Below are positions 1-64,000 of a DNA stretch of 64,000 nucleotides, in pieces. The stretch covers positions 11,726 to 75,725 of the forward strand of contig JAHEYP010000014.1 in NCBI GenBank assembly GCA_023251535.1. The letters run 5' to 3'. Source of the stretch: Bacteroidota bacterium (GTDB lineage: Bacteria > Bacteroidota > Bacteroidia > AKYH767-A > OLB10). Positions within the stretch are counted from its first letter, which is position 1; the number at the start of each line of letters is the position of its first letter. Made by a program: the position numbers and the translations under genes. Below the pieces are notes generated by a model. That model searched no databases. It saw nothing but the letters and a program-made list of their open reading frames with translations, and was not told the origin of the DNA.

Positions 1-326
1 GCAATAGTATTTCGGCGTCATCATGTTTGTTCTTTAAGATTGACATCGGTTGCGGATTTCAAGTACTGCCTTCGATATTGGTGAATTATGAAAAGACGAA
101 GGGTGAGTACCTGAAGGATGTATTGCAGAGCCGTACAGGAATGCAAACCCTATTAGGTGGAGTTGGAGTGCAAGTATCATACAGGAAATTTGCTCTTGAT
201 ATTATGGCACAGAAAGCTATTAGCGAACCGAAGTCGAGCAATACGATGTTTACCACATTACGATCGGTGATAGGTTTAACCTATAACTTCTCGCAGGACA
301 ATTTTATCTTCCAAAAAAAAGATTAA
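1..326 (+). CDS. 3' end of a gene that starts upstream of the window; C-terminal fragment of an unknown, possibly outer-membrane, protein
   Basis: Frame is open from base 3 with no upstream stop; stop codon at 324-326; a hairpin terminator follows directly. Confidence 0.4.
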   Translation, partial: NSISASSCLFFKIDIGCGFQVLPSILVNYEKTKGEYLKDVLQSRTGMQTLLGGVGVQVSYRKFALDIMAQKAISEPKSSNTMFTTLRSVIGLTYNFSQDNFIFQKKD

Positions 327-343
327 AAATAGTCCAATCGAAA

Positions 344-382
344 CAGGGCAGGGGATAAGTAGTTCTCCTGCCCTGTTTATTT
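344..382 (+). terminator. Rho-independent terminator: perfect 9-bp stem cagggcagg/cctgccctg followed by a T-run
   Basis: Inverted repeat 344-352 / 367-375 followed by tttattt. Confidence 0.6.
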
Positions 383-447
383 AGCGATAGTTGGCAATTG
401 TTTGATGCTCCCTTTTTTCGTAATATTGCAATACACAAAGTCAATCC

Positions 448-1239
448 ATGAAAAAGCAAAACTCCCTACTTCTATTCATTAGCGTGTTATTGATAACCTT
501 TTCGGCATGCAAGAAAGACGATGAACAATCGGGAGGAACAGGAAGCAATACCTCAACAGGATCAGCCAAAATTATCTTCAATAACATGGCAGGTTCGGTT
601 CCTTTGAATGTTGCGGGAGATTCGGTTTATACCAATTCATCGGGTGAGACTTTTACGGTTACGGCACTTCGATACTATGTTTCTAATTTCTCTTTTGTAA
701 AGGATGACGGTACTGTAGTTACTCTTCCAGCCGATTATTATTTGATAGATCAGTCGGGCAAGACGGGCTTCAAAAGAACCATCAGCGGACTTCCTGTAGG
801 CTCTTATAAAGGTGTACGATTCCTAATAGGAGTAGATAGTGCGAAGACCGTTCAAGGAGCTCAAACGGGCGATTTAGATCCGTCGAACGGCATGGTTTGG
901 GACTGGAATACCGGCTATATCTTTGTTAAATTGGAGGGGAATTCTCCGGTTGCAGGAACAATTGATAGCACTTATCAATACCATATCAGCGGATATAAAA
1001 CATCTAATAATACCTATGCTTTGCATTGGGCTGATATCTCATTTGGCAGTCAGCCGTTAGTTATAACAACAACAACTTTACCTCAACTTAACCTCAAAAC
1101 GGATATTCTGGAATTTTTCAGAAATCCTTATGATCTCTCAATTGTTGATAATCCTGTAGTCACAGCGAGTGGAACAACTGCAGTAAGTATTTCGAATAAT
1201 TATGCAGATATGTTCTCATTTGACCATATTCAAAACTAG
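448..1239 (+). CDS. Hypothetical lipoprotein (signal peptide plus lipobox Cys); possibly a periplasmic metal-binding MbnP-like fold
   Basis: N-terminus MKKQNSLLLFISVLLITFSACKKDD; W-rich motif DPSNGMVWDWNTGYIFVKLEG; no recognisable catalytic motif. Confidence 0.55.
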   Translation: MKKQNSLLLFISVLLITFSACKKDDEQSGGTGSNTSTGSAKIIFNNMAGSVPLNVAGDSVYTNSSGETFTVTALRYYVSNFSFVKDDGTVVTLPADYYLIDQSGKTGFKRTISGLPVGSYKGVRFLIGVDSAKTVQGAQTGDLDPSNGMVWDWNTGYIFVKLEGNSPVAGTIDSTYQYHISGYKTSNNTYALHWADISFGSQPLVITTTTLPQLNLKTDILEFFRNPYDLSIVDNPVVTASGTTAVSISNNYADMFSFDHIQN

Positions 1240-1518
1240 TTGACCATTACTTTTTAAGAGGCGTTAAATGCAAATTGCGAGGGAGCAGAATATGCAGTTT
1301 GTTGGTTTAAATCAAAATTTAAATTAAAATATATCGAGAGGTCACTCTGCGAGTTTTAATTTATTTCATTCATTAAATTAATATATATATTCATAAAATA
1401 TATTATTTAGTGTATTCGTATTTTCATGTATTCTATTAACATTGATATGTAGATAAGTGCATCACTCACGGTGTGCATTAACGAAGTCATGTGACGTAGC
1501 TTTGAGAAACTCCGGTAC

Positions 1519-4185
1519 ATGAAACGTGTTGTTAGCTCATCGATTATTTCAGTTGTCATCCTTTTGTTGGTGGCAGGTGGGTTTCTATACTATCAATATT
1601 ACCGTGGTGAGTCGTCGAAAGCCTTCGAGGCAGTTCCATCTGACGTAGCGTGGTTGATCTCAGTTGATCCTTCATCAGGGAACTTACAACAGTTAGCACG
1701 CACTGGATTTTTTAAGGAGCATGATTCCGTTCCTGTTCTTGATTCATGGTACAAAAGTTTGATTCGTCTCGATTCGGTGATGGTGAACAATAAAGTGATG
1801 AAGGATATTTTTAAGGATAGTCCTTTAATCATCTCAGGACATGTTACCGGTCCAAATAGCTTTAGCGAGTTGTTTTATATCCGCCTAGTGGGTGCCAATC
1901 CCGATGGCGAAGCCGATGAATTAGTAAAAGCATTACTGCATTCTACCGATGATATTCAACTAAGAAACTATAACGGGGTTGATATTCGCGAAATGACTAC
2001 TAGTGATCGTCAGACATTTTCGTGGACGGTTTCAAAAGGGATGTTTATTGGAAGCTATACTCCATATTTAGTAGAAGATGCCATACGTCAGCAGCGTTCA
2101 GCTAAGAGTCCTTCGCCTGCTTTGCGTTTGCTTCCTTTCACAGAAGGAAAAGAAAAGAGTTTATTGGTTGCGATTCGTTACTCAGGATTTTACAAGTGGG
2201 TAAGTTCGCAATTGAATGTCCAGGCAGGCATAAAAATGGATGCTTTACAGAGAGTAGGGGATTGGTCGATAGCTAAAATGGATTTGCATCCTAACCAAAT
2301 CACCTTTCAAGGTACAACGATCGTAAACGACAGTATTCAATTTTTATCGTTGTTTAGTGAGCAGAAAAGCGTTCCTATTAAAGTTACTTCGATCATGCCA
2401 TCACGTACGGCTGCAGCGGTAGTATGGGGAATTAGTGATCCTCAATTATGGTTAACGAACCTTGAGACCTATTTAAATCGCAATGCATCGGGTCCTGATG
2501 AGATAAAACGTAATGCAGGATATCGCAAATATTTTTCTGGATGGATGGGCAATGAAATTTCACTTATTGTGACTCAGCCTGTATCGACTGGAAACGACAA
2601 TCATTACTTTACTGCTATCAGTGTAAAAAACGAAGCTGTTTGTAAGAAACAATTGAGTGATTTATCGGCAACCGTTGCTGGTAGTACCAATGCTGAAGAA
2701 TCATATAACGGCAATGCTATACGTTATATTCCTGTTCCCGATGTGCTTCCTTCAGTTTTCGGGCCTTTATTCGGACGCATGAATCGTTGTTATTATACTA
2801 TCATTAATGGATACTTCCTTGCATCTAATCAAGTCTCGTCGCTAAGAGGTTATATTAATGACATAAAGACTAACAACCTCTTAAATTCTGATCCTCGTTT
2901 CTCTTCATTGGTAAGTGCTGTTCCTCAGCAAGGAAGTTTATTCTTTTATGGTAGTATACCTCAAAGTGAAAAAATATTCAGAAGCGTTGCAGCTCCTCAA
3001 TGGGTAAGCTGGTTAGCGAAATACAGTGAGAAATTGAAGAGCTGGAATGGACTCGTATTAAATATTGCAAGTAAAGACGGTGTATTTAATACCAATGGCT
3101 GTTTAGGATATTATGATGATGGAGTAAAAGGTCCACATTTAGTATGGAATACGAAGTTGGATACAACTATTGCAGCGGGTCCATTTATTCCTGTTAAAGA
3201 AGGTGATTTAATCTTTGCGCAAGATGAGCGTTTGCAATTATATGCTATAGGAAGGGATGGAGTAGTGAAATGGAAGAAAACCTTAGAAAGTACGATAAAG
3301 GGAAGCGTTAATGCAATAGATATGTATGGTGCAGGTGATCACCAATACCTTTTCAATACGGGTTCGTTTATTTATCTACTTGATTCGACCGGCGCTAATG
3401 TTGGGAATTATCCGATTCGATTGCCAGCAGGTGCGTCAGCAGGAATGTCGTTGCTACCATTAAATCCTTCTGTAAACGGACAATTCTTTATTCCATGTTC
3501 CAACATGCGTTTATATGGGTATTCTTATACTGGGAAGCCATTAGAAGGCTTTAGCACCGTTAAATTGCAAGATGTAGTACAGATGCCAGTTTGGTTATCA
3601 ACGTTAAATGGAGTTAGTTATTTAACGATAAATGATAAATCGGGAACTTGCTTCTTTGCCGATAAAAAAGGTGATCGAAAATTCACGCTAAAGGAAAAGT
3701 TAGTGGACATAAAAGAGAGTGCCATTTTCGCACCTGCTGATACATTAAGCTTATTCATGTTTTCACAAAATGGAGCAGTGAAGGTTGCTAAGGCTGATGG
3801 CATAACAGCTGATTTATTTATTACGGAGCAAACAGATATTTCTTCAATATTACCTATTGATGTTAATGGAGATAATGAAAATGACTTTTTGGTTTTCAAG
3901 CCGGGTGAAATTCAAGCAACAACTGCTGATGGTGTTGTGATTTTTAAATACAAAACCGATGCAGGAGAGTTGACTGATGCATCCATTTTAACATTACAAG
4001 GTAAGTCGTTAATTACTTTCCGCGGAGTGACCGACAACCGTTTTTACCTCTTAAACAGAAACGGAACGGTATACGAAGGTTTCCCTCAAGCAGGTATCAG
4101 TATACCGATAATTGTATCGGATAGTGAAATGATGTTTGTTGTGAAGTCGGATGAAAAAAGCTTGAGTTTATATCAAGTAGATTAA
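1519..4185 (+). CDS. Large (888 aa) membrane-anchored hypothetical protein with beta-propeller-like repeats
   Basis: Single N-terminal TM helix (IISVVILLLVAGGFLYY); long soluble domain with repeated G-rich/aromatic blades; no enzymatic motif recognised. Confidence 0.55.
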   Translation: MKRVVSSSIISVVILLLVAGGFLYYQYYRGESSKAFEAVPSDVAWLISVDPSSGNLQQLARTGFFKEHDSVPVLDSWYKSLIRLDSVMVNNKVMKDIFKDSPLIISGHVTGPNSFSELFYIRLVGANPDGEADELVKALLHSTDDIQLRNYNGVDIREMTTSDRQTFSWTVSKGMFIGSYTPYLVEDAIRQQRSAKSPSPALRLLPFTEGKEKSLLVAIRYSGFYKWVSSQLNVQAGIKMDALQRVGDWSIAKMDLHPNQITFQGTTIVNDSIQFLSLFSEQKSVPIKVTSIMPSRTAAAVVWGISDPQLWLTNLETYLNRNASGPDEIKRNAGYRKYFSGWMGNEISLIVTQPVSTGNDNHYFTAISVKNEAVCKKQLSDLSATVAGSTNAEESYNGNAIRYIPVPDVLPSVFGPLFGRMNRCYYTIINGYFLASNQVSSLRGYINDIKTNNLLNSDPRFSSLVSAVPQQGSLFFYGSIPQSEKIFRSVAAPQWVSWLAKYSEKLKSWNGLVLNIASKDGVFNTNGCLGYYDDGVKGPHLVWNTKLDTTIAAGPFIPVKEGDLIFAQDERLQLYAIGRDGVVKWKKTLESTIKGSVNAIDMYGAGDHQYLFNTGSFIYLLDSTGANVGNYPIRLPAGASAGMSLLPLNPSVNGQFFIPCSNMRLYGYSYTGKPLEGFSTVKLQDVVQMPVWLSTLNGVSYLTINDKSGTCFFADKKGDRKFTLKEKLVDIKESAIFAPADTLSLFMFSQNGAVKVAKADGITADLFITEQTDISSILPIDVNGDNENDFLVFKPGEIQATTADGVVIFKYKTDAGELTDASILTLQGKSLITFRGVTDNRFYLLNRNGTVYEGFPQAGISIPIIVSDSEMMFVVKSDEKSLSLYQVD

Positions 4186-4197
4186 GCACTTAAAAAA

Positions 4198-4506
4198 TTA
4201 CATTGCATCGAAACACTTATAAAGTGTATTGATGAATTTCTGTTCCGCTTTAGCTTCATATTCATCGGGGGTAATCCATGATTTATCGGAAATGGATTTA
4301 ATGTCGAGTGAAGTTTGCGTGTCTGAAACAGGCTTAATTTCTAATTCGATTTTAATCGATGGTTTTAAAAGTTTTTTCTTGGTACTTGCCTTTATGATAC
4401 CAGTGTTTTGGTCCATTTCCTCAATAATAAAGTCGCGCTTAACTAGCGCTTTCAAACTCACCTTGTAGACTGAGTTTGAGTCGTAGAAGAAAGATATTTT
4501 GCTCAT
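4198..4506 (-). CDS. Small hypothetical protein (about 102 aa from MSKISFFYD)
   Basis: ORF lies between the upstream gene end and the OmpA-gene terminator; a plausible start is the internal Met of the tracked ORF; no family recognised. Confidence 0.3.
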   Translation of the reverse strand: MSKISFFYDSNSVYKVSLKALVKRDFIIEEMDQNTGIIKASTKKKLLKPSIKIELEIKPVSDTQTSLDIKSISDKSWITPDEYEAKAEQKFINTLYKCFDAM

Positions 4507-4604
4507 AAAGAAATTGCCCTGAAACAAATGTAACAAACTAAGTTCAACATATCAACAACAAAAAATAATATTTGTTTCTTTCAAATGAAACAGGGAACGT
4601 TTGA

Positions 4605-4650
4605 AAAGAAAAAATCCCGAGACAATTGAATGTCCCGGGATTTTTATTTT
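4605..4650. terminator. Bidirectional hairpin terminator (about 10-bp stem, one mismatch) flanked by an A-run and a T-run
   Basis: atcccgagac...gtcccgggat with gaaaagaaaaaa upstream and tttttatttt downstream; lies just 3' of the minus-strand OmpA-family gene. Confidence 0.5.
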
Positions 4651-4674
4651 AAGCTTTTCAGCTAAATTCTTGAA

Positions 4675-6174
4675 TTATTTTTGATCAACAGCGAAATCAA
4701 CGCGGCGATTCATAGCGTTCAACTTGCTAGCCATAGGATCTTTTTCTCCTTTACTTTCAGTTGTTAAGCGAGCTGCATCGATACCAAATTCGCTTACTAA
4801 GATTTTCTTCACGTTTTCTGCGCGACGTAGTCCTAGTTTTTGATTTTCGTTATCACCACCTTTCACATCGCAATTACCAGTAATAGTAATTTTAAGATCT
4901 GGGTTAGCCTTCATTACTTTAGCGATTACTAAGATACGATCGTGGTAGATATTTTTAACTCCAGCATTTCCTAAATCGAAGAATACGCTAGGTAAGAATC
5001 CTGTTCCGTTTTTACCGTTAGATCCAGATCCTGAAAGACCATCTTTACCAAATTCACCTGGTTTAGCTAAAGTAATACCTTGGAAGTTTACCAATGAACC
5101 TTGAGGAGTTCCTGGTTCTAAGTCGCGGCTATCAGCAACACCGTCACCATCAGTATCAGTTTCAGCACCATTTGCATCAACTTTAGCTCCTTTAGCAGTA
5201 AACGGATCAGCATCTTTACTGTCAATTACACCATCACCATCAGTGTCAACTGCAGTTCCGTCGCCATATACTTTCGCACCTTCCGGTGTATTATTGTCTT
5301 TGTCGAATAAGTCAGATACTCCGTCTTTGTCTTTATCTCCTGAAAGGATATCGATTTTCTCTTTCATGTCGGCAAGGTCGTTGTAAACAACTTCCATAGG
5401 GTTAACCCATTCCATCGGTTTGTTTTTCTTACCGAATGTATAGTTTACACCTGCTGTTAACATTAAGTAGTTATCGTATTCAGAGAAAGTTTTTACTGTA
5501 GCATCTACATTATCGGTGAAGGATTTTCTATATTCAAAAGCCATTCCTACATCAACTTTGTTGATTTTGTATTTAAATCCTAATGAAACAGGTACCATTA
5601 ATTCAGTAATGTTACCAGATTCACGAAGTATTCGGCTTCCTACAGAATCTTCCTTTACAGTTGCATCGAAATTGAATAATCCAATACCTAATGTGGCTAC
5701 CATATGAAAATTCTTATTTCTATCGAGGAAACTGATATTTCCAAAGTTATAAGTCATTTCTAATGAGCTTTCAAACATTTTACTTTCCATTACTTCACTG
5801 ATAGGATAAGTAGAAGAGTGATTAGATCCTCCAATAGAAACTGGTTGATTTGTTAATGTATCGAGATAATCAGCATCTCTTGCTCCAAATTTCGAAACGA
5901 TTCCGCGAGCACGTAATCCGATTGAGTGAGTTAATTGGTAGTGTACTTGGGCACCAAAAGCAGGCTTCATTTCAGCTTGCTCTAGGAAACGATTGTTATT
6001 TTGTTTGCCTTTCAAAAGGTCGCCTAACAAGTGACTAACGCCAACTGTTACTCCTGCCGATAAACGGTCGTATTCCTTCGTTTTTGGTAGTCCGTAATTC
6101 GTGTTGCCCGACTGCGCAAACAACTGTCCGCCGAAACATACTAACAGGACAAGTGGTAAGTGCTTGATTTTCAT
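4675..6174 (-). CDS. OmpA-family outer-membrane protein with thrombospondin type-3 (calcium-binding) repeats
   Basis: C-terminal OmpA domain (NCDVKGGDNENQKLGLRRAENVKKIL...NRRVDFAV); multiple DTDGDGV.DS.D repeats; signal peptide starts at the internal Met MKIKHLPLVLLV. Confidence 0.8.
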   Translation of the reverse strand: MKIKHLPLVLLVCFGGQLFAQSGNTNYGLPKTKEYDRLSAGVTVGVSHLLGDLLKGKQNNNRFLEQAEMKPAFGAQVHYQLTHSIGLRARGIVSKFGARDADYLDTLTNQPVSIGGSNHSSTYPISEVMESKMFESSLEMTYNFGNISFLDRNKNFHMVATLGIGLFNFDATVKEDSVGSRILRESGNITELMVPVSLGFKYKINKVDVGMAFEYRKSFTDNVDATVKTFSEYDNYLMLTAGVNYTFGKKNKPMEWVNPMEVVYNDLADMKEKIDILSGDKDKDGVSDLFDKDNNTPEGAKVYGDGTAVDTDGDGVIDSKDADPFTAKGAKVDANGAETDTDGDGVADSRDLEPGTPQGSLVNFQGITLAKPGEFGKDGLSGSGSNGKNGTGFLPSVFFDLGNAGVKNIYHDRILVIAKVMKANPDLKITITGNCDVKGGDNENQKLGLRRAENVKKILVSEFGIDAARLTTESKGEKDPMASKLNAMNRRVDFAVDQK

Positions 6175-6272
6175 TAATATCGTGTTTTTTGGTGATTTGA
6201 TAGTGCAATAATAAATAAAAGTTGGATAAATGACCACATTTCAGCGCTTTAAGTGGCTGATTAATGCATTTT

Positions 6273-6926
6273 TCATCCCAAATCAGGCTTGATTCTTTGT
6301 AAGCCTTTAGGGTGGGAATTTTGAACAAGTTCAAGTAAATACCTCAAATGAGCTGGTTCTTCTACGAAATCGAGATCATCACTTTCAACAATAATTACAG
6401 AATCTGAAGGACTATGCTTTAGATGATGCAAGTACTGACCAGTAACTTTATCGAGATACTCACCTGGGATCGATTTCTCATAATCTCGTCCGCGTTTGGC
6501 AATATTGCTAAGTAAAGCAGGGGTCGTTTTATGAAGGTAAAGTATTAACTCAGGTTTATTTAACGATTGATTAATCATCATGAAAAATCGTCGGAATAAG
6601 TCCAATTCATGATTACTCAAATTTACTTGCGCAAAAAGCATCGATTTCTCGAAGATATAATCACTAATTAATAAATTATTCTGAGCAGTGCTTAATTCTT
6701 GTTGTGATTTTAATTGCTGATATCGTTCTGCTAAAAATGACATTTCTAGAGGGAATGCAAATCGCTCAGGATTTTCATAAAATTGAGGCAGAAAAGTATT
6801 GTCGGCGAATTCTTCTAATGCTAAATCGGCATTGAATTTAGTCGACATAATTTTAGCCAATGAAGTTTTTCCTGCTCCAATGTTTCCTTCTATGGCAATA
6901 TACGAATATGGTAAAGAGGTGTTCAT
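6273..6926 (-). CDS. Deoxynucleoside kinase (dAK/dGK/dCK family)
   Basis: P-loop IAIEGNIGAGKTSLAK and the overall dNK-family layout. Confidence 0.8.
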   Translation of the reverse strand: MNTSLPYSYIAIEGNIGAGKTSLAKIMSTKFNADLALEEFADNTFLPQFYENPERFAFPLEMSFLAERYQQLKSQQELSTAQNNLLISDYIFEKSMLFAQVNLSNHELDLFRRFFMMINQSLNKPELILYLHKTTPALLSNIAKRGRDYEKSIPGEYLDKVTGQYLHHLKHSPSDSVIIVESDDLDFVEEPAHLRYLLELVQNSHPKGLQRIKPDLG

Positions 6927-6928
6927 GG

Positions 6929-7420
6929 TTAAGGTTGACTAAATAGCTTTACTTCACTTTGATCGTTGCATAAATCTAATAATTCAATATTACTTTTTTT
7001 TACTATCGGATGAATGTAATCGGCAGCAATATCACATAATGGCACTAACGTAAATCGTCGGTTGGCGATTTCAGGATGAGGAACGGTAAGATTTGTTGTA
7101 ATAATGACTTCCGTGTTGAAATATAAAATATCGAGGTCGATGGTTCTTGGGCCCCATTTCTCGTGCCTTACTCGCCCCAATTTTAATTCAGCTTCCAGTA
7201 AAATATTTAGCAGCGCTTCGGGAGAATGTGGCGTTGTGATTTTAATTACTTTATTCAGGAAGGAAGATTGATTGGTATTTCCCCAGGCTGCAGTTTCATA
7301 AACTTTTGATACTGCAGAAATTATACCTGCATTAGTTGCAATTAAGGCTTCTGCATCTAACAGCATTTTCATCCTGTCGCCAAGATTACTTCCCGATAAA
7401 ATGTAAGCAGTAGATTGCAT
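6929..7420 (-). CDS. folK: 2-amino-4-hydroxy-6-hydroxymethyldihydropteridine pyrophosphokinase (HPPK)
   Basis: AYILSGSNLGDR...GPRTIDLDIL motifs typical of HPPK; 2-nt gap to the deoxynucleoside kinase gene. Confidence 0.85.
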   Translation of the reverse strand: MQSTAYILSGSNLGDRMKMLLDAEALIATNAGIISAVSKVYETAAWGNTNQSSFLNKVIKITTPHSPEALLNILLEAELKLGRVRHEKWGPRTIDLDILYFNTEVIITTNLTVPHPEIANRRFTLVPLCDIAADYIHPIVKKSNIELLDLCNDQSEVKLFSQP

Positions 7421-7543
7421 AATGCAAAAGTAAGATTCGATTTCTTTTTTTAGATTTGTACAGCTGTTTATTTTAGCCTTCCAACAGTTAATGATATTAG
7501 TTTATTCATTTATAGCCATATTACTTATTAACATTCAAAGTAT

Positions 7544-8056
7544 TTGAAAAAGTCATTGTCGGGCATATTTTTGGTGATTCTCCTTCTTCAAGGAGGCGGA
7601 TTTATGCTGCTATTACTTTTTCAACAACAGGCACTTAAATCCGAAATTCATTCGAAGATGAATCGTGGTGAGGTTGATTTCGAACAGATCGTTTTATCAA
7701 AAGCCGATTATCAAAAAGCTTTGGTCGAAGAAGGGGAGATTCTTATTGATGGAAAATTGTTTGATATTCAAAGTGAAACCATCATTCATAATAAAATTGT
7801 TTTAAGTGTTGTTTTTGATGAGAAGGAAGATGATGTTGTAAATGAAATTAAAAGCTTCATTCGAAGGAATTGCAGAAGTAATAAGTCTCTTCCCGATACT
7901 AGTGCGCATTTGTTTTCGTTAAGTTTTATCGGCACTACATATGCTTATTTTGTTCCTCTTTCATTTTCTTGTGAATTATATTCTTTGAGAAGTAAAATAT
8001 TTTTCTCTTGTCCTTCTTCTGAGGTTTTTACTCCTCCACCTCAGTTAATCGCTTAA
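7544..8056 (+). CDS. Hypothetical protein with an N-terminal hydrophobic segment
   Basis: ORF only; lies upstream of the TonB-dependent receptor gene. Confidence 0.35.
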   Translation: MKKSLSGIFLVILLLQGGGFMLLLLFQQQALKSEIHSKMNRGEVDFEQIVLSKADYQKALVEEGEILIDGKLFDIQSETIIHNKIVLSVVFDEKEDDVVNEIKSFIRRNCRSNKSLPDTSAHLFSLSFIGTTYAYFVPLSFSCELYSLRSKIFFSCPSSEVFTPPPQLIA

Positions 8057-8121
8057 TATACTGCTTTATTCACTTCGTGTATACGAAGTGTTGGTCTATT
8101 ATGTCTGATTAAATCATTACT

Positions 8122-10344
8122 ATGAAAAAAATTACATTCTTAAGTTCTATATTACTTAGTTCTATGGCTTGTGCTTCTTATGCACAAACTGTAAATATCG
8201 ATACCACTGTGTCGAAAAAAGTCTCTTTAAAAGAGGTCGTTATTTCAGTGAACAAAACGGAAGAGTCGCGAAAGACGGTTTCTCAGGAGGTGAAAGTTTT
8301 AACTTCTTCTGATATTGAAAATTCTCATGCACAATCTACAGGCGATTTACTCGCTAAGCAAGGTCTGCAAGTGCAAATGAGTCAGCAGGGTGGAGGTAGT
8401 CCAACTTTACGCGGATTCGAAGCCAGTCGTATCGGATTAGTAATCGATGGTGTTCGTTTGAATAATTTAATTTATCGTGCTGGTCACTTGCAAGATATTA
8501 TTAAAACCGATAATAATTCCTTAGATCGCGTTGAGATTCTTTATGGACCTTCTTCTACTATCTATGGTAGTGATGCTTTGGGTGGAGTGATTCATTTATA
8601 CACTAAAAAGCCAATGCTCGCAGGAGCTAACGGAAAGGCTAATATGAAGTTAAATGTATTTACTCGATACGGTTCAGTAAATAATGAATCGACTTCTCAT
8701 CTCGATTTCAACTATGGAGGAAAAAAACTCGCATCAATGACTTCGTTTACTTATTCAACTTTCGATGATTTGATGGGAGGGAAAAACCAGAATCCTTTCT
8801 ACAATGGTTCTTATGGCGAACGTCCGTATTATGTTGAACATATCAATGGCGTAGATTCGTTAGTGAAAAATAGCGATCGTTATCTTCAAGTGGGAAGCGG
8901 ATATTCTCAATATGATTTAGTGGAGAAGTTATTGTTTCAACAAAATGAACATATCAGCCACGGATTGAATATTCAATATTCAAATTCTACTGATGTTCCT
9001 CGTTATGATCGTTTGACAGATCCAAAGGGTAGCGGATTGAATTCTGCTGAATGGTATTATGGTCCCCAAAGCCGTTTGTTAACTGCTTATGATCTCAATA
9101 TAAAAAATGAAGAATCGTTATTTCAGCAAATTCATTTCGGATTGAATTACCAAGCATTGGAAGAAAGTCGTCATAATAGAGGATTCGGAAGTAAAAACAG
9201 AAATAACAGAATCGAAAAAGTTGGAGTAGTGGGAGCGAATCTCGATTTGCAGCGTTCAACTAAAAACCATGTAATTCGTTTCGGACTCGATGCTCAGTTG
9301 AATAATTTAAAATCAACTGCGAACAAAGAGAACATCGAAGATGGATCAACAGTTGCTTTAGATACTCGTTATCCAGATGGTAAAAATAACATGAATAATT
9401 ATGCTGTTTATTTCTCTCATACATGGACGATCAACGATCAATTAACATTAACTGACGGAATTCGCGGAGGCTATTCAACTTTGCACTCAACTTTGGTTGA
9501 TACTGCATTGTTATTCCATTTGCCATATACTGATATCGAACAAAAAACTCCAGTAGTTTCAGGAAGCATCGGATTGATTCATTCTCCTTCTGATGATCTC
9601 AAATTATCGTTGTTATTATCAACAGGATTCAGAGTTCCTAATGTAGATGATATGTCGAAAATATTTGGATCAGCTCCAGGAATGGTTATCGTTCCGAATG
9701 TCGATTTAAAGCCTGAGAAAACTATCAACTATGAGTTAGGAATAACTAAAATCTTTAATGGTAATTCACGTTGGGAAAACACCATGTATTTCACTACTTT
9801 CAAAGATGTAGCTGTAGTTGATACATTTACATATAACGGAAGTGATTCATTGATGTATGACGGAACAATGAGTAGAGTATATGCTAATCAGAACAAAGAT
9901 AAAGCGTATATCTTCGGATTCTCATCGAACTTCATCAGTAAACTTGATGATCATTTTATGATGTCGTTGGGATTAAATTACACGTATGGAAGAGTGAAAA
10001 CAGATTCAACAGATGCACCACTCGATCATATCGCTCCATTCATGGCTCGCACGTCATTCAGCTATTCGAACAATAAATTCAATGCTGATTTCTTTATCAA
10101 TTTTAGCGGTGCTAAATTGTTAAAGAACTACTCTTTAGGCGGAGAAGATAATGAGCAATATGCTACTGATATGGGAATGCCGGCTTGGTTCACTTTAAAC
10201 TTAAGAGCAGGATATCAAATTTATAAAGGCATCTCAATTCAAGCGGGTGTCGATAATATTTTCGATCTTCAATACCGTACGTTTGCCAGCGGAATTAATG
10301 CTCCGGGAAGAAATGTATTTGTATCATTGAAAGGAACATTCTAA
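8122..10344 (+). CDS. TonB-dependent outer-membrane receptor (non-SusC type)
   Basis: Signal peptide; plug-domain motif DRVEILYGPSSTIYGSDALGGVIHLYTKKP; 22-strand barrel length; C-terminal Phe. Confidence 0.85.
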   Translation: MKKITFLSSILLSSMACASYAQTVNIDTTVSKKVSLKEVVISVNKTEESRKTVSQEVKVLTSSDIENSHAQSTGDLLAKQGLQVQMSQQGGGSPTLRGFEASRIGLVIDGVRLNNLIYRAGHLQDIIKTDNNSLDRVEILYGPSSTIYGSDALGGVIHLYTKKPMLAGANGKANMKLNVFTRYGSVNNESTSHLDFNYGGKKLASMTSFTYSTFDDLMGGKNQNPFYNGSYGERPYYVEHINGVDSLVKNSDRYLQVGSGYSQYDLVEKLLFQQNEHISHGLNIQYSNSTDVPRYDRLTDPKGSGLNSAEWYYGPQSRLLTAYDLNIKNEESLFQQIHFGLNYQALEESRHNRGFGSKNRNNRIEKVGVVGANLDLQRSTKNHVIRFGLDAQLNNLKSTANKENIEDGSTVALDTRYPDGKNNMNNYAVYFSHTWTINDQLTLTDGIRGGYSTLHSTLVDTALLFHLPYTDIEQKTPVVSGSIGLIHSPSDDLKLSLLLSTGFRVPNVDDMSKIFGSAPGMVIVPNVDLKPEKTINYELGITKIFNGNSRWENTMYFTTFKDVAVVDTFTYNGSDSLMYDGTMSRVYANQNKDKAYIFGFSSNFISKLDDHFMMSLGLNYTYGRVKTDSTDAPLDHIAPFMARTSFSYSNNKFNADFFINFSGAKLLKNYSLGGEDNEQYATDMGMPAWFTLNLRAGYQIYKGISIQAGVDNIFDLQYRTFASGINAPGRNVFVSLKGTF

Positions 10345-10360
10345 AAAAAAAGTTCATTAA

Positions 10361-10400
10361 AATAAAAAGGTCTCGTAACAATTAACGAGACCTTTTTTTA
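10361..10400. terminator. Bidirectional terminator between convergent genes
   Basis: aaaaaggtctcgt...acgagaccttttttt. Confidence 0.6.
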
Positions 10401-10883
10401 TTGCTTTTTGAATCTTTCATAAATGAATTCAATTGTTTTAGTTCCTCCGTTTTCATCGGGACCACTTATACTCGCTTTCATATGGTTAATGTCGGTGAGC
10501 CAATATTCGATTGTTTTCGGGAAGTCGTGTGAGTTATTTGTAAATCGCCAATACGATTCTTCTTCCTTTTCTAGCATAAAGGGAGTTGATTTAATTTTCC
10601 CATTCACACGTATCGAAGGAATATAAAATGTCATTCCTCGGATGATCGATATCTTTAATGATTCTGTTTGAACGGTATCACCTTTTTCATTGATTGTTGC
10701 GCCGCTGCCATACATCAAATGGGGATTCACATACATCCAACTTTCGAGAACTTTCGATTGTCCGCTTGTTCCTACCCAGCCACCCGCAAGTTTTTTAAGT
10801 CCTGCCGGAAGTTGATTCTGAGCTAGTCCGCTTTGGTAAAATAAACAGAATAGGATAGCGATATACAAGGTTGTCTTTTTCAT
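10398..10883 (-). CDS. Hypothetical secreted protein (lipocalin-like/DUF)
   Basis: Signal peptide MKKTTLYIAILFCLFYQSGLAQ; no catalytic motif. Confidence 0.5.
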   Translation of the reverse strand: MKKTTLYIAILFCLFYQSGLAQNQLPAGLKKLAGGWVGTSGQSKVLESWMYVNPHLMYGSGATINEKGDTVQTESLKISIIRGMTFYIPSIRVNGKIKSTPFMLEKEEESYWRFTNNSHDFPKTIEYWLTDINHMKASISGPDENGGTKTIEFIYERFKKQ

Positions 10884-10970
10884 GAAATCGAACTTAAGAT
10901 GATGCGAAAGTAGTTATTTGATCGTCTATCTCCATATCCCTTTGAAAATAGATATAATATTACCCTAACT

Positions 10971-11621
10971 TTGCAACTAAATTTTGTAGCTATGTTGGTA
11001 AGTTATATTGAAGCAGCTGCGGTTGTGGTTTCTGCTTTGTCGGGAATGATTAATGCTGCCGAGAAGAAAATGGACATCGTTGGCGCATATAGTTTGGCCT
11101 TGATAGTAGCCTTTGGTGGAGGAACCTTGAGAGATGTTTTACTGAACCGTAGGCCTTTTTTCTGGGTAGAACACGAGGAATATCTTATTGTGGTATTAGT
11201 TATAACAATAGCTTTTGTTTATATACCGTTGTTTCATCGATTAGCTAAGAAGATGCATCGCCGAACAAATACGGTTGAAGCAATCGGACTTGGATTATTT
11301 TCGATGGCGGGATTGGTAGCTGCATTGAATGCAGGATTGCCTATATTTCCCGCTTCATTAATGGGAGTTATTACTGGAGTAGCTGGAGGCGTTTTTCGTG
11401 ATATCGTAAACAATGAAATGCCTGTTATTTTTCGCCCTTCCGGCGGATTATACGCAGTAGCATCATTTGCTGGTTGTTGGTTGTTTTTAGCGATTTGGAT
11501 GCTTTTTAAGGCAGCCTTCATCGGATTTGTATTAGGAGCAACCTTTATTGTTGTTCTTCGCTTAGTATCGATTTATTTAGGTATACGCTTACCTAATCCA
11601 CTATGGGTAGAGGATAAATAA
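10971..11621 (+). CDS. UPF0126/TRIC-type membrane protein (YadS/YicG family)
   Basis: Two internal repeats with GGGTLRDVLL and GVAGGVFRDIV motifs. Confidence 0.7.
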   Translation: MQLNFVAMLVSYIEAAAVVVSALSGMINAAEKKMDIVGAYSLALIVAFGGGTLRDVLLNRRPFFWVEHEEYLIVVLVITIAFVYIPLFHRLAKKMHRRTNTVEAIGLGLFSMAGLVAALNAGLPIFPASLMGVITGVAGGVFRDIVNNEMPVIFRPSGGLYAVASFAGCWLFLAIWMLFKAAFIGFVLGATFIVVLRLVSIYLGIRLPNPLWVEDK

Positions 11622-11657
11622 AAAACACCGCTGATGTTATTCGTCAGCGGTGTTTCT
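11621..11657. terminator. Bidirectional terminator
   Basis: acaccgctga...tcagcggtgt with flanking A- and T-runs. Confidence 0.6.
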
Positions 11658-11672
11658 ATATTGATTGAATAA

Positions 11673-12371
11673 TTATTTTCTTCTTCCGAATAATCTTAAG
11701 AGTAACAAGAAAAGGTTAATGAAGTCGAGATAGAGTGAAAGAGCACCCATTATCGACGCTTTTTGGTAATTCTCGGTATCGTCAGGTGAAATTGCAGCAT
11801 ACCCTTTGATTTTTTGAGTATCGTAAGCAATTAATCCTGTGAAGATTAAAATTCCTGCATAAGTCGTGATCCAATAAATAGTTTCACTTTTCATGAACCA
11901 ATTAGCAATTGAAGCGATTACCATTCCAATTAATGCCATCATTAGGATTGATCCTAATTTACTTAAATCGCGTCCCGTAACGAATCCCAAAACAGCCATT
12001 ACTCCGAATGTTGCTCCAGTGATGAAAAAGGTTGAAGCAATAGATGCGGAAGTGTAAACGACAAATATCGTTGAAAGTGTTATTCCTGTTAACGTTGCAT
12101 AAAGGACAAATATGAAGGTCGCTACAGAAGCCGATAGTTTGTTAACGAATATTGCTAAAGATCCTACTGATAGAATTTGAGCAATAAATAATCCAATTAC
12201 AACCATAGAATTACTGAAAATCAAATTCATGATTTCAATGTTTCCTGATATTAGAAATGATATTCCACCTGTAATGATTAATGCAAGCGTCATCCAGCTG
12301 AATACTTTTGCCATGAAACGGGTTTGTGCCGTTGCAATGGCTAATTGTTGTTCGGTGAATTGTTGTTCCAT
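11673..12371 (-). CDS. Bax inhibitor-1/YccA family membrane protein
   Basis: 7-TM protein with characteristic C-terminus GALSLYLDFINLFLLLLRLFG. Confidence 0.75.
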   Translation of the reverse strand: MEQQFTEQQLAIATAQTRFMAKVFSWMTLALIITGGISFLISGNIEIMNLIFSNSMVVIGLFIAQILSVGSLAIFVNKLSASVATFIFVLYATLTGITLSTIFVVYTSASIASTFFITGATFGVMAVLGFVTGRDLSKLGSILMMALIGMVIASIANWFMKSETIYWITTYAGILIFTGLIAYDTQKIKGYAAISPDDTENYQKASIMGALSLYLDFINLFLLLLRLFGRRK

Positions 12372-12385
12372 ATTATACTTTGTTG

Positions 12386-14566
12386 TTATAAATTATTGAG
12401 GATAAAGTTAGTCATTTTTGTATAAAGATGTAATCGCGCACCACCGCCACTAATTCCGTGGTTACGGTTAGGGTAGATGAAGAAATCGAATTGCTTGTTA
12501 TTCTTCACGAGAGCATTTACGAAGTCCATTGAGTTTTGCATATGTACATTGTCATCTGCTGAGCCGTGAATCAACATGAAGTTTCCTTTAAGTTGTTTAG
12601 CGTAGGTGATAGGGGAGTTCTTATCATATCCATCGGCATTTTCTTGAGGTGTCTGCAAATATCGTTCCGTATAAATATTATCGTAATATCTCCAATTGAT
12701 TACAGGAGCCACAGCGATTCCAGTTTTGTAAACTGTATTCACTTTCGTCATTAAAAGCGAGGTCATGTATCCTCCGAAACTCCATCCCCAAACTCCTACA
12801 CGGTCTTTGTTGACATAAGGCAAACTCTTCATGTAATTAGCGGCCGCTACTTGATCTTCTACTTCTAATTTACCCATGTCTTTGTAGATGCAATTAGCAA
12901 AATCAATTCCTCGTCCAGGGGTACCTCTATTGTCGACACTAACAATGATATATCCTTTTTGTGCTAAAAGTTGATGCCATAAATAGTTTGGACCATCCCA
13001 ATCGTTCGTCACTGTTTGTACTCCGGGACCTCCATAAACATTGAATAAAACAGGATAAGTTTTAGTGCTGTCGAAATCAGGAGGTAAAATCATCCAACCT
13101 AATAGTTCGGTTTGATCGGATGTTTTGAATGAGAAGAAACGATATTTTCCAAAGCGGAATTTCTGCATTTCTGCACGCATATCGCGATTGTCTTCTAATG
13201 TCCTTAGCGTTTTACCTTTATTACTTATAACAGTACATGTAAACGGATTTCCGAATGATGAATAAGTGTCGACAAAATATTTACATCCTTCGCTGAATTC
13301 TGCATTGTGAACTCCTTGCGACGGTGTTAAATTAGTTTTCTTTCCTGTTAATGTGATTGAATAGATATTTTTTTCAGTCGGACTCATCTCGGTACTTTGA
13401 TAGTAAAAAGTTCCGGATGCTTCGTCAAATCCATAGTAGTGAGTTATTTCAAATTTACCAGAAGTGACTTGTTTTACTTGCGTGCCATCGAGGTTGTATA
13501 AATAAATATGGTTGTATCCGTCGCGCGCCGATGTCCATATAAACTGCTTGCCGTTCGATAAAAATGTTAAATCATCAGTGATTTCGATAAATGATTTATT
13601 TTCATCTTTTAAGATTACTTTCGATGATCCGTCAGTAGCATTACAGAGTAATAATTCCAAAACATTTTGATGGCGATTGCTACGTTGAATACTTAAAGTG
13701 TTGGCGTCTTTTGTCCATTGTATACGAGGAATGTATTCACGCTCAGAGCCTGTCTCAGCCTTAATTGTTTTTCCTGAGACTATGTTAGCAATATAAATAT
13801 CTACCTTAGAATTATCTTCACCAGCTTTCGGGTATTTATATTTTTCTTCACGCGGATAAAGTTCTCCATAGTAAGTCAAATTGAATTCTTTTACATTGCT
13901 TTCATCGAATTTATAAAAAGCAATTTTTTTTCCGTCAGGCGACCATTGAAAGGCCACATCCATGCTAAATTCTTCTTCATATACCCAATCGGTAGCACCA
14001 TTTATAATTTCATTCTTTTTTCCGTCGGTAGTTATTGCAGTTTCTTTCCCGTCTGACAAATTATAATAATAAAGGTTATTATCTCTCACATATGCCAATT
14101 TGTCGTTTTTAGGCGAAAAAGTGCAGTACATCATTTTGCCGTTTTGTGAGATCTTGCGAATATTTCCCGTAGTTCTGTTTAGAACATAGTAGTCGGAACG
14201 GCTTGAATGACGGTATATGGCTTCGGTATTGGCAGATAATAAAACCAAGTTTTCATCGGGACTAAAAGTGTAATTCACGAAGTCAACAGTATCTTTTCCA
14301 TTGATCAATTGACTTGGCTTTACTAGGGTGTCAATAGCCTTTCCGGTAGCAAAGGAGTATTTAACAATATATGTGCCTGTCGATCCATTTGCGGTGTTGG
14401 TATAGAAATCTCCGTTTTTCATCGAACTAAAGCCTCCTTCCGTTTTGGCAAATAATTTCGGGCTACCCCATATATCTTCCAATTGAATTGCCCCTTGCTG
14501 AGCCTGTACCGTAGTTATGGAAAGCAATATTATTCCACAAAGGTTTCTCAAATTAGATTTAAACAT
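12386..14566 (-). CDS. Dipeptidyl-peptidase IV, S9B prolyl oligopeptidase family
   Basis: Signal peptide; N-terminal DPPIV beta-propeller; C-terminal catalytic GWSFGGYMT and DNRGT motifs. Confidence 0.85.
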   Translation of the reverse strand: MFKSNLRNLCGIILLSITTVQAQQGAIQLEDIWGSPKLFAKTEGGFSSMKNGDFYTNTANGSTGTYIVKYSFATGKAIDTLVKPSQLINGKDTVDFVNYTFSPDENLVLLSANTEAIYRHSSRSDYYVLNRTTGNIRKISQNGKMMYCTFSPKNDKLAYVRDNNLYYYNLSDGKETAITTDGKKNEIINGATDWVYEEEFSMDVAFQWSPDGKKIAFYKFDESNVKEFNLTYYGELYPREEKYKYPKAGEDNSKVDIYIANIVSGKTIKAETGSEREYIPRIQWTKDANTLSIQRSNRHQNVLELLLCNATDGSSKVILKDENKSFIEITDDLTFLSNGKQFIWTSARDGYNHIYLYNLDGTQVKQVTSGKFEITHYYGFDEASGTFYYQSTEMSPTEKNIYSITLTGKKTNLTPSQGVHNAEFSEGCKYFVDTYSSFGNPFTCTVISNKGKTLRTLEDNRDMRAEMQKFRFGKYRFFSFKTSDQTELLGWMILPPDFDSTKTYPVLFNVYGGPGVQTVTNDWDGPNYLWHQLLAQKGYIIVSVDNRGTPGRGIDFANCIYKDMGKLEVEDQVAAANYMKSLPYVNKDRVGVWGWSFGGYMTSLLMTKVNTVYKTGIAVAPVINWRYYDNIYTERYLQTPQENADGYDKNSPITYAKQLKGNFMLIHGSADDNVHMQNSMDFVNALVKNNKQFDFFIYPNRNHGISGGGARLHLYTKMTNFILNNL

Positions 14567-14665
14567 AATATCATGTATTTTATGGGGATAAACCTACAAA
14601 TTTTATATTGATTTTTGCAGTACTGCGAATAATTTTTACCTTAGCAAAAAATTAGCATTTCGTCG

Positions 14666-15295
14666 ATGAATCGCATTTGTTTTTTGGCAATCTTTTTTGT
14701 CATAACTTTATGTAATAACGTTGTTGCTCAAATTAGTGAAGGTAAAATAACATATTCTTTATCTTATCCTGATTTAGATCTCCCTGCTGCTCAGAAGGCA
14801 TATTTGCCGACCGAGTCAGTTACCTATTTCAAAAACGGTAAAAGTAGAAGTGAATCAGAAGGGCTGATGGGAATGAAAACTGTTACCATAAGTACCGACA
14901 AAGAAATAATCATGTTGTTGGATGTGATGGGGAATAAGTCGGCTATTAGGAAGGAAATTAGTGCTGCAGAAAAGCCAAATAAGGTTGATGTTACTTCTGA
15001 GAAAAAGAAAATTGCCGGGTATGATTGTCAAAAGGTAATTATTTCAACTGGCGGAGATGATAAAATAGTTATGTGGATTACCAAAAGTATTATCGGTGGC
15101 GGAAATTGGGGTGGAACATTTGATAAAATTGAAGGAGCTCCTATGGAATTTTCCATGAGTAATGGAGGATTGAACTTTAAAATGACTGCCGTTTCTGTGA
15201 AAGAAGAGAAAGTGAATTCTAACTTGTTTAGTATTCCTGAGGGTTATAAAGAAATGACCGAGGATGAACTAAAAGAAAATATGTTTAATAAGTAG
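14666..15295 (+). CDS. Hypothetical secreted protein (DUF4412-like)
   Basis: Signal peptide MNRICFLAIFFVITLCNNVVAQ; no known motif. Confidence 0.45.
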   Translation: MNRICFLAIFFVITLCNNVVAQISEGKITYSLSYPDLDLPAAQKAYLPTESVTYFKNGKSRSESEGLMGMKTVTISTDKEIIMLLDVMGNKSAIRKEISAAEKPNKVDVTSEKKKIAGYDCQKVIISTGGDDKIVMWITKSIIGGGNWGGTFDKIEGAPMEFSMSNGGLNFKMTAVSVKEEKVNSNLFSIPEGYKEMTEDELKENMFNK

Positions 15296-15327
15296 TAAAT
15301 TCTAAATTTTGTTTTAATTATTTTGTA

Positions 15328-15693
15328 ATGAATATAGTTTTGTTGTCTTGCGTCTTTATTGTGCTGATTTTATTCAGTATTGGTGTTAAATTTAGTCTCG
15401 ATCCAGGCGACGTAGGAAGTTATTTTGCGTATCGAACGAAGAACAGTATGCGAAGTGAACATACTTGGGTAGATGGTAATAATTATGCCGGACGATGTTT
15501 GATGATTGCATCGCCATTGCAAATAATTTTGTTGATTACATCTGAAAATTATCTGCCGCTGCATCCCACACGAATTTTTGTGATTTTAGTATCCGGTACT
15601 ATAATTTCTATCCTTGCTACTCGAATACTAACAGAAAATCGTTTGTCACGTCTGTATTTTAAAGATGGCAAACGCCGACCAAACTCTTTGTGA
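15328..15693 (+). CDS. Small hypothetical membrane protein
   Basis: ORF with 3-4 predicted TM helices. Confidence 0.4.
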   Translation: MNIVLLSCVFIVLILFSIGVKFSLDPGDVGSYFAYRTKNSMRSEHTWVDGNNYAGRCLMIASPLQIILLITSENYLPLHPTRIFVILVSGTIISILATRILTENRLSRLYFKDGKRRPNSL

Positions 15694-15745
15694 TTTGATC
15701 TTTGTTGATTTTTTGTTTTAAATTTATCCTGTTAAAAATCACAGG

Positions 15746-17512
15746 ATGTTTAAAAAAATTATTGTAGGATTTCTGCTTATCGCTTGTGCTCAATTGTCAA
15801 GAGCTCAGGATTACAAGCTTATTTTTGATGAGCCTCAAACTCATTATGTAACTGTACAAATGAGTCTTAACGCCAAAGGTGGTGACCTCGAGTTACATAT
15901 GCCTGTTTGGGCTCCTGGTTCTTATTTGGTTCGTGAGTTCTCTAAGAATGTTGAAGCCTTTTCTGCTAAAAATGAAAGTGGCAATTCATTAACTGTTGTG
16001 CGTAACAGAAAGAATTCATGGGTGATAAAATCAGCTAAGGGGAAAATTTCTATCTCGTATAAGGTCTATGCTTATGAGTTAACTGTGCGTACAAGTTTTA
16101 TTGATGCCGACCATGCTTACTTAAATGGCACTAGTATTTTTATGTTTGTTAAGAATCAGTTGCAGTCGCCTTGCACAGTAGAGGTAGTTCCTTTTTCGAA
16201 ATGGAGTACTATTTCTGTAGCCTTAGATCCTGTTGATGCAGCGAATCCTTGGAAAGTTAAAGCCGATAATTACGATGATTTAGTTGATGCACCATTTGAG
16301 ATTGGGAATCACAAGGTGCTTAAATTTACTTCTTCGGGCGTTCCTCATGAAGTTGCCATGTTTGGTGATGCCAATTACAATGCAGAGAAAATTACCGCCG
16401 ATATGGCTCGCGTTACAGCTGAATGCGCTAAAGTTTTCGGATCACATCCTTGTAAACGTTATTTATTCATTGTCCATAATCTGAGTTCGGGTGGCGGTGG
16501 ACTAGAGCATAAAAATTCAACCACATTACAGACTTCTCGAACTGGTTATGGTTCCGAGTCGGGGTATACCGGTTTTATGAATCTCGTAGCTCATGAATAT
16601 TTCCATTTATGGAATGTGAAGCGTATGCGTCCTGCAGAACTAGGTCCGTTTGATTACGATAATGAGAACTATACAAACATGCTTTATGTTTCTGAAGGAT
16701 TCACAGCTTACTACGATGATTTGATTACTCGTCGCTGTGGATTTTACAGCGATGCTCAATATTTCGAGAAGGTAGCATCAGGATTTTCTTATTGCATGAA
16801 TCAATTGGGTGCAACGTTGCAGCCTGTTAGTGAATCGAGTTTTGATGCATGGATTAAGTTCTATCGTCCGAATGAGAATTCAAACAATAGTACAGTGAGT
16901 TATTATACTAAAGGAGCAGCTGTAGGCGCCGTTCTCGATATGATGATTAGAGGTGGCTCTAATGGCAAATCCTCACTCGATGATGTAATGAAGGCGATGT
17001 ATGATTTATATGCTGTAAAACTCAATAGAGGCTATACTGACAAAGAGTTTATTGATTTGGTATCAAAGTATGCAGGAAGTGATATGCAATCGTTCTTCGA
17101 TAAGTATGTTTACGGTGTTGAAATGATGCCATTTGCCACGGCACTAAAATCGGTTGCTTGCGAAATCACCACAACAAATATCAATTCTCAAAAGACATAT
17201 TTAGGTATTGCAGTTAATTCAAAAAGTACTATCACATCCGTCGATCGCAATTCACCTGCTTGGATTGGCGGATTAAACGTGAACGACGAAATTATAGGTA
17301 TTGACCAATATCGTTTTACTGACGACATCTCAAAATATGTAGCAGCATATAAACCGGGTGATACCATGAAAGTTTTGGTGAATAGGGGAGGACTGCTTCG
17401 ATCTATCGAAGTGAAATTAACGAAATCTCCTTTTGTTGAATACCTTATTACGGATGCTGATAAGGCTAGTGAAACAGCTAAGAAAAATATGTTGAATTGG
17501 CTTGGTAAGTAA
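15746..17512 (+). CDS. M61-family metallopeptidase (glycyl aminopeptidase-like) with C-terminal PDZ domain
   Basis: Signal peptide; HExxH in VAHEYFHLWN; PDZ-like segment near the C-terminus. Confidence 0.6.
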   Translation: MFKKIIVGFLLIACAQLSRAQDYKLIFDEPQTHYVTVQMSLNAKGGDLELHMPVWAPGSYLVREFSKNVEAFSAKNESGNSLTVVRNRKNSWVIKSAKGKISISYKVYAYELTVRTSFIDADHAYLNGTSIFMFVKNQLQSPCTVEVVPFSKWSTISVALDPVDAANPWKVKADNYDDLVDAPFEIGNHKVLKFTSSGVPHEVAMFGDANYNAEKITADMARVTAECAKVFGSHPCKRYLFIVHNLSSGGGGLEHKNSTTLQTSRTGYGSESGYTGFMNLVAHEYFHLWNVKRMRPAELGPFDYDNENYTNMLYVSEGFTAYYDDLITRRCGFYSDAQYFEKVASGFSYCMNQLGATLQPVSESSFDAWIKFYRPNENSNNSTVSYYTKGAAVGAVLDMMIRGGSNGKSSLDDVMKAMYDLYAVKLNRGYTDKEFIDLVSKYAGSDMQSFFDKYVYGVEMMPFATALKSVACEITTTNINSQKTYLGIAVNSKSTITSVDRNSPAWIGGLNVNDEIIGIDQYRFTDDISKYVAAYKPGDTMKVLVNRGGLLRSIEVKLTKSPFVEYLITDADKASETAKKNMLNWLGK

Positions 17513-17524
17513 GATGGTATAATA

Positions 17525-17568
17525 AAAAGTAAAGGTCAATTCTAATATAGAGTTGACCTTTTTTATTG
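17525..17568. terminator. Bidirectional terminator
   Basis: aaggtcaa...ttgacctt plus tttttattgctttttt. Confidence 0.6.
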
Positions 17569-17573
17569 CTTTT

Positions 17574-19496
17574 TTATTTGCTTAAGATTACAAATTCAGT
17601 TCGTCGGTTTTGTGCTTTTCCGTCTTCACTATCATTGCCGGCAACAGGCTTTGTTTCTCCAAAGCCTTTATATGATAATCGCATTTTTTCTATTCCACAT
17701 TGCGCTAAAAAATCATAAACAGATTTTGCTCTATCTTCCGAAAGTTTCATGTTGTCTGCGGGATTTCCTGCATTATCTGTATGTCCTTGGATAGTTACTT
17801 TTAATCCTTGATTTAATTTTAAATAATCACTAAAATCGGTAAGTATGTTTTTGTCTTGAGGATTTAATTCCGATGAACTTGTTGAGAATAAAATATTATT
17901 GAGTTTATAGCTTTGCCCTACTTCCGTTTTCTTTAATTGCAGATTTACTTTCTTTGGCGCTTCTAAAGTACTGTCTTCTTTTGAGAAGTAGGCTGAGTTA
18001 TATGCGTAACCTTGTTTTTTAACGGTCAACATCAAGTCGTCGTTAAAGGCAACTACCGATGCATATTTACCAGTGATGGTATCATAGGTTACTTCGTAAT
18101 TCTCTTTTCCTTTCGCTTTCTTTAATTCAATTTTAGCAGAAGCAATGGCATCTTTATCTCCTTCAACTTCTCCTTTTATGAATAGTACTTTTTCGGGACG
18201 AACTTTTTCGGGTAAGTCGAATTCATAAATATCATAACCTCCGATTCCTTTTAGGCTGTTTGATGCGTAATATCCTTTTTTACCGTCGGTACTAACAAAA
18301 AAACCTACTTCATCAGCTTCGGTATTTATTGGATATCCAACGTTTATTGGCGTCGACCAGCCGCCGTCTGCCTTTAATTTGGTCATGTAAATATCGTACC
18401 CTCCCATTCCAGGTAATGCATCTGAACTGAAGTAAAATGTTTTATTATCGGGATGCATAAACGGAGTTTTTTCATTCCCTTTTGTATTGATAGGAGCAGG
18501 TAACGGTTGCGGCTTACCCCAATTTCCTTTTTCGTCTTTTTTCGTGACATAAATATCACTTGTCATGTTAATTGAGTCACGGAAACTGGCGAAATAAAGC
18601 GATCTTCCATCAGGAGCAACACTTGGTTGACTATCCCATAATTTCGGGTCATTAACATTACTTCCGATACTTGCCGGTTCTGTCCACTTTCCTTTTACTT
18701 CATCACTTGTATAAATGTCGAAGTTACCTGATTTGTTTACGGTAAAAAATAGATGTTTGTTATCGATTGTTACAGTTGCTCCGCCTTCGTTTCCGTTTAC
18801 AGCTTTATTGAACGGTGGTGGCATAGGCTCACCTTTGTTGAATTCGCCATTGGTACGAGTCGCCATCATGAATTTCTCAACGTTGCTCGGATATAACGAT
18901 CCTTTTTTTACTTCATCAAAACGACGCGTGAAAAAGCAAATTTCTTGATCGGGTGAAATCACTGCCAAGTATTCAGGATCACCACCTGAGACATTCTTCA
19001 ACGGTACTGGATTAAATGGCACAGGATTCGACATGATTTTCGCTCTCTGAATTTTCTGAGCTGCATCTAATCCATTTTCTTCTTTTACTTTATTGAAGTC
19101 TAAAAACGATTGTAAATTGTCGATTGCCGCTTTATAGTTTTTAGTTTGGTATTGATAATTCCCTAAACGATAATAAGCTTCGGCACTGGCATCAGGACAA
19201 ATTTCAATAACCTTGGCATAAGCTTTAGCCATGTTTTCATCGTCATGGTTAGTGAAAGCAATATCGCCATAAAGCAACCATGCATTTCCATTTAATGAAT
19301 CTTCTTCCAGCGATTTTAATACAAGTTCCTTAATCTTTTTATAAGGATCTCGTGATTTCTTCGCGTCTTTGGCATCATCTAAATATTTGTTCGATTTTTT
19401 AACGGTCGATTCAGGACACCTAGCCTTATTTTGGGCCGAAACGGGTGTCGAAACAAAAATGAATATTGCGATGAAACTGCCTATAACCTTAAACAT
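17574..19496 (-). CDS. OmpA-family protein with TPR region and TolB-like (PD40) beta-propeller
   Basis: Signal peptide; TPR-like N-terminal region; PD40-type repeats; C-terminal OmpA domain (TIQGHTDNAGNPADNMKLSEDRAKSV...NRRTEFVIL). Confidence 0.75.
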   Translation of the reverse strand: MFKVIGSFIAIFIFVSTPVSAQNKARCPESTVKKSNKYLDDAKDAKKSRDPYKKIKELVLKSLEEDSLNGNAWLLYGDIAFTNHDDENMAKAYAKVIEICPDASAEAYYRLGNYQYQTKNYKAAIDNLQSFLDFNKVKEENGLDAAQKIQRAKIMSNPVPFNPVPLKNVSGGDPEYLAVISPDQEICFFTRRFDEVKKGSLYPSNVEKFMMATRTNGEFNKGEPMPPPFNKAVNGNEGGATVTIDNKHLFFTVNKSGNFDIYTSDEVKGKWTEPASIGSNVNDPKLWDSQPSVAPDGRSLYFASFRDSINMTSDIYVTKKDEKGNWGKPQPLPAPINTKGNEKTPFMHPDNKTFYFSSDALPGMGGYDIYMTKLKADGGWSTPINVGYPINTEADEVGFFVSTDGKKGYYASNSLKGIGGYDIYEFDLPEKVRPEKVLFIKGEVEGDKDAIASAKIELKKAKGKENYEVTYDTITGKYASVVAFNDDLMLTVKKQGYAYNSAYFSKEDSTLEAPKKVNLQLKKTEVGQSYKLNNILFSTSSSELNPQDKNILTDFSDYLKLNQGLKVTIQGHTDNAGNPADNMKLSEDRAKSVYDFLAQCGIEKMRLSYKGFGETKPVAGNDSEDGKAQNRRTEFVILSK

Positions 19497-19588
19497 GTAG
19501 CTCTAACGTAAATGAGCTACAAATATTGAGACTAAACACGCTCTCTTTCCTGTTTCTTCATAAAGTCTTTCAACAGGTTGAGGTGCAT

Positions 19589-19620
19589 AAAAAAAGGCCT
19601 CTGAATAGGAGGCCTTTTCT
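19589..19620 (-). terminator. Hairpin terminator downstream of the T9SS cargo gene
   Basis: aaaaaaaggcctc...gaggcct. Confidence 0.5.
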
Positions 19621-19635
19621 ATGATATAATGCTAA

Positions 19636-21990
19636 TTATTGTTTAGTGATTTTAATATCGGTGCTCGTTCCGTCCGATTTCATCAATCTTGCGATGTATA
19701 AACCTACAGGTAATGTTTTACCCATTTCAACTTTTTGATTGCTTCCCATAACTTGGATTTGCTCTAAAACGCGTCCTGTGATGTCGGTAATAACCAAAGT
19801 CGAAGCTAATTTATCGTTACCCGCTAAGGTAAACGTAATGCTGTTTGTAAAAGGATTAGGGTAGGCATTAAGAATACCATTGTTGCCGTTAACTGTCGAT
19901 AAACCAACTGTTTCGTCGATTTTGAAATTGTCTAATCCACCTTCAACAATATTGAAAACCGGAGCTGGGTCGCTAATATTCACAATCAAGTGCATATTGT
20001 TCGATAAGGTAATATAGTTGCTTAAAAGGTAACTCTCGTTTACCCATTGGCTTTGTAAAGGTTGTCCGGCATACGTACGTCCTAAAAGAACAGTGCTTGT
20101 TCCGTTAGAAATATAAACGCTCATCGTATCATCCGGTTGACCGTTTGTAGTGCCACCGTTATAGAACCAACGAGCATAAGATAATCGTGGAGCAGTATAT
20201 AAAGTTCCATCAAATGAAGGTGAAGTAAGGATCGTAGCTCCGTTATCAACATCGTTATCCCATGGACCACCACCTCCATTATCTGTAACAAATGCTAAAT
20301 CTCCACAATCTCCCGTTACATCACTTCCTGGATTAGCCATTGCTGTGTTATTCATTGTAGCAACAGGTAATGCGCGTTCCCATGCATTAGCTGAAGGACC
20401 TGAAACTGTCCATCCGAAATCAAGCGCGAAATCGTCGTAATAACCTGGTGTTAAATAGATAGTTAAGGGAGTAGCAGTTACCGCTTGGTTGCTACAATCG
20501 TTACGGAATCCCCATTTTCCTGCAGTAATATCGTACGTTCCTCCATAGAAACTATTCAAAGTATATTGTCCTGATGCATTAGTTGTGGCAGTAACATCGA
20601 ATTGAGAGTTGCTGAAGTGGATAGTTGCATTAGCAACTGGTGCGCCTGTATTAGAGTTTATAACGGTACCTGTAGCCGTAATTGTGGCAAAGCTTGCCAA
20701 CTGAACATTTAGATTCGTTAAAACACCATTTTGAAGTGATACACCTGTAATAGTTTTAGTAACATAACCTGCTTTCGAGAATTGAACATCGTATGTTCCT
20801 GCTGTAGCTAATCCGGTTTTGTAATCACCAGTAATTTTAGTTTGCTTGCTAATTGATGTAGTTAAGATTGTTACCGTAACTCCGTTTAAAGGAGAACCGC
20901 TAATCGAATCTGTTACATTACCTTCTAAATAACATCCTCGTATATACGTCGGCGTTAGTACATATAGTCCGTTGTCGATATCTGACACTACTAAATTTCC
21001 TGAAGGTAAATAAGGGTAAACTCCCCAACACCCGTTAAATCCATCTCCTGATCCTTGAGCATAAGTATCATAACTTCCTGTAACAATCATGTTGTCGGGG
21101 TGACTTGCATCTACAATAGCAATTCCGTCTTTGTACCAGCTCACCACTTCATAGTCGTTTATCGTATGTGTATTATGAACAATTGATCCCGATCCAGGAG
21201 TAAGTTGAATTCGGTTAAGTTCGGTGATATTGTTTAAGTCGGAGATATCGTAAGAAGCTAAATAAGAATCACTCACTTCATCAGTCGTAAATAGCACATT
21301 GCCTGCATCATTTAACCACGAATTATGCGTAAATAAATTTGGAGTGTTTTGAGTAGTGATAGTTACTGGATTCGCTTTGTTCGTTACGTCAATAACAGAG
21401 AAGTATCCATCATAAATATGACATCCGTATAAAGTATCATTGCGAACATATCCGTCGTGAATATAAGTTCCTGGGGAATGGCCTACATAGTTAGGTGACC
21501 ACGGGTTACTTAAATCTAAAATTACAGCTGCACCGTTAAAAGCACTACTTCCGTAAATGTAAGCATAACCTGCATCAATATGTAAAGCATGAATAGTGTT
21601 CAATTGATTATTAACAGCACCGTTTCCTTTGTAATACTTCATCGGAACTGAATCAGGAAGATATCCTAAGTTTAAAATTTGCAATCCGTTGCAGCATCCT
21701 TCAGTAGTAACATAAGCGTAGTTCTGCCATGTTTTAACTTCTCTCCAGTCGCTATTTGTTCCGGGGATGTTAAATTTAATAACGGGATTAGCAGGGTCAG
21801 TTACATCCACAATTGATAATCCGTTATAAGTACCTACTAATGCATACTCGTTGCCTGAACTGTCAACATATCCTCCGATATTCGATAATGCTACCGAAAA
21901 TGGTAAATGCGATCTCAAAGTGACATTTAGCTGTCCAAATGAAATCATGCTGATCATCATTAAGATGACCAATGAGTAAATTTTCTTCAT
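19636..21990 (-). CDS. T9SS-secreted protein with LVIVD/choice-of-anchor-B-like beta-propeller repeats and a carboxypeptidase-regulatory-like domain
   Basis: Signal peptide from the internal Met MKKIYSLVILMM; LxIVD-like repeats (GLSIVDVTDPANP); C-terminal T9SS sorting domain (...LYIARLMKSDGTSTDIKITKQ). Confidence 0.65.
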   Translation of the reverse strand: MKKIYSLVILMMISMISFGQLNVTLRSHLPFSVALSNIGGYVDSSGNEYALVGTYNGLSIVDVTDPANPVIKFNIPGTNSDWREVKTWQNYAYVTTEGCCNGLQILNLGYLPDSVPMKYYKGNGAVNNQLNTIHALHIDAGYAYIYGSSAFNGAAVILDLSNPWSPNYVGHSPGTYIHDGYVRNDTLYGCHIYDGYFSVIDVTNKANPVTITTQNTPNLFTHNSWLNDAGNVLFTTDEVSDSYLASYDISDLNNITELNRIQLTPGSGSIVHNTHTINDYEVVSWYKDGIAIVDASHPDNMIVTGSYDTYAQGSGDGFNGCWGVYPYLPSGNLVVSDIDNGLYVLTPTYIRGCYLEGNVTDSISGSPLNGVTVTILTTSISKQTKITGDYKTGLATAGTYDVQFSKAGYVTKTITGVSLQNGVLTNLNVQLASFATITATGTVINSNTGAPVANATIHFSNSQFDVTATTNASGQYTLNSFYGGTYDITAGKWGFRNDCSNQAVTATPLTIYLTPGYYDDFALDFGWTVSGPSANAWERALPVATMNNTAMANPGSDVTGDCGDLAFVTDNGGGGPWDNDVDNGATILTSPSFDGTLYTAPRLSYARWFYNGGTTNGQPDDTMSVYISNGTSTVLLGRTYAGQPLQSQWVNESYLLSNYITLSNNMHLIVNISDPAPVFNIVEGGLDNFKIDETVGLSTVNGNNGILNAYPNPFTNSITFTLAGNDKLASTLVITDITGRVLEQIQVMGSNQKVEMGKTLPVGLYIARLMKSDGTSTDIKITKQ

Positions 21991-22118
21991 GGTTAATGAG
22001 GGGTGATTGGGTAGTTTTGGTCTCTCAAAATTAGCTGAAATACCCCAACATGGCAAATTGCTGTTTGTACTTTTCGGTAAAACGCTTGTGTATAGGGGTG
22101 CAAAGGGTCATATTAAGC

Positions 22119-22829
22119 TCAAGATGAAATTTTCTTCATCAAAACTTCCTTATAAGAGCTGCCGATGGGGAGTCGAACTGACTTTAATTCAAGTTCGTTG
22201 CCGCTAATTGATTTTATGGCATCTAAGTTTACAATGTACGACTTATGTATTCGCATGAAATTGCCTGCGGGAAGATTACTCTCGAAGTATTTCATAGTAT
22301 GAAGAGTTACAATCATTTTCTCTGTTGTATAGATCTTCACATAGTCTTTCATTCCTTCAATATAATCGATGTCGCTAAATCGTATTTTGATGAGTTTTTG
22401 ATCACTCTTAACAAACATGTAATCTACTTTGGTAGGCTTCACTTCTTGAGCGGGCAAAGGATTAATAGCTTTAATACGTTCTACAGCTTTGTTAACTCCT
22501 TTCATGAATCGCTCTAATGAGACAGGCTTCACGAGGTAGTCGACAACATCGAGTTCGTATCCTTGTAATGCATAATCGGGATAAGCGGTGGTAATAATTA
22601 CAGCAGGTGCTTTCCTTAATGAACGCAAGAAATCAATTCCTGAAATTACAGGCATCGAAATATCTAAAAACATTAAATCGATATGTTCGGTATGAAGCAC
22701 TTCAAATGCTTCCAATGCATTCGAACACTTTTTTACCAATTCAATTTCTCTGATGTTTTCGAGATATCTTTCCAATACTTCTTGCGCCAATGGTTCATCA
22801 TCAACGATAATACATTTTAGCTTAATCAT
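22119..22829 (-). CDS. LytTR-family two-component response regulator
   Basis: CheY-like receiver (IVDDEPLA...D) plus C-terminal LytTR DNA-binding domain; start overlaps the kinase stop (ATGA). Confidence 0.85.
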   Translation of the reverse strand: MIKLKCIIVDDEPLAQEVLERYLENIREIELVKKCSNALEAFEVLHTEHIDLMFLDISMPVISGIDFLRSLRKAPAVIITTAYPDYALQGYELDVVDYLVKPVSLERFMKGVNKAVERIKAINPLPAQEVKPTKVDYMFVKSDQKLIKIRFSDIDYIEGMKDYVKIYTTEKMIVTLHTMKYFESNLPAGNFMRIHKSYIVNLDAIKSISGNELELKSVRLPIGSSYKEVLMKKISS

Positions 22830-23899
22830 GATAGTTGAAGTGATAAGTTAATTTCAAATGTTTCTTCTGTTTCCGCAATTTTTAGTTGATGCGATTCGCC
22901 GTAAATGAGATCTAAACGCCTTTGTACATTTTGAAGTCCGATGCCTTTGCGTTTGATATTTCCTGCAGGTAAATCTTCGTCGTTTTGTCCTTTTGAATTG
23001 ACTACAAGTAACGTTACTAAGTGGTTTTCAATAGTGAACTTAGCTGACACAAATCCGTCGTTAAATCGTCGTTCTAGTCCGTGTTTAAATGCGTTTTCAA
23101 TGAAGTCAATAAACAAAAGCGGTGCCACTTTTAATTCTCCAAAATCACCTGTAGTTTCAAACGTAATGCTGTATTTATCTTGATATCGGATGCGTTGTAA
23201 ATCGACATAGTTTTTTGCGAATTCTATCTCTTTTTTTAAGTCGACTTGTTGCTCGTTTGCTTGATATAAAACATAACGCATAATGTCCGATAGCTTAAGA
23301 ACTACTTCTGATGCTTTCTCTGAATTTTTAAGCGTTAAAGAATAAAGGTTATTCAAAGTGTTGAATAAAAAGTGCGGATGTATTTGTGCTTTTAATGCAT
23401 TCAATTCAAGTTGCAATTTTTCTTTTTGCAACTTCAACAGTTCTGTTTGTGTGATAAAGGCAATTAATGTATACTTCAATGCATAAGTAAGAATCACCAC
23501 TATCATGCCTTCTAATAAATCGAAGTTAGGTTGAATCCTACTTAAAAATCGCAACATGATATCAGGCATACCTTCACGTGGCAAAGCCATCAAAATGCTG
23601 TAATTGCAAAATGAATAGAGATAGATTAGCGATCCTATGCTGATGAAATGAGCAATATAGTGCCGCCTATTTAATAGCTTCGGCACCAACAGATAAAGGT
23701 GGATATATACTAATGGTGCTTGGCAAATAAAAATTACTCCAATGTATAGCAAACTCCAATTCCATCCCCATAAATCTTTGATGTCGTACATAGTACGCGA
23801 TAGCCATACAAACCAGAAAAGAGAGTGGAGAAGGATACTTCTCAATTTCGGATTGGGCAGTTGTCGGTTGTAATGATCTAATAATCGGTCTATCATCAA
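22826..23899 (-). CDS. LytS/YehU-type sensor histidine kinase (membrane, His_kinase + HATPase)
   Basis: Multiple N-terminal TM helices; IHPHFLFNTLNNLYSL His-kinase motif; GHKL ATPase region. Confidence 0.8.
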   Translation of the reverse strand: MMIDRLLDHYNRQLPNPKLRSILLHSLFWFVWLSRTMYDIKDLWGWNWSLLYIGVIFICQAPLVYIHLYLLVPKLLNRRHYIAHFISIGSLIYLYSFCNYSILMALPREGMPDIMLRFLSRIQPNFDLLEGMIVVILTYALKYTLIAFITQTELLKLQKEKLQLELNALKAQIHPHFLFNTLNNLYSLTLKNSEKASEVVLKLSDIMRYVLYQANEQQVDLKKEIEFAKNYVDLQRIRYQDKYSITFETTGDFGELKVAPLLFIDFIENAFKHGLERRFNDGFVSAKFTIENHLVTLLVVNSKGQNDEDLPAGNIKRKGIGLQNVQRRLDLIYGESHQLKIAETEETFEINLSLQLS

Positions 23900-24101
23900 T
23901 TCAAAGATAGCTTTAAGGGTGATTGTAATGTGCGAATTTCGCTCAAATCGACAATCATTCCGATCAAACCGTTTATTTATTCGACAAGACAGTTTTTCAG
24001 GTCATTTTGAGTACTTTATCAGGAAAATAGGGTGAATGGTCTAAATGTTTTGCTTTCTATGAGATTGTTTTATTACTTCGGGCCACAAATAAAAAGGATC
24101 G

Positions 24102-26135
24102 ATGAATAAAATGAAAATGTTAGCAGGCTTTGCCGTTACTACTGGTGCGGCGTTAGCTCTTGCATTTATGGCTGATCAAACATCTTTAAAGGGAATCGAC
24201 TTCGATTCTATCGATAAGACTGTTAGCCCTAAAGATGATTTTTACCATTATGCAAATGGTAATTGGCTGAAAAATAATCCTATACCAGGCGATCAAAGCC
24301 GTTGGGGCAGCTTCGATGTATTAGCCGACGAGAATAATAAGAAGATTCGATTAGTAGTTGAATCGGTGGCGAAGGATACAAAAGCTGCTCAAGGTACGCT
24401 TCACCAAAAGTTGCGCGACTTTTACTTGATGGCAATGGATTCGGCTAAAGCTGAACAACAAGGCATTTCGTTGATAAAGCCGGATATCGATATGATTGGC
24501 GGATTGAAAACGAAAAAGGATATCGCTAAATGTATGGCAGAACTAACCGTTAAAGGTGTTGATAATGCATTTGGTTTTTATGTAGCTCGCGATTTAAAAA
24601 ATAGCAGTGCTTATGTTCTTTATATTTCGCAAAGTGGACTAGGATTACCTGATCGCGATTATTATTTAAAGTCAGATGAACGCAATGTTAACTATCGTAA
24701 GGCTTATGTAGAGCACATGACTAATATGCTTACGATGATTAATTATGCTAATCCTAAACAAACAGCAGAGAATATCCTTGCTATTGAAACAGAATTAGCT
24801 AAAATTTCAATGTCTCGTGTGGAGATGCGTGATGAAGAAAAAACGTACAATCCGCGTACATATGCTGAGTTAACGAAACTTACTTCATCGTTTGATTGGG
24901 ATGTATACACTAAAACCAATTCAATTCCTACCGACGGAAAAATCATCGTTAACCAACCTGATTACTTTAAAAGTTTCAGTACGATCTATGATTCGGTTTC
25001 TGTTGACTCATGGAAGGCTTATTTAACTTGGCATTATGTTACTACGTTCGCTAACCAATTAAATAGCGCGATGGTAAATGAGAACTTTAATTTCTACGGC
25101 AAAACATTAAATGGTACTCAAGCAATGCGTCCTCGTTGGAAGCGTGCCCTAGGAGCTTGCGATGGATCATTGGGTGAGGTTGTAGGACAAATTTATGTCG
25201 ATAAGTACTTTAGCCCGGATCTCAAAGTTCGTGTTCAGGCGATGGTTAAAAATATCCTTGCTGCTTATAAAATCAGAATCAGCAAACTGGATTGGATGAG
25301 TGAAGAAACTAAGAAGAAAGCGCTTGAGAAATTAAGTCGTTTCAATACTAAGTTAGGATATCCTGACAAATGGAAAGATTATTCTAAACTAGAGGTGAAG
25401 GCCGATGCTTATGTATTAAATGTAATGCGTGCAGAAGAGTTTTCATATCGTACGATGATTGATAAGTTAGGTAAGCCTGTTGATAAAGCCGAATGGCAAA
25501 TGCTACCTCACCAAGTTAATGCTTATTATGAGCCAACCTTGAATGAAATCGTATTCCCTGCTGCTATCATGCAACCTCCATTCTATTATCCAGAAGCTGA
25601 TGATGCAACTAACTACGGTTCGTTAGGCGCTGTTATCGGACATGAAATCACTCACGGTTTCGATGATCAAGGATCGAAATACGACGGCAGTGGTAATATG
25701 ATTGATTGGTGGACAGATAATGATCGTAAATTATTCGAAGAAAAATCGAAAGTGCTTATCGAGTGCTTTAATAAGTTCGAAGCGCTACCTGGAGTATTTG
25801 TAAATGGTGAATTAACGATTGGTGAGAATATCGCGGATTTAGGCGGATTAAGTACTGCATACCAAGCATTGCAAATGGCGAAAGAAGGCAAGACATCTTC
25901 TGTGATTAATGGATTTACTGAAGAGCAACGTTTCTTCCTTGCCTTCGGACAAGTTTGGAAACAAAATATCAAAGAAGAAATGTTACGTAAACGTATCTTA
26001 ACAGATGTTCACTCTCCTGCTAACTTCCGTGTTCTTGGAACATTAGCTAACATGCCTGAGTTCTACAAAGCATTCGAGGTGAAAGAAGGTAACGGAATGT
26101 ACCGTAACGATAAAGACAGAGCTAAAATCTGGTAA
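24102..26135 (+). CDS. pepO: M13-family zinc metallopeptidase (neprilysin/PepO-like)
   Basis: HEITHGFDD zinc motif, ENIADLGG motif, C-terminal W. Confidence 0.85.
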   Translation: MNKMKMLAGFAVTTGAALALAFMADQTSLKGIDFDSIDKTVSPKDDFYHYANGNWLKNNPIPGDQSRWGSFDVLADENNKKIRLVVESVAKDTKAAQGTLHQKLRDFYLMAMDSAKAEQQGISLIKPDIDMIGGLKTKKDIAKCMAELTVKGVDNAFGFYVARDLKNSSAYVLYISQSGLGLPDRDYYLKSDERNVNYRKAYVEHMTNMLTMINYANPKQTAENILAIETELAKISMSRVEMRDEEKTYNPRTYAELTKLTSSFDWDVYTKTNSIPTDGKIIVNQPDYFKSFSTIYDSVSVDSWKAYLTWHYVTTFANQLNSAMVNENFNFYGKTLNGTQAMRPRWKRALGACDGSLGEVVGQIYVDKYFSPDLKVRVQAMVKNILAAYKIRISKLDWMSEETKKKALEKLSRFNTKLGYPDKWKDYSKLEVKADAYVLNVMRAEEFSYRTMIDKLGKPVDKAEWQMLPHQVNAYYEPTLNEIVFPAAIMQPPFYYPEADDATNYGSLGAVIGHEITHGFDDQGSKYDGSGNMIDWWTDNDRKLFEEKSKVLIECFNKFEALPGVFVNGELTIGENIADLGGLSTAYQALQMAKEGKTSSVINGFTEEQRFFLAFGQVWKQNIKEEMLRKRILTDVHSPANFRVLGTLANMPEFYKAFEVKEGNGMYRNDKDRAKIW

Positions 26136-26172
26136 TAGTTTATTGCAAATAAAACGTACCAAGTTCTTATTT

Positions 26173-26200
26173 AAGCGGGATAATTTATCCCGCTTTTTTT
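26173..26200 (+). terminator. Terminator of the pepO-like gene
   Basis: aagcgggataatttatcccgctt followed by ttttttt. Confidence 0.6.
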
Positions 26201-26215
26201 GTGACCTATACGAAA

Positions 26216-26245
26216 TAAAAAAGGGAGCTGTTGAGCTCCCTTTTT
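26216..26245 (-). terminator. Terminator of typA
   Basis: aaaaaagggagctgttgagctcccttttt. Confidence 0.55.
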
Positions 26246-26264
26246 GGTATTTATAGAATGGTGA

Positions 26265-28076
26265 TTAAACCGTTTCTTCTTTCTTCGACATTCTCTTTCT
26301 CGTATTTTCATCGAGGTGAACTTTACGCATTCTCAATGATTTCGGAGTGATTTCTAAGTACTCATCTTTCTCGATATATTCCATCGACTCTTCTAATGAA
26401 AACTTAACAGCCGGAGCAATACGAACGTTATCGTCGCTACCAGAAGCACGCATGTTCGTGAGTTTCTTTGCTTCGCAAACGTTGATTACTAAATCATCGG
26501 GACGAATATGTTGTCCGATAACTTGTCCCGCATAAACTGCTTCACCTGGATCAGTAAAGAAGAATCCGCGATCTTGCATACGATCGATAGAGTAAGGGGT
26601 AGCTGTTCCTGTTTCTTTCGCTAACAATACTCCTGAAATACGTCCAGCGATTGGGCCTTTCCAAGGTTCGTAGCTTTTGAAACGGTGAGCCATTGTTGCA
26701 CGTCCTGCAGTAGCTGTAAGTACGTTACTACGTAAACCGATTAATCCGCGAGCAGGGATTTCAAACTCAAGATGCTGAAGGTCACCCTTTGGCTCCATGA
26801 TTTTTAATTCACCTTTCTTCTGCGTTACTAATTCAATTACTTTACCTGCAACTTCTTCAGGAGTATCAACTGTTAAATGCTCAACAGGTTCGTGACGTTG
26901 TCCGTCGATTTCTTTAATGATTACTTGAGGTTGTCCTACTTGCAATTCATATCCTTCGCGGCGCATCGTTTCAATCAAGATCGATAAGTGAAGTACTCCA
27001 CGTCCGTATACTAAGTATGAATCAGGTGATTCAGTCTCAACTACACGCATCGCTAAGTTCTTCTCTAACTCTTTGTATAAACGATCACGAACGTGACGAG
27101 ATGTTACGAAACGACCTTCTTTTCCGAAGAAAGGACTGTTGTTGATGGTGAAAAGCATACACATTGTAGGCTCATCAACAGAGATAGGAGTAAGGGCCTC
27201 TGGATTTTCAAAGTCAGCAATAGTATCACCGATATCGAAATCTTCAATTCCCGTTACAGCACATAAGTCACCACATGTTACGATATCTGCCTTACGACGA
27301 CCTAAGCCTTCGAAAACGAACATTTCTTTTATACGTGATTTCTTCATAGTTCCGTCGCGCTTCATTAAAGTTACCGGTTGGTTTTCTTTTAATGATCCGC
27401 GGCTGATACGTCCGATAGCAATACGACCAACGTATGAAGAGAAGTCTAATGATGTAATTAACATCTGAGGCGTTCCTTCAACGATTTCCGGTTTCGGAAT
27501 GTAATCGATGATCGTATCTAATAAAGCCGTTACGTCGGTAGTAGGATTTTTATAATCGTAACTCATCCAACCTTGTTTCGATGAACCGTAAACAGTAGGG
27601 AATCCTAACTGATCTTCAGTTGCGTCGAGGTGGAAGAATAAGTCAAATACTTTTTCGTGTACTTCTTCTGGGCGACAATTTTCTTTATCTACCTTGTTGA
27701 TAACCAACACGGCACGCTTGCCCATTTCAATTGCTTTTGTAAGTACGAAACGCGTTTGCGGCATCGGACCTTCAAAGGCATCAACTAACAAAATTACTCC
27801 GTCAGCCATGTTCATTACACGCTCAACCTCACCTCCGAAGTCGGCGTGGCCTGGTGTATCAATGATGTTGATTTTATGTCCTTTGTAGTTAACAGAAACG
27901 TTTTTAGCGACAATGGTAATTCCGCGCTCACGTTCAAGGTCGTTGTTGTCAAGAATCAAATCTCCCGTTTTTTCATTGTCACGGAACAATTGAGTTTGAT
28001 GTAAAATTTTGTCGACCAATGTAGTTTTGCCGTGGTCAACGTGGGCGATAATGGCGATGTTGCGAATTGATTGCAT
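26265..28076 (-). CDS. typA: Translational GTPase TypA/BipA
   Basis: IAIIAHVDHGKTTLVD G-domain; EF-G-like domain order; 603 aa. Confidence 0.95.
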   Translation of the reverse strand: MQSIRNIAIIAHVDHGKTTLVDKILHQTQLFRDNEKTGDLILDNNDLERERGITIVAKNVSVNYKGHKINIIDTPGHADFGGEVERVMNMADGVILLVDAFEGPMPQTRFVLTKAIEMGKRAVLVINKVDKENCRPEEVHEKVFDLFFHLDATEDQLGFPTVYGSSKQGWMSYDYKNPTTDVTALLDTIIDYIPKPEIVEGTPQMLITSLDFSSYVGRIAIGRISRGSLKENQPVTLMKRDGTMKKSRIKEMFVFEGLGRRKADIVTCGDLCAVTGIEDFDIGDTIADFENPEALTPISVDEPTMCMLFTINNSPFFGKEGRFVTSRHVRDRLYKELEKNLAMRVVETESPDSYLVYGRGVLHLSILIETMRREGYELQVGQPQVIIKEIDGQRHEPVEHLTVDTPEEVAGKVIELVTQKKGELKIMEPKGDLQHLEFEIPARGLIGLRSNVLTATAGRATMAHRFKSYEPWKGPIAGRISGVLLAKETGTATPYSIDRMQDRGFFFTDPGEAVYAGQVIGQHIRPDDLVINVCEAKKLTNMRASGSDDNVRIAPAVKFSLEESMEYIEKDEYLEITPKSLRMRKVHLDENTRKRMSKKEETV

Positions 28077-28401
28077 GGGCGATCTGCGATGCAGTATTGA
28101 TTTTTTGTTGTTTTACTCCCTAAAACTCAAAGTTATTGTCGATTTACTATTCTTTTATCGCTTATTGATTAATCCTCAATAAATACAATAGGTTGAATTT
28201 CAGTCGGCTATGCACTTCATGCCTTTTGGGACTGCAAAGGTACGGCTTTTCCTTGGCACCTGATACAAATCAGTGAAATTGAATTGACATTTCTTTGACA
28301 AAACTCGAAAACTTTATTGGTTTAAGTTTTGTTTAATATTTTAAGTAAAAAGTTAAACAAACCTAAAAACAAACAAATTAAACCCCACAAATCAATTCAT
28401 T

Positions 28402-29103
28402 ATGAAACAATCAATTTTAAAATTTTCAACTTTAGCGCTAGCAGCTGCTGTAATTATGACTTCATTTTCATCTTGCAAGGATGACGACGATGACACAGCT
28501 ACACCATCATTAGGTACTGCAAAAATGATGGTAGTACATGCTTCTCCCGATGCTCCGGGCGTTGATCTTTATGTTGCGGGATCAAAAGTGAATACCGATC
28601 CAGTAGAATTCCTTGATGCTACAGGTTATTTATCTGTAACTGAAGGCACTAGAAATGTAAAAGTGAATGTAGCAGGTACTTCAACTACGGTTATTAATGC
28701 CGATTTACCTTTCACTAAAAATGTGAATTACACACTTTTTGCAGTCGACAGCGTTTCTAAATTATCAACAGTACGTTTGACCGACGATCTTACTGCTCCT
28801 GCTGCAGGAAAGGCTCATGTTCGTTTCGTTCACCTTTCACCGAATGCACCGGCAGTTGATGTTGCTGTTACAGGCGGAGCAGTAGTATTTGCGAATAAGT
28901 CGTTTAAGCAATCAACCGATTTTACGCCGTTGGATGCAGGTACTTATAACTTAGAAGTTCGTGTTGCAGGTACTTCTACGGTTGCTTTAGATCTTGACCC
29001 AATAACATTAACAGCAGGTAAAATCTATACTGTATATGCAGGCGGATTTTTAGGTGGAGTAGGTAGTCAAGCTTTATCAGCGAATATCATCGTTAACAAT
29101 TAG
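28402..29103 (+). CDS. DUF4397-domain lipoprotein
   Basis: Lipobox SSCKDDDDD; duplicated HASPDAPGVDLYV / HLSPNAPAVDVAV halves. Confidence 0.65.
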   Translation: MKQSILKFSTLALAAAVIMTSFSSCKDDDDDTATPSLGTAKMMVVHASPDAPGVDLYVAGSKVNTDPVEFLDATGYLSVTEGTRNVKVNVAGTSTTVINADLPFTKNVNYTLFAVDSVSKLSTVRLTDDLTAPAAGKAHVRFVHLSPNAPAVDVAVTGGAVVFANKSFKQSTDFTPLDAGTYNLEVRVAGTSTVALDLDPITLTAGKIYTVYAGGFLGGVGSQALSANIIVNN

Positions 29104-29217
29104 AGTTCTTATAGGTAGGTTGAAGGGAGTTTGGCTTAATTGTCATTCTCCCTTTTTTTATGCGGCTAACTTTATGCAATATTTTGATTGGGTTCTTGTA
29201 TCTTTGTCCTCTCTTAT

Positions 29218-30144
29218 ATGAAACTCCAGAAATCTTATCCGCTGAGCGAATTAGCTGCTCTTGTTGATGCCCGCGTTATTGGCGATGGCAGTATGTTGGT
29301 TACAGGTATTAACGAAATTCACCGTGTAGAAGCTGGTGATCTTACTTTCGTTGATCATCCGAAGTATTATGATAAGGCGCTGAATTCTGCGGCTACTTTT
29401 GTGATCATTAATAAAGAGGTGGAAGCTCCTGCGGGCAAAGCACTCATTTTTTCGGACGATCCTTTTAGAGATTATGTTTGGCTATGCAAGAATTTCATGC
29501 CTTTCGTGCCTTCTACTTCTGCCATTCATCCTACTGCGAAAATTGGTGAGGGTACCGTTATTCAACCTAACGTTTCTATAGGACCCAATGCCGTTATCGG
29601 AAAAAATTGTCTCATCCACAGCGGTGTCGTTATTTACGATCATTCGGTTATTGGCGATAATGTAGTTATTCATGCTAACGCAGTTTTAGGTGCTGATGCT
29701 TTCTATTTTAAACGTCGCCCTTCGCATTACGAAAAAATGCATTCTTGCGGTCGTGTAGTGATTCACGATGATGTTGAAATCGGAGCTATGTGTACGATCG
29801 ATCGTGGTGTTTCTGCAGATACTATCATCGGACAAGGTTCTAAGCTCGATGATCATGTGCATGTTGGTCACGATACGGTTATCGGTAAGAATTGCTTGTT
29901 CGCTGCTCAAGTAGGTATTGCAGGTTGTGTGAATATTGAAGATGAGGTTATCTTATGGGGACAAGTTGGCGTTCAGAAAGATTTAACGATTAGCAAAGGC
30001 ACAGTTGTCCTAGGACAAAGTGGTGTTCCTAAATCGCTTAAAACAGGAACGTACTTTGGTAGTCCGGTGAAAGAAGCTCGAGAGAAAATGAAAGAACTAG
30101 CACTCATGAATCGCTTGCCTGAGCTTGTTGAAAAGTTAAAGTAA
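29218..30144 (+). CDS. lpxD: UDP-3-O-acylglucosamine N-acyltransferase
   Basis: N-terminal LpxD region LSELAALVDARVIGDG...; left-handed beta-helix hexapeptide repeats; the tracked ORF begins at a TTG, and ATG at 29218 is the likely start. Confidence 0.85.
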   Translation: MKLQKSYPLSELAALVDARVIGDGSMLVTGINEIHRVEAGDLTFVDHPKYYDKALNSAATFVIINKEVEAPAGKALIFSDDPFRDYVWLCKNFMPFVPSTSAIHPTAKIGEGTVIQPNVSIGPNAVIGKNCLIHSGVVIYDHSVIGDNVVIHANAVLGADAFYFKRRPSHYEKMHSCGRVVIHDDVEIGAMCTIDRGVSADTIIGQGSKLDDHVHVGHDTVIGKNCLFAAQVGIAGCVNIEDEVILWGQVGVQKDLTISKGTVVLGQSGVPKSLKTGTYFGSPVKEAREKMKELALMNRLPELVEKLK

Positions 30145-30185
30145 TATCCATCACCAAAGGTTTATCTTGTATGTAGTTTCGTACA

Positions 30186-31421
30186 ATGACCTTGGTAAAA
30201 GAACCTGCATTGGGATCGCATTCAGAATTGAACGTAAAAAAGCTGCAATTGCACTGGCTCTTGCAGATTACCAAGGCAATTAATTATAATTTGCCGGCGG
30301 CTCAGCTTTTTGAAATTTACGAGACCGTTATGCGTGATCAGCTGAAGGTTAAAAAATTATTGTTGTTCATTCATGAGCAAACGTGGCATAAAATGCTATC
30401 GTACGGACTCGACGAAGATTTTCATGTTGATCAAGTAGAAGAACGGCTGAATGAAATCAGTCAGATGCAACTCAATAATGTGGCGATGCCAGATTGGGTG
30501 CACGGATTCGAAAGTATCATTCCCGTATTTCATAATAACCAAGCCCTTGCTTATGCATTTATCGGTGGTACCGAGCATGAAGAGATTACGGGATTAAAAG
30601 AAGTTTTGCCTTTCATTCATACTATTACCAATATTATTGTTGTAGCGATCGAGAACAAGCGTTTAACACGTGATACTATTCGACAAGCTCAAATGGAGAA
30701 GGAGTTAGAACTAGCGGCACGAATGCAAAACATGTTGTTCCCTGCTCACCTTCCCTCGAATAAAAAAATCGATTTAGCTGCGACGTATCTTCCACACGAA
30801 TTAGTTGGTGGTGATTACTACGATTATATCGAATTGAATGAGCATGAACTGATGATTTGTCTAGCTGATGTTTCAGGAAAAGGAATTTCAGCGGCTTTGT
30901 TGATGTCGAATTTTCAAGCCAACTTAAATGCAAAAGCGCTTTATTCGAATTCATTAAAAGAGCTGATTCACGATTTAAATAGTAGTGTAAATAAATCGGC
31001 CAAAGGCGAGAAATTTATTACCGTTTTTATTGCGGTGTTGAATACACAAACGCATATTGTTAAATACATCAACGCGGGACATAATCCTCCGTTCATTTAT
31101 GCCGATGGTGAATTTGTTTTACTCGATAAAGGAACTACAGGACTAGGCATGTTTGAAGAGTTACCATTTATCCACGAAGGAATGGTACATCTGAAACCAG
31201 GATCTACTTTGTTTTGCTATACCGATGGAGTAGTAGAGCAAGAAAATGAAAGAGGTGATATTTTCGGAATGGAAATTTTAATGGATTTAATTAAAGATAA
31301 TGCCGATGCTTTTACCATGAAAGATTTGCATTATAGAATAATTGAATCCTTTACTAAGTTCAAAAACAACACCGAAGCAATTGATGATGTTACGTTGTTA
31401 AGCTGCCGATCGCTCGCTTAA
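30186..31421 (+). CDS. PP2C/SpoIIE-family serine phosphatase with an N-terminal GAF-like sensor region
   Basis: LADVSGKGISAALLMSNFQA PP2C metal-binding motif in the C-terminal half. Confidence 0.7.
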   Translation: MTLVKEPALGSHSELNVKKLQLHWLLQITKAINYNLPAAQLFEIYETVMRDQLKVKKLLLFIHEQTWHKMLSYGLDEDFHVDQVEERLNEISQMQLNNVAMPDWVHGFESIIPVFHNNQALAYAFIGGTEHEEITGLKEVLPFIHTITNIIVVAIENKRLTRDTIRQAQMEKELELAARMQNMLFPAHLPSNKKIDLAATYLPHELVGGDYYDYIELNEHELMICLADVSGKGISAALLMSNFQANLNAKALYSNSLKELIHDLNSSVNKSAKGEKFITVFIAVLNTQTHIVKYINAGHNPPFIYADGEFVLLDKGTTGLGMFEELPFIHEGMVHLKPGSTLFCYTDGVVEQENERGDIFGMEILMDLIKDNADAFTMKDLHYRIIESFTKFKNNTEAIDDVTLLSCRSLA

Positions 31422-32873
31422 TTTTTGAGCCGTATGGTCGTCGTAGTAGATTTCTAAAGCTACTAGTGCAGCTATGAATCCCCAAAATGGAACCGCCGCT
31501 TTTTCAGTATCAAGGAAGTAGTTTAATCCTCCGTGTATCCAATAAGTTACTAATCCCATTAATAGTCCTTTAACTAATCCTCTTGTGCTTTTGTCGTTGC
31601 AGCGACGCAAGAATTTAGCTGATCGTTGAATAACGACTGCGGCTATGAGAATAAAAGTGATTGGTCCAAATATGCCTTGCTCCGCTAATGGCCCTAAGTA
31701 TTCGCTATGTGATCCTCCTCCTTCAGCAAAGTTGGTACTGATGCCCGAACGTTCTGAGTATTTTTGATAGCGTCCGTATTGGAACATGTATGTCCCCGGA
31801 CCATATCCAAAAATCGGTTTGTCTTTAAACATCCTCAACGCACACGACCATCGATTCAATCGTTCAATATTTGAGTCGTCGGTTGAGATATTTCCAATCG
31901 ATTGCACGTGCGCCGAAAAATCGGTCGATGATGTTTTGTCGTTTCTTTCAAGGTACATTGTGATTTGTACATGAAATAACGCGTAGGTAATTACTACTAA
32001 TGCAATTCCGGTATAAACCATCCAGTCTTTAATGCGAAATACATAAACCAAATAACAAGCTAATCCTCCCGCTAATGCTACCCATGCCGCTCGCGTATAA
32101 GAAAGTACAATAGCAGTTACTAATAAGACAAACATTAAGATGGCATTGGTTCTTGCTTTCTTAGTCTCCTCGGGGTTAACAATTAAAGCGATTAACAGAG
32201 GAATAAAGAATGCAATTACTGCAGCGTAAGCCGTATGATCGTTGTAAAACGGAACCATGGCAATATGTGCGTTTTTCTCTGTGAATCCTGCGGCTGCTTG
32301 ATTAGCCATTGTAATCAAACAAACTATTCCTAAAGGAATCATGTATAGCCACAAGAATTTCTTGATGTTCTTGTAGTACGAGAATAAATACAATACCATG
32401 AAATAGAAAACCGAGATGTAGCAGAATCGTGCTAAAGTCGATTTAAACGATACCATTGGCATTGAGCTCGTTGCTGTTGTAATCGAGTACCAAAACAAAT
32501 GGAAGAATATCATCCAAGTTACAGGGTGATTCGTGATGCGTTTGTCTAATCCACCTTCCGATAAAATCTTTAACCAGAAGACAAGGAATAATCCAAACAT
32601 GATTGGCTCACTTGGTAAACTAACTCCAATGCCAATACTCGTTTTAGCAAGATTGATTGAAAACGGTGTTACAAATACTGCTAAATAAACTACTAAATCG
32701 AGACGAAATATCGTCATGAGTAGTAGGATAAGTGCAAAGGGTAGTCCGACTGAAAATAAATATCCTTTAATCAATCCGTACCCAATCACAGCACATATAA
32801 GTACTGTAATCGCATAAAACCAGCGAACCTGATTTTTGTCGAGTTGATAGAAAGATGATTTAAGCGGCTGCAC
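31398..32873 (-). CDS. O-antigen ligase/polymerase-like (Wzy/WaaL family) membrane protein
   Basis: About 12 TM helices; YTRAAWVALAGG motif; periplasmic loop. Confidence 0.6.
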   Translation of the reverse strand: MQPLKSSFYQLDKNQVRWFYAITVLICAVIGYGLIKGYLFSVGLPFALILLLMTIFRLDLVVYLAVFVTPFSINLAKTSIGIGVSLPSEPIMFGLFLVFWLKILSEGGLDKRITNHPVTWMIFFHLFWYSITTATSSMPMVSFKSTLARFCYISVFYFMVLYLFSYYKNIKKFLWLYMIPLGIVCLITMANQAAAGFTEKNAHIAMVPFYNDHTAYAAVIAFFIPLLIALIVNPEETKKARTNAILMFVLLVTAIVLSYTRAAWVALAGGLACYLVYVFRIKDWMVYTGIALVVITYALFHVQITMYLERNDKTSSTDFSAHVQSIGNISTDDSNIERLNRWSCALRMFKDKPIFGYGPGTYMFQYGRYQKYSERSGISTNFAEGGGSHSEYLGPLAEQGIFGPITFILIAAVVIQRSAKFLRRCNDKSTRGLVKGLLMGLVTYWIHGGLNYFLDTEKAAVPFWGFIAALVALEIYYDDHTAQKLSERSAA

Positions 32874-32879
32874 CGTTTT

Positions 32880-33857
32880 TTACGCTTCTAGTTGTTGTAA
32901 AAGTCGGTCGCGGTATTGCTCTTGATATACAATTACAATAACTGCAACTAACATCGCCGCCAATGAAAACATAATCATAATCAACGCACGCTTAGGTGAA
33001 TCTTTTTTCTCTGGCACTAGCGGAGGAGAAACGGTATTGTGGAAATCAAGATCTTTTTGAGAGTCGTTTATTGCAGCTTCGTAATTCTTTCTGTAATCGT
33101 TATAAGTTCCGCGAACTCTCCAAAGTGTTTCTTTCAAGAACATATATTCTGCACCTTTTTCTTCGAAGTTCTTTTGCATTGTAGCCATCTTCGCATTTGC
33201 TCCGCCTGACGCCATCACTCTGTAATATTCACGGGCGAAACTTCCAACTTGTTGCTCGAAATCGGTAATACCGTATTCTTTACGAATAGTAGTCATTTGA
33301 GCATCCAATGAATCCAAAATCAATTTCTCATGATCCATCATTTCTTTATTTACTCTCGCTGCTTCTAAAGCGCGAATGTGAATTAACGATTTCGCTTTTT
33401 GATCCATGAAATGAATTAATCCTGCACAAAGTTGTTGAGCCATTTTAGGATCTTCATCGAATACAGCAACTTCAATAGCTTCATATTGATTTTTTCCAAC
33501 GCTGATGTTGTCATCCATGCGTTTCATCATCTCGTACCATGGATAACCATTTACTGAGTCAATGCCGTAGTGCTTATAAAGATGATAGGTCTTAACTAAG
33601 CTGTCTCGCACATCTTCCGAGCTTAGAAGCTGTACCATTTGTTCCGTAGGCGTTTCTTTCGAATACGGTGATAAATTGGCAGGGTAAAGCACTGCTGATG
33701 ATTTATACATCGGCTTCATGATAAAAGGAAGCGTAATGATGAATCCGGCAATAGCCGATGCAACGAAAATCTGAAGCAGTTGCTTTTTCCACTTCTTCAA
33801 GATTCGTAGTAATTTAATGGTATTCAACTGATCGGTTTCTGGCGCCGCGTTGTTCAT
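32880..33857 (-). CDS. Polysaccharide chain-length determinant (Wzz/GumC-like)
   Basis: N- and C-terminal TM helices flanking a coiled-coil periplasmic domain. Confidence 0.55.
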   Translation of the reverse strand: MNNAAPETDQLNTIKLLRILKKWKKQLLQIFVASAIAGFIITLPFIMKPMYKSSAVLYPANLSPYSKETPTEQMVQLLSSEDVRDSLVKTYHLYKHYGIDSVNGYPWYEMMKRMDDNISVGKNQYEAIEVAVFDEDPKMAQQLCAGLIHFMDQKAKSLIHIRALEAARVNKEMMDHEKLILDSLDAQMTTIRKEYGITDFEQQVGSFAREYYRVMASGGANAKMATMQKNFEEKGAEYMFLKETLWRVRGTYNDYRKNYEAAINDSQKDLDFHNTVSPPLVPEKKDSPKRALIMIMFSLAAMLVAVIVIVYQEQYRDRLLQQLEA

Positions 33858-34010
33858 GGTACTGTAGATTACATATTAAGGGTCGGCAAAAATAACGTAA
33901 AAGAGGCTGCTTTCCTTGCCTGAACTGCAAAATAGATTTGTATGAAAATGAAGATTTGAAAGCGTAAGATTATTAATTAACGAAAAATCGTAAATGATTG
34001 ATAAACAATA

Positions 34011-35474
34011 TTATGCTTGTTCTGATTTGATTAATTTCACTAGCTCCCGTGGTCTGATGAGGTATAAAAGGAGCGAAATCATGAAGCAAGATGCTACTCC
34101 CAACATTCCTTTTATCATCCAATGGCCTTCTGTTGAGTGCAGGAAAAAGAAGATTCCAAAGCTTAATCCGATGAATAATAAATAGCGCAAGCCTAAATTC
34201 CACTGGAATTTAAATTTGAAAACGCGATGTGCTAACCAGATTTGTAATCCCGCCGTAATGAATTGAGTGGTCATACTCGCCGTAGCCGCTCCCAGCGATT
34301 GCATTTTCGGTATTAATATCAAGTTAAGTGCAATGTTCATGATCATTCCCGACATCGCTACTAAATTCAAATATTTAAGATTACCGTTTGCTGTTAGTAA
34401 TGTCCCGAAAATATAAACAGAACTTATTGCTAAAAAGCAACTCATAATTAGTCTGAATACTGCTGCCGATTCAGCTACATGCGCATGGTATAATAATCCC
34501 ATTATGTCAGTGCTGAAGAAGAAACAGAATGATATAACTGTAATAGCAGGAATTGCTATAAATGAGAATGATAATTCAACTAGTTCTTCTAGCGGTTGCT
34601 TCTTTTTTATCATCTGTGAGAACATAGGTAATAATAACCCGCTGAAGAGATAAGCTATCATATTGGATGCATCTAACAGTCGATAGCTTTGGGCATAAAT
34701 ACCTGCTTGCTCGGCTCCATTCGGCAAAAGTCGTTCAAGCATAACCGAGTCGATTCGGTTATAGAAGGTCATCAGTAAAATCAAAATTGCAAAGGGATAG
34801 CTTTGCTTAAGGATAATTAAGAAGAACTTAGGATTCCATTGCAAACGGTTGAGCTTAGCTTTGCTGCTAACGATCAGGAAGGTGACCAAAATGGTAATTA
34901 GGTACGCAAAGGTCTGCGCCCATACAAACCACTCAATCCGGAATTGTCCCCCAGTGCAGTTGCCCCATAATAAAACCGAACAAATAATGATCATAATGGC
35001 TCTGTCGAGTACCGAAATCATACTGTCGATACGGAATAAGTGGAGGCCGGCGATATTAGAACGGAGGTAGAGGATAAAGGAAATAAGCCCTTGATTCAAT
35101 AACAAGATTCCTAACATCCATAGCTGAGATCCTTTATATCCGAGTATCAAGGCAACGCCTAAGCTCACAATCGCATATACTCCTGCCAATACTAAGCGAA
35201 GCATGATAATTCCGCTTAAGTGCTTCTGCAGTAAGTGATTATGTTGAGCAATATTACGATTATTGAAGTTCGTGATCCCTATATCCAGTAAAATATTGAA
35301 TAAAAAGCTGAAGTTGAAGAGGGCAGAATACAAACCATACGACTCGGCACCTACAGTATTTTGTACCGCACGGTCGATGCCTAAAAGCCAAAAGGGCTTG
35401 ATAAGCAGGTTCAACAGTAGCAAAAATGCCAGGTTGGTGATAAATTTTTTCTGCATCACTTGATTCGGGCGCAA
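34011..35474 (-). CDS. Polysaccharide/oligosaccharide flippase (Wzx, MOP superfamily)
   Basis: 487 aa with about 12-14 TM helices and Wzx-like architecture. Confidence 0.7.
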   Translation of the reverse strand: MRPNQVMQKKFITNLAFLLLLNLLIKPFWLLGIDRAVQNTVGAESYGLYSALFNFSFLFNILLDIGITNFNNRNIAQHNHLLQKHLSGIIMLRLVLAGVYAIVSLGVALILGYKGSQLWMLGILLLNQGLISFILYLRSNIAGLHLFRIDSMISVLDRAIMIIICSVLLWGNCTGGQFRIEWFVWAQTFAYLITILVTFLIVSSKAKLNRLQWNPKFFLIILKQSYPFAILILLMTFYNRIDSVMLERLLPNGAEQAGIYAQSYRLLDASNMIAYLFSGLLLPMFSQMIKKKQPLEELVELSFSFIAIPAITVISFCFFFSTDIMGLLYHAHVAESAAVFRLIMSCFLAISSVYIFGTLLTANGNLKYLNLVAMSGMIMNIALNLILIPKMQSLGAATASMTTQFITAGLQIWLAHRVFKFKFQWNLGLRYLLFIGLSFGIFFFLHSTEGHWMIKGMLGVASCFMISLLLYLIRPRELVKLIKSEQA

Positions 35475-35518
35475 AAATACATCAATTTAGAGGAGATTTT
35501 GTAGAAAATCGATAGCAA

Positions 35519-36124
35519 ATGCTCAATCTTCATTATAATAACAGAGTTTTAGAGGCCGGTATCGACGAAGCGGGACGAGGTTGCTTAGCCGGCCCCGTGG
35601 TTGCTGCTGCTGTTATTTTACCTGTAGGGAAGAAGCTCGATTGGTACGAAGCGTTGAATGATTCAAAGCAATTACCCGAATCGATGCGTGATCGCTTGCG
35701 TACGCTCATTGAGCAAGAAGCTTTGTCATGGTCGGTCGCAATGATTAGTCCCGAGGAAATCGATCGTATTAATATTCTCAATGCAACTTATAAGGCTATG
35801 CATACCGCAATCGCCGGATTAAAGGTAGAACCCGAGTTATTATTGATCGATGGTAATCGCTTTAAACGGTACGCTGGTATCGATCATGTAACCATCGTTA
35901 AAGGCGACGGCAAGTATCTTTCAATTGCTGCTGCATCGGTGCTAGCAAAGACTCATCGCGATGAGCTCATGAAAAAGCTGCACAATGAATTTCCTCAATA
36001 TGCATGGGATCGAAATAAGGCTTATGGTACGGAAGTACATGTGCAAGCAATCCATAAATACGGATTAACCCCACATCATCGTAAAAGTTTTCAGTTGAAA
36101 GAACAACAAATGGCGTTGTTCTAA
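35519..36124 (+). CDS. rnhB: Ribonuclease HII
   Basis: GIDEAGRGCLAGPVVAAAVIL active-site motif. Confidence 0.9.
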   Translation: MLNLHYNNRVLEAGIDEAGRGCLAGPVVAAAVILPVGKKLDWYEALNDSKQLPESMRDRLRTLIEQEALSWSVAMISPEEIDRINILNATYKAMHTAIAGLKVEPELLLIDGNRFKRYAGIDHVTIVKGDGKYLSIAAASVLAKTHRDELMKKLHNEFPQYAWDRNKAYGTEVHVQAIHKYGLTPHHRKSFQLKEQQMALF

Positions 36125-36130
36125 TATCTA

Positions 36131-37480
36131 TTATTCTACAATTAGTTTTTGAGTGTATGTAGAATTTTCAGTTGTCGTTACTTTAACTAAATAAATTCCC
36201 GGCGATAAATGGCTAATATTTAACGTCGACTTTTCTTTGTTAGTTAAAGTGAAAGCTGATTGCAGTTTTCCCGTGATATCAAAAATGGCAGCTGACTGTA
36301 AATTCAATTTACTGCTGATATTTATCTCTTCTTGAGCAGGATTCGGGAATAGTTGGAAACTATTTTCTGCAGTAGCATTTTCTATTACTGATGTTGCAGA
36401 GTTTGAACGAATAGCAACTGCTTCTTTGCAATTGTCGAAGTTTCTAAACATATCAAAGTACTGCGCTCCGTTGAAGATGAATGGCAAATTACTAGTTACT
36501 AATCCTGTTACCATTGATACTCCAATCATGTTTGTTCCGTCGCTGTAATAGTATGTCATTGTGAAAGGATCGATGGCCGCTCCTCCGTTTAATACATATC
36601 CACCTTTTGATGCTGCAATTGGTGAAATGATAGTAACAGCGCCAGTCGATGGATTTATTTTTCCCAACTTAATTGTTGTTGAATCTACATGTGCAACTGA
36701 ATCACCCGGCACCCAAGGGCTAGGAGTATAGCTGATATGATTTGTTCTTACTAAACCATATAAAGCAGTGTCAGCGCAACTATAAGTGAAATTGTCGAAA
36801 TATTGATTTGTTACTGTTCCAATAGTGGCATTGGTATAGATGCTTCCATTATACATATCGAGTCCTATCAGATTTGATCCTGTAGAATAGTAATACACCA
36901 TTTGATATGGATCAATGGCACTTCCTGCCAATGCAAATCCTTGTCCAACTGATGAAGGTGAAATTTCTGTAATCACCCCTGTATTCGTATTGGCTTTCGC
37001 TAAATAAAGCGCCCCAACTGTCATCATTAATGTTGAATCGAAATAATTTCTTCTGGCAAGTCCGTACATAGCACTGTCAGAATTACAGAAACGGAAGTTG
37101 TCGAAGTAACTAGCGCCATTCGGATTACTTAATGTCGCTTGATTGATCAATTGTCCTGTGCTCAAATCAAGTGTATTCATCTTTGATGCACCAATGAAAA
37201 TATAGGTATTGTCATATGGATTTAATGCTGCTCCAGTAAGATTTATGGCATCGTTAAATCCTGTTGCACTAGCCGGTGTAACCACACCTGTAATGGTATT
37301 GTATAGTCCTAAGCGTATTGATGTAGAATCGTAAACCTGACTGATAATTGTAGAATCAAATGGGTTTACAACATACGAATAATAGTTCTGACGAGCTATG
37401 CCATAAATCGTATTGGCTGTTTGAGCCATTGCGAAATTTGCAGTAAGTAAGATTGACAGAGAGAGTAGGATTTTTTTCAT
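36131..37480 (-). CDS. T9SS-secreted hypothetical protein
   Basis: Signal peptide from the internal Met MKKILLSLSILL; C-terminal T9SS sorting domain (...GIYLVKVTTTENSTYTQKLIVE). Confidence 0.6.
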   Translation of the reverse strand: MKKILLSLSILLTANFAMAQTANTIYGIARQNYYSYVVNPFDSTIISQVYDSTSIRLGLYNTITGVVTPASATGFNDAINLTGAALNPYDNTYIFIGASKMNTLDLSTGQLINQATLSNPNGASYFDNFRFCNSDSAMYGLARRNYFDSTLMMTVGALYLAKANTNTGVITEISPSSVGQGFALAGSAIDPYQMVYYYSTGSNLIGLDMYNGSIYTNATIGTVTNQYFDNFTYSCADTALYGLVRTNHISYTPSPWVPGDSVAHVDSTTIKLGKINPSTGAVTIISPIAASKGGYVLNGGAAIDPFTMTYYYSDGTNMIGVSMVTGLVTSNLPFIFNGAQYFDMFRNFDNCKEAVAIRSNSATSVIENATAENSFQLFPNPAQEEINISSKLNLQSAAIFDITGKLQSAFTLTNKEKSTLNISHLSPGIYLVKVTTTENSTYTQKLIVE

Positions 37481-37605
37481 GGTGTTGATTTGGCTTATCA
37501 AATATAAAACAAAATGTTTTAACAAAAGGGAGAGGGAAAAGTTTTTTTGATGATAATATTTGAGATCGTCCCGGTTAAATTCGGTTTTGTGGCTATTTTC
37601 GCCCT

Positions 37606-38097
37606 ATGAATAGAGAGGAGTTGATGGCATTAGCGCCCAGTGAAAAGGTGGTTTTTAAGCAAAGATTTATCGATCATTGCCATGCTATTTTGAATAACAG
37701 GGTGGCAATGTTGGAGGAGGCCGTTAAAGATGCCCAGGATTCAGCCAATAATGAGGATAAAAGTTCGGCTGGCGACAAGCACGAGACCGCTAGGGCCCTT
37801 AGCCAGAATGCTCGCGACTTAAATGCTTCGGTTTTGGCCGAGGCTTTGCGTGAGCGCGATTTGTTGCTAGGAGTGAAGGATGCCGATTGTGCAGCATTTG
37901 TGAAGAATGGCGCTATTGTTCTGACTTCTTCATTCAACACTTTTATTTGTGTTAATTTAGGGAAAGTCGACTTTGAAGGGCTTTCAATTATGAGTATTTC
38001 TCCTTCAGCTCCCATTGCTCAACAGATGTTGAAGCTTAAAAAGGGCGACAAATTCAATTTTAATAACCGCGAAACGATGCTATTGGATGTGTTTTAA
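37606..38097 (+). CDS. GreA/GreB-family (Rnk-like) protein
   Basis: N-terminal coiled coil plus C-terminal FKBP-like Gre domain (ISPSAPIAQQMLKLKKGDKF). Confidence 0.45.
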   Translation: MNREELMALAPSEKVVFKQRFIDHCHAILNNRVAMLEEAVKDAQDSANNEDKSSAGDKHETARALSQNARDLNASVLAEALRERDLLLGVKDADCAAFVKNGAIVLTSSFNTFICVNLGKVDFEGLSIMSISPSAPIAQQMLKLKKGDKFNFNNRETMLLDVF

Positions 38098-38118
38098 TAG
38101 CTTTGTATCGGAAAAAGA

Positions 38119-38379
38119 TTGCTTATGCTAACCAATAACGATATCCTTAAGAAAATTCGTGTAGCCTTAGAGCTGCGTGACGACGATATTATTGAGATTT
38201 TAAAATTGAATGATTTCGAAATTACGAAGAGTGAGTTGAACGCTTTATTTCGAAAAGAAGATCATCCGAATTATGTGCCTTGCGGCGATCAGTTGCTAAG
38301 GAATTTTTTAAACGGACTCATTACCTATAAAAGAGGGCCAAAGCCTGATTCAGCAGCAAAAAAAAGAGGTGATTTATAA
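38119..38379 (+). CDS. DUF1456 (YehS-like) protein
   Basis: Duplicated NNDILKKIRVAL-type repeats. Confidence 0.6.
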   Translation: MLMLTNNDILKKIRVALELRDDDIIEILKLNDFEITKSELNALFRKEDHPNYVPCGDQLLRNFLNGLITYKRGPKPDSAAKKRGDL

Positions 38380-38395
38380 TCACCTCTTTTTTTGT
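38361..38395. terminator. Bidirectional terminator
   Basis: aaaaaaaagaggtgatttataatcacctcttttttt. Confidence 0.6.
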
Positions 38396-38404
38396 ATTTA
38401 TTGT

Positions 38405-38926
38405 TTATTTTTCGTCAGCACTCGGGCCATATAATCCCGGTACCGCTACATCATTAAGACGTAAATAAACCGAAAGTTGTCCACGGTGGTGAATAATATG
38501 ATTGAATACCATCGTTCTCAATACAACTCCTTTCGGTAATGTAAAGATAACATGCTCTCCGTTTCTTAATGTCCACATTTTACCGTATTCTTCGTCAGAA
38601 GCTCCGCTAAAAGCAGCCTTCGCTTGCTGATACATCTTTTCGTGTAGAGCTAATAACTCTTCAGTATTGTGAACTTCTGGAGTAGGAATATAATTAACAG
38701 AGAAATCAAGTTGATCTTGATTTATGGTTACAGCAGCCCATCCCCATAATTCGGCAACGTGACGAGCAAGGCGCTCCATCGACATCGATTTCTCATGCGG
38801 TTTGTAAGCAGGATCATTAAACGGTACTCGTTCTAGTATTCTTTTCGAACTTGCGAATTCATGCTCAAGTTCTGCTAGGTAGGATTGACTTAGTGACATA
38901 GTGATATGTTTTATTTGTGCAAACAT
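38405..38926 (-). CDS. DinB/YfiT-like (DinB_2) family protein; last gene of the metal-efflux operon
   Basis: Conserved-His helix bundle pattern (...HIIHHRGQLSVYL); 11-nt gap to the MFP gene; alternative start at 38899. Confidence 0.55.
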   Translation of the reverse strand: MFAQIKHITMSLSQSYLAELEHEFASSKRILERVPFNDPAYKPHEKSMSMERLARHVAELWGWAAVTINQDQLDFSVNYIPTPEVHNTEELLALHEKMYQQAKAAFSGASDEEYGKMWTLRNGEHVIFTLPKGVVLRTMVFNHIIHHRGQLSVYLRLNDVAVPGLYGPSADEK

Positions 38927-38937
38927 ACATTTTTTTC

Positions 38938-40068
38938 TTATTCTTCTGCTTTATTCAGCAGCTTTGATAGAAGAGCATAGGAACCTTTGCTTACCACTTT
39001 GATTCCTTCTTTGATTGTCTCTGAGGACATTAATTCCGTAAATCCATTTTCGGTAACGCCTGGCTTTACTTGAACTTTCCTGTATTTTAAACTACTTTCT
39101 TCAATAAATACAAAAAAGTCGTTTCCATGTTGAGTCACTGATTCATTAGGAACTGCTATCGCCATGCGCATTTCGGAAGCGATTTTTCCTTTCATCGTCA
39201 TTCCGGGAATAAGGTCTTTATACTTTTTCGCAAAATGACAATGTAGTTCAGCATTATGATTCTCATCGAGGTTTCTGTTGATCATATGCACTTTGGCTTC
39301 AAATTGCTCGTTTGGTAACGATGTTGTTGTTGCCATTACAGTCATACCTTCTTTAATCAAATGCAAATCATTTTCGAAAACATATAGCACCAAATGTGTA
39401 TCACTATCGTCGATGATTTCAAATAACGTATTCGATTCGTTGATTAGTTGCCCGGTGTTGATGCTGACTTTCGAAATAAATCCATCAGTAGTTGCCTTGA
39501 TTTCTGCAATTGATGATAAATTGTTTTCCGTTAGCGATTTCGCATTGACGCCTATTAATGAAAGGCTTTCAATTAATGATTTTAAATGCAACTTTTCAGT
39601 CTCGTATTCATTCTTTGCCTTTTCAAATATTTTATCACTACCCGTTTTGTCGGAGTTTAGTTTAAGTTGGCGATTATATTCCGCTTCCAACATTAAAACT
39701 TTCGATTGACTACTTAAATATTCCTGTTGCATATTTAGTATACCTGAGTGTTGAACAATCGCAAGCGTTTGTCCTTTTCTAACCTTTTCTCCTGGTAAAA
39801 CGTTTATCTTTTTTACTGATGCAGGAATTGGAAAGCTTATATAGATCTCGTTTTGTGGAGGAAGTTCTATTTTCCCATTCACAGAAATTTCCGGCGACAT
39901 TTCTCTTAAGCCCGCCGAAACTGTTTCTAATGAGATAGTGTTCTTTTGTGCAGCGGTAAGTTGCACTATAGTTTCATCTTTTTCCGATAATGTTTCTTTA
40001 GTTGGAGATGATTTATCACCACAAGAAATAAAGATGATGGATATTAGAATATATAATATGTTCTTCAT
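38938..40068 (-). CDS. Efflux RND periplasmic adaptor (membrane fusion protein, CzcB/HlyD-like)
   Basis: Lipoprotein-like N-terminus; coiled-coil hairpin plus beta-barrel domains; 4-nt gap to the RND gene. Confidence 0.8.
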   Translation of the reverse strand: MKNILYILISIIFISCGDKSSPTKETLSEKDETIVQLTAAQKNTISLETVSAGLREMSPEISVNGKIELPPQNEIYISFPIPASVKKINVLPGEKVRKGQTLAIVQHSGILNMQQEYLSSQSKVLMLEAEYNRQLKLNSDKTGSDKIFEKAKNEYETEKLHLKSLIESLSLIGVNAKSLTENNLSSIAEIKATTDGFISKVSINTGQLINESNTLFEIIDDSDTHLVLYVFENDLHLIKEGMTVMATTTSLPNEQFEAKVHMINRNLDENHNAELHCHFAKKYKDLIPGMTMKGKIASEMRMAIAVPNESVTQHGNDFFVFIEESSLKYRKVQVKPGVTENGFTELMSSETIKEGIKVVSKGSYALLSKLLNKAEE

Positions 40069-40072
40069 TGTT

Positions 40073-43000
40073 TTAGTTGTTTGTATAGAAAAGAATTTCG
40101 TTTAACGATTCACGTTGATTTGTCCAATTGTCGATTGTAGTTAAATAGGTTCGCAGAATTAACTCACCGGTAAGTACCCATTCGGTATAGTTGATTTCTC
40201 CTTCGTTGAGTTTATTCTTTAATCCGTTCTGTAATTGTCCAACTAATAGTAAGTCGGTACTAAGCGACCTTTCCAATATCGCTGTGCTAATTCGATATTT
40301 CGACAGCGCAATATTGATGTCATTGTCGATTTTTATACTCGATTTGGTTTTGTTCAGTTCATTGATTCGCAATCTGGCTTTCGATTTCTTTAAACCACTT
40401 CCGTAGTTGAAGCAAATCAACGGAATTTGTATTCCCGCATCAAATGATTGGTAGTTGATATTTGATAGGTAAGAAGAGGAAGTGCCTTCGCTGTTAAATG
40501 ACTGTAACGAATATCCTGCTCTAAACTTGGGGAAGAATTTAGCTTTTTCGATTTGGATAGCTCTGTTTAGAATTTCACTTTCTAATGTTATATGTTTTAT
40601 CGATAACTGTTCGGATTTTGAAATTGAGGATGTATCAATTTTCTCTATTGATAGTGATTTTAACATCGTAGGCTTAATGTAGTAATCAACTTGTATCAAT
40701 GATCTTAAATTACTTCCAACTTCAAATATTTGCTGGTTATTGTTTTGTAATTCGTTTAACAGATTATTTCTCCTTAGTTTCATTTGCAGTAATTCTCCAA
40801 CTCCGATTTCTCCTGCGTCGAACATTTGCTGGAATCTTTCTTGTGCTTTTGCGAATAAGCTATCCGTTTGAGTGAGTAAGGTTGCTTTGTATTGTAATGC
40901 GCTTAATTCATCGTAAAGATTTCGCACTGATTTGCTGATTTCTTTTTCGAATAATTTTCGCTCGTTTTCATTCTGTAAAAGCTTTATGTTGTTTTGCTTT
41001 TTAGCGGCAATAATTTCAGGGATATTTGGAATGTTTTGAATGAAGGTTATCCTGCTATCATTTGTGTTTCCATTCAAGTTTCCGAAGGATGTCGATATAT
41101 CTAATGGGTCAAATTTTGAATTTGATCTTGATTCGGAATTCATGATTTCAGCATTTAATGAAAACGCTTTTAATGCGCTGTTGTTTTCAATTGCAAGCCG
41201 AACGGCTTCTTCTTTTGAAACTACTTTTATTTCTTGTGCTTCTGCAGTGAAACCGATCATTAATGAAATTGCAATAATCCCTGCCTTGCTGAAATTCAAA
41301 TTCCTTATTTTAGGTTTTCTTTGTTCGAACATCACATAAAGTATTGGTAATACAATTAAGGTTAGTAGCGTTGCAGTTATTAATCCCCCAATCACCACCG
41401 TTGCTAATGGTCGTTGGACTTCAGCACCCGCACCATTGCTTAATGCCATTGGCAAAAATCCTAATGATGCTACACAGGCAGTCATTAATACAGGACGAAG
41501 TCGAATAGATGTTCCTTTTAGTACCAATTGCTTTGGATCTTTCATGCCTTCACGTTTTAATAAATTGAATTCGGTTATGAGTACAATTCCATTGAGTACT
41601 GCGACACCAAACAGAGCAATGAACCCTATACCTGCTGATATACTGAATGGCATATCTCGTAGCCATAAAGCGAATATTCCTCCCATTGCCGACAAAGGAA
41701 TAGCACTAAAGATTAATAGTCCTTGTTTAATTTTGCCGAAAGCAAAATAGAGCATTAGCAAAATTAGAAGAAGAGCAATTGGTACAGCAATCATTAATCG
41801 TTGCCTTGCTTGAATTAGATTTTCAAATTGTCCTCCGTAGGTAATGTAATACCCAGTCGGGAATTTAATTTGATTTTCTGTTTTTTCTTTTAATTCTTTT
41901 ACGATACTCTCGACATCTCTTCCTCTAACATTAAATCCGATTGTTATTCTTCGGTGAGCATCTTCCCTTTGAATTTGATTTGGACCAACTTCAATATTTA
42001 CATCTGCAACTTCTCTCAAAGGGATTATTATTCCATTGTTTTTAACGATTGGTAACGATCCGATATCTTCTGTTTTTGTTCGCGAAGTTGAATCGAGACG
42101 GATAGCAATGTCATAACGTTCTTCGTGCTCATAAACTGACCCTGCTAAATATCCACTGTATGAAGTAGCTATCGCTTTGTTAACTTCTTTTACTGTTATG
42201 TTGTGCTTTATTAATCCATCGCGGTTTACTCTAATAACTAATTGTGGTAATCCTGTGGTCGATTCAACATATAAATCGCGTGCTCCATCAACAGTATTGA
42301 TTATTCTTCCCAGATCATCAGCATATTTACTTAAGCTATCCAAGTCATCGCCGAATATTTTACAAACTACATCTTGGCGTGCGCCCGTCATAAGTTCATT
42401 AAATCGCATTTGCACTGGATATTGAAATCCTGTTGTTACACCCGGCAAATCTTCAACAGCTCTACTCATTTTCTCAGCTAATTCGTCGAAAGTTTTAGCG
42501 CTGGTCCATTCTGATTTGTCTTTCAGAATCACCATCATGTCGCTGGCTTCAATGGGCATAGGGTCGGTTGGAATTTCTCCACTTCCAATTTTAGTTACCA
42601 CTTTTTCGACTTCCGGAAATTTAGACTTTAATATTTCAGCAGTTTTTTGTGTTGCTTGTATAGTTGTGGTTAATGAACTTCCTGTAAGTGTTCTGGTGTC
42701 GACAGCAAAGTCTCCCTCTTCTAATTCAGGAATGAATTCTCCTCCAAGTTGTGATAGTACAACAACCGATAAAACAAATAGAATAATTGACGCTGCTACA
42801 ATTTTCCTAGGTATTAGAAGTGCTTTTTCTAAGATTTTTTTGAATTTGCGTTCAATGGCGATAATTATTCTTTCTGATAAATTACTGCCTTTTTTTATTT
42901 TGCGACTTAATACCAATGAACTCATCATTGGGATATAAGTCAATGAAAGTAGAAATGCACCTAAGATGGCAAACGATACTGTTTGTGCCATAGGCTTAAA

Positions 43001-44428
43001 CATTTTCCCTTCAATTCCTTCAAGTGATAAAATTGGGAGGTATACAATTAGAATAATGATTTGTCCGAATACCGCTGCATTCATCATTTTTCCTGATGAA
43101 GTACGAACTTCTCCGTCCATTTGTAGTTTGCTTACTTCGGTTAATTCAGCGAATTGTTTATTATGGTGAAGTCGATGTAAGATGGCTTCAACAATAATTA
43201 CAGCACCATCAACAATTAGTCCGAAGTCGAGTGCTCCTAAACTCATTAAGTTTCCGCTCACACCAAAGACATTCATTAGAATTATCGCGAACAACATTGA
43301 AAGAGGAATTACTGAAGCTACCAATAATCCTGCTCTGAAATTGCCTAAGAATAATACTAAAATCAATACTACAATTAGTGCCCCTTCAATCAAGTTTCGC
43401 TCTACAGTGGAAATGGCATTGTTCACCATTTTAGTTCTGTCGAGGAATGCTTCGACTTCGACTCCCTCGGGTAAAGTTTTGTTGATTTCTGCGATTTTTT
43501 CTTTTACTTTTTTAATAACTTTAGATGAGTTTTCGCCCTTTAACATCATTACAACTGCTCCGCATACCTCACTTTTATTGTTGTATAGTACTGCTCCATA
43601 TCGAACCGCAGAACCAATTTTCACTTCAGCCACATCTTTAACCTTTACCGAAGTTCCATTGCTGGTTTGCTTAATTGGAATGGATTCAATTTCTTGTTGA
43701 TTTTTTACAAGTCCCTCACTGCGTATGTATAAAACACTTGGACCCTTTTCTATATATGCACCTCCTGTATTTTGATTGTTTTGTTCAACCGCATCAATCA
43801 CATCTTGCAATGAAACTTGAAGAGATTTGAGCTTTTCAGGATTAATGGCTATTTCGAATTGCTTTAATTTACCCCCGAAAGAGCTGACATCGGCAACACC
43901 TTCGGTTCCGAGTAATTGTTTACGGATAATCCAATCTTGAATACTTCGAAGTTCCTGCAATGAATATTTGTTTTCATATCCTTTAGCAGGTTTTACTACG
44001 TATTGATAAATTTCTCCTAGACCAGTTGTTACTGGACCTAATTCAGGTCTTCCTACTTCAGGAGGAATTATTGAGGCGACTTGTTGGAGACGTTCGTTTA
44101 CTTGAGTCCTAGCCCAGTAAATATCAGTTTCGTCTTTAAATACTATCGTAACAACTGATAATCCGAAGCGAGAAAACGATCGTTGTTCGATGATACCCGG
44201 TATGTTTCGAGTTACTTGCTCGATAGGAGCAGTGATGATTCTTTCTATATCGGCAGCGCCATAAGAAGGAGATGATGTAATAATTGTTACCTGATTATTG
44301 GTAATATCGGGAACGGCATCGATAGGAAGTTGAGTAGCATTATAAACTCCGCCCACTATAAGTAGTAGAACAAATAAGCCTACAATCAACTTGTTTTTTA
44401 TCGATAGCCGGATGATTTTTTCCAGCAT
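40073..44428 (-). CDS. CzcA/CusA-family heavy-metal efflux RND pump fused in frame to a TolC-like outer-membrane factor (1451 aa)
   Basis: First ~1040 aa match the full 12-TM CzcA architecture and end ...VLPILYVMFEQRK; then a signal-peptide-like hydrophobic segment (NFSKAGIIAISLMIGFTAEAQ) and a ~400-aa OMF-like alpha/beta domain. Confidence 0.8.
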   Translation of the reverse strand: MLEKIIRLSIKNKLIVGLFVLLLIVGGVYNATQLPIDAVPDITNNQVTIITSSPSYGAADIERIITAPIEQVTRNIPGIIEQRSFSRFGLSVVTIVFKDETDIYWARTQVNERLQQVASIIPPEVGRPELGPVTTGLGEIYQYVVKPAKGYENKYSLQELRSIQDWIIRKQLLGTEGVADVSSFGGKLKQFEIAINPEKLKSLQVSLQDVIDAVEQNNQNTGGAYIEKGPSVLYIRSEGLVKNQQEIESIPIKQTSNGTSVKVKDVAEVKIGSAVRYGAVLYNNKSEVCGAVVMMLKGENSSKVIKKVKEKIAEINKTLPEGVEVEAFLDRTKMVNNAISTVERNLIEGALIVVLILVLFLGNFRAGLLVASVIPLSMLFAIILMNVFGVSGNLMSLGALDFGLIVDGAVIIVEAILHRLHHNKQFAELTEVSKLQMDGEVRTSSGKMMNAAVFGQIIILIVYLPILSLEGIEGKMFKPMAQTVSFAILGAFLLSLTYIPMMSSLVLSRKIKKGSNLSERIIIAIERKFKKILEKALLIPRKIVAASIILFVLSVVVLSQLGGEFIPELEEGDFAVDTRTLTGSSLTTTIQATQKTAEILKSKFPEVEKVVTKIGSGEIPTDPMPIEASDMMVILKDKSEWTSAKTFDELAEKMSRAVEDLPGVTTGFQYPVQMRFNELMTGARQDVVCKIFGDDLDSLSKYADDLGRIINTVDGARDLYVESTTGLPQLVIRVNRDGLIKHNITVKEVNKAIATSYSGYLAGSVYEHEERYDIAIRLDSTSRTKTEDIGSLPIVKNNGIIIPLREVADVNIEVGPNQIQREDAHRRITIGFNVRGRDVESIVKELKEKTENQIKFPTGYYITYGGQFENLIQARQRLMIAVPIALLLILLMLYFAFGKIKQGLLIFSAIPLSAMGGIFALWLRDMPFSISAGIGFIALFGVAVLNGIVLITEFNLLKREGMKDPKQLVLKGTSIRLRPVLMTACVASLGFLPMALSNGAGAEVQRPLATVVIGGLITATLLTLIVLPILYVMFEQRKPKIRNLNFSKAGIIAISLMIGFTAEAQEIKVVSKEEAVRLAIENNSALKAFSLNAEIMNSESRSNSKFDPLDISTSFGNLNGNTNDSRITFIQNIPNIPEIIAAKKQNNIKLLQNENERKLFEKEISKSVRNLYDELSALQYKATLLTQTDSLFAKAQERFQQMFDAGEIGVGELLQMKLRRNNLLNELQNNNQQIFEVGSNLRSLIQVDYYIKPTMLKSLSIEKIDTSSISKSEQLSIKHITLESEILNRAIQIEKAKFFPKFRAGYSLQSFNSEGTSSSYLSNINYQSFDAGIQIPLICFNYGSGLKKSKARLRINELNKTKSSIKIDNDINIALSKYRISTAILERSLSTDLLLVGQLQNGLKNKLNEGEINYTEWVLTGELILRTYLTTIDNWTNQRESLNEILFYTNN

Positions 44429-44502
44429 TGAATAAATAAGTTAAGAGTAATTAAAATGGAATTCCAAAGCGCTAAACGGCGCTAATTTGCACTTAATAAA
44501 AA

Positions 44503-44880
44503 TTATGCACGCGGCGGTTGCCAAACGGTATTCGGAATATGAATAGTATTATGTTCCTGATAATCGAAAAACAGGGTGGTTTCTATGTCATTGAAAACAA
44601 AACCGGGGAATTCTATTTTTTCTGTATTAGCAATTGGAGCAGATGCGAAATTGTACTCGAAACTTTTAAATGGAAGCTTCATGTCTTCATGTGCATCGCT
44701 ATCGTAGTTCTCTAATTCACGGTAATGGAGGAACAAAAACTCTGCAATGCCCAATTCTGGTTCAGTAATTCTATGTTCGTTAAAATGATGCGTAAGTGCC
44801 GGCAGCTTCATTAGCTGATACAATCCCGCTTGAGGGAAAGCTACAGCTAACAATAAAAATAAGGCTATGGCACGCTTCAT
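44503..44880 (-). CDS. Small secreted His/Asp/Glu-rich hypothetical protein at the head of the efflux operon
   Basis: Signal peptide MKRAIALFLLLAVAFPQAG; HHFNEH and HYRELENYDSDAHEDM segments. Confidence 0.45.
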   Translation of the reverse strand: MKRAIALFLLLAVAFPQAGLYQLMKLPALTHHFNEHRITEPELGIAEFLFLHYRELENYDSDAHEDMKLPFKSFEYNFASAPIANTEKIEFPGFVFNDIETTLFFDYQEHNTIHIPNTVWQPPRA

Positions 44881-44953
44881 AATCGCAAATATAGTGTCTA
44901 TAGACTAATATGTGAAATAAAACTTCTGAATCGGGAAAATCTATACTTGAAAC

Positions 44954-45652
44954 TTATTTTTTACTTGACAGATGAATGTAAAATGTATGATCCAAACATT
45001 TTCCGTTTGTGTCTGAATGTATTTTAACCTTATGTTGTCCGCTTTCGTCAAGGACATATTCTTCCATTTCTTTCAACTCGGGCACGGGCTTGTCAGATTT
45101 TATAACCCATACTTCTGTATTCGTTTTCACGTGGTCTTTGTAATAAGATTTGTAGGTAATACAATCATTCGGACTATAACAAGTTGTATTTAGAAACTCA
45201 TTTCCCAAGCTATCCAATACTATACGTTGTTCAACGGTAGGAATTGAATCTCCTTTAAAACTCCAATAAACAATCCATCCCCTTGGCATTGTATCCTTAA
45301 TACGCATTAAAGCCATGCTAAAACTACTATCGGCATTAAAAAGACTATCGGCAAACCACTCTTGATTTGGTTGGTAATACACTTTGTTGAACTTCTTTAG
45401 CTTCCCGTTTTCGTCAAAAGATGTCTTTTTATACAACTTTCCCGAAGAATTATAATAGTAATAAAGTGTAGTGGGAGGGAAGTCGCGCCTTACTTTCTTT
45501 ACAAGCTGTTCTTCTCTGTTAAAGTAACTCACCGAAACAGTATCACATACCTTTTGATCACAATCGCATTTTAGCTCATAAGTGATTTTTTGGGCATTGC
45601 TTTGGAATATACCCAATGTGCAAAATAGAAGAAGTAAAAGAATTCGTTTCAT
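44954..45652 (-). CDS. Hypothetical secreted protein
   Basis: Signal peptide; CDCDQKVC cysteine cluster; no family recognised. Confidence 0.45.
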   Translation of the reverse strand: MKRILLLLLFCTLGIFQSNAQKITYELKCDCDQKVCDTVSVSYFNREEQLVKKVRRDFPPTTLYYYYNSSGKLYKKTSFDENGKLKKFNKVYYQPNQEWFADSLFNADSSFSMALMRIKDTMPRGWIVYWSFKGDSIPTVEQRIVLDSLGNEFLNTTCYSPNDCITYKSYYKDHVKTNTEVWVIKSDKPVPELKEMEEYVLDESGQHKVKIHSDTNGKCLDHTFYIHLSSKK

Positions 45653-45764
45653 AGGGTGGCAAAAATAGCGAAGGGGAATAGATTCATTCGATTTCCTTTG
45701 TTATTTGAATCAGATTTGGATAAATCTTGGTAAATAGGTATATTTACGGCAAATAGCTATAGTT

Positions 45765-46193
45765 ATGGAGAATTTAACCGATATTAAATGTCCGAAGTGC
45801 CAGTCCTATAGGGTCATTAAAAGTGGAATTGTTAATAGTAAACAGCGCTTTTGTTGTAAGAATTGCAGTTATTATTTTACGGTTGATAAGCTGGGCAAGC
45901 GTATCGATTCATATTATGTGACCAAAGCTCTGCAGTTGTATATCGAAGGACTTAGCTCTCGAGAAATTGAACGTTTGTTAGGTATTAGTCATGTTTCTGT
46001 AATGAATTGGGTGAAGCAATATGGTTTGAAACGTCCGGTGAATAGTCAGTATCATCCAAGCTATAAAGTTTTGAATCATTCCGAGTTGGTGGAGTATATG
46101 AGTAAAAAGGAGAATCTTAGTGGTGCAGGATCGGTAATTACTGAGTTGGGTGATAAGTTTATGTTGATTAAATGGGAGCGGTTTAGATCCTGA
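45765..46193 (+). mobile_element. Truncated IS1-family transposase remnant (InsA-like zinc finger + HTH; no DDE/InsB part)
   Basis: CPKCQSYRVIKSG...FCCKNCSYYF zinc ribbon followed by HTH LSSREIERLLGISHVSVMNWV; the ORF ends after 142 aa and no catalytic ORF follows. Confidence 0.55.
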
Positions 46194-46348
46194 TTTTTTA
46201 AAATTTGAGTTTTTACCTCTTAAAATTGTTGTTTTTTAAGTAACTATTGTAAATTAACAAATAGCTACATTTAATTTGCAAAAAGAGGGTAGGTGTTTGC
46301 ACATTTGGTCGTCGGGTCCGGACTCCCAACCAATTAAAACATCTAACC

Positions 46349-47767
46349 ATGAAAAAAAATCTATTAACTATTGCCGGTGTTTGCTGTCTGTTGTTAAATG
46401 CATTCGTAGCTTCTGCTCAAGGAGGCGAAGGTTATGGCAGCGGAATCAAAATAAATTTGGATACCACCGGTACCCGATTTATTCGAATTATAAATTGGCA
46501 CCAAGTCTGGGTTCGATATAATGAAAACAATCCCGGTAGTACTGCTAATGGTGAGGCTTCAAATAGTCAAGTTGATTTCGCTATTCGTCGCTCTCGTTTT
46601 TTATTCATGACGCAAATTAGTCCGAAGTTTTTAGTAGTAACTCACTTTGGTATCAATAATCAAACCTTATTAAGCGGGGGCGCTTCGGGACAAGGAGCTG
46701 CCGGTACTGATGGTAAAAAACCTCAATTGTTTTTACACGACCTATGGGCTGAATATGCCATCAAAAAAGAGGTGATGTATTTCGGTGCAGGGTTGAATTA
46801 CTGGCAGGGTCCTTCCCGAAAAGCGAATGCAAGTACACTAAATTTCATGACGCTCGATGCACCGATTCATAATTGGTATAATATCGATGCTACAGATCAA
46901 TTCGGACGTTATCCAGGTATGTATATCAAAGGAAAAATCCTAAAAAGCAGAAAGCTTGATTATCGCTTAGCATTGAACTTTCCTTTTGCTATGCCTGCTG
47001 CAAATGCGCTCACAAAACTTGATACAACTGCTGCTAAAAACAATAAAGTAATAGCTTCTTATCGTGGTTTAGGAATGCAAAAAACAATGACTACAGGATA
47101 TATCATGTATCAGTTTAAGGAGAAAGAAAGTAATGTTCTTCCTTATACTGTCGGTACTTATTTGGGTTCAAAAAAAGTTATCAATGTAGGATTCGGAGGA
47201 AGCTATACTCCTGAAATGATGTGGGCACTTCAGAAAAATTCTTCTACAGGAAAATTAGATACAGTTCGTCAAGATCAACTGCTTTTGGCTGCCGATTTTT
47301 TCATGGACCTGCCGCTTAATAAAAGTAAAGGAACCGCAGTTACTTTGTATGCTTCTGCTCAGTATTGTAATATGGGCGATAACTTCGTTCGTTTAGTGGG
47401 ATTATCGAATCCTACTAATGGATTGAATTCGGAAAGCACTTATTCGGGGACTGGCAATAATGTTCCTGTTGTTGGTACCGGTACAATCATGTACGCTGAA
47501 GCAGGTTATCTTTTTCCTGCAACAAAAATCGGGAAATTTCAACCTTATGTTGCTTGTAACTATGCACAATATGATCGGATATCCGATGCCGTTATGATTA
47601 ATGATGTTGGTGTAAATTACTTAGTGAATGGCCATCATGCAAAAATTACACTCAATTATCGCTCTCGCCCTTATTTCGATTATAAAGATCCAGCTGTTAA
47701 ATATGGTGATATCGTGAAGAAGGGAAATAAGAGTGAAATTACTATGCAATTCCAAGTTTACTTGTAG
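46349..47767 (+). CDS. Outer-membrane beta-barrel porin-like protein
   Basis: Signal peptide MKKNLLTIAGVCCLLLNAFVASAQ; alternating amphipathic strands; C-terminal ...FQVYL. Confidence 0.55.
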   Translation: MKKNLLTIAGVCCLLLNAFVASAQGGEGYGSGIKINLDTTGTRFIRIINWHQVWVRYNENNPGSTANGEASNSQVDFAIRRSRFLFMTQISPKFLVVTHFGINNQTLLSGGASGQGAAGTDGKKPQLFLHDLWAEYAIKKEVMYFGAGLNYWQGPSRKANASTLNFMTLDAPIHNWYNIDATDQFGRYPGMYIKGKILKSRKLDYRLALNFPFAMPAANALTKLDTTAAKNNKVIASYRGLGMQKTMTTGYIMYQFKEKESNVLPYTVGTYLGSKKVINVGFGGSYTPEMMWALQKNSSTGKLDTVRQDQLLLAADFFMDLPLNKSKGTAVTLYASAQYCNMGDNFVRLVGLSNPTNGLNSESTYSGTGNNVPVVGTGTIMYAEAGYLFPATKIGKFQPYVACNYAQYDRISDAVMINDVGVNYLVNGHHAKITLNYRSRPYFDYKDPAVKYGDIVKKGNKSEITMQFQVYL

Positions 47768-47794
47768 GAGTTCTTACCTCAAAAAAATTAAATT

Positions 47795-49360
47795 ATGTCA
47801 GAACAAGCATTTAAAAAGACAATACGTAGTGTAATTGCCGCAAGCTCGGTGGGTACACTTATCGAATGGTACGATTTCTACATCTTTGGTAGTTTGGCTA
47901 CAATCATTTCTACACAGTTTTTCCCTGATGATAAATCTTCAGCTGCGTTACTTTCTACTTTAGCAATATTTGCCGCCGGCTTTATTGTGCGCCCTTTTGG
48001 TGCATTAGTATTTGGACGTTTAGGCGATATGATTGGGCGTAAGTATACTTTCTTGTTAACCCTTGTATTAATGGGCGGATCTACTTTCGCTATCGGATTA
48101 ATACCTACTTATAAAACAATTGGTGTTGCCGCTCCTTTGTTGGTGCTATTGCTTCGCCTCATTCAAGGTTTAGCTCTTGGTGGTGAATATGGTGGTGCTG
48201 CTACTTATGTCGCCGAACATGCTCCTGCTGGTAAAAGAGGATTCTATACCAGCTGGATTCAAACTACAGCAACTCTAGGATTATTCCTTTCATTAGGTGT
48301 GATCCTTACTACAAGAACTACCCTGGGCGTAGAAACATTTAACGATTGGGGATGGAGAATTCCTTTTCTCGTTTCTTCAATCTTGGTTGTAGTTTCCATC
48401 TACATCCGCATGAAGATGCATGAGTCGCCAATGTTTACTAAACTTAAAAAAGAAGGAAGGATTTCTACTAATCCTTTGAAAGAAAGTTTTGGTAAGAAGG
48501 AAAATCTTAAGATGGTTTTATTGGCTTTATTTGGTGCAGTTATGGGACAAGGAGTAATTTGGTATACTGGACAATTCTATGCTCAATCATTCATCGAAAA
48601 TACTTGTAAAGTCGATTTCGCTCAGTCACGGACAATGTTACTTTGGGCTATTGCTTTCGCAACTCCTTTCTTTGTGGTGTTTGGTAGTTGGAGTGATAGA
48701 GTAGGACGTAAATGGATTATGTTAGGAGGGATGTTCCTCGGATTGATTTCTTACCGTAGTATCTATCAAGAGTTGTTGGATGTAACTAACGATAAAAACA
48801 AAGTGGAAGTTGTTGCTGAAAAAACACAATCTTACGAATCAAAACTCGTAACAGGAACTGCTGATTCATTAACCAAAACGATCACTATTCGTAAGTTTGA
48901 AGATGGTGCTGTGTTCAAGGAGACTAAAACAGATACTTTATATGCTGAAGTAGGTAAAGTTACTATAAAACCAACCATTAAAATGGAAAAGACTTTGGGT
49001 AATCATGATTACCGCTGGATGATTTTCTTGGTGTTTATTCAAATCATTTTTGTTACGATGGTATATGGTCCTATTGCTGCCTTCCTCGTAGAAATGTTCC
49101 CAACGCAAATTCGTTATACTTCAATGTCACTGCCATACCATATTGGTAATGGTGTCTTCGGAGGATTGGTACCGTTTATATCAACTCTAATTATTGAGTA
49201 CACTAAAACACCTGATAATCCCGCAGGACAACCTTTAGCAGGGTTGTGGTATCCAATGTCAGTTGCTGCTATCTGTTTAATTATAGGAGTCTTTTATCTG
49301 AGCAATAAAATTGATCAGAATGTAAAAGATGAAGAAAATGCTTACATCCACCATCAATAA
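47795..49360 (+). CDS. MFS transporter, metabolite:H+ symporter (MHS) family, KgtP/ProP-like carboxylate permease with a ~95-aa inserted hydrophilic segment
   Basis: GTLIEWYDFYIFG, RLIQGLALGGEYGGAATYVAEHAPAGKRGFYTS and WGWRIPFL motifs parallel KgtP. Confidence 0.8.
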   Translation: MSEQAFKKTIRSVIAASSVGTLIEWYDFYIFGSLATIISTQFFPDDKSSAALLSTLAIFAAGFIVRPFGALVFGRLGDMIGRKYTFLLTLVLMGGSTFAIGLIPTYKTIGVAAPLLVLLLRLIQGLALGGEYGGAATYVAEHAPAGKRGFYTSWIQTTATLGLFLSLGVILTTRTTLGVETFNDWGWRIPFLVSSILVVVSIYIRMKMHESPMFTKLKKEGRISTNPLKESFGKKENLKMVLLALFGAVMGQGVIWYTGQFYAQSFIENTCKVDFAQSRTMLLWAIAFATPFFVVFGSWSDRVGRKWIMLGGMFLGLISYRSIYQELLDVTNDKNKVEVVAEKTQSYESKLVTGTADSLTKTITIRKFEDGAVFKETKTDTLYAEVGKVTIKPTIKMEKTLGNHDYRWMIFLVFIQIIFVTMVYGPIAAFLVEMFPTQIRYTSMSLPYHIGNGVFGGLVPFISTLIIEYTKTPDNPAGQPLAGLWYPMSVAAICLIIGVFYLSNKIDQNVKDEENAYIHHQ

Positions 49361-49372
49361 AATCACTTTGCT

Positions 49373-49600
49373 ATGTCACAGTTAAGGAAAATATTAGGCA
49401 TCGTATGGATGCTTCTAGGGCCGGCTACTATTATATTTTTAATCAGTCAGGCTTCGCATAAAATCTCTCAACCTACAAGTACAACAAACGATGTGCTGCA
49501 GTGGGGAATCATCATCACCATCTTTGTTCCAATAGCTATCGGACTGATGATATTCGGGTACTATGCCGTAAAAGGAGAGTACGCAGAAATAGAAGAATAA
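49373..49600 (+). CDS. Small 2-TM membrane protein, unknown function
   Basis: 75-aa ORF starting 13 nt after the MFS gene, with two hydrophobic helices. Confidence 0.4.
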   Translation: MSQLRKILGIVWMLLGPATIIFLISQASHKISQPTSTTNDVLQWGIIITIFVPIAIGLMIFGYYAVKGEYAEIEE

Positions 49601-49688
49601 ATTAGTAATTACAATCAGGCCGGTATCGTCGCAGGTCCGGCTTGGTTGTTCTTAATTTATTATGTTGAATTTTGTTTAAATTAGTGCA

Positions 49689-49880
49689 ATGAATAATAGG
49701 GTGTCGTTGAAGCTTGGCGTTTTAGCAGTAGTTGGTTTATTACTGTTCAATTTTCCGTTGCTGAAAACGGTTAATTCTGCTGCCTTTTCTTCGAATTTAC
49801 CGATGATGCCTATTTATTTGTTTGTTTGCTGGATTCTTTTTGTCGCCCTCATTTTTTTAATCGTAAGGAGAAAGATATGA
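49689..49880 (+). CDS. Small 2-TM protein translationally coupled to the sensor kinase (CbrX/DUF485-like)
   Basis: 63-aa ORF; its TGA stop overlaps the kinase ATG (ATGA at 49877-49880). Confidence 0.45.
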   Translation: MNNRVSLKLGVLAVVGLLLFNFPLLKTVNSAAFSSNLPMMPIYLFVCWILFVALIFLIVRRKI

Positions 49881-52579
49881 ATCCGGTGATATTATCGATC
49901 GTATTTGTAGCGTACTTGCTATTACTGTTTTTCATCGCCTTTAAAGCTGAAGGATGGAAGTGGAAGGGACGAAAGATTACTTCATTACCTTTAGTTTATG
50001 CTCTTTCCGTTTCGGTGTTTTGCACGGCGTGGACTTTCTATGGAAGCTTAGGATCTGCATCAACAGGTTCACTTAATTTCTTGGCGGTTTATTTGGGTCC
50101 AACCATTATGGCGCCTTTAGGGTTTTTATTACTTAAAAAATTAGTACGTGTTTGTAAATTACAACAAATAACTTCGTTAGCAGATTTGATCTCATCTCGC
50201 TATGGGAAAAATATTTCATTGGGTTCTATTGTTACTGTTTGTTGTTTTATAGGTATCGTACCTTATCTTTCTCTTCAGTTAAAAGCTATCTCCGAAAGTT
50301 TTAGGATTTTAGGAGGGTATTCGTTCGATTATAAAGGCGTTGATACAATTGCTCTTGTAATCTCTTTCGTCTTAATTGGTTTTACTGTATTGTTTGGGTC
50401 TCGTAAAACACTGACTAGCGAACAGCATAGTGGATTATTAGCAGCAGTAGCTTTTGAATCGATTGTTAAGTTATTTGTATTCCTTCTTGCAGGATTAATT
50501 ATTTCGTATTTGGCATGGAATTCGCTTTCTGTCGGATTGAATTCAGATAGAATTGTGTCGGGATTCGCTTCTTTTTTTAAGGAAAAAGAGCATAGTACTT
50601 TTAATTTTGGTGATTGGTTCTGGGTTGCTTTAATCTCTGGATTTGCTTCTATTTTATTGCCTCGAATGTTTCAAATTAATGTGGTTGAGAATGATTCTGA
50701 ACATAATCTTACGCATTCAGTATGGGTATTTCCTTTTTACCTTTTATTGATTAATATTTTTGTTTTGCCGATTGCTTATGCAGGTTATTTGTTTCTCGGG
50801 AACAATACTATAACAGATTATACTTTATTGCTGCTTCCTTTAAAGTATAATTTGCCTTGGTTGGCTGTTTTCGTTTTTATTGGTGGGATTTCAGCTGCTA
50901 CGAGCATGGTAATTGTAGAAACGATTGCATTGAGTACAATGTTTAGTAATAGTTTAGTAATTCCTTTTTTAGCTCGTCAAGCTAATAGTAATTCGAAGAT
51001 TTCTTCTATTGGAAACAGTACTTTGTTTATCCGGAAGTTCGGCGTGTTCTTTACTATTTTGTCGGCTTATTTGTATTATGAGTTTGTGAGTCATTATACA
51101 AGTTTGATTTCAATCGGATTAATTTCTTTTGTTTCTGTTGCTCAATTTGCTCCTTCAGTTTTTGGAGGATTATATTGGAAGTCAGGAAATAAATACGGTG
51201 CATTGTCAGGTATTATAATAGGGTTCGTTGTTTGGTTTTTTACACTCATCGTTCCTTCGCTCGCACAAAATAATATTTTAAGTCGCGATATAATTGATTA
51301 TGGTTTGTTTCATCTAGCTTGGCTTAAGCCAAATTCATTGTTTGGTCTCGATGGATGGGGTTCAATTGCACATGCTTCGTTTTGGTCACTGTTGTTTAAT
51401 TTTGGTTGTTATATTGTTGTTTCTGTGTGGACAAATCAAACAGAGGAAGAAAAAGCTCAAGCCGAATTATTTGTCGATATTTTCAAGTATTCTGAAGTGT
51501 ATGAGTCTTCGGTTGTTTATAAGGGTGTAGCTTATATTCCCGATGTGAAAGCTTTACTTGCGAACTTTGTAGGTGATGTTCGTGCCAATAACTTAATTAA
51601 CGCCTTTTCTAAACGCCATAAAATTGAAAATGATATTTCTGCAAAGGCAGATCCTCGTATGGTGGCTTTCGTTGAGCGTACATTAAGTGGAATCGTGGGA
51701 TCGGCATCATCTCGTTTAATGGTTGCTACTGTCGTTAAAGAGGAAGAAGTGAGCGTCCAAGAGTTGATGGGTGTACTAAAGGAATCGCAGAGCCTTATCG
51801 CTTTGAACAATGAATTGAAACGAAAAACAATTGAGTTGAATAATACTAAAAGTGATTTGGAGGATACAAATCGTAAGTTAATTCAGCTTGACGAATTGAA
51901 GGACGATTTTTTAACTACCGTAACTCATGAATTGCGTACTCCAATTACTTCTATTCGTGCATTTTCTGAAATTTTGTATGATAATCCTGATATGGAGATC
52001 GAAGATCGTCAACATTATACTAACATTATAACTCGCGAAACGGAACGTATTACTCGATTAATTGCTCAAGTTTTGGACTTAGAGAAATATGAATCGGGAC
52101 GGCAAAAATTGCACCTTACTCGATTTGATTTATATGATGTTGTTATAAGTGTTATTGAAGGTATGCAACAGCTGGTTGCTGAAAAGCAAATCAATATCAA
52201 TGTCACAGAATTTTCTCACTTAGTGATTGCTGATGAAGATAAAATTACACAAGTACTAATCAACTTAATTAGCAATGCAGTGAAATTTGTCCCTCAAAAC
52301 ACAGGAGAGATTTCTATCGAATGTTCATTAGTTAGTGGTATGATTAATTTAGTGGTATCTGATAATGGTAAAGGAATCGATCCTCAGTTTCATGAGTTGA
52401 TTTTCGATAAATTCTATCAAGCAGAAAATCAAACTATACGTAAACCGAAAGGTAGCGGATTAGGTTTAGCAATCTGCAAAAAAATTATGCAACTGCATGG
52501 CGGTGATATTTCGTTGAGAAGTATTCTTGGTCAGGGCAGTGAATTCACAATAATATTTCCAATTAATAGGGAGGTTTAG
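49877..52579 (+). CDS. Sensor histidine kinase with N-terminal sodium:solute symporter (SLC5/SSS) domain, CbrA/CrbS-like, no receiver domain
   Basis: N-terminus YALSVSVFCTAWTFYGSLGSA...SLADLISSRYG parallels the CbrA SSS domain (about 13 TM helices); coiled coil; HisKA H-box LTTVTHELRTPITSIRAFSEIL; HATPase_c (DNGKGIDP...GSGLGLAICK). Confidence 0.8.
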   Translation: MNPVILSIVFVAYLLLLFFIAFKAEGWKWKGRKITSLPLVYALSVSVFCTAWTFYGSLGSASTGSLNFLAVYLGPTIMAPLGFLLLKKLVRVCKLQQITSLADLISSRYGKNISLGSIVTVCCFIGIVPYLSLQLKAISESFRILGGYSFDYKGVDTIALVISFVLIGFTVLFGSRKTLTSEQHSGLLAAVAFESIVKLFVFLLAGLIISYLAWNSLSVGLNSDRIVSGFASFFKEKEHSTFNFGDWFWVALISGFASILLPRMFQINVVENDSEHNLTHSVWVFPFYLLLINIFVLPIAYAGYLFLGNNTITDYTLLLLPLKYNLPWLAVFVFIGGISAATSMVIVETIALSTMFSNSLVIPFLARQANSNSKISSIGNSTLFIRKFGVFFTILSAYLYYEFVSHYTSLISIGLISFVSVAQFAPSVFGGLYWKSGNKYGALSGIIIGFVVWFFTLIVPSLAQNNILSRDIIDYGLFHLAWLKPNSLFGLDGWGSIAHASFWSLLFNFGCYIVVSVWTNQTEEEKAQAELFVDIFKYSEVYESSVVYKGVAYIPDVKALLANFVGDVRANNLINAFSKRHKIENDISAKADPRMVAFVERTLSGIVGSASSRLMVATVVKEEEVSVQELMGVLKESQSLIALNNELKRKTIELNNTKSDLEDTNRKLIQLDELKDDFLTTVTHELRTPITSIRAFSEILYDNPDMEIEDRQHYTNIITRETERITRLIAQVLDLEKYESGRQKLHLTRFDLYDVVISVIEGMQQLVAEKQININVTEFSHLVIADEDKITQVLINLISNAVKFVPQNTGEISIECSLVSGMINLVVSDNGKGIDPQFHELIFDKFYQAENQTIRKPKGSGLGLAICKKIMQLHGGDISLRSILGQGSEFTIIFPINREV

Positions 52580-52581
52580 TT

Positions 52582-52944
52582 ATGTATAAAATATTGATTG
52601 CCGATGATGAGCCAAACATCCTTTTATCGCTTGAATTTTTAATGCGAAAAAGTGGATATAATGTGTTTATTGCTCGAAATGGCTCGGAAGCTATGGAAAT
52701 CATAAATCGTGATAAACCTCAGTTGGTGGTATTAGATATTATGATGCCGGATATTGATGGATATCAAATTTGCACTCATATCAAATCATCAAAAGAACTG
52801 TCAGATTGCAAAGTAGTATTTCTTTCCGCCAAGGCAAAAGAAGGTGATATTAAAAAAGGATTAGAAATTGGAGCGGATGCGTATCTGACAAAACCGTTTT
52901 CTACCCGTGTATTAATGCAAAAAATAAGTGAACTGTTAAAGTAA
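52582..52944 (+). CDS. Stand-alone CheY-like response-regulator receiver domain (no output domain)
   Basis: ILIADDEPN...VVLDIMMPDIDG...AYLTKPF; 120 aa; starts 3 nt after the kinase stop. Confidence 0.85.
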   Translation: MYKILIADDEPNILLSLEFLMRKSGYNVFIARNGSEAMEIINRDKPQLVVLDIMMPDIDGYQICTHIKSSKELSDCKVVFLSAKAKEGDIKKGLEIGADAYLTKPFSTRVLMQKISELLK

Positions 52945-52957
52945 AATTCATATCACC

Positions 52958-54880
52958 ATGACACCATATCGTCAATTATATCGTCGTAGTATTGAAAACC
53001 CTGAGGCTTTTTGGGGTGAGCAAGCATCGTTAATTAAATGGTTTAAATCGCCAGAGAATATTCTTTCTCGTGATGAAAAAGGACTTTATCGATGGTATAG
53101 TGATGGTGTAATGAATACTTGTTATTTAGCGGTCGATAAACATGTGGAAGAGGGCAGAGGTGATCAAGTTGCTTTGATTTATGATTCTCCCGTTACAAAG
53201 GTTGTAGAGAAGTTTACTTATAATGATCTGCAAAAAAATGTTTCTACGCTTGCTGGTGGATTGCAAAAATTAGGAGTACAAAAGGGTGATCGTGTTGTGA
53301 TTTATATGCCTTTAGTTCCCGAAGCTTTATTTTCAATGTTGGCTTGCGCTAGAATTGGAGCCGTGCATTCAGTGGTGTTCGGCGGATTCGCTCCACATGA
53401 ATTAGCTGTTCGTATTGATGATGCGCAACCGAAAGTAATAATTTCTGCTTCTTGCGGAATAGAAATCGATCGCGTGATTGCTTATAAGCCAATGCTCGAT
53501 GATGCAATTAGTAAATCGATTTTCAAACCTCAGCATACTGTGATTTTACAACGTCCTATGATGACCGCCGATATGTGGCCCGGTCGCGATGTTGATTATA
53601 ATGAATTGGTGCAAAATTCCCCTTCTGCAGATTGTGTTCCATTAAATGCGAATGATCCTCTTTATATTCTTTATACGAGTGGAACAACAGGTAAACCGAA
53701 AGGAATATTACGCGATAATGGAGGTCATGCTGTAGCATTACGTTTTAGCATGGATCATATTTATAATGTTAAAGCCGGTGATGTGTTCTGGGCTGCAAGT
53801 GATGTGGGTTGGGTTGTAGGACATAGCTATATGGTTTATGGTCCTTTGTTGCAAGGCTGCACTACATTGCTCTATGAAGGAAAGCCTGTCCGCACTCCCG
53901 ATGCAGGAGCTTTCTGGCGAGTTGTGGAACAACATAAAGTGAATATTCTATTTACTGCTCCAACTGCATTCCGTGCTATTAAGAAAGAAGATCCCGAAGG
54001 TGAGTTGCTTCACAAGTATGATATTTCTTCATTGCATCGTTTGTATTTGGCAGGTGAACGTTGTGATGTCCCAACTTGGTATTGGGCTACTGAAATGTTG
54101 AAAGTTCCTGTTGTTGATCATTGGTGGCAAACAGAAAGCGGATGGCCTATCGTGGCTCAAATGCCTTCTATTGAGGAACATCTTTTATTGAAGCCTGGCT
54201 CTGCAGGTAAACCGATTCCGGGATATAAAATTGATGTGCTTAATGAAGAGGGTGAATTATTGATTCCTAATCAAGAGGGATTTGTTGCAATCAAATTACC
54301 TCTTCCTCCCGGATGCTTACCTGATTTGTACAACGATACTGATCGTTTCATTTCATCCTACCTTGAGAAATTCCCTGGTTACTATTTAACAGGTGATGGC
54401 GGATATAAGGATGAAGAGGATTATGTTTATATTATGGGTAGAGTTGATGATGTGATTAATGTCGCAGGACATCGATTATCTACCGGTGAAATGGAGGAGA
54501 TGGTGGCAGCTCATCCGTTCGTTGCAGAATGTGCTGTAGTTGGCATAGCCGACGAATTAAAAGGTCATCTTCCTCTTGCTTATGTTGTAGTTAGAGATGG
54601 TGTTGTGCCCAACGAATTACTTATCGAAAAGGAATTAGTAAAGTTGATTCGTGATAATATCGGAGCCGTTGCTTGTTTTAAAAATTGTGTTCTCGTTAAG
54701 CGCTTGCCAAAAACGCGATCAGGGAAAATTCTTCGACGCTTACTTCGAAATATCGCCGATGGTGAACATTATATTGTTCCAAGTACTATCGATGATCCTC
54801 TAATTTTAACAGAGGTTCATGATGCACTAAAGGCCCGCCGTATAGGGCAGGCCTTCATAGGTGTGGTGGATGATGAGTAA
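52958..54880 (+). CDS. prpE: Propionate--CoA ligase (PrpE; acyl-CoA synthetase, Acs-like)
   Basis: N-terminus and core (YRRSIENPEAFWGEQA..., LACARIGAVHSVVFGGFA, YTSGTTGKPKG, ...PKTRSGKILRR, C-terminal IDDP...) track PrpE closely. Confidence 0.7.
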   Translation: MTPYRQLYRRSIENPEAFWGEQASLIKWFKSPENILSRDEKGLYRWYSDGVMNTCYLAVDKHVEEGRGDQVALIYDSPVTKVVEKFTYNDLQKNVSTLAGGLQKLGVQKGDRVVIYMPLVPEALFSMLACARIGAVHSVVFGGFAPHELAVRIDDAQPKVIISASCGIEIDRVIAYKPMLDDAISKSIFKPQHTVILQRPMMTADMWPGRDVDYNELVQNSPSADCVPLNANDPLYILYTSGTTGKPKGILRDNGGHAVALRFSMDHIYNVKAGDVFWAASDVGWVVGHSYMVYGPLLQGCTTLLYEGKPVRTPDAGAFWRVVEQHKVNILFTAPTAFRAIKKEDPEGELLHKYDISSLHRLYLAGERCDVPTWYWATEMLKVPVVDHWWQTESGWPIVAQMPSIEEHLLLKPGSAGKPIPGYKIDVLNEEGELLIPNQEGFVAIKLPLPPGCLPDLYNDTDRFISSYLEKFPGYYLTGDGGYKDEEDYVYIMGRVDDVINVAGHRLSTGEMEEMVAAHPFVAECAVVGIADELKGHLPLAYVVVRDGVVPNELLIEKELVKLIRDNIGAVACFKNCVLVKRLPKTRSGKILRRLLRNIADGEHYIVPSTIDDPLILTEVHDALKARRIGQAFIGVVDDE

Positions 54881-54883
54881 AAA

Positions 54884-55400
54884 TTATTGAATCGCAACTC
54901 GACTTTGATATAATCCTTTGTCGGTTGTTACATTGATAATGTAAATGCCTTTAGCGAACAAACTCTTGTCGAAGCTAACTGTTGATTCTTGATTCTGTAT
55001 TTCTGTAATTAAACTTCCGTTGCTGTTGAAAATTTGTGCCGATTCAATTTTGGTTGAGTTCATGGCAACTATTTCAATGCTGTTTGCAAGATTCTTAACA
55101 ACTAGATTATTGCTGTTGCTGATTTCTTGTATTCCAACGCCATTAACAATTACCGGTGCAGATGTCGCCGGACAACCAATCGAGTCTACAATTGTAACAG
55201 TGTATGTTCCGTTTTGTGTTGCAGTATATGATTGATTTGTTCCTGTTACTATCGGCTGACCATTATAGTTCCATTGGTAAGTTGTTGCTGAAGTTGACGT
55301 TAATACGGCACCGTTAGTAGTAATAATAGGAGTTAATGATCCTTGATAGAAAGGAACGTTAGTTGATAGTGATCCTGATGTTAATGTTCCCGCATTTCCA
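54884..55400. repeat. Near-identical (>95%) direct repeat, copy 1 (3' half of the LamG/T9SS gene)
   Basis: Aligns at offset +1220 to 56104-56620 with only scattered SNPs. Confidence 0.8.
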
Positions 55401-56098
55401 CTTGTTGTTTGATCAGGAATATTAGTTCCGCTTGCTACATTAAAGTTCCAATACCCCACTAACCCCGGTGATGTTGGTGAAATATGACGATTGTATCCTG
55501 CTAAAATTTCAGAACGTGATAAAGCTCGATCCCAAATTCTGGCTTCATCAATTTGTCCACTGAAAAATCTACTTGGTGTTCCACTTCCTTCCGACCATCT
55601 TCCTATACATAATGGAAATGCTGTTGATGGAACTATCGATCCTCTAAATGCAGTAGCCCCAACTTCAATTGTGTTTAGGTAGATTTTTAAACTGTCGCCG
55701 TCATAAACTCCCGCAACATGTTGCCAAGTGTTTAGCGAAAGTGTGTTAATAGGACTTATTATTTCTTTCCATGTTGCCACTAATCCTGAACTGTCGGTGC
55801 CTGCAATTGCAAATGATAATTGCCCCATTCCACCACATCTAATTACATAACCTTGCTTTCCTTGGCTAGAACTGTGTTTGCATATAATGGAATTTGTAAA
55901 CGACGAAGTCCCGAAAGTTGATGGTTTAATCCATGCTTCTAAGGTTACTGTACTATCAAGTGATAAATTGGTGCTATTTACAAAGGAAACATAGCCTGAA
56001 GTTCCACCCAATAAAATCGATTTTGTATTGGCAGTGCATTGTGCATTACAATTTACATAAATTGAGCATAACAATACTAAGGTTGCAAGATGTTTCAT
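54884..56098 (-). CDS. T9SS-secreted LamG (concanavalin-like) domain protein, downstream copy of a tandem paralog pair
   Basis: Signal peptide; LamG-like jelly-roll domain; Ig-like domain; T9SS C-terminal domain (...GIYIINVTTDKGLYQSRVAIQ). Confidence 0.65.
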   Translation of the reverse strand: MKHLATLVLLCSIYVNCNAQCTANTKSILLGGTSGYVSFVNSTNLSLDSTVTLEAWIKPSTFGTSSFTNSIICKHSSSQGKQGYVIRCGGMGQLSFAIAGTDSSGLVATWKEIISPINTLSLNTWQHVAGVYDGDSLKIYLNTIEVGATAFRGSIVPSTAFPLCIGRWSEGSGTPSRFFSGQIDEARIWDRALSRSEILAGYNRHISPTSPGLVGYWNFNVASGTNIPDQTTSGNAGTLTSGSLSTNVPFYQGSLTPIITTNGAVLTSTSATTYQWNYNGQPIVTGTNQSYTATQNGTYTVTIVDSIGCPATSAPVIVNGVGIQEISNSNNLVVKNLANSIEIVAMNSTKIESAQIFNSNGSLITEIQNQESTVSFDKSLFAKGIYIINVTTDKGLYQSRVAIQ

Positions 56099-56103
56099 AG
56101 TTC

Positions 56104-56620
56104 TTATTGTATCGCAACACGACTTTGATATAATCCTTTGTCGGTTGTTACATTGATAATGTAAATTCCTTTAGCGAATTGGCTTTTATTGAAGCTAACT
56201 GTTGATTCTTGATTCTGTATTTCTGCAATTAAACTTCCGTTGCTGTTGAAAATTTGTGCCGATTCAATTTTGGTTGAGTTCATGGCAACTATTTCAATGC
56301 TGTTTGAAAGATTCTTAACGACTAGATTATTGCTGTTGTTGATTTCTTGTATTCCAACGCCATTAACAATTACCGGTGCAGATGTCGCCGGACAACCAAT
56401 CGAGTCTACAATTGTAACAGTGTATGTTCCGTTTTGCGTTGCAGTATATGATTGATTTGTTCCAGTTACAATCGGCTGACCATTATAGTTCCATTGGTAA
56501 GTTGTTGCTGAAGTTGACGTTAATACGGCACCGTTAGTAGAAATAATAGGAGTTAAAGATCCTTGAAAGAATGGTACATTCGTTGAAAGTGATCCTGATG
56601 TTAATGTTCCCGCATTTCCA
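56104..56620. repeat. Near-identical direct repeat, copy 2
   Basis: See copy 1; the 5' halves (LamG domains) diverge to roughly 65-70% identity. Confidence 0.8.
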
Positions 56621-57318
56621 CTCGATGTTTGATCAGGTAAACTTGTTCCTGCTGCAATATTGAAGTTCCAATACCCTGCTAATCCAGGTGAAGTAGGAGA
56701 GATATGACGATTGTATCCTGCAGCTAGTTCAGTTTGCGATACAGCTCTGTTCCATACTCTTACTTCATCAATTTGTCCACTAAAATATCTGCTGGCACCA
56801 ACTCCAGGATCCGACAACCTGCCAATAACGGCCGGGAATGATGTTGATGGTACAATAGATCCTTTGAATGCATATGCGGTAACTTGAATTGTATTTACAA
56901 ATAATCGGGCTGTATCACCATCATATGTAGCTGCAACATGTTGCCATGTATTTAATGTTAATGCACTTGTAGGGCTAACTACATTCTGCCAACTAGTTGG
57001 TGTGCCGGTACTATCAAGACCTGCAAAATTAAAGGATAGCTGTCCGCTGGCACCACATCTTAAAACATAACCCATTTCTCCTTGCGTCCAACTGTGTTTG
57101 CAGAATATGGAATTGGTGTAGTTGTTGGCTCCAAATGCTGTTGGTTTTATCCAAGCTTCCACCGTGATAGCACTGTCAATTTGTAAATTGCTATCTGTCG
57201 TAAATGACACATAGCTACTCGTACCATTTAATACAATTGATTTGGTGTTTGCTGTACATTGGCTGTATGCTTGTGTGCCAAATCCTAAGGTTAAAATAAG
57301 CAGTAGAATTCTTTTCAT
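56104..57318 (-). CDS. T9SS-secreted LamG domain protein, upstream copy of the tandem paralog pair
   Basis: Same architecture as the 54884-56098 gene; C-terminal ~170 aa nearly identical; 5-nt intergenic spacer. Confidence 0.65.
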   Translation of the reverse strand: MKRILLLILTLGFGTQAYSQCTANTKSIVLNGTSSYVSFTTDSNLQIDSAITVEAWIKPTAFGANNYTNSIFCKHSWTQGEMGYVLRCGASGQLSFNFAGLDSTGTPTSWQNVVSPTSALTLNTWQHVAATYDGDTARLFVNTIQVTAYAFKGSIVPSTSFPAVIGRLSDPGVGASRYFSGQIDEVRVWNRAVSQTELAAGYNRHISPTSPGLAGYWNFNIAAGTSLPDQTSSGNAGTLTSGSLSTNVPFFQGSLTPIISTNGAVLTSTSATTYQWNYNGQPIVTGTNQSYTATQNGTYTVTIVDSIGCPATSAPVIVNGVGIQEINNSNNLVVKNLSNSIEIVAMNSTKIESAQIFNSNGSLIAEIQNQESTVSFNKSQFAKGIYIINVTTDKGLYQSRVAIQ

Positions 57319-57339
57319 GTTCTTTAATATGTTTGGGTG

Positions 57340-58719
57340 TTATTGTTTAATTATTTTGTGATTATAAGTTTTTCCGTCGACATCTATTTTTATAAAATAA
57401 ATTCCTGAAGGGTATTTTTCAATGTTTATTTCTGATTCTGTAGTGTCAATTTTCTTCTCTAAAATTAATATCTTTCCTTCTGGATTAATTAATTGAATAG
57501 AACTCATTTTTAAAGGTGACTTTATCTTTATGATGCCTGATGAAGGATTAGGTGAAATTTCGAATTTAATATTATCAACATCATTTATTCCGGTTCCAAT
57601 ATTTACCGAATTACCGCATGTAGAATTGTAGAATGAATTCGATACTAGTAATGTCGGGTTATATATTCCCGCGCTTGCATATCGTTTAATGGCAGCTCGT
57701 TGAAGTATCGTTTGTCCGTCGTTACATGAATAGCTATATGCATTGGCACCTATTGATTCTACTCTAAATACACAGTAATCGGTGTGATTTGGATCAGGAG
57801 TCTCAATAAATGGCATACAGTAAATCATTGTAAGATTGTTGCTCCCCCAACCTCCTGAATTGATATCATAACCATATGTGAAGGTTGAGGATCCAATAAT
57901 GTATTGCACAGTACCATTGGTAATACTTAACACAGGATTAGTTCCTGTACTTCCTCCTCCGCTTACCCATTGATTTTGCAATGGATCGAATGTTGCATAA
58001 TGCACGCTGCCTCCTGGTGTAGCATACGCAACAACTCCATCTTGATTAACAATTGTTGGATTTACACCTGTACTTCCACCATAGGTACTCCATTGTTTTG
58101 AAATATGGCTATATGCCGCATAATGCACGCTTCCTCCAGGTGTAGCATATGCCACAATGCCTTCTGCTACACTAAGTGCCGGATTTACTCCTGTTGATCC
58201 TCCATAGGTAATCCATGCATGTTGTGAATACTCATATATGCCAAATGATACACTACCGCCGGGTGTACTGTATGCCGCAATTCCTTGGTTAAGAATAAGA
58301 GTTGGATTTGTGCCCGTAGAACCTCCATAAAAACTCCAAAATTTAATTATAGGATCATATGTCCCAAAATAAATTGATCCTCCTGTTGTAGCCCAACCTA
58401 CAACTCCATCTTTATTATGTATTACTGTGCTGCTTCCTGTGCTGGTAGATCCCGTTTTCCACTGATGCTCTTCTGTATCATATGTAGCGTATTCCACATG
58501 AGATCCGTTTGTGCCAATTACACAACCGTCTTCTATGATATAGCTGGTAATACTACTCATTTGACTAGTGATTATTCCTAAAGCTGGATCGTTTACATAA
58601 AGTTGTAAAGTGGAACCTACTAATTGCGCATTGATTACTAAGCCGTATCCGAAGTTGTTGAATTGAGCTTGAAGCAACACAGGTATGAAAATAAATAAAA
58701 GGAGTAATCGTTTTTTCAT
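57340..58719 (-). CDS. T9SS-secreted protein with internal ~45-aa tandem repeats (YATPGGSVHYA-type)
   Basis: Signal peptide; at least 5 copies of the G..AY(A/S)TPGGSV.(Y/F).. unit; T9SS C-terminal domain. Confidence 0.6.
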   Translation of the reverse strand: MKKRLLLLFIFIPVLLQAQFNNFGYGLVINAQLVGSTLQLYVNDPALGIITSQMSSITSYIIEDGCVIGTNGSHVEYATYDTEEHQWKTGSTSTGSSTVIHNKDGVVGWATTGGSIYFGTYDPIIKFWSFYGGSTGTNPTLILNQGIAAYSTPGGSVSFGIYEYSQHAWITYGGSTGVNPALSVAEGIVAYATPGGSVHYAAYSHISKQWSTYGGSTGVNPTIVNQDGVVAYATPGGSVHYATFDPLQNQWVSGGGSTGTNPVLSITNGTVQYIIGSSTFTYGYDINSGGWGSNNLTMIYCMPFIETPDPNHTDYCVFRVESIGANAYSYSCNDGQTILQRAAIKRYASAGIYNPTLLVSNSFYNSTCGNSVNIGTGINDVDNIKFEISPNPSSGIIKIKSPLKMSSIQLINPEGKILILEKKIDTTESEINIEKYPSGIYFIKIDVDGKTYNHKIIKQ

Positions 58720-58790
58720 TGGTTGGTTTTGGTAAAATAAAGATAGGAATTTTTACTTTCTCTTCGATGTTTTAAAATTATCTTTGCAAA

Positions 58791-60032
58791 ATGATGCAGG
58801 ATCCGCGACATTTATCGATACTCAATTTCACTTATGATTTACCCGATCATCGAATAGCTGCTGTGCCGCTTGAATGTCGTTCTGATTCTAAATTATTGAT
58901 TTTTAAGGGGGAAAAGATATTTTCAAGCTCGTTTTCTGTCCTGAGCAATTATCTTCCGACAAATTCGATGTTGGTTTTTAATAACACGAAAGTAATTTTA
59001 GCTCGACTCATTTTTACTCGTTCTACAGGTGCTCGTATCGAATGCTTTTGCCTTGAACCTGAAGCAGGAATTACCCCTGAAGTGTCCTTTCGAAGTAATA
59101 GTTCTTGCCGTTGGTGGGCTATGATCGGTAATGCCAAGAAATGGAAGGCCGATGAAATTATTGAAAACCGATTTTCTTTAAATGGTACGGAAATTGTTCT
59201 AACAGCTAAGAGACTTGAAGTAAAAGGTCAGGAGTCGTTGGTAGAATTTCATTGGACTCCGACCGATTTTGCTTTTAGTGAAATATTAGAAGGTACAGGT
59301 ATTTTACCACTACCTCCGTATATGAATAGAGAAGCAAATAGCGATGAGCTAGTTCGATATAATACTGTTTATGCGAAGCATGATGGATCTGTTGCTGCAC
59401 CTACTGCAGGGCTTCATTTCACCGACGAAATATTGTCTGAACTGCAAAGTAAAAATGTTGAGCTTGCTTATTTGACATTGCATGTGGGGGCAGGGACTTT
59501 CAAACCCGTGAAGTCGGATACTATGGCTGAGCATGATATGCATGCCGAAAGATTGAACTTTACCGAAGAGTTTCTTGATCGTTTAATTGCTCAAAAAGCT
59601 TCAGGAAAAGTAATTCCAGTTGGGACTACTGCCACTCGTTCTTTGGAGAGCTTGTATTGGTGGGGAGTAAAAATTTTAAATGGTACTGCTATTGGGACTG
59701 ATATCGATATTCATCAATGGGAACCTTACGATTACGATAAATCGCAACTTCCATCTACCAATGATGCTTTAACAGCAGTGAAAAATCGTCTTAATGAAAG
59801 TGGTGCTAACGAACTTACAGGGTTTACTCGTATTATTATCGCACCTGGTTATCAGTTTCGAGTAATTGATGCTTTAATCACTAATTTCCACCAGCCGCAA
59901 AGTACTTTGTTGCTCTTAGTTTCAGCTCTAGTGGGTGATGCTTGGAAAGATATTTACAAATACGCAATGGACAACGATTTTCGTTTTTTAAGTTATGGCG
60001 ATAGCTCGTTATTATTCCCTGCAAAAAAATAA
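58791..60032 (+). CDS. queA: S-adenosylmethionine:tRNA ribosyltransferase-isomerase
   Basis: YDLPDHRIAAVPL N-terminus; LITNFHQPQSTLLLLVSAL...FLSYGDSSLLF C-terminal motifs. Confidence 0.85.
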   Translation: MMQDPRHLSILNFTYDLPDHRIAAVPLECRSDSKLLIFKGEKIFSSSFSVLSNYLPTNSMLVFNNTKVILARLIFTRSTGARIECFCLEPEAGITPEVSFRSNSSCRWWAMIGNAKKWKADEIIENRFSLNGTEIVLTAKRLEVKGQESLVEFHWTPTDFAFSEILEGTGILPLPPYMNREANSDELVRYNTVYAKHDGSVAAPTAGLHFTDEILSELQSKNVELAYLTLHVGAGTFKPVKSDTMAEHDMHAERLNFTEEFLDRLIAQKASGKVIPVGTTATRSLESLYWWGVKILNGTAIGTDIDIHQWEPYDYDKSQLPSTNDALTAVKNRLNESGANELTGFTRIIIAPGYQFRVIDALITNFHQPQSTLLLLVSALVGDAWKDIYKYAMDNDFRFLSYGDSSLLFPAKK

Positions 60033-60034
60033 TT

Positions 60035-61465
60035 TTAACATTCAGGAACGTTAACCGAAATGTTAGTTGCGAGTCCGCCTTCTGATGTTTCTTTGTATTT
60101 TGAGTTCATGTCTTTTGCTGTTTCCCACATGCTCTTGATTACATCTTCTAAACTAACTCTGGCCGATAAAGGGTCGCTTTCGATAGAAATATTCGCAGCG
60201 GTAATTGCTTTGATAGCACCCATGCTGTTTCGTTCAATACATGGTATCTGCACTAATCCTCCTATTGGGTCACATGTCAATCCTAAATGATGTTCCATCG
60301 CGATTTCAGCAGCCATCAATACTTGTCCCGGTGATCCTCCCATACATTCTACTAATCCTGCTGCTGCCATAGCACTGCTCACGCCTATTTCGGCTTGACA
60401 TCCACCCATCGCTGCGCTAATAGTTGCGTTCTTTTTGAATAGCGTTCCAATCTCTCCAGCAGTAAGTATAAAGCGTATTACTTTTTCTTCGTCAAAATCT
60501 TTTAAGAAACAGTATGCATACATTAGTACAGCAGGAATAACTCCAGCAGCTCCATTTGTTGGTGCTGTGATGATTCTTCCGAAAGATGCATTTTCTTCAT
60601 TAACTGCAAGTGCAAAACAACTGATCCATTTATTCACTAAGGTGAAATCGTGACTTTCATTTCTTATTGCTAAAATCCAACTTTCTTTATCTTCAAAAAT
60701 TCTTCCTCCAATCAGTTTGCTATTGATTTCAGCAGCACGACGCTTTACTTGCAATCCTCCAGGAAGTATTCCGTTTTTATGTGTTCCTCTCCAGATGCAA
60801 TCTTTTATCTCTTCCCAAATTCTTAACGCTTCATGCTTAATTTCAGCCTTCGGACGCCAAGCTTCTTCATTGATATACACTAAATCAGATACACTTAATT
60901 TTAATTGCTCACAATATTCTGTTATACTTCCCGGAACATGACAAGGGTAGGGAGTTGATATAGCGTGTTTGTTGATCGTGTTGTTTTCATCCGTTGCAAC
61001 AAATCCGCCGCCTACCGAATAGTAATTTCTTTCAAGTTTAGAACCATCTTTTAAATAAGCTTCGAATACCATAGTATTCGGATGTTGAGGCATGCTGATA
61101 TCTTTATGAAAGAGTAATTCTGTTTCATAATTGAATGCTAATGGTCTTTTTCCCCCTAATAGAATGTTCTTTTCAGCAACTATCTTGTCAAATCGCTCTC
61201 CAATTGTATTTGTGTCGATTGTGGTGAAATTTAATCCGCTTAAACCCATCAATAATGCAACATCGGTTCCGTGTCCTTTGCCTGTTTTTGCTAAGGATCC
61301 GTATAGATGAATTTTAATTGATTCTACTTGATTAATATCCGATAAGTGATCGATTCTCTTTAAAAACATTTCGGCAGCAATCCAAGGACCCATTGTGTGG
61401 GAGCTCGAAGGACCAATGCCTATTTTTATCATTTCGAAAACGCTGATGCTTTCCATTGTTTGCAA
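60035..61465 (-). CDS. sdaA: L-serine dehydratase, single-chain Fe-S type
   Basis: ISVFEMIKIGIGPSSSHTMGP N-terminus; alpha+beta fused; about 476 aa. Confidence 0.9.
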   Translation of the reverse strand: MQTMESISVFEMIKIGIGPSSSHTMGPWIAAEMFLKRIDHLSDINQVESIKIHLYGSLAKTGKGHGTDVALLMGLSGLNFTTIDTNTIGERFDKIVAEKNILLGGKRPLAFNYETELLFHKDISMPQHPNTMVFEAYLKDGSKLERNYYSVGGGFVATDENNTINKHAISTPYPCHVPGSITEYCEQLKLSVSDLVYINEEAWRPKAEIKHEALRIWEEIKDCIWRGTHKNGILPGGLQVKRRAAEINSKLIGGRIFEDKESWILAIRNESHDFTLVNKWISCFALAVNEENASFGRIITAPTNGAAGVIPAVLMYAYCFLKDFDEEKVIRFILTAGEIGTLFKKNATISAAMGGCQAEIGVSSAMAAAGLVECMGGSPGQVLMAAEIAMEHHLGLTCDPIGGLVQIPCIERNSMGAIKAITAANISIESDPLSARVSLEDVIKSMWETAKDMNSKYKETSEGGLATNISVNVPEC

Positions 61466-61526
61466 TTGTTTGGGAGGGTAAATTTAGTGTTTGTACAACT
61501 ACTAACCGTTGTATTTACCGAATAAA

Positions 61527-62525
61527 TTATCGTTTGCTTTTTAATAATTTGGAAGCCATCTTTTCAGCGATGATTCCCCCTATAATCAGCTGCCCGGCAT
61601 GATAAATCATTATCGGCAAGAGGTAAATGCCTGCATAAGGACTCCCTGAAAATAGCACTTTCGACATTGTAGTGCCATGAACTAGCGATTTTTTCGATCC
61701 GCAAAAAAGGGCTGTCTTGAAGTCTTTTTCTTCAAATTGCAAATATTTACTAGCGAGCTTAATTATTCCCATTGTAGTGAAGAACATTAATAATGTAACC
61801 GCACCTAAGATGATTATCGAATTTGTTTGAATCGAAGTGAATAGATGTTGATGGAATGATTCTGCAAAAGATTGATAGATAATTAGCACTATGATTGTTT
61901 GATCAAAAAGTTTTAAACGTGATTTGTTTGTATTATAAAATGTGCTTAGTTTTTGATGCAGTATCATTCCGACAATTAACGGTGCTATTACTTGAAGTAT
62001 CAGTTTGATGATTACATCAGATAATTCAATACTTTCTCCTGGTGAAGAATGCAAATAAATACTCATTATTAGTGGCGTAATAAATACTCCTGCTAAACTT
62101 GATACTGCAGCATTGAAAATTGCTGAGGCTATATTTCCTCCGGAAATGGATACCATTACTACCGATGATGAAACGGTAGAGGGTAAACTGGCTAGAAATA
62201 TAATTCCTGTTTTTAAAACCGGATCAAAATTAGATGGTAATATGTAGGTAATTGCTAAGGCCGTTAAAGGGAAAAAGATAAAAGTGGAACCGTGAATTAA
62301 CGCATGTAAACGATAGTTTTTAAGATCACTTCGCAATACTTTTCGATCTAGTCCAATGCCATACAAAAAAAATATAACCGACACGCCAATGTTGGTTATA
62401 TTCTTTATGTTGCTTGTTATTATTTCGATGTTTGATGGCTGATAAATATAGCCAAGTAAAACAGCAGCAAAAATGCTGATTATAAATCCGTTTATACCTG
62501 CTTTTTTTAATGTATCAAACAACAT
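61527..62525 (-). CDS. Bile acid:sodium symporter (BASS/SBF-like) family transporter
   Basis: 332 aa, about 10 TM helices, BASS-like topology. Confidence 0.65.
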   Translation of the reverse strand: MLFDTLKKAGINGFIISIFAAVLLGYIYQPSNIEIITSNIKNITNIGVSVIFFLYGIGLDRKVLRSDLKNYRLHALIHGSTFIFFPLTALAITYILPSNFDPVLKTGIIFLASLPSTVSSSVVMVSISGGNIASAIFNAAVSSLAGVFITPLIMSIYLHSSPGESIELSDVIIKLILQVIAPLIVGMILHQKLSTFYNTNKSRLKLFDQTIIVLIIYQSFAESFHQHLFTSIQTNSIIILGAVTLLMFFTTMGIIKLASKYLQFEEKDFKTALFCGSKKSLVHGTTMSKVLFSGSPYAGIYLLPIMIYHAGQLIIGGIIAEKMASKLLKSKR

Positions 62526-62527
62526 TT

Positions 62528-63733
62528 CTATCGCTTGCTATAGTTTGTTTTCTTTTTGTGTCGGAAGTCTTTTTTCGTGTTTTCTTTTGGCTCTGCTTTT
62601 TTATCTTTCTGAGTTAAAGAATTAGCACTATTCATGAACTTTATTTTTTTGCCTATGAGTTTTTCGATGTCTTTTAAACATCCTAATTCTTCGTAGTCGC
62701 AAAAGCTGATGGCCGATCCAGTTGCTCCGGCACGTCCTGTTCTTCCTATTCTGTGGACATACGTTTCAGGGACATTCGGTAAATCGAAATTGATTACGTG
62801 ACTTAAATTTTCAATATCAATTCCTCTGGCTGCGATATCCGTTGCTACTAATACTCTCGCTTCTCCTGCTTTAAATTTACTTAAAGCATTCTGACGTTGA
62901 TTTTGTGATTTATCACCGTGTATCGCCTCTGATTTAATTCCAGCTTTGTTCAAGTGTTTAGATACTCGATCTGCACCATGTTTAGTACGCGTAAATATAA
63001 TGGCTGATTGAATATGTGCTTCGCTTAACAGTGAGGTTAAGAAAGTTCGCTTTTCTTCTTTGTCAACATAATACAATTGTTGATCGATGGCTTGCACAGT
63101 ACTCGATACCGGCGTCACTTCAACATATTTAGGATGTTGTAATATGTTCTTTGCTAAGTCAGCAATTTCCATTGGCATAGTAGCAGAGAAGAATAAGGTT
63201 TGTCGCTTATTCGGTAATTTAGTTACTACTCGTCTTACGTCATTAATAAAGCCCATGTCGAGCATTCTGTCTGCTTCGTCTAATACGAAGTATTCAATAT
63301 GTTTCAAACTTACATGTCCTTGTTGCATAAGGTCAAGTAATCGTCCCGGTGTTGCAATTAATATTTCAATGCCGTTGTCGAGTGATTTTGTTTGCGGATG
63401 TTGTGAAACACCTCCGTAAATTACTAGATGTTTGATTGGTAAATGTCGACCGTATGCCGCAAAACTTTCACCTATTTGAATAGCTAATTCGCGTGTAGGC
63501 GTTAATATTAAACACTGAATATGATGAGCAGGCTTTTTGTTGTAGATAAGTTGTAAAAGAGGGATAGCAAAAGCAGCAGTTTTGCCGGTTCCTGTTTGAG
63601 CACATCCTAATAAATCGTCATGTTGTAAGATAACGGGAATAGCTTTTTCTTGTATTGGAGTAGGTTCTGTATATCCTTCTTCGCTTAAGGCTTTTAGGAT
63701 AGGAGTTATAATGTTTAGTTCTTGGAATTTCAT
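62528..63733 (-). CDS. DEAD-box ATP-dependent RNA helicase (RhlE-like)
   Basis: AQTGTGKTAAF, DEAD, SAT and HRIGRTGRAG motifs; basic C-terminal tail; start at the internal Met MKFQELN. Confidence 0.9.
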   Translation of the reverse strand: MKFQELNIITPILKALSEEGYTEPTPIQEKAIPVILQHDDLLGCAQTGTGKTAAFAIPLLQLIYNKKPAHHIQCLILTPTRELAIQIGESFAAYGRHLPIKHLVIYGGVSQHPQTKSLDNGIEILIATPGRLLDLMQQGHVSLKHIEYFVLDEADRMLDMGFINDVRRVVTKLPNKRQTLFFSATMPMEIADLAKNILQHPKYVEVTPVSSTVQAIDQQLYYVDKEEKRTFLTSLLSEAHIQSAIIFTRTKHGADRVSKHLNKAGIKSEAIHGDKSQNQRQNALSKFKAGEARVLVATDIAARGIDIENLSHVINFDLPNVPETYVHRIGRTGRAGATGSAISFCDYEELGCLKDIEKLIGKKIKFMNSANSLTQKDKKAEPKENTKKDFRHKKKTNYSKR

Positions 63734-63766
63734 AGAATGTTTGCACGCATTTTTATCGCTGTGCAT

Positions 63767-64000
63767 TTAAGATGGATAATAGGTAATAAAGAATGGCTAC
63801 AATAGTCATTGTTTTAAGCCATAATTTGCTTTGGTATGTTTTGAATGTAAATAGAAAACTTCCTGTAAGTAACCCTAGTACTATAAATAGGGAAAGAAGA
63901 TATTCGTGTGTTGTATTTGGTGGATAGTATGTTTTGCCGTTGCTGAGTGTGTAACTTTTTAAGTAATGGAATAGGGGAGTTTCGTGAATGATAATCGGCA
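63767..64000 (-). CDS. Possible 3' end of a membrane-protein gene that starts beyond the window end
   Basis: Open minus-strand frame with hydrophobic stretches (...LLSLFIVLGLLTGSFLF..., MTIVAILYYLLSIL*); no start codon within the window. Confidence 0.25.

Follow-up and report, generated by a model that had tools for sequence, protein, structure and literature searches.

A CzcA-type efflux pump and a TolC-family outer-membrane channel share one reading frame, joined by a predicted internal signal peptide, in a Bacteroidota bacterium

The window analyzed here, a stretch of 64,000 nucleotides from a Bacteroidota bacterium, carries on its reverse strand a gene in which a CzcA-type RND pump runs in frame into an outer-membrane efflux protein (OMF; Table 1). 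An initial annotation had described a single in-frame ORF, and the frame does run from ATG to stop without interruption over 1451 amino acids. Only 4 nt past its stop codon begins the gene for a periplasmic adaptor (MFP), recognized by TIGR01730 (115 bits against a cut-off of 94.9) and HlyD_D23 (E 8.5e-28). Its N-terminus is of the lipoprotein type (..FISC/G; slashes in motifs mark cleavage sites), and among the 80 related loci considered below, nearly all have an MFP gene immediately downstream. The small ORF on the other side has a homolog directly upstream of the pump gene in ~70 of the same 80 loci and is marked by the motifs TE..QLLKLP.L..H..EH, HY, D.D...DM.LPFK and IWQPP; searches of this 125-aa protein against Pfam and NCBIfam gave zero matches. 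Locus-wide scans for sigma-70-type promoters and terminators stayed at chance level except for one hairpin, with Bacteroidetes-type promoters lying outside the models of the tool. This hairpin likely terminates transcription in both directions, at the end of the run of co-oriented genes for pump, MFP and DinB.

Table 1. Features of the fused locus, with positions in the window
Feature	Coordinates	Strand	Description or basis
Hairpin, candidate two-way terminator	38359..38393	.	16-bp palindrome between A- and T-runs; terminator scan
Periplasmic adaptor (CzcB/CusB-like MFP)	38938..40068	-	376 aa; TIGR01730, HlyD_D23
Fused ORF: CzcA-type RND pump, putative internal signal peptide, OMF	40073..44428	-	1451 aa plus stop
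Predicted mature OMF	40076..41236	-	aa 1065-1451, Gln first (pyroglutamate expected); Pfam OEP, AF2, Foldseek
Predicted h- and c-regions of internal signal peptide	41237..41284	-	aa 1049-1064, AGIIAISLMIGFTAEA; junction alignment
Predicted n-region and cytoplasmic loop	41285..41326	-	aa 1035-1048, EQRKPKIRNLNFSK; net charge +4
RND pump domain	41327..44428	-	aa 1-1034, ends with TM12 (...LPILYVMF); Pfam ACR_tran, TIGR00914
TM4 motif	43184..43228	-	aa 401-415, DFGLIVDGAVIIVEA; DFG-DGA-VE(N) type, N replaced by A
Conserved small ORF	44503..44880	-	125 aa, N-terminal hydrophobic helix; directly upstream of fused ORF

The pump part is a complete CusA/CzcA-type RND pump, as had been claimed from the sequence at first reading. 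Pfam ACR_tran (PF00873) matches aa 5-1034 over model positions 1-1020 of 1021 (E 2e-279), and the NCBIfam model for CusA/CzcA, TIGR00914, matches aa 1-1043 with 1158.6 bits against a cut-off of 701.45. The two aspartates and the glutamate of the TM4 motif are all present and its last asparagine is an alanine, a form of the motif (DFG-DGA-VEA) shared by 112 of 121 members of the family. We take DFG-DGA-VE(N) in TM4 to be the divalent-cation-type proton-relay signature of HME-RND pumps, and a metal is the presumed substrate.

The C-terminal OMF domain that the same reading had proposed is also present, over ~390 aa. From aa 1073 onward it gives two matches to Pfam OEP (PF02321), scoring 74 bits where the cut-off is 22 (E 1.8e-20), and an AF2 model of the OMF monomer (pLDDT 83, pTM 0.73) has two beta-hairpins, two long and two half-length helices and an equatorial segment, in the element order of a TolC-family protomer. 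A Foldseek search of the PDB with this model returned TOprJ1, SilC, CusC, OprM and TolC at TM ~0.7 over ~400 columns, with E values down to 8e-16. By this modeled structure the OMF part is a complete, canonical TolC-family protomer. Its sequence is very divergent, sharing just ~22% identity even with its counterparts in other fused proteins; the closest genome match to the fused protein shares only 55% identity over its whole length and ~70% over the CzcA part.

A fusion of this kind invites the suspicion that a sequencing, assembly or frameshift error, or a pseudogene, has merged two genes. Prior caution and some short A-runs in the junction DNA are all that speak for such an artefact. The best 120 database homologs are every one 1445-1504 aa long; such long CzcA proteins had been said to occur in Flavobacteria, and the size is in fact common both there and in relatives. 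When the whole fused protein was used to query species-representative genomes, 76 of the best 80 loci, from many Bacteroidota families, were fused in the same frame. Carriers of the fusion include Chitinophaga pinensis, Flavobacterium glycines, Pedobacter and Chryseobacterium ureilyticum. Two separate genes, the arrangement that the initial annotation had named as evidence against its reading, are thus not the rule among orthologs, ~95% of the loci compared being fused, and the common frame recurs in hundreds of independent assemblies and in isolate genomes. A relative with 88% protein identity, from two independent sequencing runs, has a 4356-nt gene that is colinear with ours, and synteny around it is preserved. 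Over 35 junction codons, 18 of the 27 base differences from this relative fall at third positions, and the changes are 14 synonymous and 7 non-synonymous with zero indels, a pattern of purifying selection. Taken together, the homolog lengths, the fused loci, the two-run relative and the junction codons exclude an artefact for all practical purposes.

What joins the two domains has the marks of an export signal. The signal-peptide-like hydrophobic segment pointed out initially, NFSKAGIIAISLMIGFTAEAQ, lies at aa 1045-1065 and shows all features of a cleavable Sec/signal-peptidase-I signal peptide: a basic n-region, an h-region within 7-15 residues, alanine at both -3 and -1, and Q1065 at +1. The cut is predicted after A1064, between bases 41237 and 41236 (AEA/Q). 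Among homologs the n-regions vary in length and sequence yet stay basic, with a net charge of +4 on average. Uncharged residues number 14 in our ORF (aa 1049-1062), against a homolog mean of 16 aa. The cleavage site is nearly fixed. Across 110 distinct homologous junctions, position -1 is small in 109 (A in 89, S in 12, G in 6, T in 2) and position -3, an alanine in our ORF, is small or aliphatic; the -3/-1 pattern is kept in 109-110 of 110. Position +1 is glutamine in 108, and in the remaining two the alignment is merely shifted, the sequence still being xQ. At this glutamine the column entropy falls to 0.15 bits against ~3 bits in the flanks. Substrates of Bacteroidetes signal peptidase I follow a Q-rule with glutamine at +1 (PMC5837995, PMC10653852), and the xxA/Q ending recurs in ~14 N-terminal signal peptides of secreted proteins encoded elsewhere in the window. 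Neither CzcA nor OMF proteins are listed in the supplementary data of the Q-rule study. The fused junction resembles these Q-rule peptides in its basic n-region, short h-region, small -3/-1 residues and +1 glutamine but, unlike them, it is not N-terminal: it starts at about aa 1035 of 1451, behind a 12-TM domain. Its sequence features suggest that the internal segment works like a signal peptide, though not a classical one.

With a textbook cleavable export signal at the joint, the gene most likely gives rise to one chain that is then cut in two. We consider it probable that the fused gene encodes a polyprotein whose pump and OMF are separated by signal peptidase, and the best explanation of the locus is that, of the three components making up a heavy-metal (CzcCBA-like) RND efflux pump, this gene supplies two. 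RND pumps have 12 TM helices and a cytoplasmic C-terminus. The ribosome would make one continuous chain, of which the 12-TM CzcA part would enter the inner membrane, leaving its C-terminus on the cytoplasmic side, and the basic loop (aa 1035-1048) would remain inside. The hydrophobic aa 1049-1062 would then serve as an internal Sec signal peptide that threads the OMF part into the periplasm. That the segment could return the chain to the periplasm had been foreseen, and the topology bears this out, with the positive loop inside and the C-terminus out. Signal peptidase I would cleave behind A-E-A(1064), so that the freed OMF would begin at Gln1065, which glutaminyl cyclase would presumably convert to pyroglutamate as in other exported proteins of Bacteroidetes. 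The free OMF would form a trimer in the outer membrane and assemble with CzcA, whose C-terminus would now be extended by a short helix, and with the lipoprotein adaptor from the downstream gene. We speculate that the benefit of the fusion is strict 1:1 synthesis and co-localized export of pump and channel.

The initial annotation had instead proposed that the segment persists as a 13th TM helix and that pump and channel operate while still covalently linked. The two domains do share a single ORF, the segment has the correct in-to-out topology, and retention of the fusion in 76 of 80 loci indicates that something favors holding pump and OMF together. However, a stretch of 14 residues (16 on average) is short for a stable TM helix, and a mere anchor needs no near-invariant A-x-A/Q between flanks that are free to vary. 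Geometry is a further obstacle. In the AF2 model the first OMF strand is aa 1067-1070, so the fold begins 2 residues past the cleavage site and no linker is left for spanning the periplasm. Its pairing partner is the strand just after the half-length ascending helix, which places it at the equatorial level. OMFs protrude ~100 Å into the periplasmic space, with N-termini that emerge at the equatorial belt (PMC8277102), and the OMF barrel itself has to reach the outer membrane. An assembled pump has its equatorial domain far from the inner membrane. Split relatives, moreover, function without a tether or a 13th helix and export the OMF by a signal peptide of the usual N-terminal kind, located at the homologous place. 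We therefore regard a permanent tether as very unlikely.

These split relatives are the four remaining loci (L048, L058, L064 and L074), in which the order is small ORF, czcA, omf and mfp. In the three that were read through (L048, L058 and L064) a separate ATG starts the OMF, followed by an N-terminal signal peptide that ends in KAQ before I or T, or in VAQ before T, and directly precedes the same I-T/N-L..AI.TAL.NN start as in fused OMFs. The split orthologs, such as those of Epilithonimonas mollis DSM 18016 (L064) and a Ferruginibacter MAG (L048), match the fused locus in synteny, in CzcA proteins up to 92% identical to those of fused neighbors, and in an OMF that begins with the same motif right after an A-x-A/Q site. 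They differ from it in a stop codon and intergenic spacer between the genes, in the separate ATG, and in a pump without the extra C-terminal hydrophobic segment. The CzcA of split L064 is 92% identical to that of fused L032, so conversion between the fused and split states takes place over short evolutionary distances. An exhaustive search with the OMF part alone found ~65 stand-alone OMF relatives of 400 aa, each a signal peptide followed by the domain; because this search merges the fused proteins into a handful of 50% clusters, it yields no count of fused against split families.

Alternatively, the OMF might be translated from a start codon inside the n-region, with the fused read-through product as a by-product. 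An in-frame methionine occurs in the n-region of 25 of 56 parsed fused junctions, and that of fused L032 lines up with the methionine at which the OMF of split L064 actually begins. In our ORF the only candidate start, a TTG at L1044, is preceded by AGGA. Yet the relative with 88% identity has TTA in place of this codon, and AGA in place of AGG, and we down-weighted the start on that account. The usual view is that Bacteroidetes do not depend on Shine-Dalgarno sites, which also counts against such a start. The pump lacks a stop codon, so the full chain would be made anyway, cleavage site included. As an in-frame ATG is missing from the n-region in 31 of the 56 junctions, and ATG, GTG and TTG are all missing in 15 of the 56, the OMF must, from these junction sequences, come from the fused chain. 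The in-frame methionines, present in ~45% of fused loci, leave room for some lineages to initiate internally as well, but as an account of the fused gene internal initiation seems unlikely.

A further variant concerns the fate of the chain: were it left uncut, or cut late or only partly, each OMF would remain attached to the pump it was made with while it is exported and assembled. We judge this quite improbable. It would amount either to a cis-acting hand-over of the channel to the pump made with it or to a permanently tethered machine, whose geometry would be unlike that of any solved tripartite pump. In a milder version, the signal peptide retained after cleavage would be a functional 13th helix of CzcA.

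Returning to the proposed polyprotein, its closest functional kin would be the CzcCBA/CusCBA HME-RND systems. The fused locus shares with them a full-length TIGR00914 pump that has the D-D-E motif in TM4, an adaptor of CzcB/CusB-like type and a TolC-fold OMF, the last with SilC and CusC among its best structural matches. It departs from them in joining A and C in one ORF, in a gene order of small ORF, A, C, B rather than C, B, A, and in carrying the extra conserved 125-aa partner. Its OMF is short (387 aa when mature) and very divergent, and is a predicted signal-peptidase-I substrate without a lipobox Cys, whereas CusC and OprM are lipoproteins.

Precedents for the processing itself are few. 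The cytochrome b/c1 precursor FbcH of Bradyrhizobium japonicum is a bacterial membrane polyprotein processed by signal peptidase, and it parallels our ORF in that a single ORF encodes a multi-pass membrane protein, then a signal peptide inside the chain, then an exported partner from the same complex. The fused ORF differs in that its second product would go to a different membrane, the outer one, and in that its processing is deduced from sequence. To our knowledge, few bacterial cases of efficiently cleaved signal peptides behind 12 TM helices have been documented, signal peptides being normally N-terminal, which counts against the polyprotein reading. If that reading is right, this may be the sole known internal signal peptide in bacteria with two products in different membranes. 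Our literature search found no paper describing an RND-OMF fusion. Outside bacteria, viral glycoprotein precursors are cleaved at internal signal peptides (PMC7926653).

The general view of how RND pumps work is unchanged by these findings. One consequence concerns annotation, since the label "CusA/CzcA family transporter" conceals an OMF in hundreds of genomes, and OMF counts and efflux-system inventories of the phylum are biased as a result. The junction also offers a simple test case for signal peptidase I at non-N-terminal sites, and the fused gene a natural system for the control of stoichiometry and co-assembly in tripartite pumps. If the polyprotein reading is true, it would represent a rare use of an internal signal peptide in bacteria, and many Bacteroidota would make an efflux pump and its outer-membrane channel as one chain that the general signal peptidase divides.

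The reading frame at the centre of this locus is a single ORF of 1451 aa from ATG through stop, and it bears out the in-frame fusion claimed by the initial annotation: the AcrB/RND domain is complete at aa 5-1034 (Pfam; model positions 1-1020 of 1021, E 2e-279) and is followed by two stretches of outer membrane efflux protein (OEP) domain beginning at aa 1073 (Pfam; E 1.8e-20). Residues 1-1043 score 1158.6 bits against the CusA/CzcA heavy-metal RND family of NCBIfam, for which the cut-off is 701 bits. The junction reads ...LPILYVMF-EQRKPKIRNLNFSK-AGIIAISLMIGFTAEA-QEIKVVSKEEAVRLAIENN..., and the signal-like segment quoted in that annotation lies at aa 1045-1065. The pump, channel and adaptor parts are ordinary HME-RND, outer-membrane factor (OMF) and periplasmic adaptor (MFP) family members. 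In HME-RND pumps the TM4 motif points to the substrate class, and the motif here, DFG-DGA-VEA, suggests divalent cations.

It is exceedingly improbable that this chain is a sequencing or assembly artefact or a pseudogene. In a collection of 5.8 billion proteins, the best 120 matches are all 1445-1504 aa long and 54-93% identical to the query, most with both Pfam domains. A genome scan using one genome per species confirmed at least 597 relatives among the 600 matched stretches listed, and among the best 80 of these the fused frame is continuous in 76 and split in four; in Flavobacteria and related groups the ~1450-aa form is common. The fused loci in this set span Chitinophagaceae, Pedobacter, Flavobacterium, Chryseobacterium, Saprospiraceae, Crocinitomicaceae, Dyadobacter, Ohtaekwangia and Tangfeifania; one comes from a MAG labelled Chlorobiota and several from isolate genomes. 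The pump's best genome match among those listed reaches only 55% identity. In a relative with 88% protein identity, the 4356-nt gene is colinear, has a matching neighbourhood and was recovered from two independent runs. Across 35 junction codons the two genes show 5 first-, 4 second- and 18 third-position differences and 0 indels, with 14 codon changes synonymous and 7 non-synonymous, a pattern indicating that the junction is translated in the fused frame and under purifying selection.

By its sequence, the junction is a canonical signal-peptidase-I site in its Bacteroidetes-specific form. Among homologues, the loop after TM12 (10-33 aa) varies freely in length and sequence and is basic, with a mean net charge of +4, and the uncharged stretch at the junction averages 16 aa (14 aa in the window). 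Of 110 distinct homologous junctions, 109 carry A, S, G or T at -1 and 108 carry Gln at +1, the remaining two being alignment shifts that still read xQ; residues at -3 are small or aliphatic. Entropy of the Gln column is 0.15 bits, compared with ~3 bits in the columns either side. In Bacteroidetes, an N-terminal Gln is exposed on most signal-peptidase-I substrates and cyclised to pyroglutamate (PMC5837995; PMC10653852). In the window (GC content ~36%), some 14 predicted secreted proteins have ordinary N-terminal signal peptides ending in a small residue followed by Gln, such as ...SYA/QT, ...SNA/QK and ...FAMA/QT (slash, cut site), and together with a Por_Secre_tail (T9SS) protein they identify the source as a Bacteroidota organism obeying this Q-rule.

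The split loci (L048, L058, L064 and L074) serve as natural controls and retain the order small ORF, czcA, omf, mfp. In the three read to the OMF start, L048, L058 and L064, the pump stops shortly past TM12 without the extra hydrophobic segment, and the OMF has a separate ATG and a normal signal peptide, ending ...TKAQ/IPITLKAAIDTALKNN, ...LVAQ/TPITLKAAIDTALKNN and ...LKAQ/TPINLHTAINTALENN, respectively. These ends place the cut site at the position homologous to the predicted A1064/Q1065. About 65 stand-alone OMF relatives of ~400 aa share this layout of signal peptide then domain. In their CzcA parts, split L064 (Epilithonimonas mollis) and fused L032 (Chryseobacterium ureilyticum) share 92% identity, and L048 and L058 group apart from L064; switches between the fused and split states have thus occurred at least twice, an argument for both forms yielding the same mature products. 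At the czcA/OMF boundary, L058 (a Chitinophagales MAG) carries a small extra gene (MAAYNFKETTLYKKAFSLAMEIFEK..., ~7190..7640), which we take to resemble four-helix-bundle "23S rRNA intervening sequence" type proteins, and L074 likewise has inserted DNA there.

Modelled by AlphaFold2 over aa 1019-1451 (pLDDT 83, pTM 0.73), the OMF is a complete protomer that opens with a short N-terminal strand leading into an ascending helix and hairpin 1. Helices of 69 residues (descending) and 36 residues (ascending) follow, and after an equatorial strand and a further helix come hairpin 2 and helices of 69 and 35 residues. TOprJ1, SilC, CusC, OprM and TolC match it at TM ~0.7 across ~400 columns. Its first strand, aa 1067-1070, begins two residues past Q1065 and pairs with the strand after the half-length helix, which in the model places it at the equatorial belt. 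In OMFs the barrel measures ~40 Å and the periplasmic tunnel ~100 Å, with the N-termini leaving from the equatorial domain (PMC8277102). Judging from such structures, a two-residue linker could not fix an equatorial point at the inner-membrane surface with the barrel in the outer membrane. The initial annotation had envisaged a covalently tethered pump and channel, with the hydrophobic segment as a 13th TM helix; given the conserved A-x-A/Q-type site, the split relatives that export the OMF by its own signal peptide and the lack of linker room in the model, this proposal is not supported, and we regard a permanent tether as very improbable.

Alternatively, the OMF could arise mainly by internal initiation, since a TTG codon (L1044) preceded by AGGAAT in the window can be read as an OMF start. 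However, in the 56 fused junctions parsable at the DNA level, the basic n-region lacks an in-frame ATG in 31 and any ATG, GTG or TTG in 15, and neither the TTG nor the AGG is kept in the closest relative. From this distribution of start codons, the OMF must generally be made from the fused chain; internal initiation cannot be the general route and is unlikely to be the main one here, and it may add to OMF output in lineages retaining an n-region Met.

Coordinates of features in the window
Feature	Position	Strand	Remark
Fused ORF	40073..44428	-	1451 aa
CzcA part	41327..44428	-	
OMF part	40076..41236	-	
Only candidate internal start	41298..41309	-	AGGAAT then TTG (L1044); AGAAAT, TTA in closest relative
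125-aa ORF	44503..44880	-	directly upstream of pump gene; N-terminal hydrophobic helix
DinB-family gene	38405..38926	-	11-nt gap past adaptor gene, same strand
Perfect 16-bp palindromic hairpin	38359..38393		A-run and T-run flanks; just past DinB gene
142-aa ORF	45765..46193	+	divergent from pump-containing gene string
Tandem 404-aa paralogues	54884..56098; 56104..57318	-	
Por_Secre_tail (T9SS) protein	36131..37525		
Predicted secreted proteins (examples)	8122, 14666, 15746, 46349	+	signal peptide ending in small residue, then Gln
Predicted secreted proteins (examples)	45652, 37480, 14566, 58719, 19496, 10883	-	signal peptide ending in small residue, then Gln

The 125-aa ORF has no match in Pfam or NCBIfam; a homologue occupies the same position in ~70 of the best 80 related loci, with the invariant motifs TE..QLLKLP.L..H..EH, HY, D.D...DM.LPFK and a C-terminal IWQPP, and its product may act in these pumps as a fourth component, either metal-binding or accessory. 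The DinB-family gene is retained in the close relative (L081, L082) and missing from all 80 more distant loci, and thus probably rides in this operon as a local passenger; the hairpin looks like a two-way terminator ending the co-oriented gene string. The 142-aa ORF, with weak InsA-type zinc ribbon and helix-turn-helix matches all below or near Pfam cut-offs, may be a regulator or what remains of a transposase. Elsewhere, the tandem paralogues have near-identical post-signal-peptide starts (..NA/QCTANTKSI.. and ..YS/QCTANTKSI..), and the related L081 contig encodes a Laminin_G_3 protein of 404 aa close to the pump locus.

This system departs from the classical ones in its gene order (small ORF, A, C, B), in the fusion of pump and channel, in having a fourth conserved partner, in an OMF that would be processed by signal peptidase I instead of as a lipoprotein, and in the fast evolution of the OMF part. 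That part shares ~22% identity with its counterparts in other fused proteins (~69% for the CzcA part), and relative to the 88%-identity relative its non-synonymous to synonymous codon changes number 95:124, against 70:429 in the CzcA part. Within the limited literature searched, we found no description of an RND-OMF fusion or its processing. Mechanistically, the closest known precedent is FbcH, the cytochrome b/c1 precursor of Bradyrhizobium.

We consider it probable that the fused protein is a polyprotein cut by signal peptidase I into pump and OMF; we infer the cleavage, and likewise the formation of pyroglutamate and the substrate. Pump and OMF would be synthesised as one chain, whose CzcA part would insert with its C-terminus inside, the established topology of RND pumps. 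The basic loop after TM12 would follow the positive-inside rule, and the short hydrophobic stretch would recruit Sec as an internal signal peptide, so that the OMF is threaded outward. Signal peptidase I would then cut after AEA, leaving on the pump a short extra C-terminal helix, dispensable since it is missing in the split relatives. The OMF, beginning with Gln, would travel to the outer membrane, and the adaptor, a lipoprotein whose gene lies 4 nt downstream, would complete a CzcCBA-like pump.

Follow-up and report, generated by a model that had tools for sequence, protein, structure and literature searches.

What does a co-directional run of genes for a porin, a predicted proton symporter, a transporter-like sensor kinase, a stand-alone receiver and an acyl-CoA synthetase do in a member of the Bacteroidota, and through which protein would its sensor act on DNA? 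We observed the gene content, homologies, synteny and conserved repeats of a locus that is a variant of the SLC5/STAC kinase systems not described before. Its function and output path are inferred, and on balance we lean towards a widely conserved, uncharacterised Bacteroidota cluster for the uptake, sensing and CoA activation of acetate/propionate-type acids.

Gene content and extent of the locus

The first-pass annotation had described seven co-directional genes at 46349–54880 of the window (the whole 64-kb stretch of DNA analysed), and seven open reading frames (ORFs) were found there, all on the + strand. Their junctions are short or overlapping, as claimed: 27 nt between the porin gene (46349–47767) and the major facilitator (MFS) gene (47795–49360), 12 nt from there to a DUF6814 gene (49373–49600), 88 nt to a 63-aa ORF (49689–49880), a 4-nt overlap (ATGA) of this ORF with the kinase gene (49877–52579), 2 nt between the kinase and receiver (52582–52944) genes, and 13 nt between those for the receiver and the synthetase (52958–54880). 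Unrelated genes on the opposite strand flank the locus (an RND pump; LamG/T9SS proteins). The left boundary at 46349 and the count of seven were nevertheless too tight, as a conserved eighth gene at 45765–46193 (+ strand), encoding a 142-aa protein referred to here as HTH142, belongs to the module. Profile searches agreed with the initial domain assignments, returning Sugar_tr (above cutoff) and MFS_1 for the MFS protein, HisKA and HATPase_c for the kinase, Response_reg only for the receiver, and ACAS_N, AMP-binding and AMP-binding_C for the synthetase.

The 472-aa outer-membrane protein carries a signal peptide (N-terminal sequence ending ...ASAQ), with no match in a Pfam search and a weak match to the NCBIfam ExtI porin model. 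The porin assignment was upheld by its AF2 model, a β-barrel of about 16–18 long strands (pLDDT 81.5, pTM 0.81), and by Foldseek matches of that model to MOMP, OmpK35, OprP and OmpF (E~1e-11, probability 1.00). The 521-aa MFS transporter, with orthologues of 58–69% identity at the same locus position, had been called KgtP-like; this holds at most at the level of the metabolite:H+ symporter (MHS) family, of which it is a probable member, no KgtP, TcuC or ProP model reaching its cutoff. The best model, TIGR00883 (364 bits, 1e-108), scored under its cutoff of 443 because a hydrophilic loop of ~85 aa, seen in the hydropathy profile, splits the match. Compared by description rather than by sequence, the Burkholderia haloacetate (acetate) permeases Deh4p/Dehp2 belong to the MHS family, in which this protein is a putative member; Deh4p, an MHS member that takes up haloacetates, C2–C3 acids, also has an unusual, long hydrophilic loop in the corresponding position (residues 337–454, against about 330–410 here) (PMC2777183, PMC3552994). 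They differ in that a DUF6814 partner is undescribed for Deh4p. The DUF6814 protein of the present locus (75 aa, two predicted TM helices; PF20664, 104 bits) is likely a small subunit of the MFS transporter.

Between the DUF6814 gene and the 63-aa ORF, and so dividing the uptake genes from those for sensing and activation, a GC-rich hairpin with a U-rich tract behind it resembles a terminator or attenuator (49611–49649, + strand; RNA fold −30 kcal/mol, z = −4.4, 0/200 shuffles as good), and an analogous hairpin with a T-run occupies the same junction in other loci. The presence of this terminator-like structure 3′ of the DUF6814 gene disfavours one simple operon.

Conservation across loci

Linkage of these genes in relatives, on which the initial proposal depended, was found across Flavobacteriales, Cytophagales, Chitinophagales and Saprospiraceae. 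When 48 metagenome loci were collected with HTH142, rather than the kinase, as the seed, kinase and receiver were present in 45/48, a transporter in 47/48 and a synthetase in 40/42, a linkage in independently seeded loci that lies far beyond chance. The porin is kept in 33/48 loci (tblastn), DUF6814 follows the MFS gene in 23 of the 27 MFS-type loci, and three loci hold HTH142 and a transporter without the kinase. In relatives the MFS+DUF6814 pair is exchanged for a DUF4212+SSS pair, the SSS, accompanied by its small subunit, being of VC_2705 type; further additions in relatives are an Acs-type synthetase and a DUF294/RNase_T pair. In most related loci a PrpE-like and an Acs-like synthetase occur together, DUF294/RNase_T adjoins several Bacteroidota loci, and one related locus lies next to genes for malate synthase, isocitrate lyase and PEPCK (glyoxylate-shunt context).

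By analogy, the DUF4212+SSS pair, the Acs-type synthetase and DUF294/RNase_T of these relatives together match the CrbS/CrbR regulon. The first-pass annotation had drawn a parallel with the CbrA/CrbS acetate/propionate switch; for CrbS/CrbR it is strengthened by related loci in which a DUF4212+SSS symporter, an Acs-type synthetase and CBS-DUF294 paired with RNase_T are also present, and the suggestion that Bacteroidota have no characterised equivalent agrees with the literature searched, in which none was found. Each of the refuting conditions set out by that annotation was checked, and none was borne out.

Sensor kinase, small partner ORF and receiver

The 900-aa histidine kinase (+ strand) consists of an SLC5-like membrane domain, a ~70-aa linker that is putatively four-helix and STAC-like, a coiled coil, DHp (H684) and CA; an alternative start at TTG 49826 was rejected in favour of the ATG at 49877. 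Its N-terminal domain had been described as solute-symporter-like, which was confirmed by a phmmer alignment of residues 8–531 with residues 12–506 of the CbrA SLC5-STAC cryo-EM chain 10ed_A (E 1e-64), though Pfam SSF gave no match to this domain even at E<=10. A precomputed PF00474 match is on record for four kinase homologues, and simple hydropathy indicates about 11–13 hydrophobic segments, the SLC5 (SSS) type being 13-TM. The catalytic core is intact (HisKA 1.6e-16, HATPase_c 5e-29), with an invariant H684 and the N/G boxes. The linker (~555–625) is conserved, its residue pattern in the family alignment suggesting a pair of helical hairpins with a loop of ~10 residues between them, and tblastn alignments with proteobacterial SLC5 kinases are collinear through it; a 15-sequence linker profile searched against solved structures found no STAC structure. 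Profile searches detected no PAS domain in the kinase, where only about 150 residues separate the H-box from the last TM. The protein ends after CA with no fused receiver, and there is no NtrC-type gene in the locus.

The 63-aa ORF upstream (49689–49880, + strand), a two-TM hairpin whose stop overlaps the kinase ATG, is unannotated in the public record and absent from the L081 gene list. A 63–77-aa two-TM ORF ending at most a few nt from the start of the kinase gene was present in 62 of 66 dereplicated loci, proteobacterial ones included, with tblastn matches to the 63-aa ORF itself in Burkholderiales loci; no sequence similarity to PDB chains was detected. CbrX, a two-helix hairpin, binds the SLC5 domain of CbrA, and its translation is coupled to that of CbrA (PMC13022988, PMC6591292). 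By analogy, the 63-aa ORF, likewise two-helix, upstream and translationally coupled, is a predicted CbrX-like partner peptide of the kinase.

The receiver (120 aa, + strand) keeps all phospho-acceptor residues (D8, D9, D52, S82, Y101, K104). It had been termed an orphan, which does not fit its distribution: orthologues of 50–71% identity lie directly after the kinase in 45/48 loci, making it the conserved neighbour of the kinase, and they are found in Proteobacteria also. Its similarity to the REC of CrbS-like kinases does not exceed that to other REC domains (identity 25% or less). The 64-kb window contains no further receiver gene and, by receiver similarity, no LuxR-type regulator.

Comparison with CrbS/CrbR (MxtR/ErdR) of Vibrio and Pseudomonas shows the same order of SLC5-like domain, probably helical linker, coiled coil and DHp-CA with no PAS between (PMC5715377, PMC9927547, 10.64898/2026.09.07.749794), and the same association with acs, prpE, a small-subunit symporter and CBS-DUF294/RNase_T genes; in Pseudomonas, MxtR/ErdR controls acs, actP, prpE, methylcitrate genes and PP_0354/0353 (PMC9927547; 10.64898/2026.09.07.749794). 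However, CrbS is a hybrid with a C-terminal REC, whereas the kinase here is not, its receiver being encoded apart from it as a protein of 120 aa; the partner CrbR is of LuxR type, and no such regulator is linked here; all target genes cluster with the sensor; and the locus contains in addition an outer-membrane porin and an InsA-like HTH protein. Identity of the kinase to CrbS-like proteins is only about 30–36%. Pseudomonas CbrA, the only solved relative, shares the SLC5 domain aligned above and, with CbrX, the small two-helix ORF translationally coupled to the kinase (PMC13022988). CbrA differs in having a PAS between STAC and DHp, in sensing or transporting histidine and in signalling to the NtrC-type CbrB, the present kinase being without PAS.

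HTH142 and a repeated upstream element

HTH142 combines an InsA-type Zn ribbon (CxxC...CxxC) and an HTH with a small C-terminal α/β domain (AF2 pLDDT 82; weak matches to HTH_23 and HTH_28). It is conserved more strongly than the kinase, its orthologues being 137–142 aa long and 60–84% identical across orders. Its gene comes first (5′) wherever the flank of a Bacteroidota locus is long enough to tell (8/8 kinase-seeded loci, plus the 48 in which it was the seed), with the same position and orientation in about 56 independent loci, and no other DNA-binding protein is conserved in the Bacteroidota locus. The C-terminal domain had 22 matches in 1.84 billion representatives, all in proteins of 183 aa or shorter, and none of the 22 showed a fusion to a receiver or to anything else. 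From these sequence characteristics, HTH142 is probably a DNA-binding regulator of the locus.

Two direct 13-nt copies of an element (GTAAATAGGTATA, GCAAATAGCTATA) with a 19-bp period lie at 45730–45761 (+ strand), ending 4 nt before the HTH142 ATG, as a candidate operator/promoter. A third copy (ACAAATAGCTACA) at 46257–46269 (+ strand), 80 nt 5′ of the porin ATG, is a candidate operator of the uptake operon. The three copies compare with 0.05 expected in 64 kb for a motif pattern that was defined post hoc in the window, and an independent repeat search of the window recovered the same copies. A homologous tandem pair (GCTAAATTnnTATAT twice, 18–20 bp apart) precedes the orthologous HTH142 gene in nearly all loci, and all 80 of the 80 strict tandem pairs found in 2.4 Mb sat upstream of an HTH142 orthologue. 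Other loci have CTATAnnnnnTT(T/A)ACAnnnnTATATAT at the equivalent place before the porin, then a T-run and an (A)ATTTGG box. We consider it rather probable, judging from this sequence pattern, that HTH142 binds the element copies.

Proposed mechanism and alternative wiring

In the mechanism we propose, the acid would pass the outer membrane via the porin and the inner membrane via the MHS-type proton symporter together with DUF6814 as its small subunit, a DUF4212+SSS sodium symporter taking over the latter step elsewhere, and would be trapped as acyl-CoA by the PrpE-like synthetase, with an Acs-type enzyme also available in relatives. Its availability would be sensed by the CrbS/CbrA-type ‘transceptor’ kinase, whose SLC5-like domain would carry the translationally coupled CbrX-like two-helix peptide. 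The kinase would phosphorylate the stand-alone receiver encoded 2 nt downstream, and transcription would be controlled at the 13–15-bp element, tandem before the first gene and single before the porin, to which HTH142 would bind as a domesticated IS1-InsA-like Zn-ribbon/HTH protein. Most plausibly, the phospho-receiver would modulate HTH142 via its family-specific C-terminal domain, and a leaky terminator after DUF6814 would hold the level of the sensor genes below that of the uptake genes.

The link between receiver and HTH142 is tentative: the two may form a split response regulator, in which phospho-REC docks on the unique C-terminal domain and activates HTH142 at the 19-bp-spaced repeats. 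If true, this would be a two-component output architecture not described before, carried by a sizeable fraction of aerobic Bacteroidota and concealed by its annotation as a transposase.

A different wiring of the same metabolism, doubtful but deserving of consideration, would leave HTH142 as an autonomous local regulator while kinase and receiver signal elsewhere. The HTH142 C-terminal α/β domain might then sense acyl-CoA or the acid itself; HTH plus a small α/β domain recalls the Lrp/AsnC layout, but the fold match to known regulators is weak and not significant (Lrp/AsnC E 0.016). The three loci that hold HTH142 without a kinase are consistent with such autonomy, against which stands its position as the sole conserved DNA-binding protein of the Bacteroidota locus, with kinase and receiver alongside in all but three of the 48. 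The target could alternatively be an unlinked DNA-binding response regulator, the stand-alone receiver acting, in the manner of the REC fused to CrbS, as a phosphate sink or relay: in Pseudomonas the genes for CrbS and CrbR are unlinked (mxtR and erdR are PP_1695 and PP_1635 in P. putida; PMC9927547), and a DNA-binding regulator could therefore be encoded elsewhere, although no second receiver gene lies in the window. Post-transcriptional signalling to a DUF294 nucleotidyltransferase/DEDD-exonuclease module is a further variant. The proteobacterial orthologous pairs of short kinase and receiver are without HTH142 and are followed by a ~700-aa DEDD-exonuclease-domain protein (L004, L018, L020, L029, L007) or by DUF294 (L009), so that the ancestral partner of the receiver may be something else; COG2905 has been proposed as necessary for DUF4212 symporter expression (10.1101/072470), and DUF294/RNase_T lies beside the Bacteroidota loci mentioned above. 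Against this variant, the 64-kb window contains no DUF294/RNase_T gene.

Acyl-CoA synthetase and substrate

The final gene of the locus (+ strand) encodes a 640-aa synthetase that had been named PrpE. Its identity as a short-chain acyl-CoA synthetase closest to 5gxd and the PrpE models stands, whereas its scores fall under both PrpE equivalog cutoffs (NF007815, 769 vs 955; TIGR02316, 727 vs 827); the Acs subfamily model NF001208 scored 674 (cutoff 657). The best PDB match, full-length, was 5gxd_A (813 bits; Acs 492 bits), and, as in PrpE (PDB 5gxd; S. enterica PrpE models), the protein has every Acs/PrpE domain as well as the SGK motif with the catalytic lysine. Acs/PrpE-family enzymes activate monocarboxylates. 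Judged by enzyme and transporter families, the substrates are very probably C2–C3 monocarboxylic acids, namely acetate and propionate, with acrylate, lactate or pyruvate as possible further substrates, and monocarboxylates are more likely than dicarboxylates.

It is improbable that the locus instead serves dicarboxylates/α-ketoglutarate, as a KgtP-like transporter would suggest, or DMSP-derived acrylate, lactate or pyruvate. The MHS family does take in KgtP, TcuC, ProP and ShiA, but the KgtP, TcuC and ProP models all fall under cutoff for the MFS protein. The closest solved synthetase, 5gxd, is a propionate/acrylate-CoA ligase of a DMSP degrader; against other substrates in general stand the monocarboxylate activity of the family, the pairing of PrpE-like and Acs-like synthetases in most related loci, and the locus adjoining glyoxylate-shunt genes. 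On the other side, DUF4212+SSS systems carry lactate or D-alanine and are cofit with COG2905 (10.1101/072470), and pyruvate use is also affected by MxtR/ErdR (PMC9927547).

Relationship of HTH142 to IS1

Public sources name HTH142 a transposase or IS1 family transposase, and it is InsA-like: the NCBIfam IS1/IS1595 Zn-binding domain (NF050000) scored 34.5 (cutoff 28), while the IS1 transposase model covers the protein at model positions 1–114 of 199 only (76 bits vs cutoff 100), with no transposase catalytic part. That HTH142 is a mere decayed IS1 insertion beside an ordinary operon, with the repeats as IS-end relics, is scarcely credible despite these names, the InsA-type Zn ribbon and HTH and a 14-nt inverted pair around the gene, because its length is uniform and its identity across orders is 60–84%, its position and orientation are fixed, the window holds a single copy, the ORF ends after 142 aa with a promoter region behind it and no InsB/DDE frame, the repeats are direct, not inverted, and conserved, and the inverted pair is at chance level with one arm inside a neighbouring CDS. 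HTH142 differs from IS1 InsA, a transposition repressor that binds IS1 ends, in its 50-aa conserved C-terminal α/β domain found nowhere else, in its single copy and fixed chromosomal context without an insB frame, and in being flanked by direct repeats. The two share a zinc ribbon (CxxC...CxxC) at the N-terminus with an HTH after it, the small size and the likely site beside their own promoter.

Organisation and conservation of the locus

Seven co-directional genes with short or overlapping junctions had been proposed in the first-pass annotation to form a carboxylate sensing, uptake and activation locus at 46349–54880, and both the ORFs and their coordinates were confirmed. On the + strand, a porin gene (46349–47767) is followed after 27 nt by an MFS transporter gene (47795–49360), after a further 12 nt by a 75-aa ORF (49373–49600) and after 88 nt by a 63-aa ORF (49689–49880), whose stop overlaps by 4 nt (ATGA) the ATG at 49877 of a sensor kinase gene (49877–52579; 900 aa, also in public gene calls). 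A receiver gene (52582–52944) begins 2 nt later and, after 13 nt, a synthetase gene (52958–54880) ends the run. While these seven genes stand as a module, the proposed boundary does not, as an eighth gene upstream of the porin also belongs to it (45765–46193, +), encoding a 142-aa protein, HTH142, which scores as an IS1-type Zn-ribbon/HTH protein. A search of 44000–56000 revealed neither a riboswitch nor any other Rfam family.

Both flanks are transcribed from the opposite strand, with an RND pump gene on the left (40073–44428) and LamG/T9SS genes on the right (54884–58719). The former is a single 1451-aa ORF comprising a full AcrB-type RND pump (Pfam ACR_tran, residues 5–1034) and an OEP domain (residues 1073–1234), and looks like a fused inner-membrane pump and outer-membrane factor. 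The latter are tandem 404-aa paralogues with LamG, PKD and T9SS sorting domains (54884–56098 and 56104–57318) and, next to them, a third protein with a T9SS tail (57340–58719). A 640-aa ORF elsewhere in the window (17574–19496) was considered as Acs and rejected.

The gene order recurs in Flavobacterium (L001; L numbers denote homologous loci in other genomes and metagenomes), Cytophagaceae (L002), Saprospiraceae (L003), Flavihumibacter (L006) and Winogradskyella (L025), as found by tblastn of the window's proteins, and in the gene tables of Pontibacter (L083), Ferruginibacter yonginensis, Pseudarcicella hirudinis and Rurimicrobium arvi. A kinase-seeded scan of species genomes returned 80 loci, approximately 32 of them true relatives (one of the two patterns being a generic HATPase motif), and all eight kinase-seeded loci with enough flank carried an HTH142 orthologue directly upstream (60–69% identity). 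As a second test, a metagenome scan seeded by HTH142 yielded 48 dereplicated loci, each with at least 7.5 kb of downstream sequence. Kinase and receiver lie on the same strand in 45 of the 48; the linkage anticipated for related genomes was found in named Bacteroidota and metagenomes alike. A transporter is present in 47 loci (27 of MFS type, 20 of DUF4212+SSS type), DUF6814 is detectable in 23 of the 27 MFS-type loci, and a synthetase occurs in 40 of the 42 loci with at least 9.5 kb (30 PrpE-like, 37 Acs-like). The alternative transporter is a VC_2705-type SSS protein with a TIGR03647 small subunit. The order of the module is HTH protein, porin, transporter with its small-subunit pair (two interchangeable kinds), small ORF, kinase, receiver and one or two synthetases. 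A cNMP/CBS/DUF294 nucleotidyltransferase and an RNase_T exonuclease are also found in L083, L087, L122, L144, L149 and L162, and in P. hirudinis (L165:1–4096) the locus abuts genes for malate synthase, isocitrate lyase, PEP carboxykinase and an HTH_3/Peptidase_M78 regulator.

A transceptor-type kinase with a putative small membrane partner

The kinase matched HisKA and HATPase_c in Pfam. Because Pfam SSF gave no match to its N-domain, even at E ≤ 10, homology to SLC5 (the SSS-type transporter domain) was taken from the CbrA structure sequence: residues 8–531 align to residues 12–506 of PDB 10ed_A (phmmer, E 1e-64), which, from its molecule name, length and date, we infer to be the CbrA SLC5–STAC cryo-EM construct (PMC13022988). 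Together with PF00474 matches precomputed for four kinase homologues, this alignment bears out the solute-symporter N-domain assigned at first reading, on which Pfam SSF itself is silent. Approximately 150 residues separate the membrane domain from the H-box (H684). Judged by its residue pattern, this linker would consist of a conserved four-helix block of ~70 residues with a central loop of ~10 residues, followed by a coiled coil. Its profile matched no solved STAC domain (the four-helix domain between transporter and kinase parts) in the PDB, which leaves it a putative STAC domain, and no PAS domain was detected in the linker, which has no room for one.

Two TM helices are predicted for the 63-aa ORF, which is absent from the public annotation of the contig (L081) and has orthologues called in Pontibacter and Rurimicrobium. 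Across 66 dereplicated loci, proteobacterial ones included, 62 have an ORF of 63–77 aa with two hydrophobic segments ending a few nucleotides from the kinase start; its stop typically overlaps that start by 4 or 8 nt, and the small ORFs share the pattern ...LLNFPLL...G(I/F)P..Y.Y.F..W.... In Pseudomonas, translational coupling of CbrX to cbrA is described (PMC6591292), and in the cryo-EM structure CbrX is a two-helix hairpin that packs on the SLC5 domain at TM3 and TM8 (PMC13022988). In its position, its coupling and its topology the 63-aa ORF resembles CbrX; by sequence, it showed no detectable similarity to any PDB chain.

The receiver consists of Response_reg alone and has D8, D9, D52, S82, Y101 and K104 in place. 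It very probably forms a cognate pair with the adjacent kinase. The suggestion that it is a split-off REC domain of CrbS was unsupported, with at most 25% identity to the REC domains of CrbS-like kinases.

Putative uptake and activation genes

The porin has no Pfam match and only a sub-threshold NCBIfam match to ExtI-porin. Its AF2 model, built with 40 homologues, is a large β-barrel (pLDDT 81.5, pTM 0.81) that Foldseek matched to MOMP, OmpK35, OprP and OmpF (probability 1.00, E~1e-11). The MFS protein matches Sugar_tr and MFS_1 in Pfam, and its best model is the metabolite:H+ symporter TIGR00883, at 364 bits against a cutoff of 443, the shortfall arising because a hydrophilic loop of ~85 residues splits the match. 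Since the KgtP, TcuC, ProP and ShiA models all fall far below their cutoffs, its earlier description as KgtP-like is true at the family level but not for KgtP itself. The insertion (residues ~330–410) looks β-rich and is retained in orthologues, including proteobacterial ones (552–563 aa). The haloacetate permease Deh4p, an MHS member, has a long loop at residues 337–454 that was mapped experimentally as periplasmic (PMC2777183), and uptake activity linked to Deh4p is reported to carry acetate too (PMC3552994). Compared by published description only, both proteins appear to be of MHS type with a long loop at the same place, a likeness that serves as a lead rather than a test. The 75-aa protein following the MFS gene belongs to DUF6814 (104 bits), and two TM helices are predicted in it.

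The synthetase contains ACAS_N, AMP-binding and AMP-binding_C (Pfam). On two PrpE equivalog models it reaches 769 and 727 bits, in both cases below cutoff, and on the Acs subfamily model 674 bits, just over cutoff. Its best solved relative is 5gxd_A (813 bits, compared with 492 bits for Salmonella Acs), which we take to be the propionate/acrylate-CoA ligase PrpE of Dinoroseobacter shibae. The domains and this score agree with the PrpE-type acyl-CoA synthetase originally named as the last gene, although the PrpE equivalog cutoffs are not reached.

Relationship to known SLC5/STAC systems

The characterised SLC5/STAC kinases (CbrA/CbrB, CrbS/CrbR (MxtR/ErdR), RpuS/RpuR and PrlS/PrlR) are all proteobacterial, and surveys record the architecture in Bacteroidetes. 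The literature searched contained no study of SLC5/STAC kinases in Bacteroidota and no description of short-chain acid sensing by aerobic Bacteroidota, in agreement with the earlier remark that a characterised equivalent was not known there. Targets of MxtR/ErdR include acs and actP, which it activates, and the CBS-protein/RNase_T operon PP_0354/0353, whose promoters it binds (PMC9927547); a 2026 preprint (10.64898/2026.09.07.749794) adds binding to the prpE and methylcitrate cluster promoters and a requirement for growth on propionate. The same kinds of genes are physically gathered in the Bacteroidota locus, and mainly for this reason it is assigned to acetate/propionate-type acids, its substrates being likely C2–C3 monocarboxylates.

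The locus differs from the known systems in having neither a PAS domain nor a fused receiver, no linked NtrC- or LuxR-type regulator, an additional porin and InsA-like protein, and an MHS-like or VC_2705-type transporter in place of ActP. The parallel drawn in the first-pass annotation with the CbrA/CrbS switch is upheld by the SLC5 homology and the MxtR/ErdR-type gene set, the different transporter partner, added porin and single-domain receiver that it listed were all found, and every in silico test it proposed supports its interpretation. The locus is a variant of SLC5/STAC transceptor systems, not a separate kind of system, and extends the CbrA/CrbS family to a minimal form, with a CbrX-like peptide but neither PAS domain nor fused receiver, and this form may prove more tractable. 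Carbon exchange in soils, waters and guts runs to a large extent through short-chain acids, and the locus brings together candidate parts for entry, sensing, regulation and activation in one compact set conserved across the phylum.

A transposase-like protein as the likely regulator

The most interesting feature of the locus is HTH142, together with conserved direct repeats, as its likely regulator. HTH142 belongs to a family with 2,524 detected members (all 137–154 aa among the 120 listed), named in the sources as transposase, IS1 family transposase or HTH protein. Invariant in the alignment, which also shows an HTH, are CPxC...CxxC and a C-terminal block, YHP.YK...GAG..TELGDK.M.IKW.RF. A plain IS1 transposase was rejected: the IS1 model covers HTH142 over the first 114 of 199 model positions only and below cutoff, the window holds a single copy, and HTH142 is more conserved than the kinase in the same loci (60–84% compared with 39–56% identity). 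The AF2 model (pLDDT 82) has a zinc ribbon, a three-helix HTH (residues 49–86) and a β-α-α-β-β domain (residues 96–139). Foldseek returned nothing significant for this model, the top hits being Lrp/AsnC regulators (E 0.016), which likewise place a small α/β domain after an HTH, the fold match being weak. A search with the C-terminal domain across 1.84 billion proteins found 22 representatives, all short and with no fusion to another domain. The family is almost certainly one of host regulators, HTH142 being a domesticated InsA-like protein, and its annotation as transposases matters for mobile-element counts and regulon prediction.

The 64 kb contain three copies of the pattern RYAAATAGSTAYA against 0.05 expected, although this pattern was written after the sites had been seen: a first PWM, based on Flavobacterium-type sites, gave low scores to the weaker copies in the window, and a lineage-specific pattern was then used. 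Two copies (45730 and 45749, +), spaced 19 bp apart, end 4 nt short of the HTH142 ATG, and the third (46257, +) lies 80 nt before the porin ATG; an unguided repeat search found all three again. Across loci, two copies of GCTAAATTnnTATAT with 18–20 bp spacing precede the HTH gene. At a strict threshold, all 80 PWM pairs in 2.4 Mb of locus DNA lie before the HTH gene and shuffled controls have none; the PWM was trained on those same sites, and the count therefore shows specificity, not discovery. Most loci also have CTATAnnnnnTT(T/A)ACAnnnnTATATAT downstream of the HTH stop codon, followed by a T-run and, ~35–45 nt further, (A)ATTTGG, which resembles the Bacteroidota -7 promoter box TAnnTTTG. 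The element would then lie at approximately -45 to -70, a place typical of activators. In L001, L006, L164 and L166 the HTH gene has an Acs-type synthetase as its divergent neighbour, and in L087, L149 and L162 DUF294-RNase_T, which places the tandem repeats in a shared control region there. HTH142 probably binds the repeats, and the locus thereby predicts a concrete candidate operator.

Signalling output and transcription units

The receiver may act directly on HTH142, though this is less likely than not. The closest proteobacterial kinase relatives (38–42% identity, ~900 aa) are followed by a single-domain receiver (43–53% identity) and have neither HTH142 nor any DNA-binding regulator adjoining the kinase–receiver pair, and the receiver's target may therefore not be HTH142. 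In L004, L018, L020 and L029 (e.g. L020:13388–15559) the next gene encodes a protein of ~700 aa that ends in a DEDD/RNase_T exonuclease domain; only its C-terminal 190 residues are recognisable, and the N-terminal ~530 match no family. The order in L007 is receiver, exonuclease, kinase, and in L009 (13167–14648) a CBS-DUF294 protein follows the receiver instead. Three Bacteroidota loci depart from synteny in having HTH142 and a transporter without a kinase: L144 (12231–13016) has the HTH gene, MFS, DUF6814, receiver and synthetase, and L149 and L102 have neither kinase nor receiver within ~7–8 kb.

The 88-nt gap after DUF6814 contains a GC-rich hairpin (49611–49649) and a U-rich tract (-30 kcal/mol, z = -4.4), and most other loci have a hairpin and T-run at the same junction, often just 15–25 nt before the small ORF. 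The hairpin probably acts as a partial terminator, in which case the sensor genes would be expressed at a lower level than the uptake genes; an internal promoter may be present at this junction as well. A sigma-70 scan, with a model not designed for Bacteroidota promoters, was uninformative (30 sites, 32 expected).

Two further repeats were observed around the HTH gene. The porin upstream region has a second direct repeat, TTAAAATTnnnGTTTTT, present twice with 22 nt spacing (46198–46236). A 14-nt inverted pair (45611–45624 and 46296–46309, 93% complementary) brackets the HTH gene, with its left arm within the neighbouring CDS and its right arm overlapping the putative -7-like box, and is probably due to chance.

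Follow-up and report, generated by a model that had tools for sequence, protein, structure and literature searches.

For transporter-kinase "transceptors", a single small partner protein has been described, CbrX. In Pseudomonas putida, the cbrX gene comprises 58 codons and overlaps cbrA by 17 nt, and CbrA production requires the translation of cbrX but not a particular peptide sequence (PMC6591292). When cbrX was frameshifted and then restored, so that its peptide was altered, CbrA was still produced (PMC6591292). In a cryo-EM structure published in 2026, CbrX forms a hairpin whose two termini lie in the cytoplasm and which packs against TM3 and TM8 of the SLC5 domain of CbrA (PMC13488458). 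Although bound to CbrA, CbrX was dispensable in the sole phenotype tested, growth on histidine (PMC13488458). Both CbrX and the CbrAB system have been described as confined to Pseudomonadaceae (PMC8871633, PMC6591292), and in the literature that we searched we found no description of a wider CbrX-like family.

Here, we analysed 64,000 nucleotides of a Bacteroidota contig (JAHEYP010000014.1), referred to below as the window, in which a small open reading frame (ORF) lies at the start of a sensor kinase gene. We compare this locus with cbrX and with other small membrane proteins that accompany transporter-like partners.

RESULTS

A conserved 63-codon ORF overlaps the start of a sensor kinase gene

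In the reading frames of the window, the small ORF runs on the + strand from the ATG at 49689 to the TGA at 49878-49880 and encodes a protein of 63 aa, MNNRVSLKLGVLAVVGLLLFNFPLLKTVNSAAFSSNLPMMPIYLFVCWILFVALIFLIVRRKI. The start is unambiguous because an in-frame stop lies only three codons before the ATG. An earlier note on this DNA had placed the stop codon of the ORF within the ATG of the kinase gene, and the sequence ATGA is indeed found at that place. The features concerned are the following.

49689..49880, + strand: small ORF, predicted CbrX-like helical-hairpin membrane protein and probably first cistron of the kinase operon (matched by its own family profile at E 1.3e-26)
49743..49832, + strand: best-conserved segment of the small ORF, residues 19-48, comprising the end of helix 1, the loop and the start of helix 2 (family alignment)
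49877..49880, + strand: ATGA junction, at which the kinase start overlaps the small-ORF stop by 4 nt (window sequence)
49877..52579, + strand: SLC5-STAC sensor histidine kinase, 900 aa (HisKA and HATPase_c in Pfam, and a match to CbrA)

The length of the small ORF is no evidence on its own, because 38 ORFs of at least 40 aa, mostly spurious, are listed in 10 kb. A word-indexed protein search with the small ORF returned three close relatives. When 1.84 billion cluster representatives were searched exhaustively with phmmer, 73 proteins (E <= 1e-3) were detected that aligned nearly end to end. Nearly all of these relatives are 61-93 aa long, with a single one of 205 aa. In an alignment of 40 family sequences, P23, P38 and W48 do not vary, Y43 and F45 hardly vary, and the family motif reads LLFNxPLL ... 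GxPxLYxYLFxxW. Comparison of the small ORF with the three close relatives, which come from four contigs and are 88-95% identical to it at the protein level, revealed 13-17 synonymous and 3-7 non-synonymous differences. The resulting pN/pS was 0.07-0.13 between the window and its relatives and reached 0.17 between the relatives themselves. Judging from these comparisons, the small ORF is a genuine, strongly conserved gene. Conservation at the level of amino acids, taken together with this selection, argues that the peptide itself, beyond its translation, is under selection.

Of 10 Bacteroidota loci annotated by gene callers, 5 lack a call for the small ORF (L081, L203, L206, L208 and L210). On the contig of L081, which is identical to the window, the uncalled small ORF is located at 5804-6004. 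Where such proteins were called, misleading names occur: one is listed as 'ABC-type protease/lipase transport system...', and PDB chain 10ed_X bears the name 'MFS transporter'.

The encoded protein contains two hydrophobic stretches, at approximately residues 9-25 and 39-59. Its termini are basic (R4 and K8 at one end; R60, R61 and K62 at the other), and acidic residues are absent. AlphaFold2, supplied with the family alignment, placed helices at residues 3-19, 22-30 and 39-62 with a mean pLDDT of 80.9. The protein is therefore modelled as a two-helix membrane hairpin of CbrX-like size (about 58-65 aa), with both termini predicted to be cytoplasmic. On the basis of the positive-inside rule and the topology of CbrX in the cryo-EM structure (PMC13488458), the conserved segment (residues 19-48) is predicted to face the periplasm. 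When the hairpin model was compared with the PDB by Foldseek, no match at E <= 0.001 was obtained; the database extended to April 2026, and the CbrXA entry was possibly absent from it. A scan also reported a terminator-like site at 49755-49770, which lies inside the small ORF and is regarded as a chance occurrence.

The partner kinase resembles CbrA in its sensor half

Translation from the ATG at 49877-49879 yields a kinase of 900 aa that can be aligned with its homologues from residue 1. For the identical protein P0004, gene callers chose the same ATG. An in-frame TTG at 49826 was considered as an alternative start and rejected because the homologues align from the ATG at 49877. The SLC5-like and STAC regions occupy approximately residues 1-625, followed by HisKA at 675-741 and HATPase_c at 786-896. 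In Pfam, HisKA and HATPase_c were the only domains detected; neither a PAS nor a receiver domain was found, and just about 50 residues separate STAC from HisKA. Residues 8-531 of the kinase matched residues 12-506 of the CbrA chain 10ed_A at E 6.9e-65. Moreover, positions 4-622 of the kinase family profile matched residues 8-590 of the CbrA SLC5-STAC construct (10ed_A) at E 4.7e-101. On this sequence evidence, the sensor half of the kinase is homologous to that of CbrA, and the protein is an SLC5-STAC histidine kinase.

The small ORF and the kinase gene occur together in both directions of search

We employed a forward test in which the small-ORF family profile was run against the six-frame ORFs of 80 loci fetched by kinase alignment. 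These loci had been chosen by kinase-core patterns, and about two-thirds of them contain unrelated kinases, which were used as negative controls. Each of the 26 full-length kinase loci for which upstream sequence was present yielded a profile match (E 1e-10 to 4e-23), always in an ORF immediately before the kinase gene and on its strand. These 26 loci come from Bacteroidota, Alpha-, Beta- and Gammaproteobacteria, Nitrospirota, Myxococcota and Desulfobacterota; those named include Flavobacterium, Cytophagaceae, Flavihumibacter, Aquimarina, Anaeromyxobacter and Desulfobulbaceae. Conversely, the profile found no match in about 50 loci that share the kinase core alone. Another 8-9 Bacteroidota loci, reached via exact-protein look-ups, all contain the small ORF, which gives 35 kinase loci altogether; L081 and L082 are the window's own sequence, and both carry it. 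Thus, no PAS-less orthologous kinase locus without the small ORF was encountered among the 35 examined, which bears out the expectation, also voiced in the earlier note, of a conserved small membrane protein at this place. In L025 (5627-5964) the small ORF is split across two frames, which points to a frameshift or a sequencing error.

For the reverse test, a hand-made degenerate DNA pattern built from the small-ORF motif alone was used to retrieve 120 metagenome loci. The N-terminus of an SLC5-STAC protein (profile positions 1-6 onward) followed just downstream in 112 of the 113 testable loci. The sole exception, L190 (about 7560-7860), contains a family member with no SLC5-STAC ORF within 964 nt downstream.

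A family member is also present in L211, plasmid 1 of Paracoccus denitrificans PD1222 (1275-7923). There, PDEN_RS25400 (81 aa, 'hypothetical protein' in RefSeq) matches the family at E 1e-16 and shares an ATGA overlap with the kinase gene PDEN_RS25405. The neighbours of this pair are a gene for a DUF294-type nucleotidyltransferase and a gene for an exonuclease-domain protein.

No member of the small-ORF family was found upstream of the kinase in the two loci examined that encode hybrid kinases of the CrbS type.

Pseudoalteromonas L024, 5986-9438: CrbS-type locus without the small ORF; kinase of 1150 aa, upstream genes encoding ribosomal proteins
S. fredii pNGR234b L212, 2941-6552: CrbS-type locus without the small ORF; kinase of 1203 aa

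Together, these searches identify the small ORF as a conserved partner gene of the PAS-less SLC5-STAC kinase subfamily.

The small-ORF family is probably a very divergent relative of CbrX

When the small-ORF profile was searched against the PDB (177,635 sequences), the best match was CbrX, chain 10ed_X, in two collinear stretches. The E value of 0.084 is not significant by itself. We took the CbrX sequence from this PDB alignment, collected and aligned its relatives, and compared the two families by hhalign. The search for CbrX relatives was word-indexed and non-exhaustive; among the best 120 of 193 matches, those with names belong to Pseudomonadaceae and close relatives. Comparison of the small-ORF and CbrX profiles gave a probability of 75.6% (E 2.4e-5, score 29.4, 50 columns), and a larger profile of 188 sequences gave 76.5% and a score of 28.7. 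The controls scored as follows.

Reversed CbrX alignment: score 12.4
200 full column shuffles: maximum 18.8
200 and 100 shuffles within segments (helix/loop): maxima 25.1 and 23.7, the real score never being reached
DUF6814, a real two-helix family of the locus: score 12.2, probability 0.4%

The real score thus lies above those of all 500 shuffles. In the alignment, G16, F20, P38, F45 and W48 of the family are paired with G13, F17, P35, Y36 and W39 of CbrX, each of which is invariant or near-invariant within the CbrX alignment. The identical genomic position beside homologous kinase domains reinforces this remote similarity. We consider it probable but unproven, from these profile comparisons, that the small ORF is a very divergent homologue of Pseudomonas CbrX. 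The parallel with cbrX that had been drawn earlier for this locus is thereby strengthened on two counts: the partner is homologous to CbrA, and the similarity to CbrX itself, while weak, is specific.

The overlap with the kinase gene is most common in Bacteroidota

All close relatives compared retain an ATGA junction identical to that of the window. The same junction occurs in L213, L215, L216, L004, L018, L007, L011, L203 and L207, as well as in PDEN_RS25400/25405 of Paracoccus. Among 13 Bacteroidota loci, the two genes overlap by 4-11 nt in 10: the gap is -4 nt in five loci, -8 nt in four (ATGAATAA/G) and -11 nt in one, the remaining values being +1, +2 and +19 nt, each seen once. We also determined the gap in 105 non-redundant metagenome loci, mostly of high G+C content, where the median was 21 nt.

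Overlap: 5/105 loci
Gap of 0-5 nt: 23/105 loci
Gap of 6-15 nt: 20/105 loci
Gap of 16-30 nt: 25/105 loci
Gap of 31-60 nt: 21/105 loci
Gap over 60 nt: 11/105 loci

The suggestion that the overlap would be conserved in orthologous loci thus holds for the close relatives and for most of the Bacteroidota, but not elsewhere. The different distribution outside Bacteroidota indicates that the gene pair is universal and that the overlap is a habit of particular lineages, above all of Bacteroidota. Because the genes are often 20-190 nt apart outside this phylum, coupling cannot be the general reason for the family's existence.

Initiation led by a Shine-Dalgarno sequence is generally weak in Bacteroidota. 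The sequence before the kinase ATG is rich in purines and in A and could allow independent initiation. Folding of the junction RNA gave no significant structure by which coupling could be enforced (z -0.71). From the geometry of the junction and the experiments in P. putida (PMC6591292), we infer that in the window the overlap couples translation of the kinase to that of the small ORF.

The locus probably serves the use of short-chain carboxylates

The small ORF and the kinase gene are embedded in a cluster with the following further features.

45765-46193, + strand: Zn-ribbon/HTH protein, 142 aa, with an InsA-like zinc ribbon, at the head of the cluster (domain scan)
46349-47767, + strand: porin-like protein
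47795-49360, + strand: MFS metabolite/H+ symporter
49373-49600, + strand: DUF6814 small two-helix membrane protein, 75 aa, 12 nt after the MFS gene
49606..49654, + strand: strong, conserved hairpin with a T-rich stretch behind it, downstream of the DUF6814 gene and ahead of the small ORF (-27.5 kcal/mol, z -3.97, 0/200 shuffles)
52582..52944, + strand: stand-alone receiver-domain response regulator, 120 aa, without an output domain (Response_reg, 6.1e-30)
52958..54880, + strand: acetyl-/acyl-CoA synthetase (Acs), 640 aa (ACAS_N, AMP-binding, AMP-binding_C)

We compared 12 Bacteroidota loci. A receiver-only (REC) regulator directly follows the kinase in all 12, and also in Paracoccus. The acyl-CoA synthetase gene lies within the fetched stretch of 10 of the 12, usually directly after the receiver gene, and its product is the probable metabolic target of the system. 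The Zn-ribbon/HTH protein is conserved at the cluster head in 8/12 loci (E 1e-34 to 1e-76). Since the response regulator has no output domain, one may speculate that this protein is the DNA-binding output. The pair of MFS transporter and DUF6814 genes is likewise found in 8/12, and DUF6814 may be an uncharacterised small subunit of the transporter. The gene order that is kept is HTH, porin, MFS (or DUF4212+SSF), DUF6814, small ORF, kinase, REC, Acs; in this series the transporter module seems to be interchangeable, whereas small ORF, kinase, REC and Acs are constant. The neighbouring porin, carboxylate-type transporter (MFS or SSS) and Acs suggest that the system probably senses or controls the use of short-chain carboxylates, as CrbS/R does for acetate.

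Upstream of the small ORF, the intergenic region 49601-49688 differs from that of L213 at 4 of 88 nt, compared with a pS of 0.30 inside the small ORF. Two of the four changes fall in the stem of the hairpin at 49606-49654, and pairing is preserved. Sequence and predicted folding suggest that this hairpin is probably a terminator or attenuator, with a promoter following it. Given such a terminator-like element upstream, the small ORF is probably the first cistron of its own transcription unit. A scan for sigma-70 promoters, which does not cover those of Bacteroidota, found no promoter.

Some loci depart from or extend this arrangement. In Pontibacter (L205, 1445-3426), a pair of DUF4212 and SSF symporter genes replaces MFS and DUF6814. 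The same place in Aquimarina (L021, 3941-5731) is occupied by an ORF weakly similar to the kinase query (E 3e-06), possibly an SSS-type transporter. Downstream of the locus on the identical contig of L081, two tandem paralogues of 404 aa each combine Laminin_G_3 with Por_Secre_tail (type IX secretion); the corresponding paralogue region of the window is at 54884-56098 on the - strand and beyond.

The small ORF matches none of the known small-subunit families searched

The earlier note had recommended a search against DUF485 and DUF4212, the small membrane subunits of SSS transporters, and this idea found no support. Pfam and NCBIfam returned no family for the small ORF at E <= 1, and none of 40 family members matched DUF485 or DUF4212. 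A single one of these 40 matched DUF3311, at the chance level of E 0.41.

DISCUSSION

With a probability of roughly three in four, we interpret the small ORF as encoding a CbrX-type hairpin subunit of a PAS-less SLC5-STAC kinase, which would bind the SLC5 domain of the kinase and be translationally coupled to it. According to our model, the protein of 63 aa would form a hairpin in the inner membrane, with both ends in the cytoplasm and its best-conserved residues at the periplasmic turn. By analogy with the CbrX-CbrA complex seen by cryo-EM, the hairpin would be packed on the kinase's SLC5 domain and serve as an accessory subunit in stoichiometric ratio, and the conserved motif on the periplasmic face would be the surface of contact. 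The operon would read small ORF, kinase, receiver and probably acs. Ribosomes that finish translating the small ORF would re-initiate on the kinase, which would tie the production of the two proteins together. The locus as a whole would then act as a module for the uptake and activation of short-chain carboxylates of the acetate type. The notion of a small subunit for a transporter-like sensor domain, put forward before this analysis, most likely applies here, in so far as it agrees with the binding of CbrX to the SLC5 domain of CbrA (PMC13488458).

Other explanations have to be weighed against this model. That the ORF arose by chance in AT-rich DNA, or is a conserved non-coding regulatory leader of the kinase gene, could be argued from the many spurious ORFs of like length nearby and from its going uncalled on the identical contig and in four other orthologous loci. 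The sequence comparisons already refute this: conservation at the protein level spans phyla with 47-71% G+C, and synonymous changes are in excess within the ORF. A coding but purely mechanical role, in which the small ORF is a mere translational leader that brings ribosomes to the kinase start while its peptide has no function, has more to build on. It would account for the ATGA overlap, and it agrees with the 2019 conclusion that a cbrX gene with an altered peptide still allowed CbrA production (PMC6591292), as well as with the complementation of growth on histidine by a cbrAB operon that lacks cbrX (PMC13488458). However, it is hard to reconcile with the strong purifying selection on the amino acids (pN/pS 0.07-0.17) and with a specific peptide motif retained across phyla. 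Furthermore, the peptide is kept even in loci where 20-196 nt separate the two genes, which makes overlap coupling impossible, and the cryo-EM map shows CbrX bound to CbrA (PMC13488458). We consider a leader of this kind quite improbable.

If the peptide is functional, it might still belong to one of the subunit families of solute:sodium symporters, namely DUF485 (YjcH, with ActP), DUF4212 or DUF3311. The SSS/SLC5-like nature of the partner domain would fit, and the genuine DUF4212+SSF pair in the equivalent Pontibacter locus demonstrates that such pairs occur in this context. That very locus, however, contains the small ORF as a gene of its own besides the DUF4212 gene. Neither Pfam nor NCBIfam assigned the ORF to any family at E <= 1, and across the 40 relatives DUF485 and DUF4212 were never matched and DUF3311 once, by chance, which makes such a membership very improbable indeed. 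A closer contender is a kinase-associated hairpin that works like CbrX but has an independent origin. In its favour, resemblance to CbrX is marginal (E 0.084; about 76% probability in hhalign), CbrX has neither the NxPLL nor the LYxY element and its loop is shorter by six residues, and the absence of the small ORF beside CrbS-type kinases means that its presence is not universal among SLC5-STAC kinases. Against this, the hhalign score exceeds those of all 500 shuffles preserving composition or topology and that of a genuine control family with two helices, five of the best-conserved positions match those of CbrX, and position, strand, size and topology are equal to those of CbrX, beside homologous kinase domains. 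We therefore regard an analogue of independent origin as unlikely, and retain a divergent CbrX-type subunit as the preferred reading.

A bolder proposal is that the small protein is an obligatory third component of widespread PAS-less SLC5-STAC systems and that CbrX is a degenerate offshoot of it. We think this doubtful. If it were true, the invariant motif on the periplasmic side (N21, P23, P38, Y43, F45 and W48) would contact the SLC5 domain and act in ligand gating or in the dimer state of the kinase, and signal perception would need a complex of two proteins rather than the kinase alone.

What is new here is a probable CbrX-type partner in another phylum, beside a kinase of different architecture and with a motif of its own. 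The arrangement belongs to a large family that spans at least five phyla and has no Pfam or NCBIfam model, and its motif is defined far more clearly than the CbrX one. For interface prediction and co-variation analysis, about 150 natural sequence pairs are available, and genetically tractable hosts outside Pseudomonas are now on offer. The family also exposes an annotation gap, in that gene callers miss or misname the small ORF.

Compared with known systems, the locus shares some features with each and is identical to none. The DUF485 (YjcH)/ActP and DUF4212/SSF pairs likewise place the gene for a small membrane protein directly before a gene of the SSS fold. There is no detectable sequence relation to these proteins, and their partner is a stand-alone transporter, whereas that of the window is a sensor kinase; the likeness to ActP-type small subunits is an analogy only. 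DUF6814, too, is a small membrane protein of two helices whose gene accompanies that of a transporter, but it is placed after its partner while the small ORF stands before, and profile comparison finds the two unrelated. CrbS/CrbR (MxtR/ErdR), which activates acs, resembles the window in its SLC5-STAC sensor and in a locus tied to acetyl-CoA synthetase and carboxylate transporters. CrbS, however, is a hybrid kinase that measures about 1150-1200 aa, contains PAS and receiver domains and works with a LuxR-type regulator, the window kinase having 900 aa and none of these; unlike in the window, no small ORF precedes the kinase gene in the CrbS-type loci L024 and L212.

The closest counterpart is CbrX (PP_5704; 10ed chain X, 58 aa; Pseudomonas/Azotobacter). 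It is likewise a small two-helix membrane hairpin, a topology that the predicted cytoplasmic termini of the window protein would match. Its gene is also directly upstream of an SLC5-STAC kinase gene, on the same strand, and overlaps its start, and conserved G, F, P, aromatic and W positions coincide. The differences lie in the extent of the overlap (4 nt in the window versus 17 nt for P. putida cbrX), in the LLFNxPLL ... GxPxLYxYLFxxW motif, which CbrX mostly lacks, and in the loop, which is six residues shorter in CbrX. The partners differ as well: CbrA has the order SLC5-STAC-PAS-kinase and works with the sigma-54 activator CbrB, whereas the kinase of the window has no PAS domain and is followed by a regulator that consists of a receiver of 120 aa only. 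Finally, CbrX has been described as restricted to Pseudomonadaceae (PMC6591292, PMC8871633), whereas the family to which the window protein belongs spans many phyla.

Follow-up and report, generated by a model that had tools for sequence, protein, structure and literature searches.

A stand-alone receiver between a CbrA-like sensor kinase and a PrpE-like acyl-CoA synthetase in a Bacteroidota bacterium: possible direct control of an enzyme

Gene order and gene boundaries

The receiver described here is encoded in a same-strand gene cluster of the window, i.e., the whole 64-kb stretch of DNA that was analysed. The features of the cluster are as follows (coordinates, strand, description):

46349..47767, + strand: porin-like outer-membrane protein, 472 aa, first in the same-strand cluster; weak NCBIfam match to porin ExtI (E 7e-12)
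47795..49360, + strand: MFS metabolite/H+ symporter (MHS family), 521 aa; Pfam Sugar_tr and MFS_1, NCBIfam TIGR00883
49373..49600, + strand: DUF6814 small membrane protein, 75 aa; Pfam PF20664 (E 4e-30)
49689..49880, + strand: CbrX-like ORF, 63 aa, with two hydrophobic helices; named after its position, size, and topology
49877..52579, + strand: sensor histidine kinase, 900 aa; SLC5-like 13-TM region plus STAC, HisKA, HATPase_c
52582..52944, + strand: stand-alone receiver (REC), 120 aa; Pfam Response_reg, residues 4-115 (E 6e-30)
52958..54880, + strand: PrpE-like AMP-forming short-chain acyl-CoA synthetase, 640 aa; Pfam ACAS_N, AMP-binding, AMP-binding_C

For the porin-like protein, the Pfam search gave no match; many Bacteroidota loci have its gene conserved at this place, 5' of the MFS gene. 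The MFS symporter matches the NCBIfam metabolite/H+ symporter model TIGR00883 with E 1e-108, which is under the model cut-off, and the synteny of its gene is kept across the loci of relatives. Likewise, the DUF6814 gene is kept between the MFS gene and the kinase gene in Bacteroidota loci. A promoter consensus scan of positions 45600-55400 gave promoter-like counts equal to the shuffled expectation, the sigma-70 consensus being one that does not suit Bacteroidota. Terminator-like sites in the same region reached about twice the shuffled expectation, but were mostly inside genes.

The stop codon of the kinase ORF is the TAG at 52577-52579, and the ATG of the receiver follows at 52582, which leaves a gap of 2 nt. 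The receiver ORF ends with TAA at 52942-52944. As the first-pass annotation had claimed, the PrpE-like gene starts 13 nt past the receiver, with its ATG at 52958 and in a frame that differs from that of the receiver. An ENA contig with 100% identity, for which genes had been called independently, agrees in all three products (900, 120, and 640 aa). The first-pass annotation had also considered that mis-called boundaries might conceal an output domain. As the receiver and PrpE-like genes are truly separate, the source genome has no such hidden domain; relatives, however, do carry the enzyme as an output domain (see below). A frameshift artefact as the origin of the split could be ruled out because the frames differ, stop and start are clean, and the independent gene calls agree. 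It is also contradicted by 120-aa receivers with 93% identity (P0391 and P0392, 25 contigs together).

The CbrA-like kinase and the small ORF preceding it

The label "CbrA-like", given to the kinase at the outset, proved to be appropriate. Residues 8-531 match chain 10ED_A of the PDB in a phmmer search (E 1e-64), and 10ED is an SLC5-STAC construct of CbrXA (PMC13488458). With a family profile, positions 5-623 were aligned to 10ED (E 6e-108). STAC is present, as the profile alignment reaches residue 590 of the 606 residues of the 10ED chain at profile position 623. Hence, the SLC5-like 13-TM region plus STAC comprises aa 5-623 (nt 49889-51745). The Pfam SSF model did not match the kinase even at E 10; it matches a few homologues. 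It would be wrong to reject the label for the missing SSF match, since the PDB sequence and profile searches settle the homology.

In the C-terminal part, Pfam places HisKA at aa 675-741 (E 1.5e-16) and HATPase_c at aa 786-896 (E 4.8e-29). The best solved match of this kinase core (DHp + CA) is HK853 (E 3e-35). The phospho-acceptor is His684 (nt 51926-51928) in the H-box HELRTP, and an E-x-x-T in the H-box is characteristic of bifunctional kinases with control over a terminal regulator. Between STAC and DHp, a Pfam search with a threshold of E 0.01 detected no PAS domain; from about residue 623, where the STAC match ends, a short coiled linker of only about 60 residues leads to His684. The kinase had been described as devoid of a receiver of its own. 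This agrees with the Pfam result, as only HisKA and HATPase_c were found and the protein ends at residue 900, 4 residues past HATPase_c; thus, the kinase contains neither a receiver nor an Hpt domain. PF00072 is absent from the 120 best kinase homologues as well.

The TGA of the 63-aa ORF overlaps the ATG of the kinase (ATGA). The ORF had been missed by the public gene caller. Its hydrophobic segments are at residues 7-25 and 41-59, and homologues occur at the same position in 50 of the 80 kinase loci inspected, in several phyla. CbrX is a two-helix hairpin of about 58 aa which is bound to CbrA and whose ORF overlaps the kinase gene and is coupled to it in translation (PMC13488458). By analogy in position, size, and topology, we call the 63-aa ORF CbrX-like. 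Similarity to CbrX was not found at the sequence level: a profile of the ORF searched against the PDB did not match the CbrX chain and gave only a chance match to PsbH.

The receiver

The protein had been annotated as a single-domain receiver, and Pfam indeed finds Response_reg as the only domain of its 120 residues. Pfam also gives a sub-threshold match to the REC-like PDE8A_N. The phospho-acceptor set is complete (D8, D9, D52, S82, Y101, K104), with the codon of Asp52 at 52735-52737. Residues I13, L17, F19, and L20 of the alpha1 helix are among the most conserved parts. The closest solved structures are receivers of the OmpR family, namely YycF (3f6p, E 2e-27) and PhoP (1mvo); the single-domain RR468 (3dge_C) is matched with E 2e-18. 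The receiver is thus nearer to OmpR-family receivers than to CheY, and no che or flagellar genes are among the ORFs scanned around the locus. Receivers of the OmpR lineage dimerise through their alpha4-beta5-alpha5 face when phosphorylated.

A word-indexed search was used to compare the architecture with that of homologues. The 120 best receiver homologues (62-93% identity) all have 118-150 aa and consist of REC only. Together with 66 of 70 related loci, where the receiver is likewise single-domain, this shows that the receiver of the window has not been truncated locally. An exhaustive HMMER search had multi-receiver proteins in all of its top 150 places, as their summed scores are above those of the true orthologues; hence, this set is uninformative on architecture. 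Database records label such receivers "response regulator transcription factor" or "DNA-binding response OmpR family regulator".

Kinase-receiver pairs in other genomes

The kinase type was found at no fewer than 587 loci in species-representative genomes from several phyla, and 80 of these loci were inspected. An orthologous receiver is present in 70 of them: 66 are stand-alone and end at most 20 aa past the REC domain, and four are fused to the PrpE-like enzyme. None of the 70 has a DNA-binding domain. The orthologous receivers score 94-188 bits, as compared to at most 57 bits for all other REC domains in the same loci. In most of the 80 loci, the receiver gene overlaps the kinase gene or starts within about 180 nt on the same strand. 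The pairing spans Bacteroidota, Beta- and Gammaproteobacteria, and other phyla. Judged from these sequences, a kinase with a single receiver is a family trait and not a local oddity.

The genes next to the pair differ between lineages. In 25 Bacteroidota loci, REC is followed by PrpE/Acs within 250 nt, and five others have a receiver without an adjoining synthetase (L003, L005, L016, L017, L022). Three Desulfobacterales loci (L053, L058, L059) have PrpE followed by REC on the other strand, 2.2-2.5 kb from the kinase; receiver and synthetase genes thus stay neighbours even where the locus is rearranged. A 222-aa "receiver" ORF in L058 was considered as a PrpE-REC fusion and ruled out, because the ORF had been called too long; translation from its real start yields about 121 aa. 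In Proteobacteria, the Acs gene is 5' of the kinase instead. At least 15 of the 80 loci have the receiver followed by a PAS + RNase_T protein of 720-790 aa, the two genes being 4 nt apart or overlapping by 4 nt; these loci are from Beta-, Alpha-, and Gammaproteobacteria, Desulfobacterales, and one Anaerolineae MAG. In four Chromatiaceae-type loci, a CBS + DUF294 + DUF294_C protein follows the receiver. Opposite-strand OmpR-type regulators in some proteobacterial loci were judged to be unrelated neighbours. In L001, an HTH_3/Peptidase_M78 gene lies 3' of the receiver.

The synthetase and its fusion to the receiver

The synthetase has its catalytic and acetylatable residue Lys590 in the motif PKTRSGK. 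Its best NCBIfam matches are to propionate--CoA ligase, with 769 bits for NF007815 (cut-off 955) and 727 bits for TIGR02316 (cut-off 827). As both scores are below the equivalog cut-offs, we use the name "PrpE-like". Only the cut-off of the acetate--CoA ligase subfamily is passed (674 vs 657).

In four of the inspected loci (L013, L023, L027, L029), a linker of about 10 aa connects the receiver in frame to the N-terminus of the PrpE orthologue, which results in proteins of 762-767 aa. The fusion gene is directly 3' of the kinase gene, and a separate receiver is absent from these loci. With the L013 fusion as query, at least 19 clusters (90% identity) with REC + ACAS_N + AMP-binding were found in other Bacteroidota, with 57-100% identity to the query and more than 200 member sequences. 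The fused REC retains the invariant DDD motif, D56, and K108. The AlphaFold2 model of a natural fusion has a canonical REC and, C-terminal to it, an Acs fold (pLDDT 86, pTM 0.72). When the enzyme part was placed in a rough NJ tree, calculated without support values, the fused proteins formed at least four groups interleaved with unfused ones, which suggests that fusion or fission happened repeatedly.

A fusion alone does not prove regulation, as proximity in a pathway also leads to fusions between genes of this cluster; an example are the PrpE-Acs double enzymes (about 1275 aa) that occur commonly in Flavobacteriia. In the searchable literature, we found no report of a receiver fused to an acyl-CoA synthetase. 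E. coli CheY is reportedly acetylated by Acs, which would be a precedent for contact between a receiver and a member of the Acs family.

Comparison with known systems

The first-pass annotation had set the pair apart from CbrAB and CrbSR, and rightly so, because the characterised SLC5/STAC kinases are paired with DNA-binding regulators. This applies to CbrA/B, MxtR/ErdR, and PrlS/R (reviewed in PMC7918813). CrbS/R and MxtR/ErdR act as activators of acs and actP (PMC5436829, PMC9927547), and RpuS/R regulates the expression of mctP (PMC9100948).

CbrA/CbrB of Pseudomonas: The kinases share a homologous SLC5-like 13-TM region plus STAC and lack a receiver of their own, and a small two-helix ORF overlaps the kinase start codon in both (cbrX in Pseudomonas). 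CbrA has a PAS domain between STAC and DHp, whereas the window kinase has none. CbrB is an NtrC-type REC-AAA+-HTH activator, in contrast to the 120-aa receiver in the window. The context of CbrA/B is histidine use and catabolite repression; in the window, it is the uptake and activation of carboxylates.

CrbS/CrbR (MxtR/ErdR) of Vibrio and Pseudomonas: Here, too, an SLC5/STAC kinase has functional links to carboxylate uptake and to an AMP-forming acetyl/propionyl-CoA synthetase (PMC5436829, PMC9927547). In both systems, a receiver comes directly after the kinase core, but in CrbS it is part of the same polypeptide and in the window it is the next gene. CrbS has a PAS domain, unlike the window kinase. 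The LuxR-type CrbR has no counterpart in the window locus or in the other Bacteroidota loci, while some proteobacterial relatives have one. For CrbS/R, the link to the synthetase is demonstrated promoter control; in the window family, it is adjacency or fusion.

HK853/RR468 of Thermotoga maritima: This pair is the structural model for phosphotransfer, with HK853 as the best solved match of the kinase core. The PDB chain of RR468 has 122 residues, which is consistent with a stand-alone receiver like that of the window. The sensor domain of HK853 is not a transporter domain and thus differs from that of the window kinase. To our knowledge, the output of RR468 is not known, so it gives no model beyond the phosphorylation step.

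CheB, PleD, and RpfG-type regulators: As in these regulators, the REC + PrpE proteins of the relatives have a receiver on an enzyme. In the window, receiver and enzyme are encoded by separate genes.

Possible output of the receiver

In the first-pass annotation, the output was expected to proceed by protein-protein interaction or by a relay. This expectation stands, as neither the receiver of the window nor any of its 66 stand-alone orthologues carries a DNA-binding or enzymatic domain. The gene arrangement and the fusions in relatives favour protein-protein interaction over a relay, and the candidate target is the enzyme encoded 13 nt 3' of the receiver, whose gene had served the first-pass annotation only to mark a boundary. 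The best explanation of the sequence data is that receiver and kinase are a cognate pair, in which the 120-aa protein is the response regulator and the kinase a PAS-less "transceptor" of the CbrA type with a CbrX-like peptide.

We propose that the kinase phosphorylates Asp52 and that the phosphorylated receiver acts directly on the adjacent acyl-CoA synthetase, and we rate this just below an even chance. The transporter-like domain would sense a small carboxylate (e.g., propionate or acetate) or its flux. The kinase would then autophosphorylate at His684 and pass the phosphoryl group to Asp52 of the receiver. By contacting the PrpE-like enzyme, the receiver would alter the activity or the oligomeric state of the latter, and dimerisation as in the OmpR lineage would be a simple route to a change of oligomeric state. 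In this way, the availability of a substrate at the membrane could be coupled to its activation without a transcriptional step. We infer the phosphotransfer, the ligand, and, above all, the binding and regulation of PrpE by the unfused receiver. Because the same receiver is fused to the neighbouring synthetase in relatives, the system probably switches an enzyme directly rather than a gene.

Instead, the receiver could serve as a shuttle or connector and pass the signal to a transcription factor whose gene lies elsewhere, either via an Hpt relay or by binding to a regulator or sigma factor, and the output would then be transcription of the operon, as for CrbS/CrbR on acs. Control of transcription is the final step for every SLC5/STAC kinase characterised. 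Moreover, in four proteobacterial loci (L038, L049, L069, L070), a REC + GerE (LuxR-type) gene is located directly 3' of the single receiver on the same strand, which resembles CrbS (kinase + REC) with CrbR, and the view of the source genome is limited to 64 kb. We nevertheless regard this route as rather unlikely. The kinase has no Hpt domain, and Pfam and NCBIfam searches revealed neither an Hpt/Spo0B-type phosphotransferase nor a terminal regulator within the operon. The only other response regulator in the window (22119-22829, - strand) is of the LytTR type and has its own adjacent His_kinase gene. Across 35 Bacteroidota loci, L001 with its HTH_3/Peptidase_M78 gene included, no DNA-binding regulator is conserved beside the kinase-receiver pair. 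In the fused lineages, the only local partner of the kinase is the REC of the enzyme itself, and the E-x-x-T of HELRTP would suit control of a terminal regulator.

As the receiver precedes PAS + RNase_T, CBS-DUF294, or LuxR-type genes in Proteobacteria, its conserved target may be a protein other than the synthetase. It is conceivable, if improbable, that this target is another carboxylate-linked protein encoded elsewhere, such as a DUF294 nucleotidyltransferase or an RNase_T-type exonuclease, and that the fusion to PrpE is a side branch of one lineage. The neighbours described above in at least 15 (PAS + RNase_T) and four (CBS + DUF294 + DUF294_C) of the 80 loci speak for it, as does the pp_0354-pp_0353 operon. 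Besides its CBS domain, pp_0354 presumably also contains DUF294. It is a direct target of ErdR and forms an operon with pp_0353, a member of the RNase_T family, and both are treated as MxtR/ErdR targets (PMC9927547). In the 64-kb window, however, phmmer found no RNase_T-like ORF, a receiver fused to either class was not seen, and the Bacteroidota receivers adjoin the synthetase instead.

Very doubtful, in our estimate, is a role as a phosphate sink or feedback element that has no downstream target and either drains or buffers the phosphoryl groups of the kinase or, by binding back to the kinase or its transporter domain, tunes signalling or transport. Single-domain receivers do serve as sinks elsewhere, e.g., CheY-type receivers in Sinorhizobium chemotaxis, and the strong conservation of the alpha1 helix, which docks on the kinase, would fit. 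A sink needs a main pathway on which to act, yet no further local partner of the kinase is present in the 66 loci with a stand-alone receiver, and the fused lineages commit the receiver physically to the enzyme.

Returning to direct action on the synthetase, the window would hold the split form of a receiver-enzyme regulator that is one polypeptide in other Bacteroidota. Tentatively, and with somewhat less than an even chance, this may be an undescribed class of response regulators with an AMP-forming short-chain acyl-CoA synthetase as the output domain, working in a transcription-independent circuit. Such a circuit would be widespread in Bacteroidota, with other partners in Proteobacteria and Desulfobacterota.

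Significance

The characterised SLC5/STAC "transceptor" kinases (CbrA, CrbS/MxtR, RpuS, PrlS) are all understood as transcription switches. A large uncharacterised branch is instead paired with receivers without a DNA-binding domain, the orthologous receiver being present in 70 of the 80 loci inspected. At least by gene position and topology, the CbrX-like peptide is not confined to Pseudomonas-type systems. If the receiver does act on the synthetase, many of the "transcription factor" and "DNA-binding" names of such receivers in databases would need correcting. It would also assign a concrete output to one of the stand-alone receivers, for most of which no target is known, and two-component phosphorylation would join lysine acetylation among the post-translational controls of Acs-family enzymes.

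Gene cluster and gene boundaries

The receiver is encoded in a tight cluster of seven ORFs on the + strand of the window.

Open reading frames of the cluster (window coordinates, strand, product)
46349-47767, +, porin-like protein
47795-49360, +, MFS metabolite/H+ symporter
49373-49600, +, DUF6814 membrane protein
49689-49880, +, 63-aa ORF
49877-52579, +, histidine kinase, 900 aa
52582-52944, +, receiver, 120 aa
52958-54880, +, AMP-forming acyl-CoA synthetase, 640 aa

The receiver ATG lies 2 nt past the kinase stop (TAG, 52577-52579), and the synthetase ATG lies 13 nt past the receiver stop (TAA, 52942-52944), in a different frame. An ENA contig with 100% identity, whose genes were called independently, encodes the same products of 900, 120, and 640 aa. 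Hence, the gene boundaries are confirmed, and the first-pass annotation, which named this single-domain receiver as the only partner of the kinase, is correct as written. With NCBIfam, the synthetase scores best against PrpE models, yet stays under their equivalog cut-offs; its substrate is therefore putative.

Just 5' of the porin gene, a 142-aa ORF (45765-46193, +) gave sub-threshold Pfam matches to the Zn-ribbon InsA N-terminal domain and to HTH domains (E 7e-5 to 9e-4, most below the gathering cut-offs). It may be IS1 InsA-like and could be a mobile element remnant or a small regulator. Two tandem 404-aa paralogues (54884-56098 and 56104-57318, both -) each combine Laminin_G_3, a PKD-like domain, and a T9SS sorting tail. 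They share 75% identity over their full length and almost complete identity over the C-terminal ~165 residues, a pattern pointing to recent duplication or gene conversion. In a continuous 1451-aa ORF (40073-44428, -), a complete RND transporter of the AcrB type (ACR_tran, residues 5-1034) is joined to the OEP domain of an outer-membrane factor (from residue 1073), and a gene for an HlyD-type adaptor (38938-40068) adjoins it. Either inner- and outer-membrane components are fused here, which is unusual, or the ORF is an artefact of assembly or a frameshift.

The kinase and the small upstream ORF

Pfam assigns only HisKA (675-741) and HATPase_c (786-896) to the kinase, and no receiver, Hpt, or PAS domain; the kinase thus lacks a receiver domain of its own, as first annotated. 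Residues 1 to ~560 have no Pfam or NCBIfam match even at E 10, although a few homologues carry a precomputed PF00474 match. In a PDB search, residues 8-531 match chain 10ED_A (E 1e-64), and a family profile built from 21 sequences matches the same chain over positions 5-623 (E 6e-108). 10ED is the cryo-EM structure of a CbrX-CbrA SLC5-STAC construct from Pseudomonas putida (PMC13488458). These matches justify the earlier label "CbrA-like" for the sensor half, STAC domain included. His684 sits in the motif HELRTP, only ~60 residues after the end of the 10ED match, so the PAS domain that CbrA and CrbS have is missing here. The nearest solved match of the catalytic core is HK853.

The 63-aa ORF 5' of the kinase has two hydrophobic segments, and its TGA overlaps the kinase ATG as ATGA. 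The public gene caller left this ORF uncalled, and it is unannotated. CbrX, a helical hairpin peptide of ~58 aa whose translation is coupled to that of cbrA, was recently reported in complex with the SLC5 domain of CbrA (PMC13488458). The arrangement relative to the kinase gene is the same in both cases, with a stop/start overlap and a small two-helix product. Small-ORF homologues stand at the same position in 50 of the best 80 of at least 587 related loci, across phyla; a search found no sequence similarity of the family to any PDB chain. By position and topology only, we regard the 63-aa ORF as analogous to CbrX.

The receiver

Response_reg (Pfam, E 6e-30) spans residues 4-115 of the 120, and Pfam gives no other real domain. 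This agrees with the initial description of a single-domain receiver with neither DNA-binding nor enzymatic output. The receiver retains its acidic pair (D8/D9), D52 as acceptor, S82, Y101 as switch residue, and K104, and should therefore be phosphorylatable. Its nearest solved structures are OmpR-family receiver domains (YycF 3f6p, E 2e-27; PhoP; PhoB); the stand-alone RR468 is also matched. Among NCBIfam models, only the N-terminal halves of OmpR-type models match. Judged by sequence, the protein resembles an OmpR-lineage receiver that lacks the winged-helix domain. All of the 120 best homologues in the database (62-93% identity) consist of REC only and are 118-150 aa long, although the source records name several of them "response regulator transcription factor" or "DNA-binding response OmpR family regulator". 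The sole other receiver domain in the 64-kb window is that of a REC-LytTR protein (236 aa), which forms a separate LytTR-type two-component pair with a 357-aa His_kinase (PF06580) at 22119-23899 (-).

Conservation of the kinase-receiver pair

Scanning one genome per species revealed kinase relatives at no fewer than 587 loci in Bacteroidota, Desulfobacterales, Burkholderiales/Thauera, Chromatiaceae, Alphaproteobacteria, and other groups. We analysed the best 80, which are not a random sample; synteny counts are based on our own ORF calling and phmmer thresholds. An orthologous receiver (94-188 bits) is present in 70 of these best 80 loci, and every other REC domain in them scores at most 57 bits. 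It is stand-alone in 66 of the 70, with at most 20 residues past the REC domain, and fused to a synthetase in four; none of the 70 carries a DNA-binding domain. In most loci, it lies within ~180 nt of the kinase stop or overlaps the kinase. Most of the ten loci that lack a receiver belong to Desulfobacterales or lie on short contigs, and no hybrid kinase occurs among the close relatives examined. That the receiver is single-domain and the cognate partner of a PAS-less CbrA-type kinase is settled or nearly so.

The nearest genome relative of the kinase among the matches listed (51% identity) is on contig CALRIT020000013.1, from a MAG labelled as the cyanobacterium Vulcanococcus limneticus. This contig carries a Bacteroidota-type porin-MFS-DUF6814-kinase-receiver cluster and is probably mis-binned.

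Receiver-synthetase fusions and other neighbours

In loci L013, L023, L027, and L029, the gene 3' of the kinase is a single ORF of 762-767 aa, and there is no separate receiver. Residues ~5-125 are a receiver ~60% identical to that of the window, followed by a ~10-residue linker and a PrpE orthologue. With one fusion as query, a database search returned at least 19 clusters at 90% identity with PF00072, ACAS_N, and AMP-binding; they comprise more than 200 member sequences, and the most distant of them is 57% identical to the query. Many samples are represented, among them a Flavobacteriales MAG and a contig of 1.16 Mb. All 16 fusions that were aligned share the DDD motif, D56, and K108-P-F, indicating that the receiver remains a phospho-acceptor after fusion. 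A rough neighbour-joining tree was built from the enzyme part and has no support values; in it, the fused proteins form no fewer than four groups, with unfused ones between them, implying repeated fusion or fission. For a natural fusion, AlphaFold2 predicts a canonical REC and, C-terminal to it, an Acs fold (pLDDT 86, pTM 0.72, domain folds only).

Across the best 80 of at least 587 loci, 25 from Bacteroidota have a PrpE-like or Acs-like gene fused to the receiver or at most 250 nt after it. In the Desulfobacterales loci L053, L058, and L059, PrpE precedes the receiver; both genes are on the strand opposite to the kinase, at a distance of 2.2-2.5 kb. Betaproteobacteria have an Acs gene immediately 5' of the small ORF and kinase. 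Of the genes that accompany the pair, that for an AMP-forming short-chain acyl-CoA synthetase is thus the most constant, which echoes the control of acs by CrbS/R (PMC5436829). Tandem double enzymes also occur, with PrpE-like and Acs-like parts in one ORF of ~1272-1287 aa (L002:10101-13952, L074:10245-14069; proteins P0128 and P0130-P0170). Flavobacteriia (Lutibacter, Psychroflexus, Brumimicrobium) commonly have such enzymes, and Pontibacter has them too.

In at least 15 loci (L036, L040, L041, L048, L051-L056, L058, L059, L068, L075, L080; Proteobacteria, Desulfobacterales, and one Anaerolineae MAG), the receiver is directly followed, often with a 4-nt gap or overlap, by a gene for a PAS + RNase_T (DEDD exonuclease) protein of 720-790 aa (e.g., L056:10106-12343, L052:10117-12288). 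A REC + GerE (LuxR-type) regulator is the third gene after kinase and receiver in four proteobacterial loci:

L038:6344-6994, REC + GerE regulator
L049:5177-5821, REC + GerE regulator
L069:4872-5504, REC + GerE regulator
L070:9841-10758, REC + GerE regulator

This layout resembles a split version of CrbS (kinase-REC) and CrbR. In the Chromatiaceae-type loci L060, L066, L071, and L076, a CBS + DUF294 nucleotidyltransferase follows the receiver; pp_0354 of P. putida presumably carries DUF294 too. The latter, described as a CBS-domain protein, is a direct ErdR target in an operon with pp_0353, an RNase_T family member, and both are treated as MxtR/ErdR targets (PMC9927547). The RNase_T, CBS + DUF294, and LuxR-type neighbours thus place the kinase-receiver family in the same functional neighbourhood as CrbS/R.

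Possible output of the receiver

The most likely reading, which we favour tentatively, is that the receiver phosphorylated at Asp52 has the adjacent PrpE-like enzyme as its direct target. In that case, the window would hold a receiver-enzyme regulator in split form. Phosphorylation typically makes OmpR-lineage receivers dimerise, and a simple mechanism would be that the enzyme oligomerises or is relieved of inhibition. CheY of E. coli is reportedly acetylated by Acs, which would be a precedent for a receiver-Acs contact. A role as relay or connector to a transcription factor encoded elsewhere seems unlikely to us; the analysis covered 64 kb of the genome, and Hpt proteins or orphan regulators may lie outside it. 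We give still less credence to another target class, DUF294 or RNase_T proteins; their genes adjoin the receiver in other loci, and the conserved target is possibly not the synthetase. No RNase_T-like ORF was found within the 64-kb window. A role as phosphate sink or in feedback on the kinase is the least probable.

CbrA/B, MxtR/ErdR, and PrlS/R are described with DNA-binding regulators in a review of prokaryotic SSS proteins (PMC7918813), and RpuS/R is reported as a regulator of mctP expression (PMC9100948). The difference from CbrAB and CrbSR proposed in the first-pass annotation is borne out, and we consider it settled or nearly so that the present receiver has no DNA-binding output. In the part of the literature searched, neither a stand-alone receiver as partner nor a fusion of a receiver to an acyl-CoA synthetase is described, which is weak evidence of novelty. 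Both the kinase family and the kind of receiver are known; their combination and its likely output have not been characterised previously.
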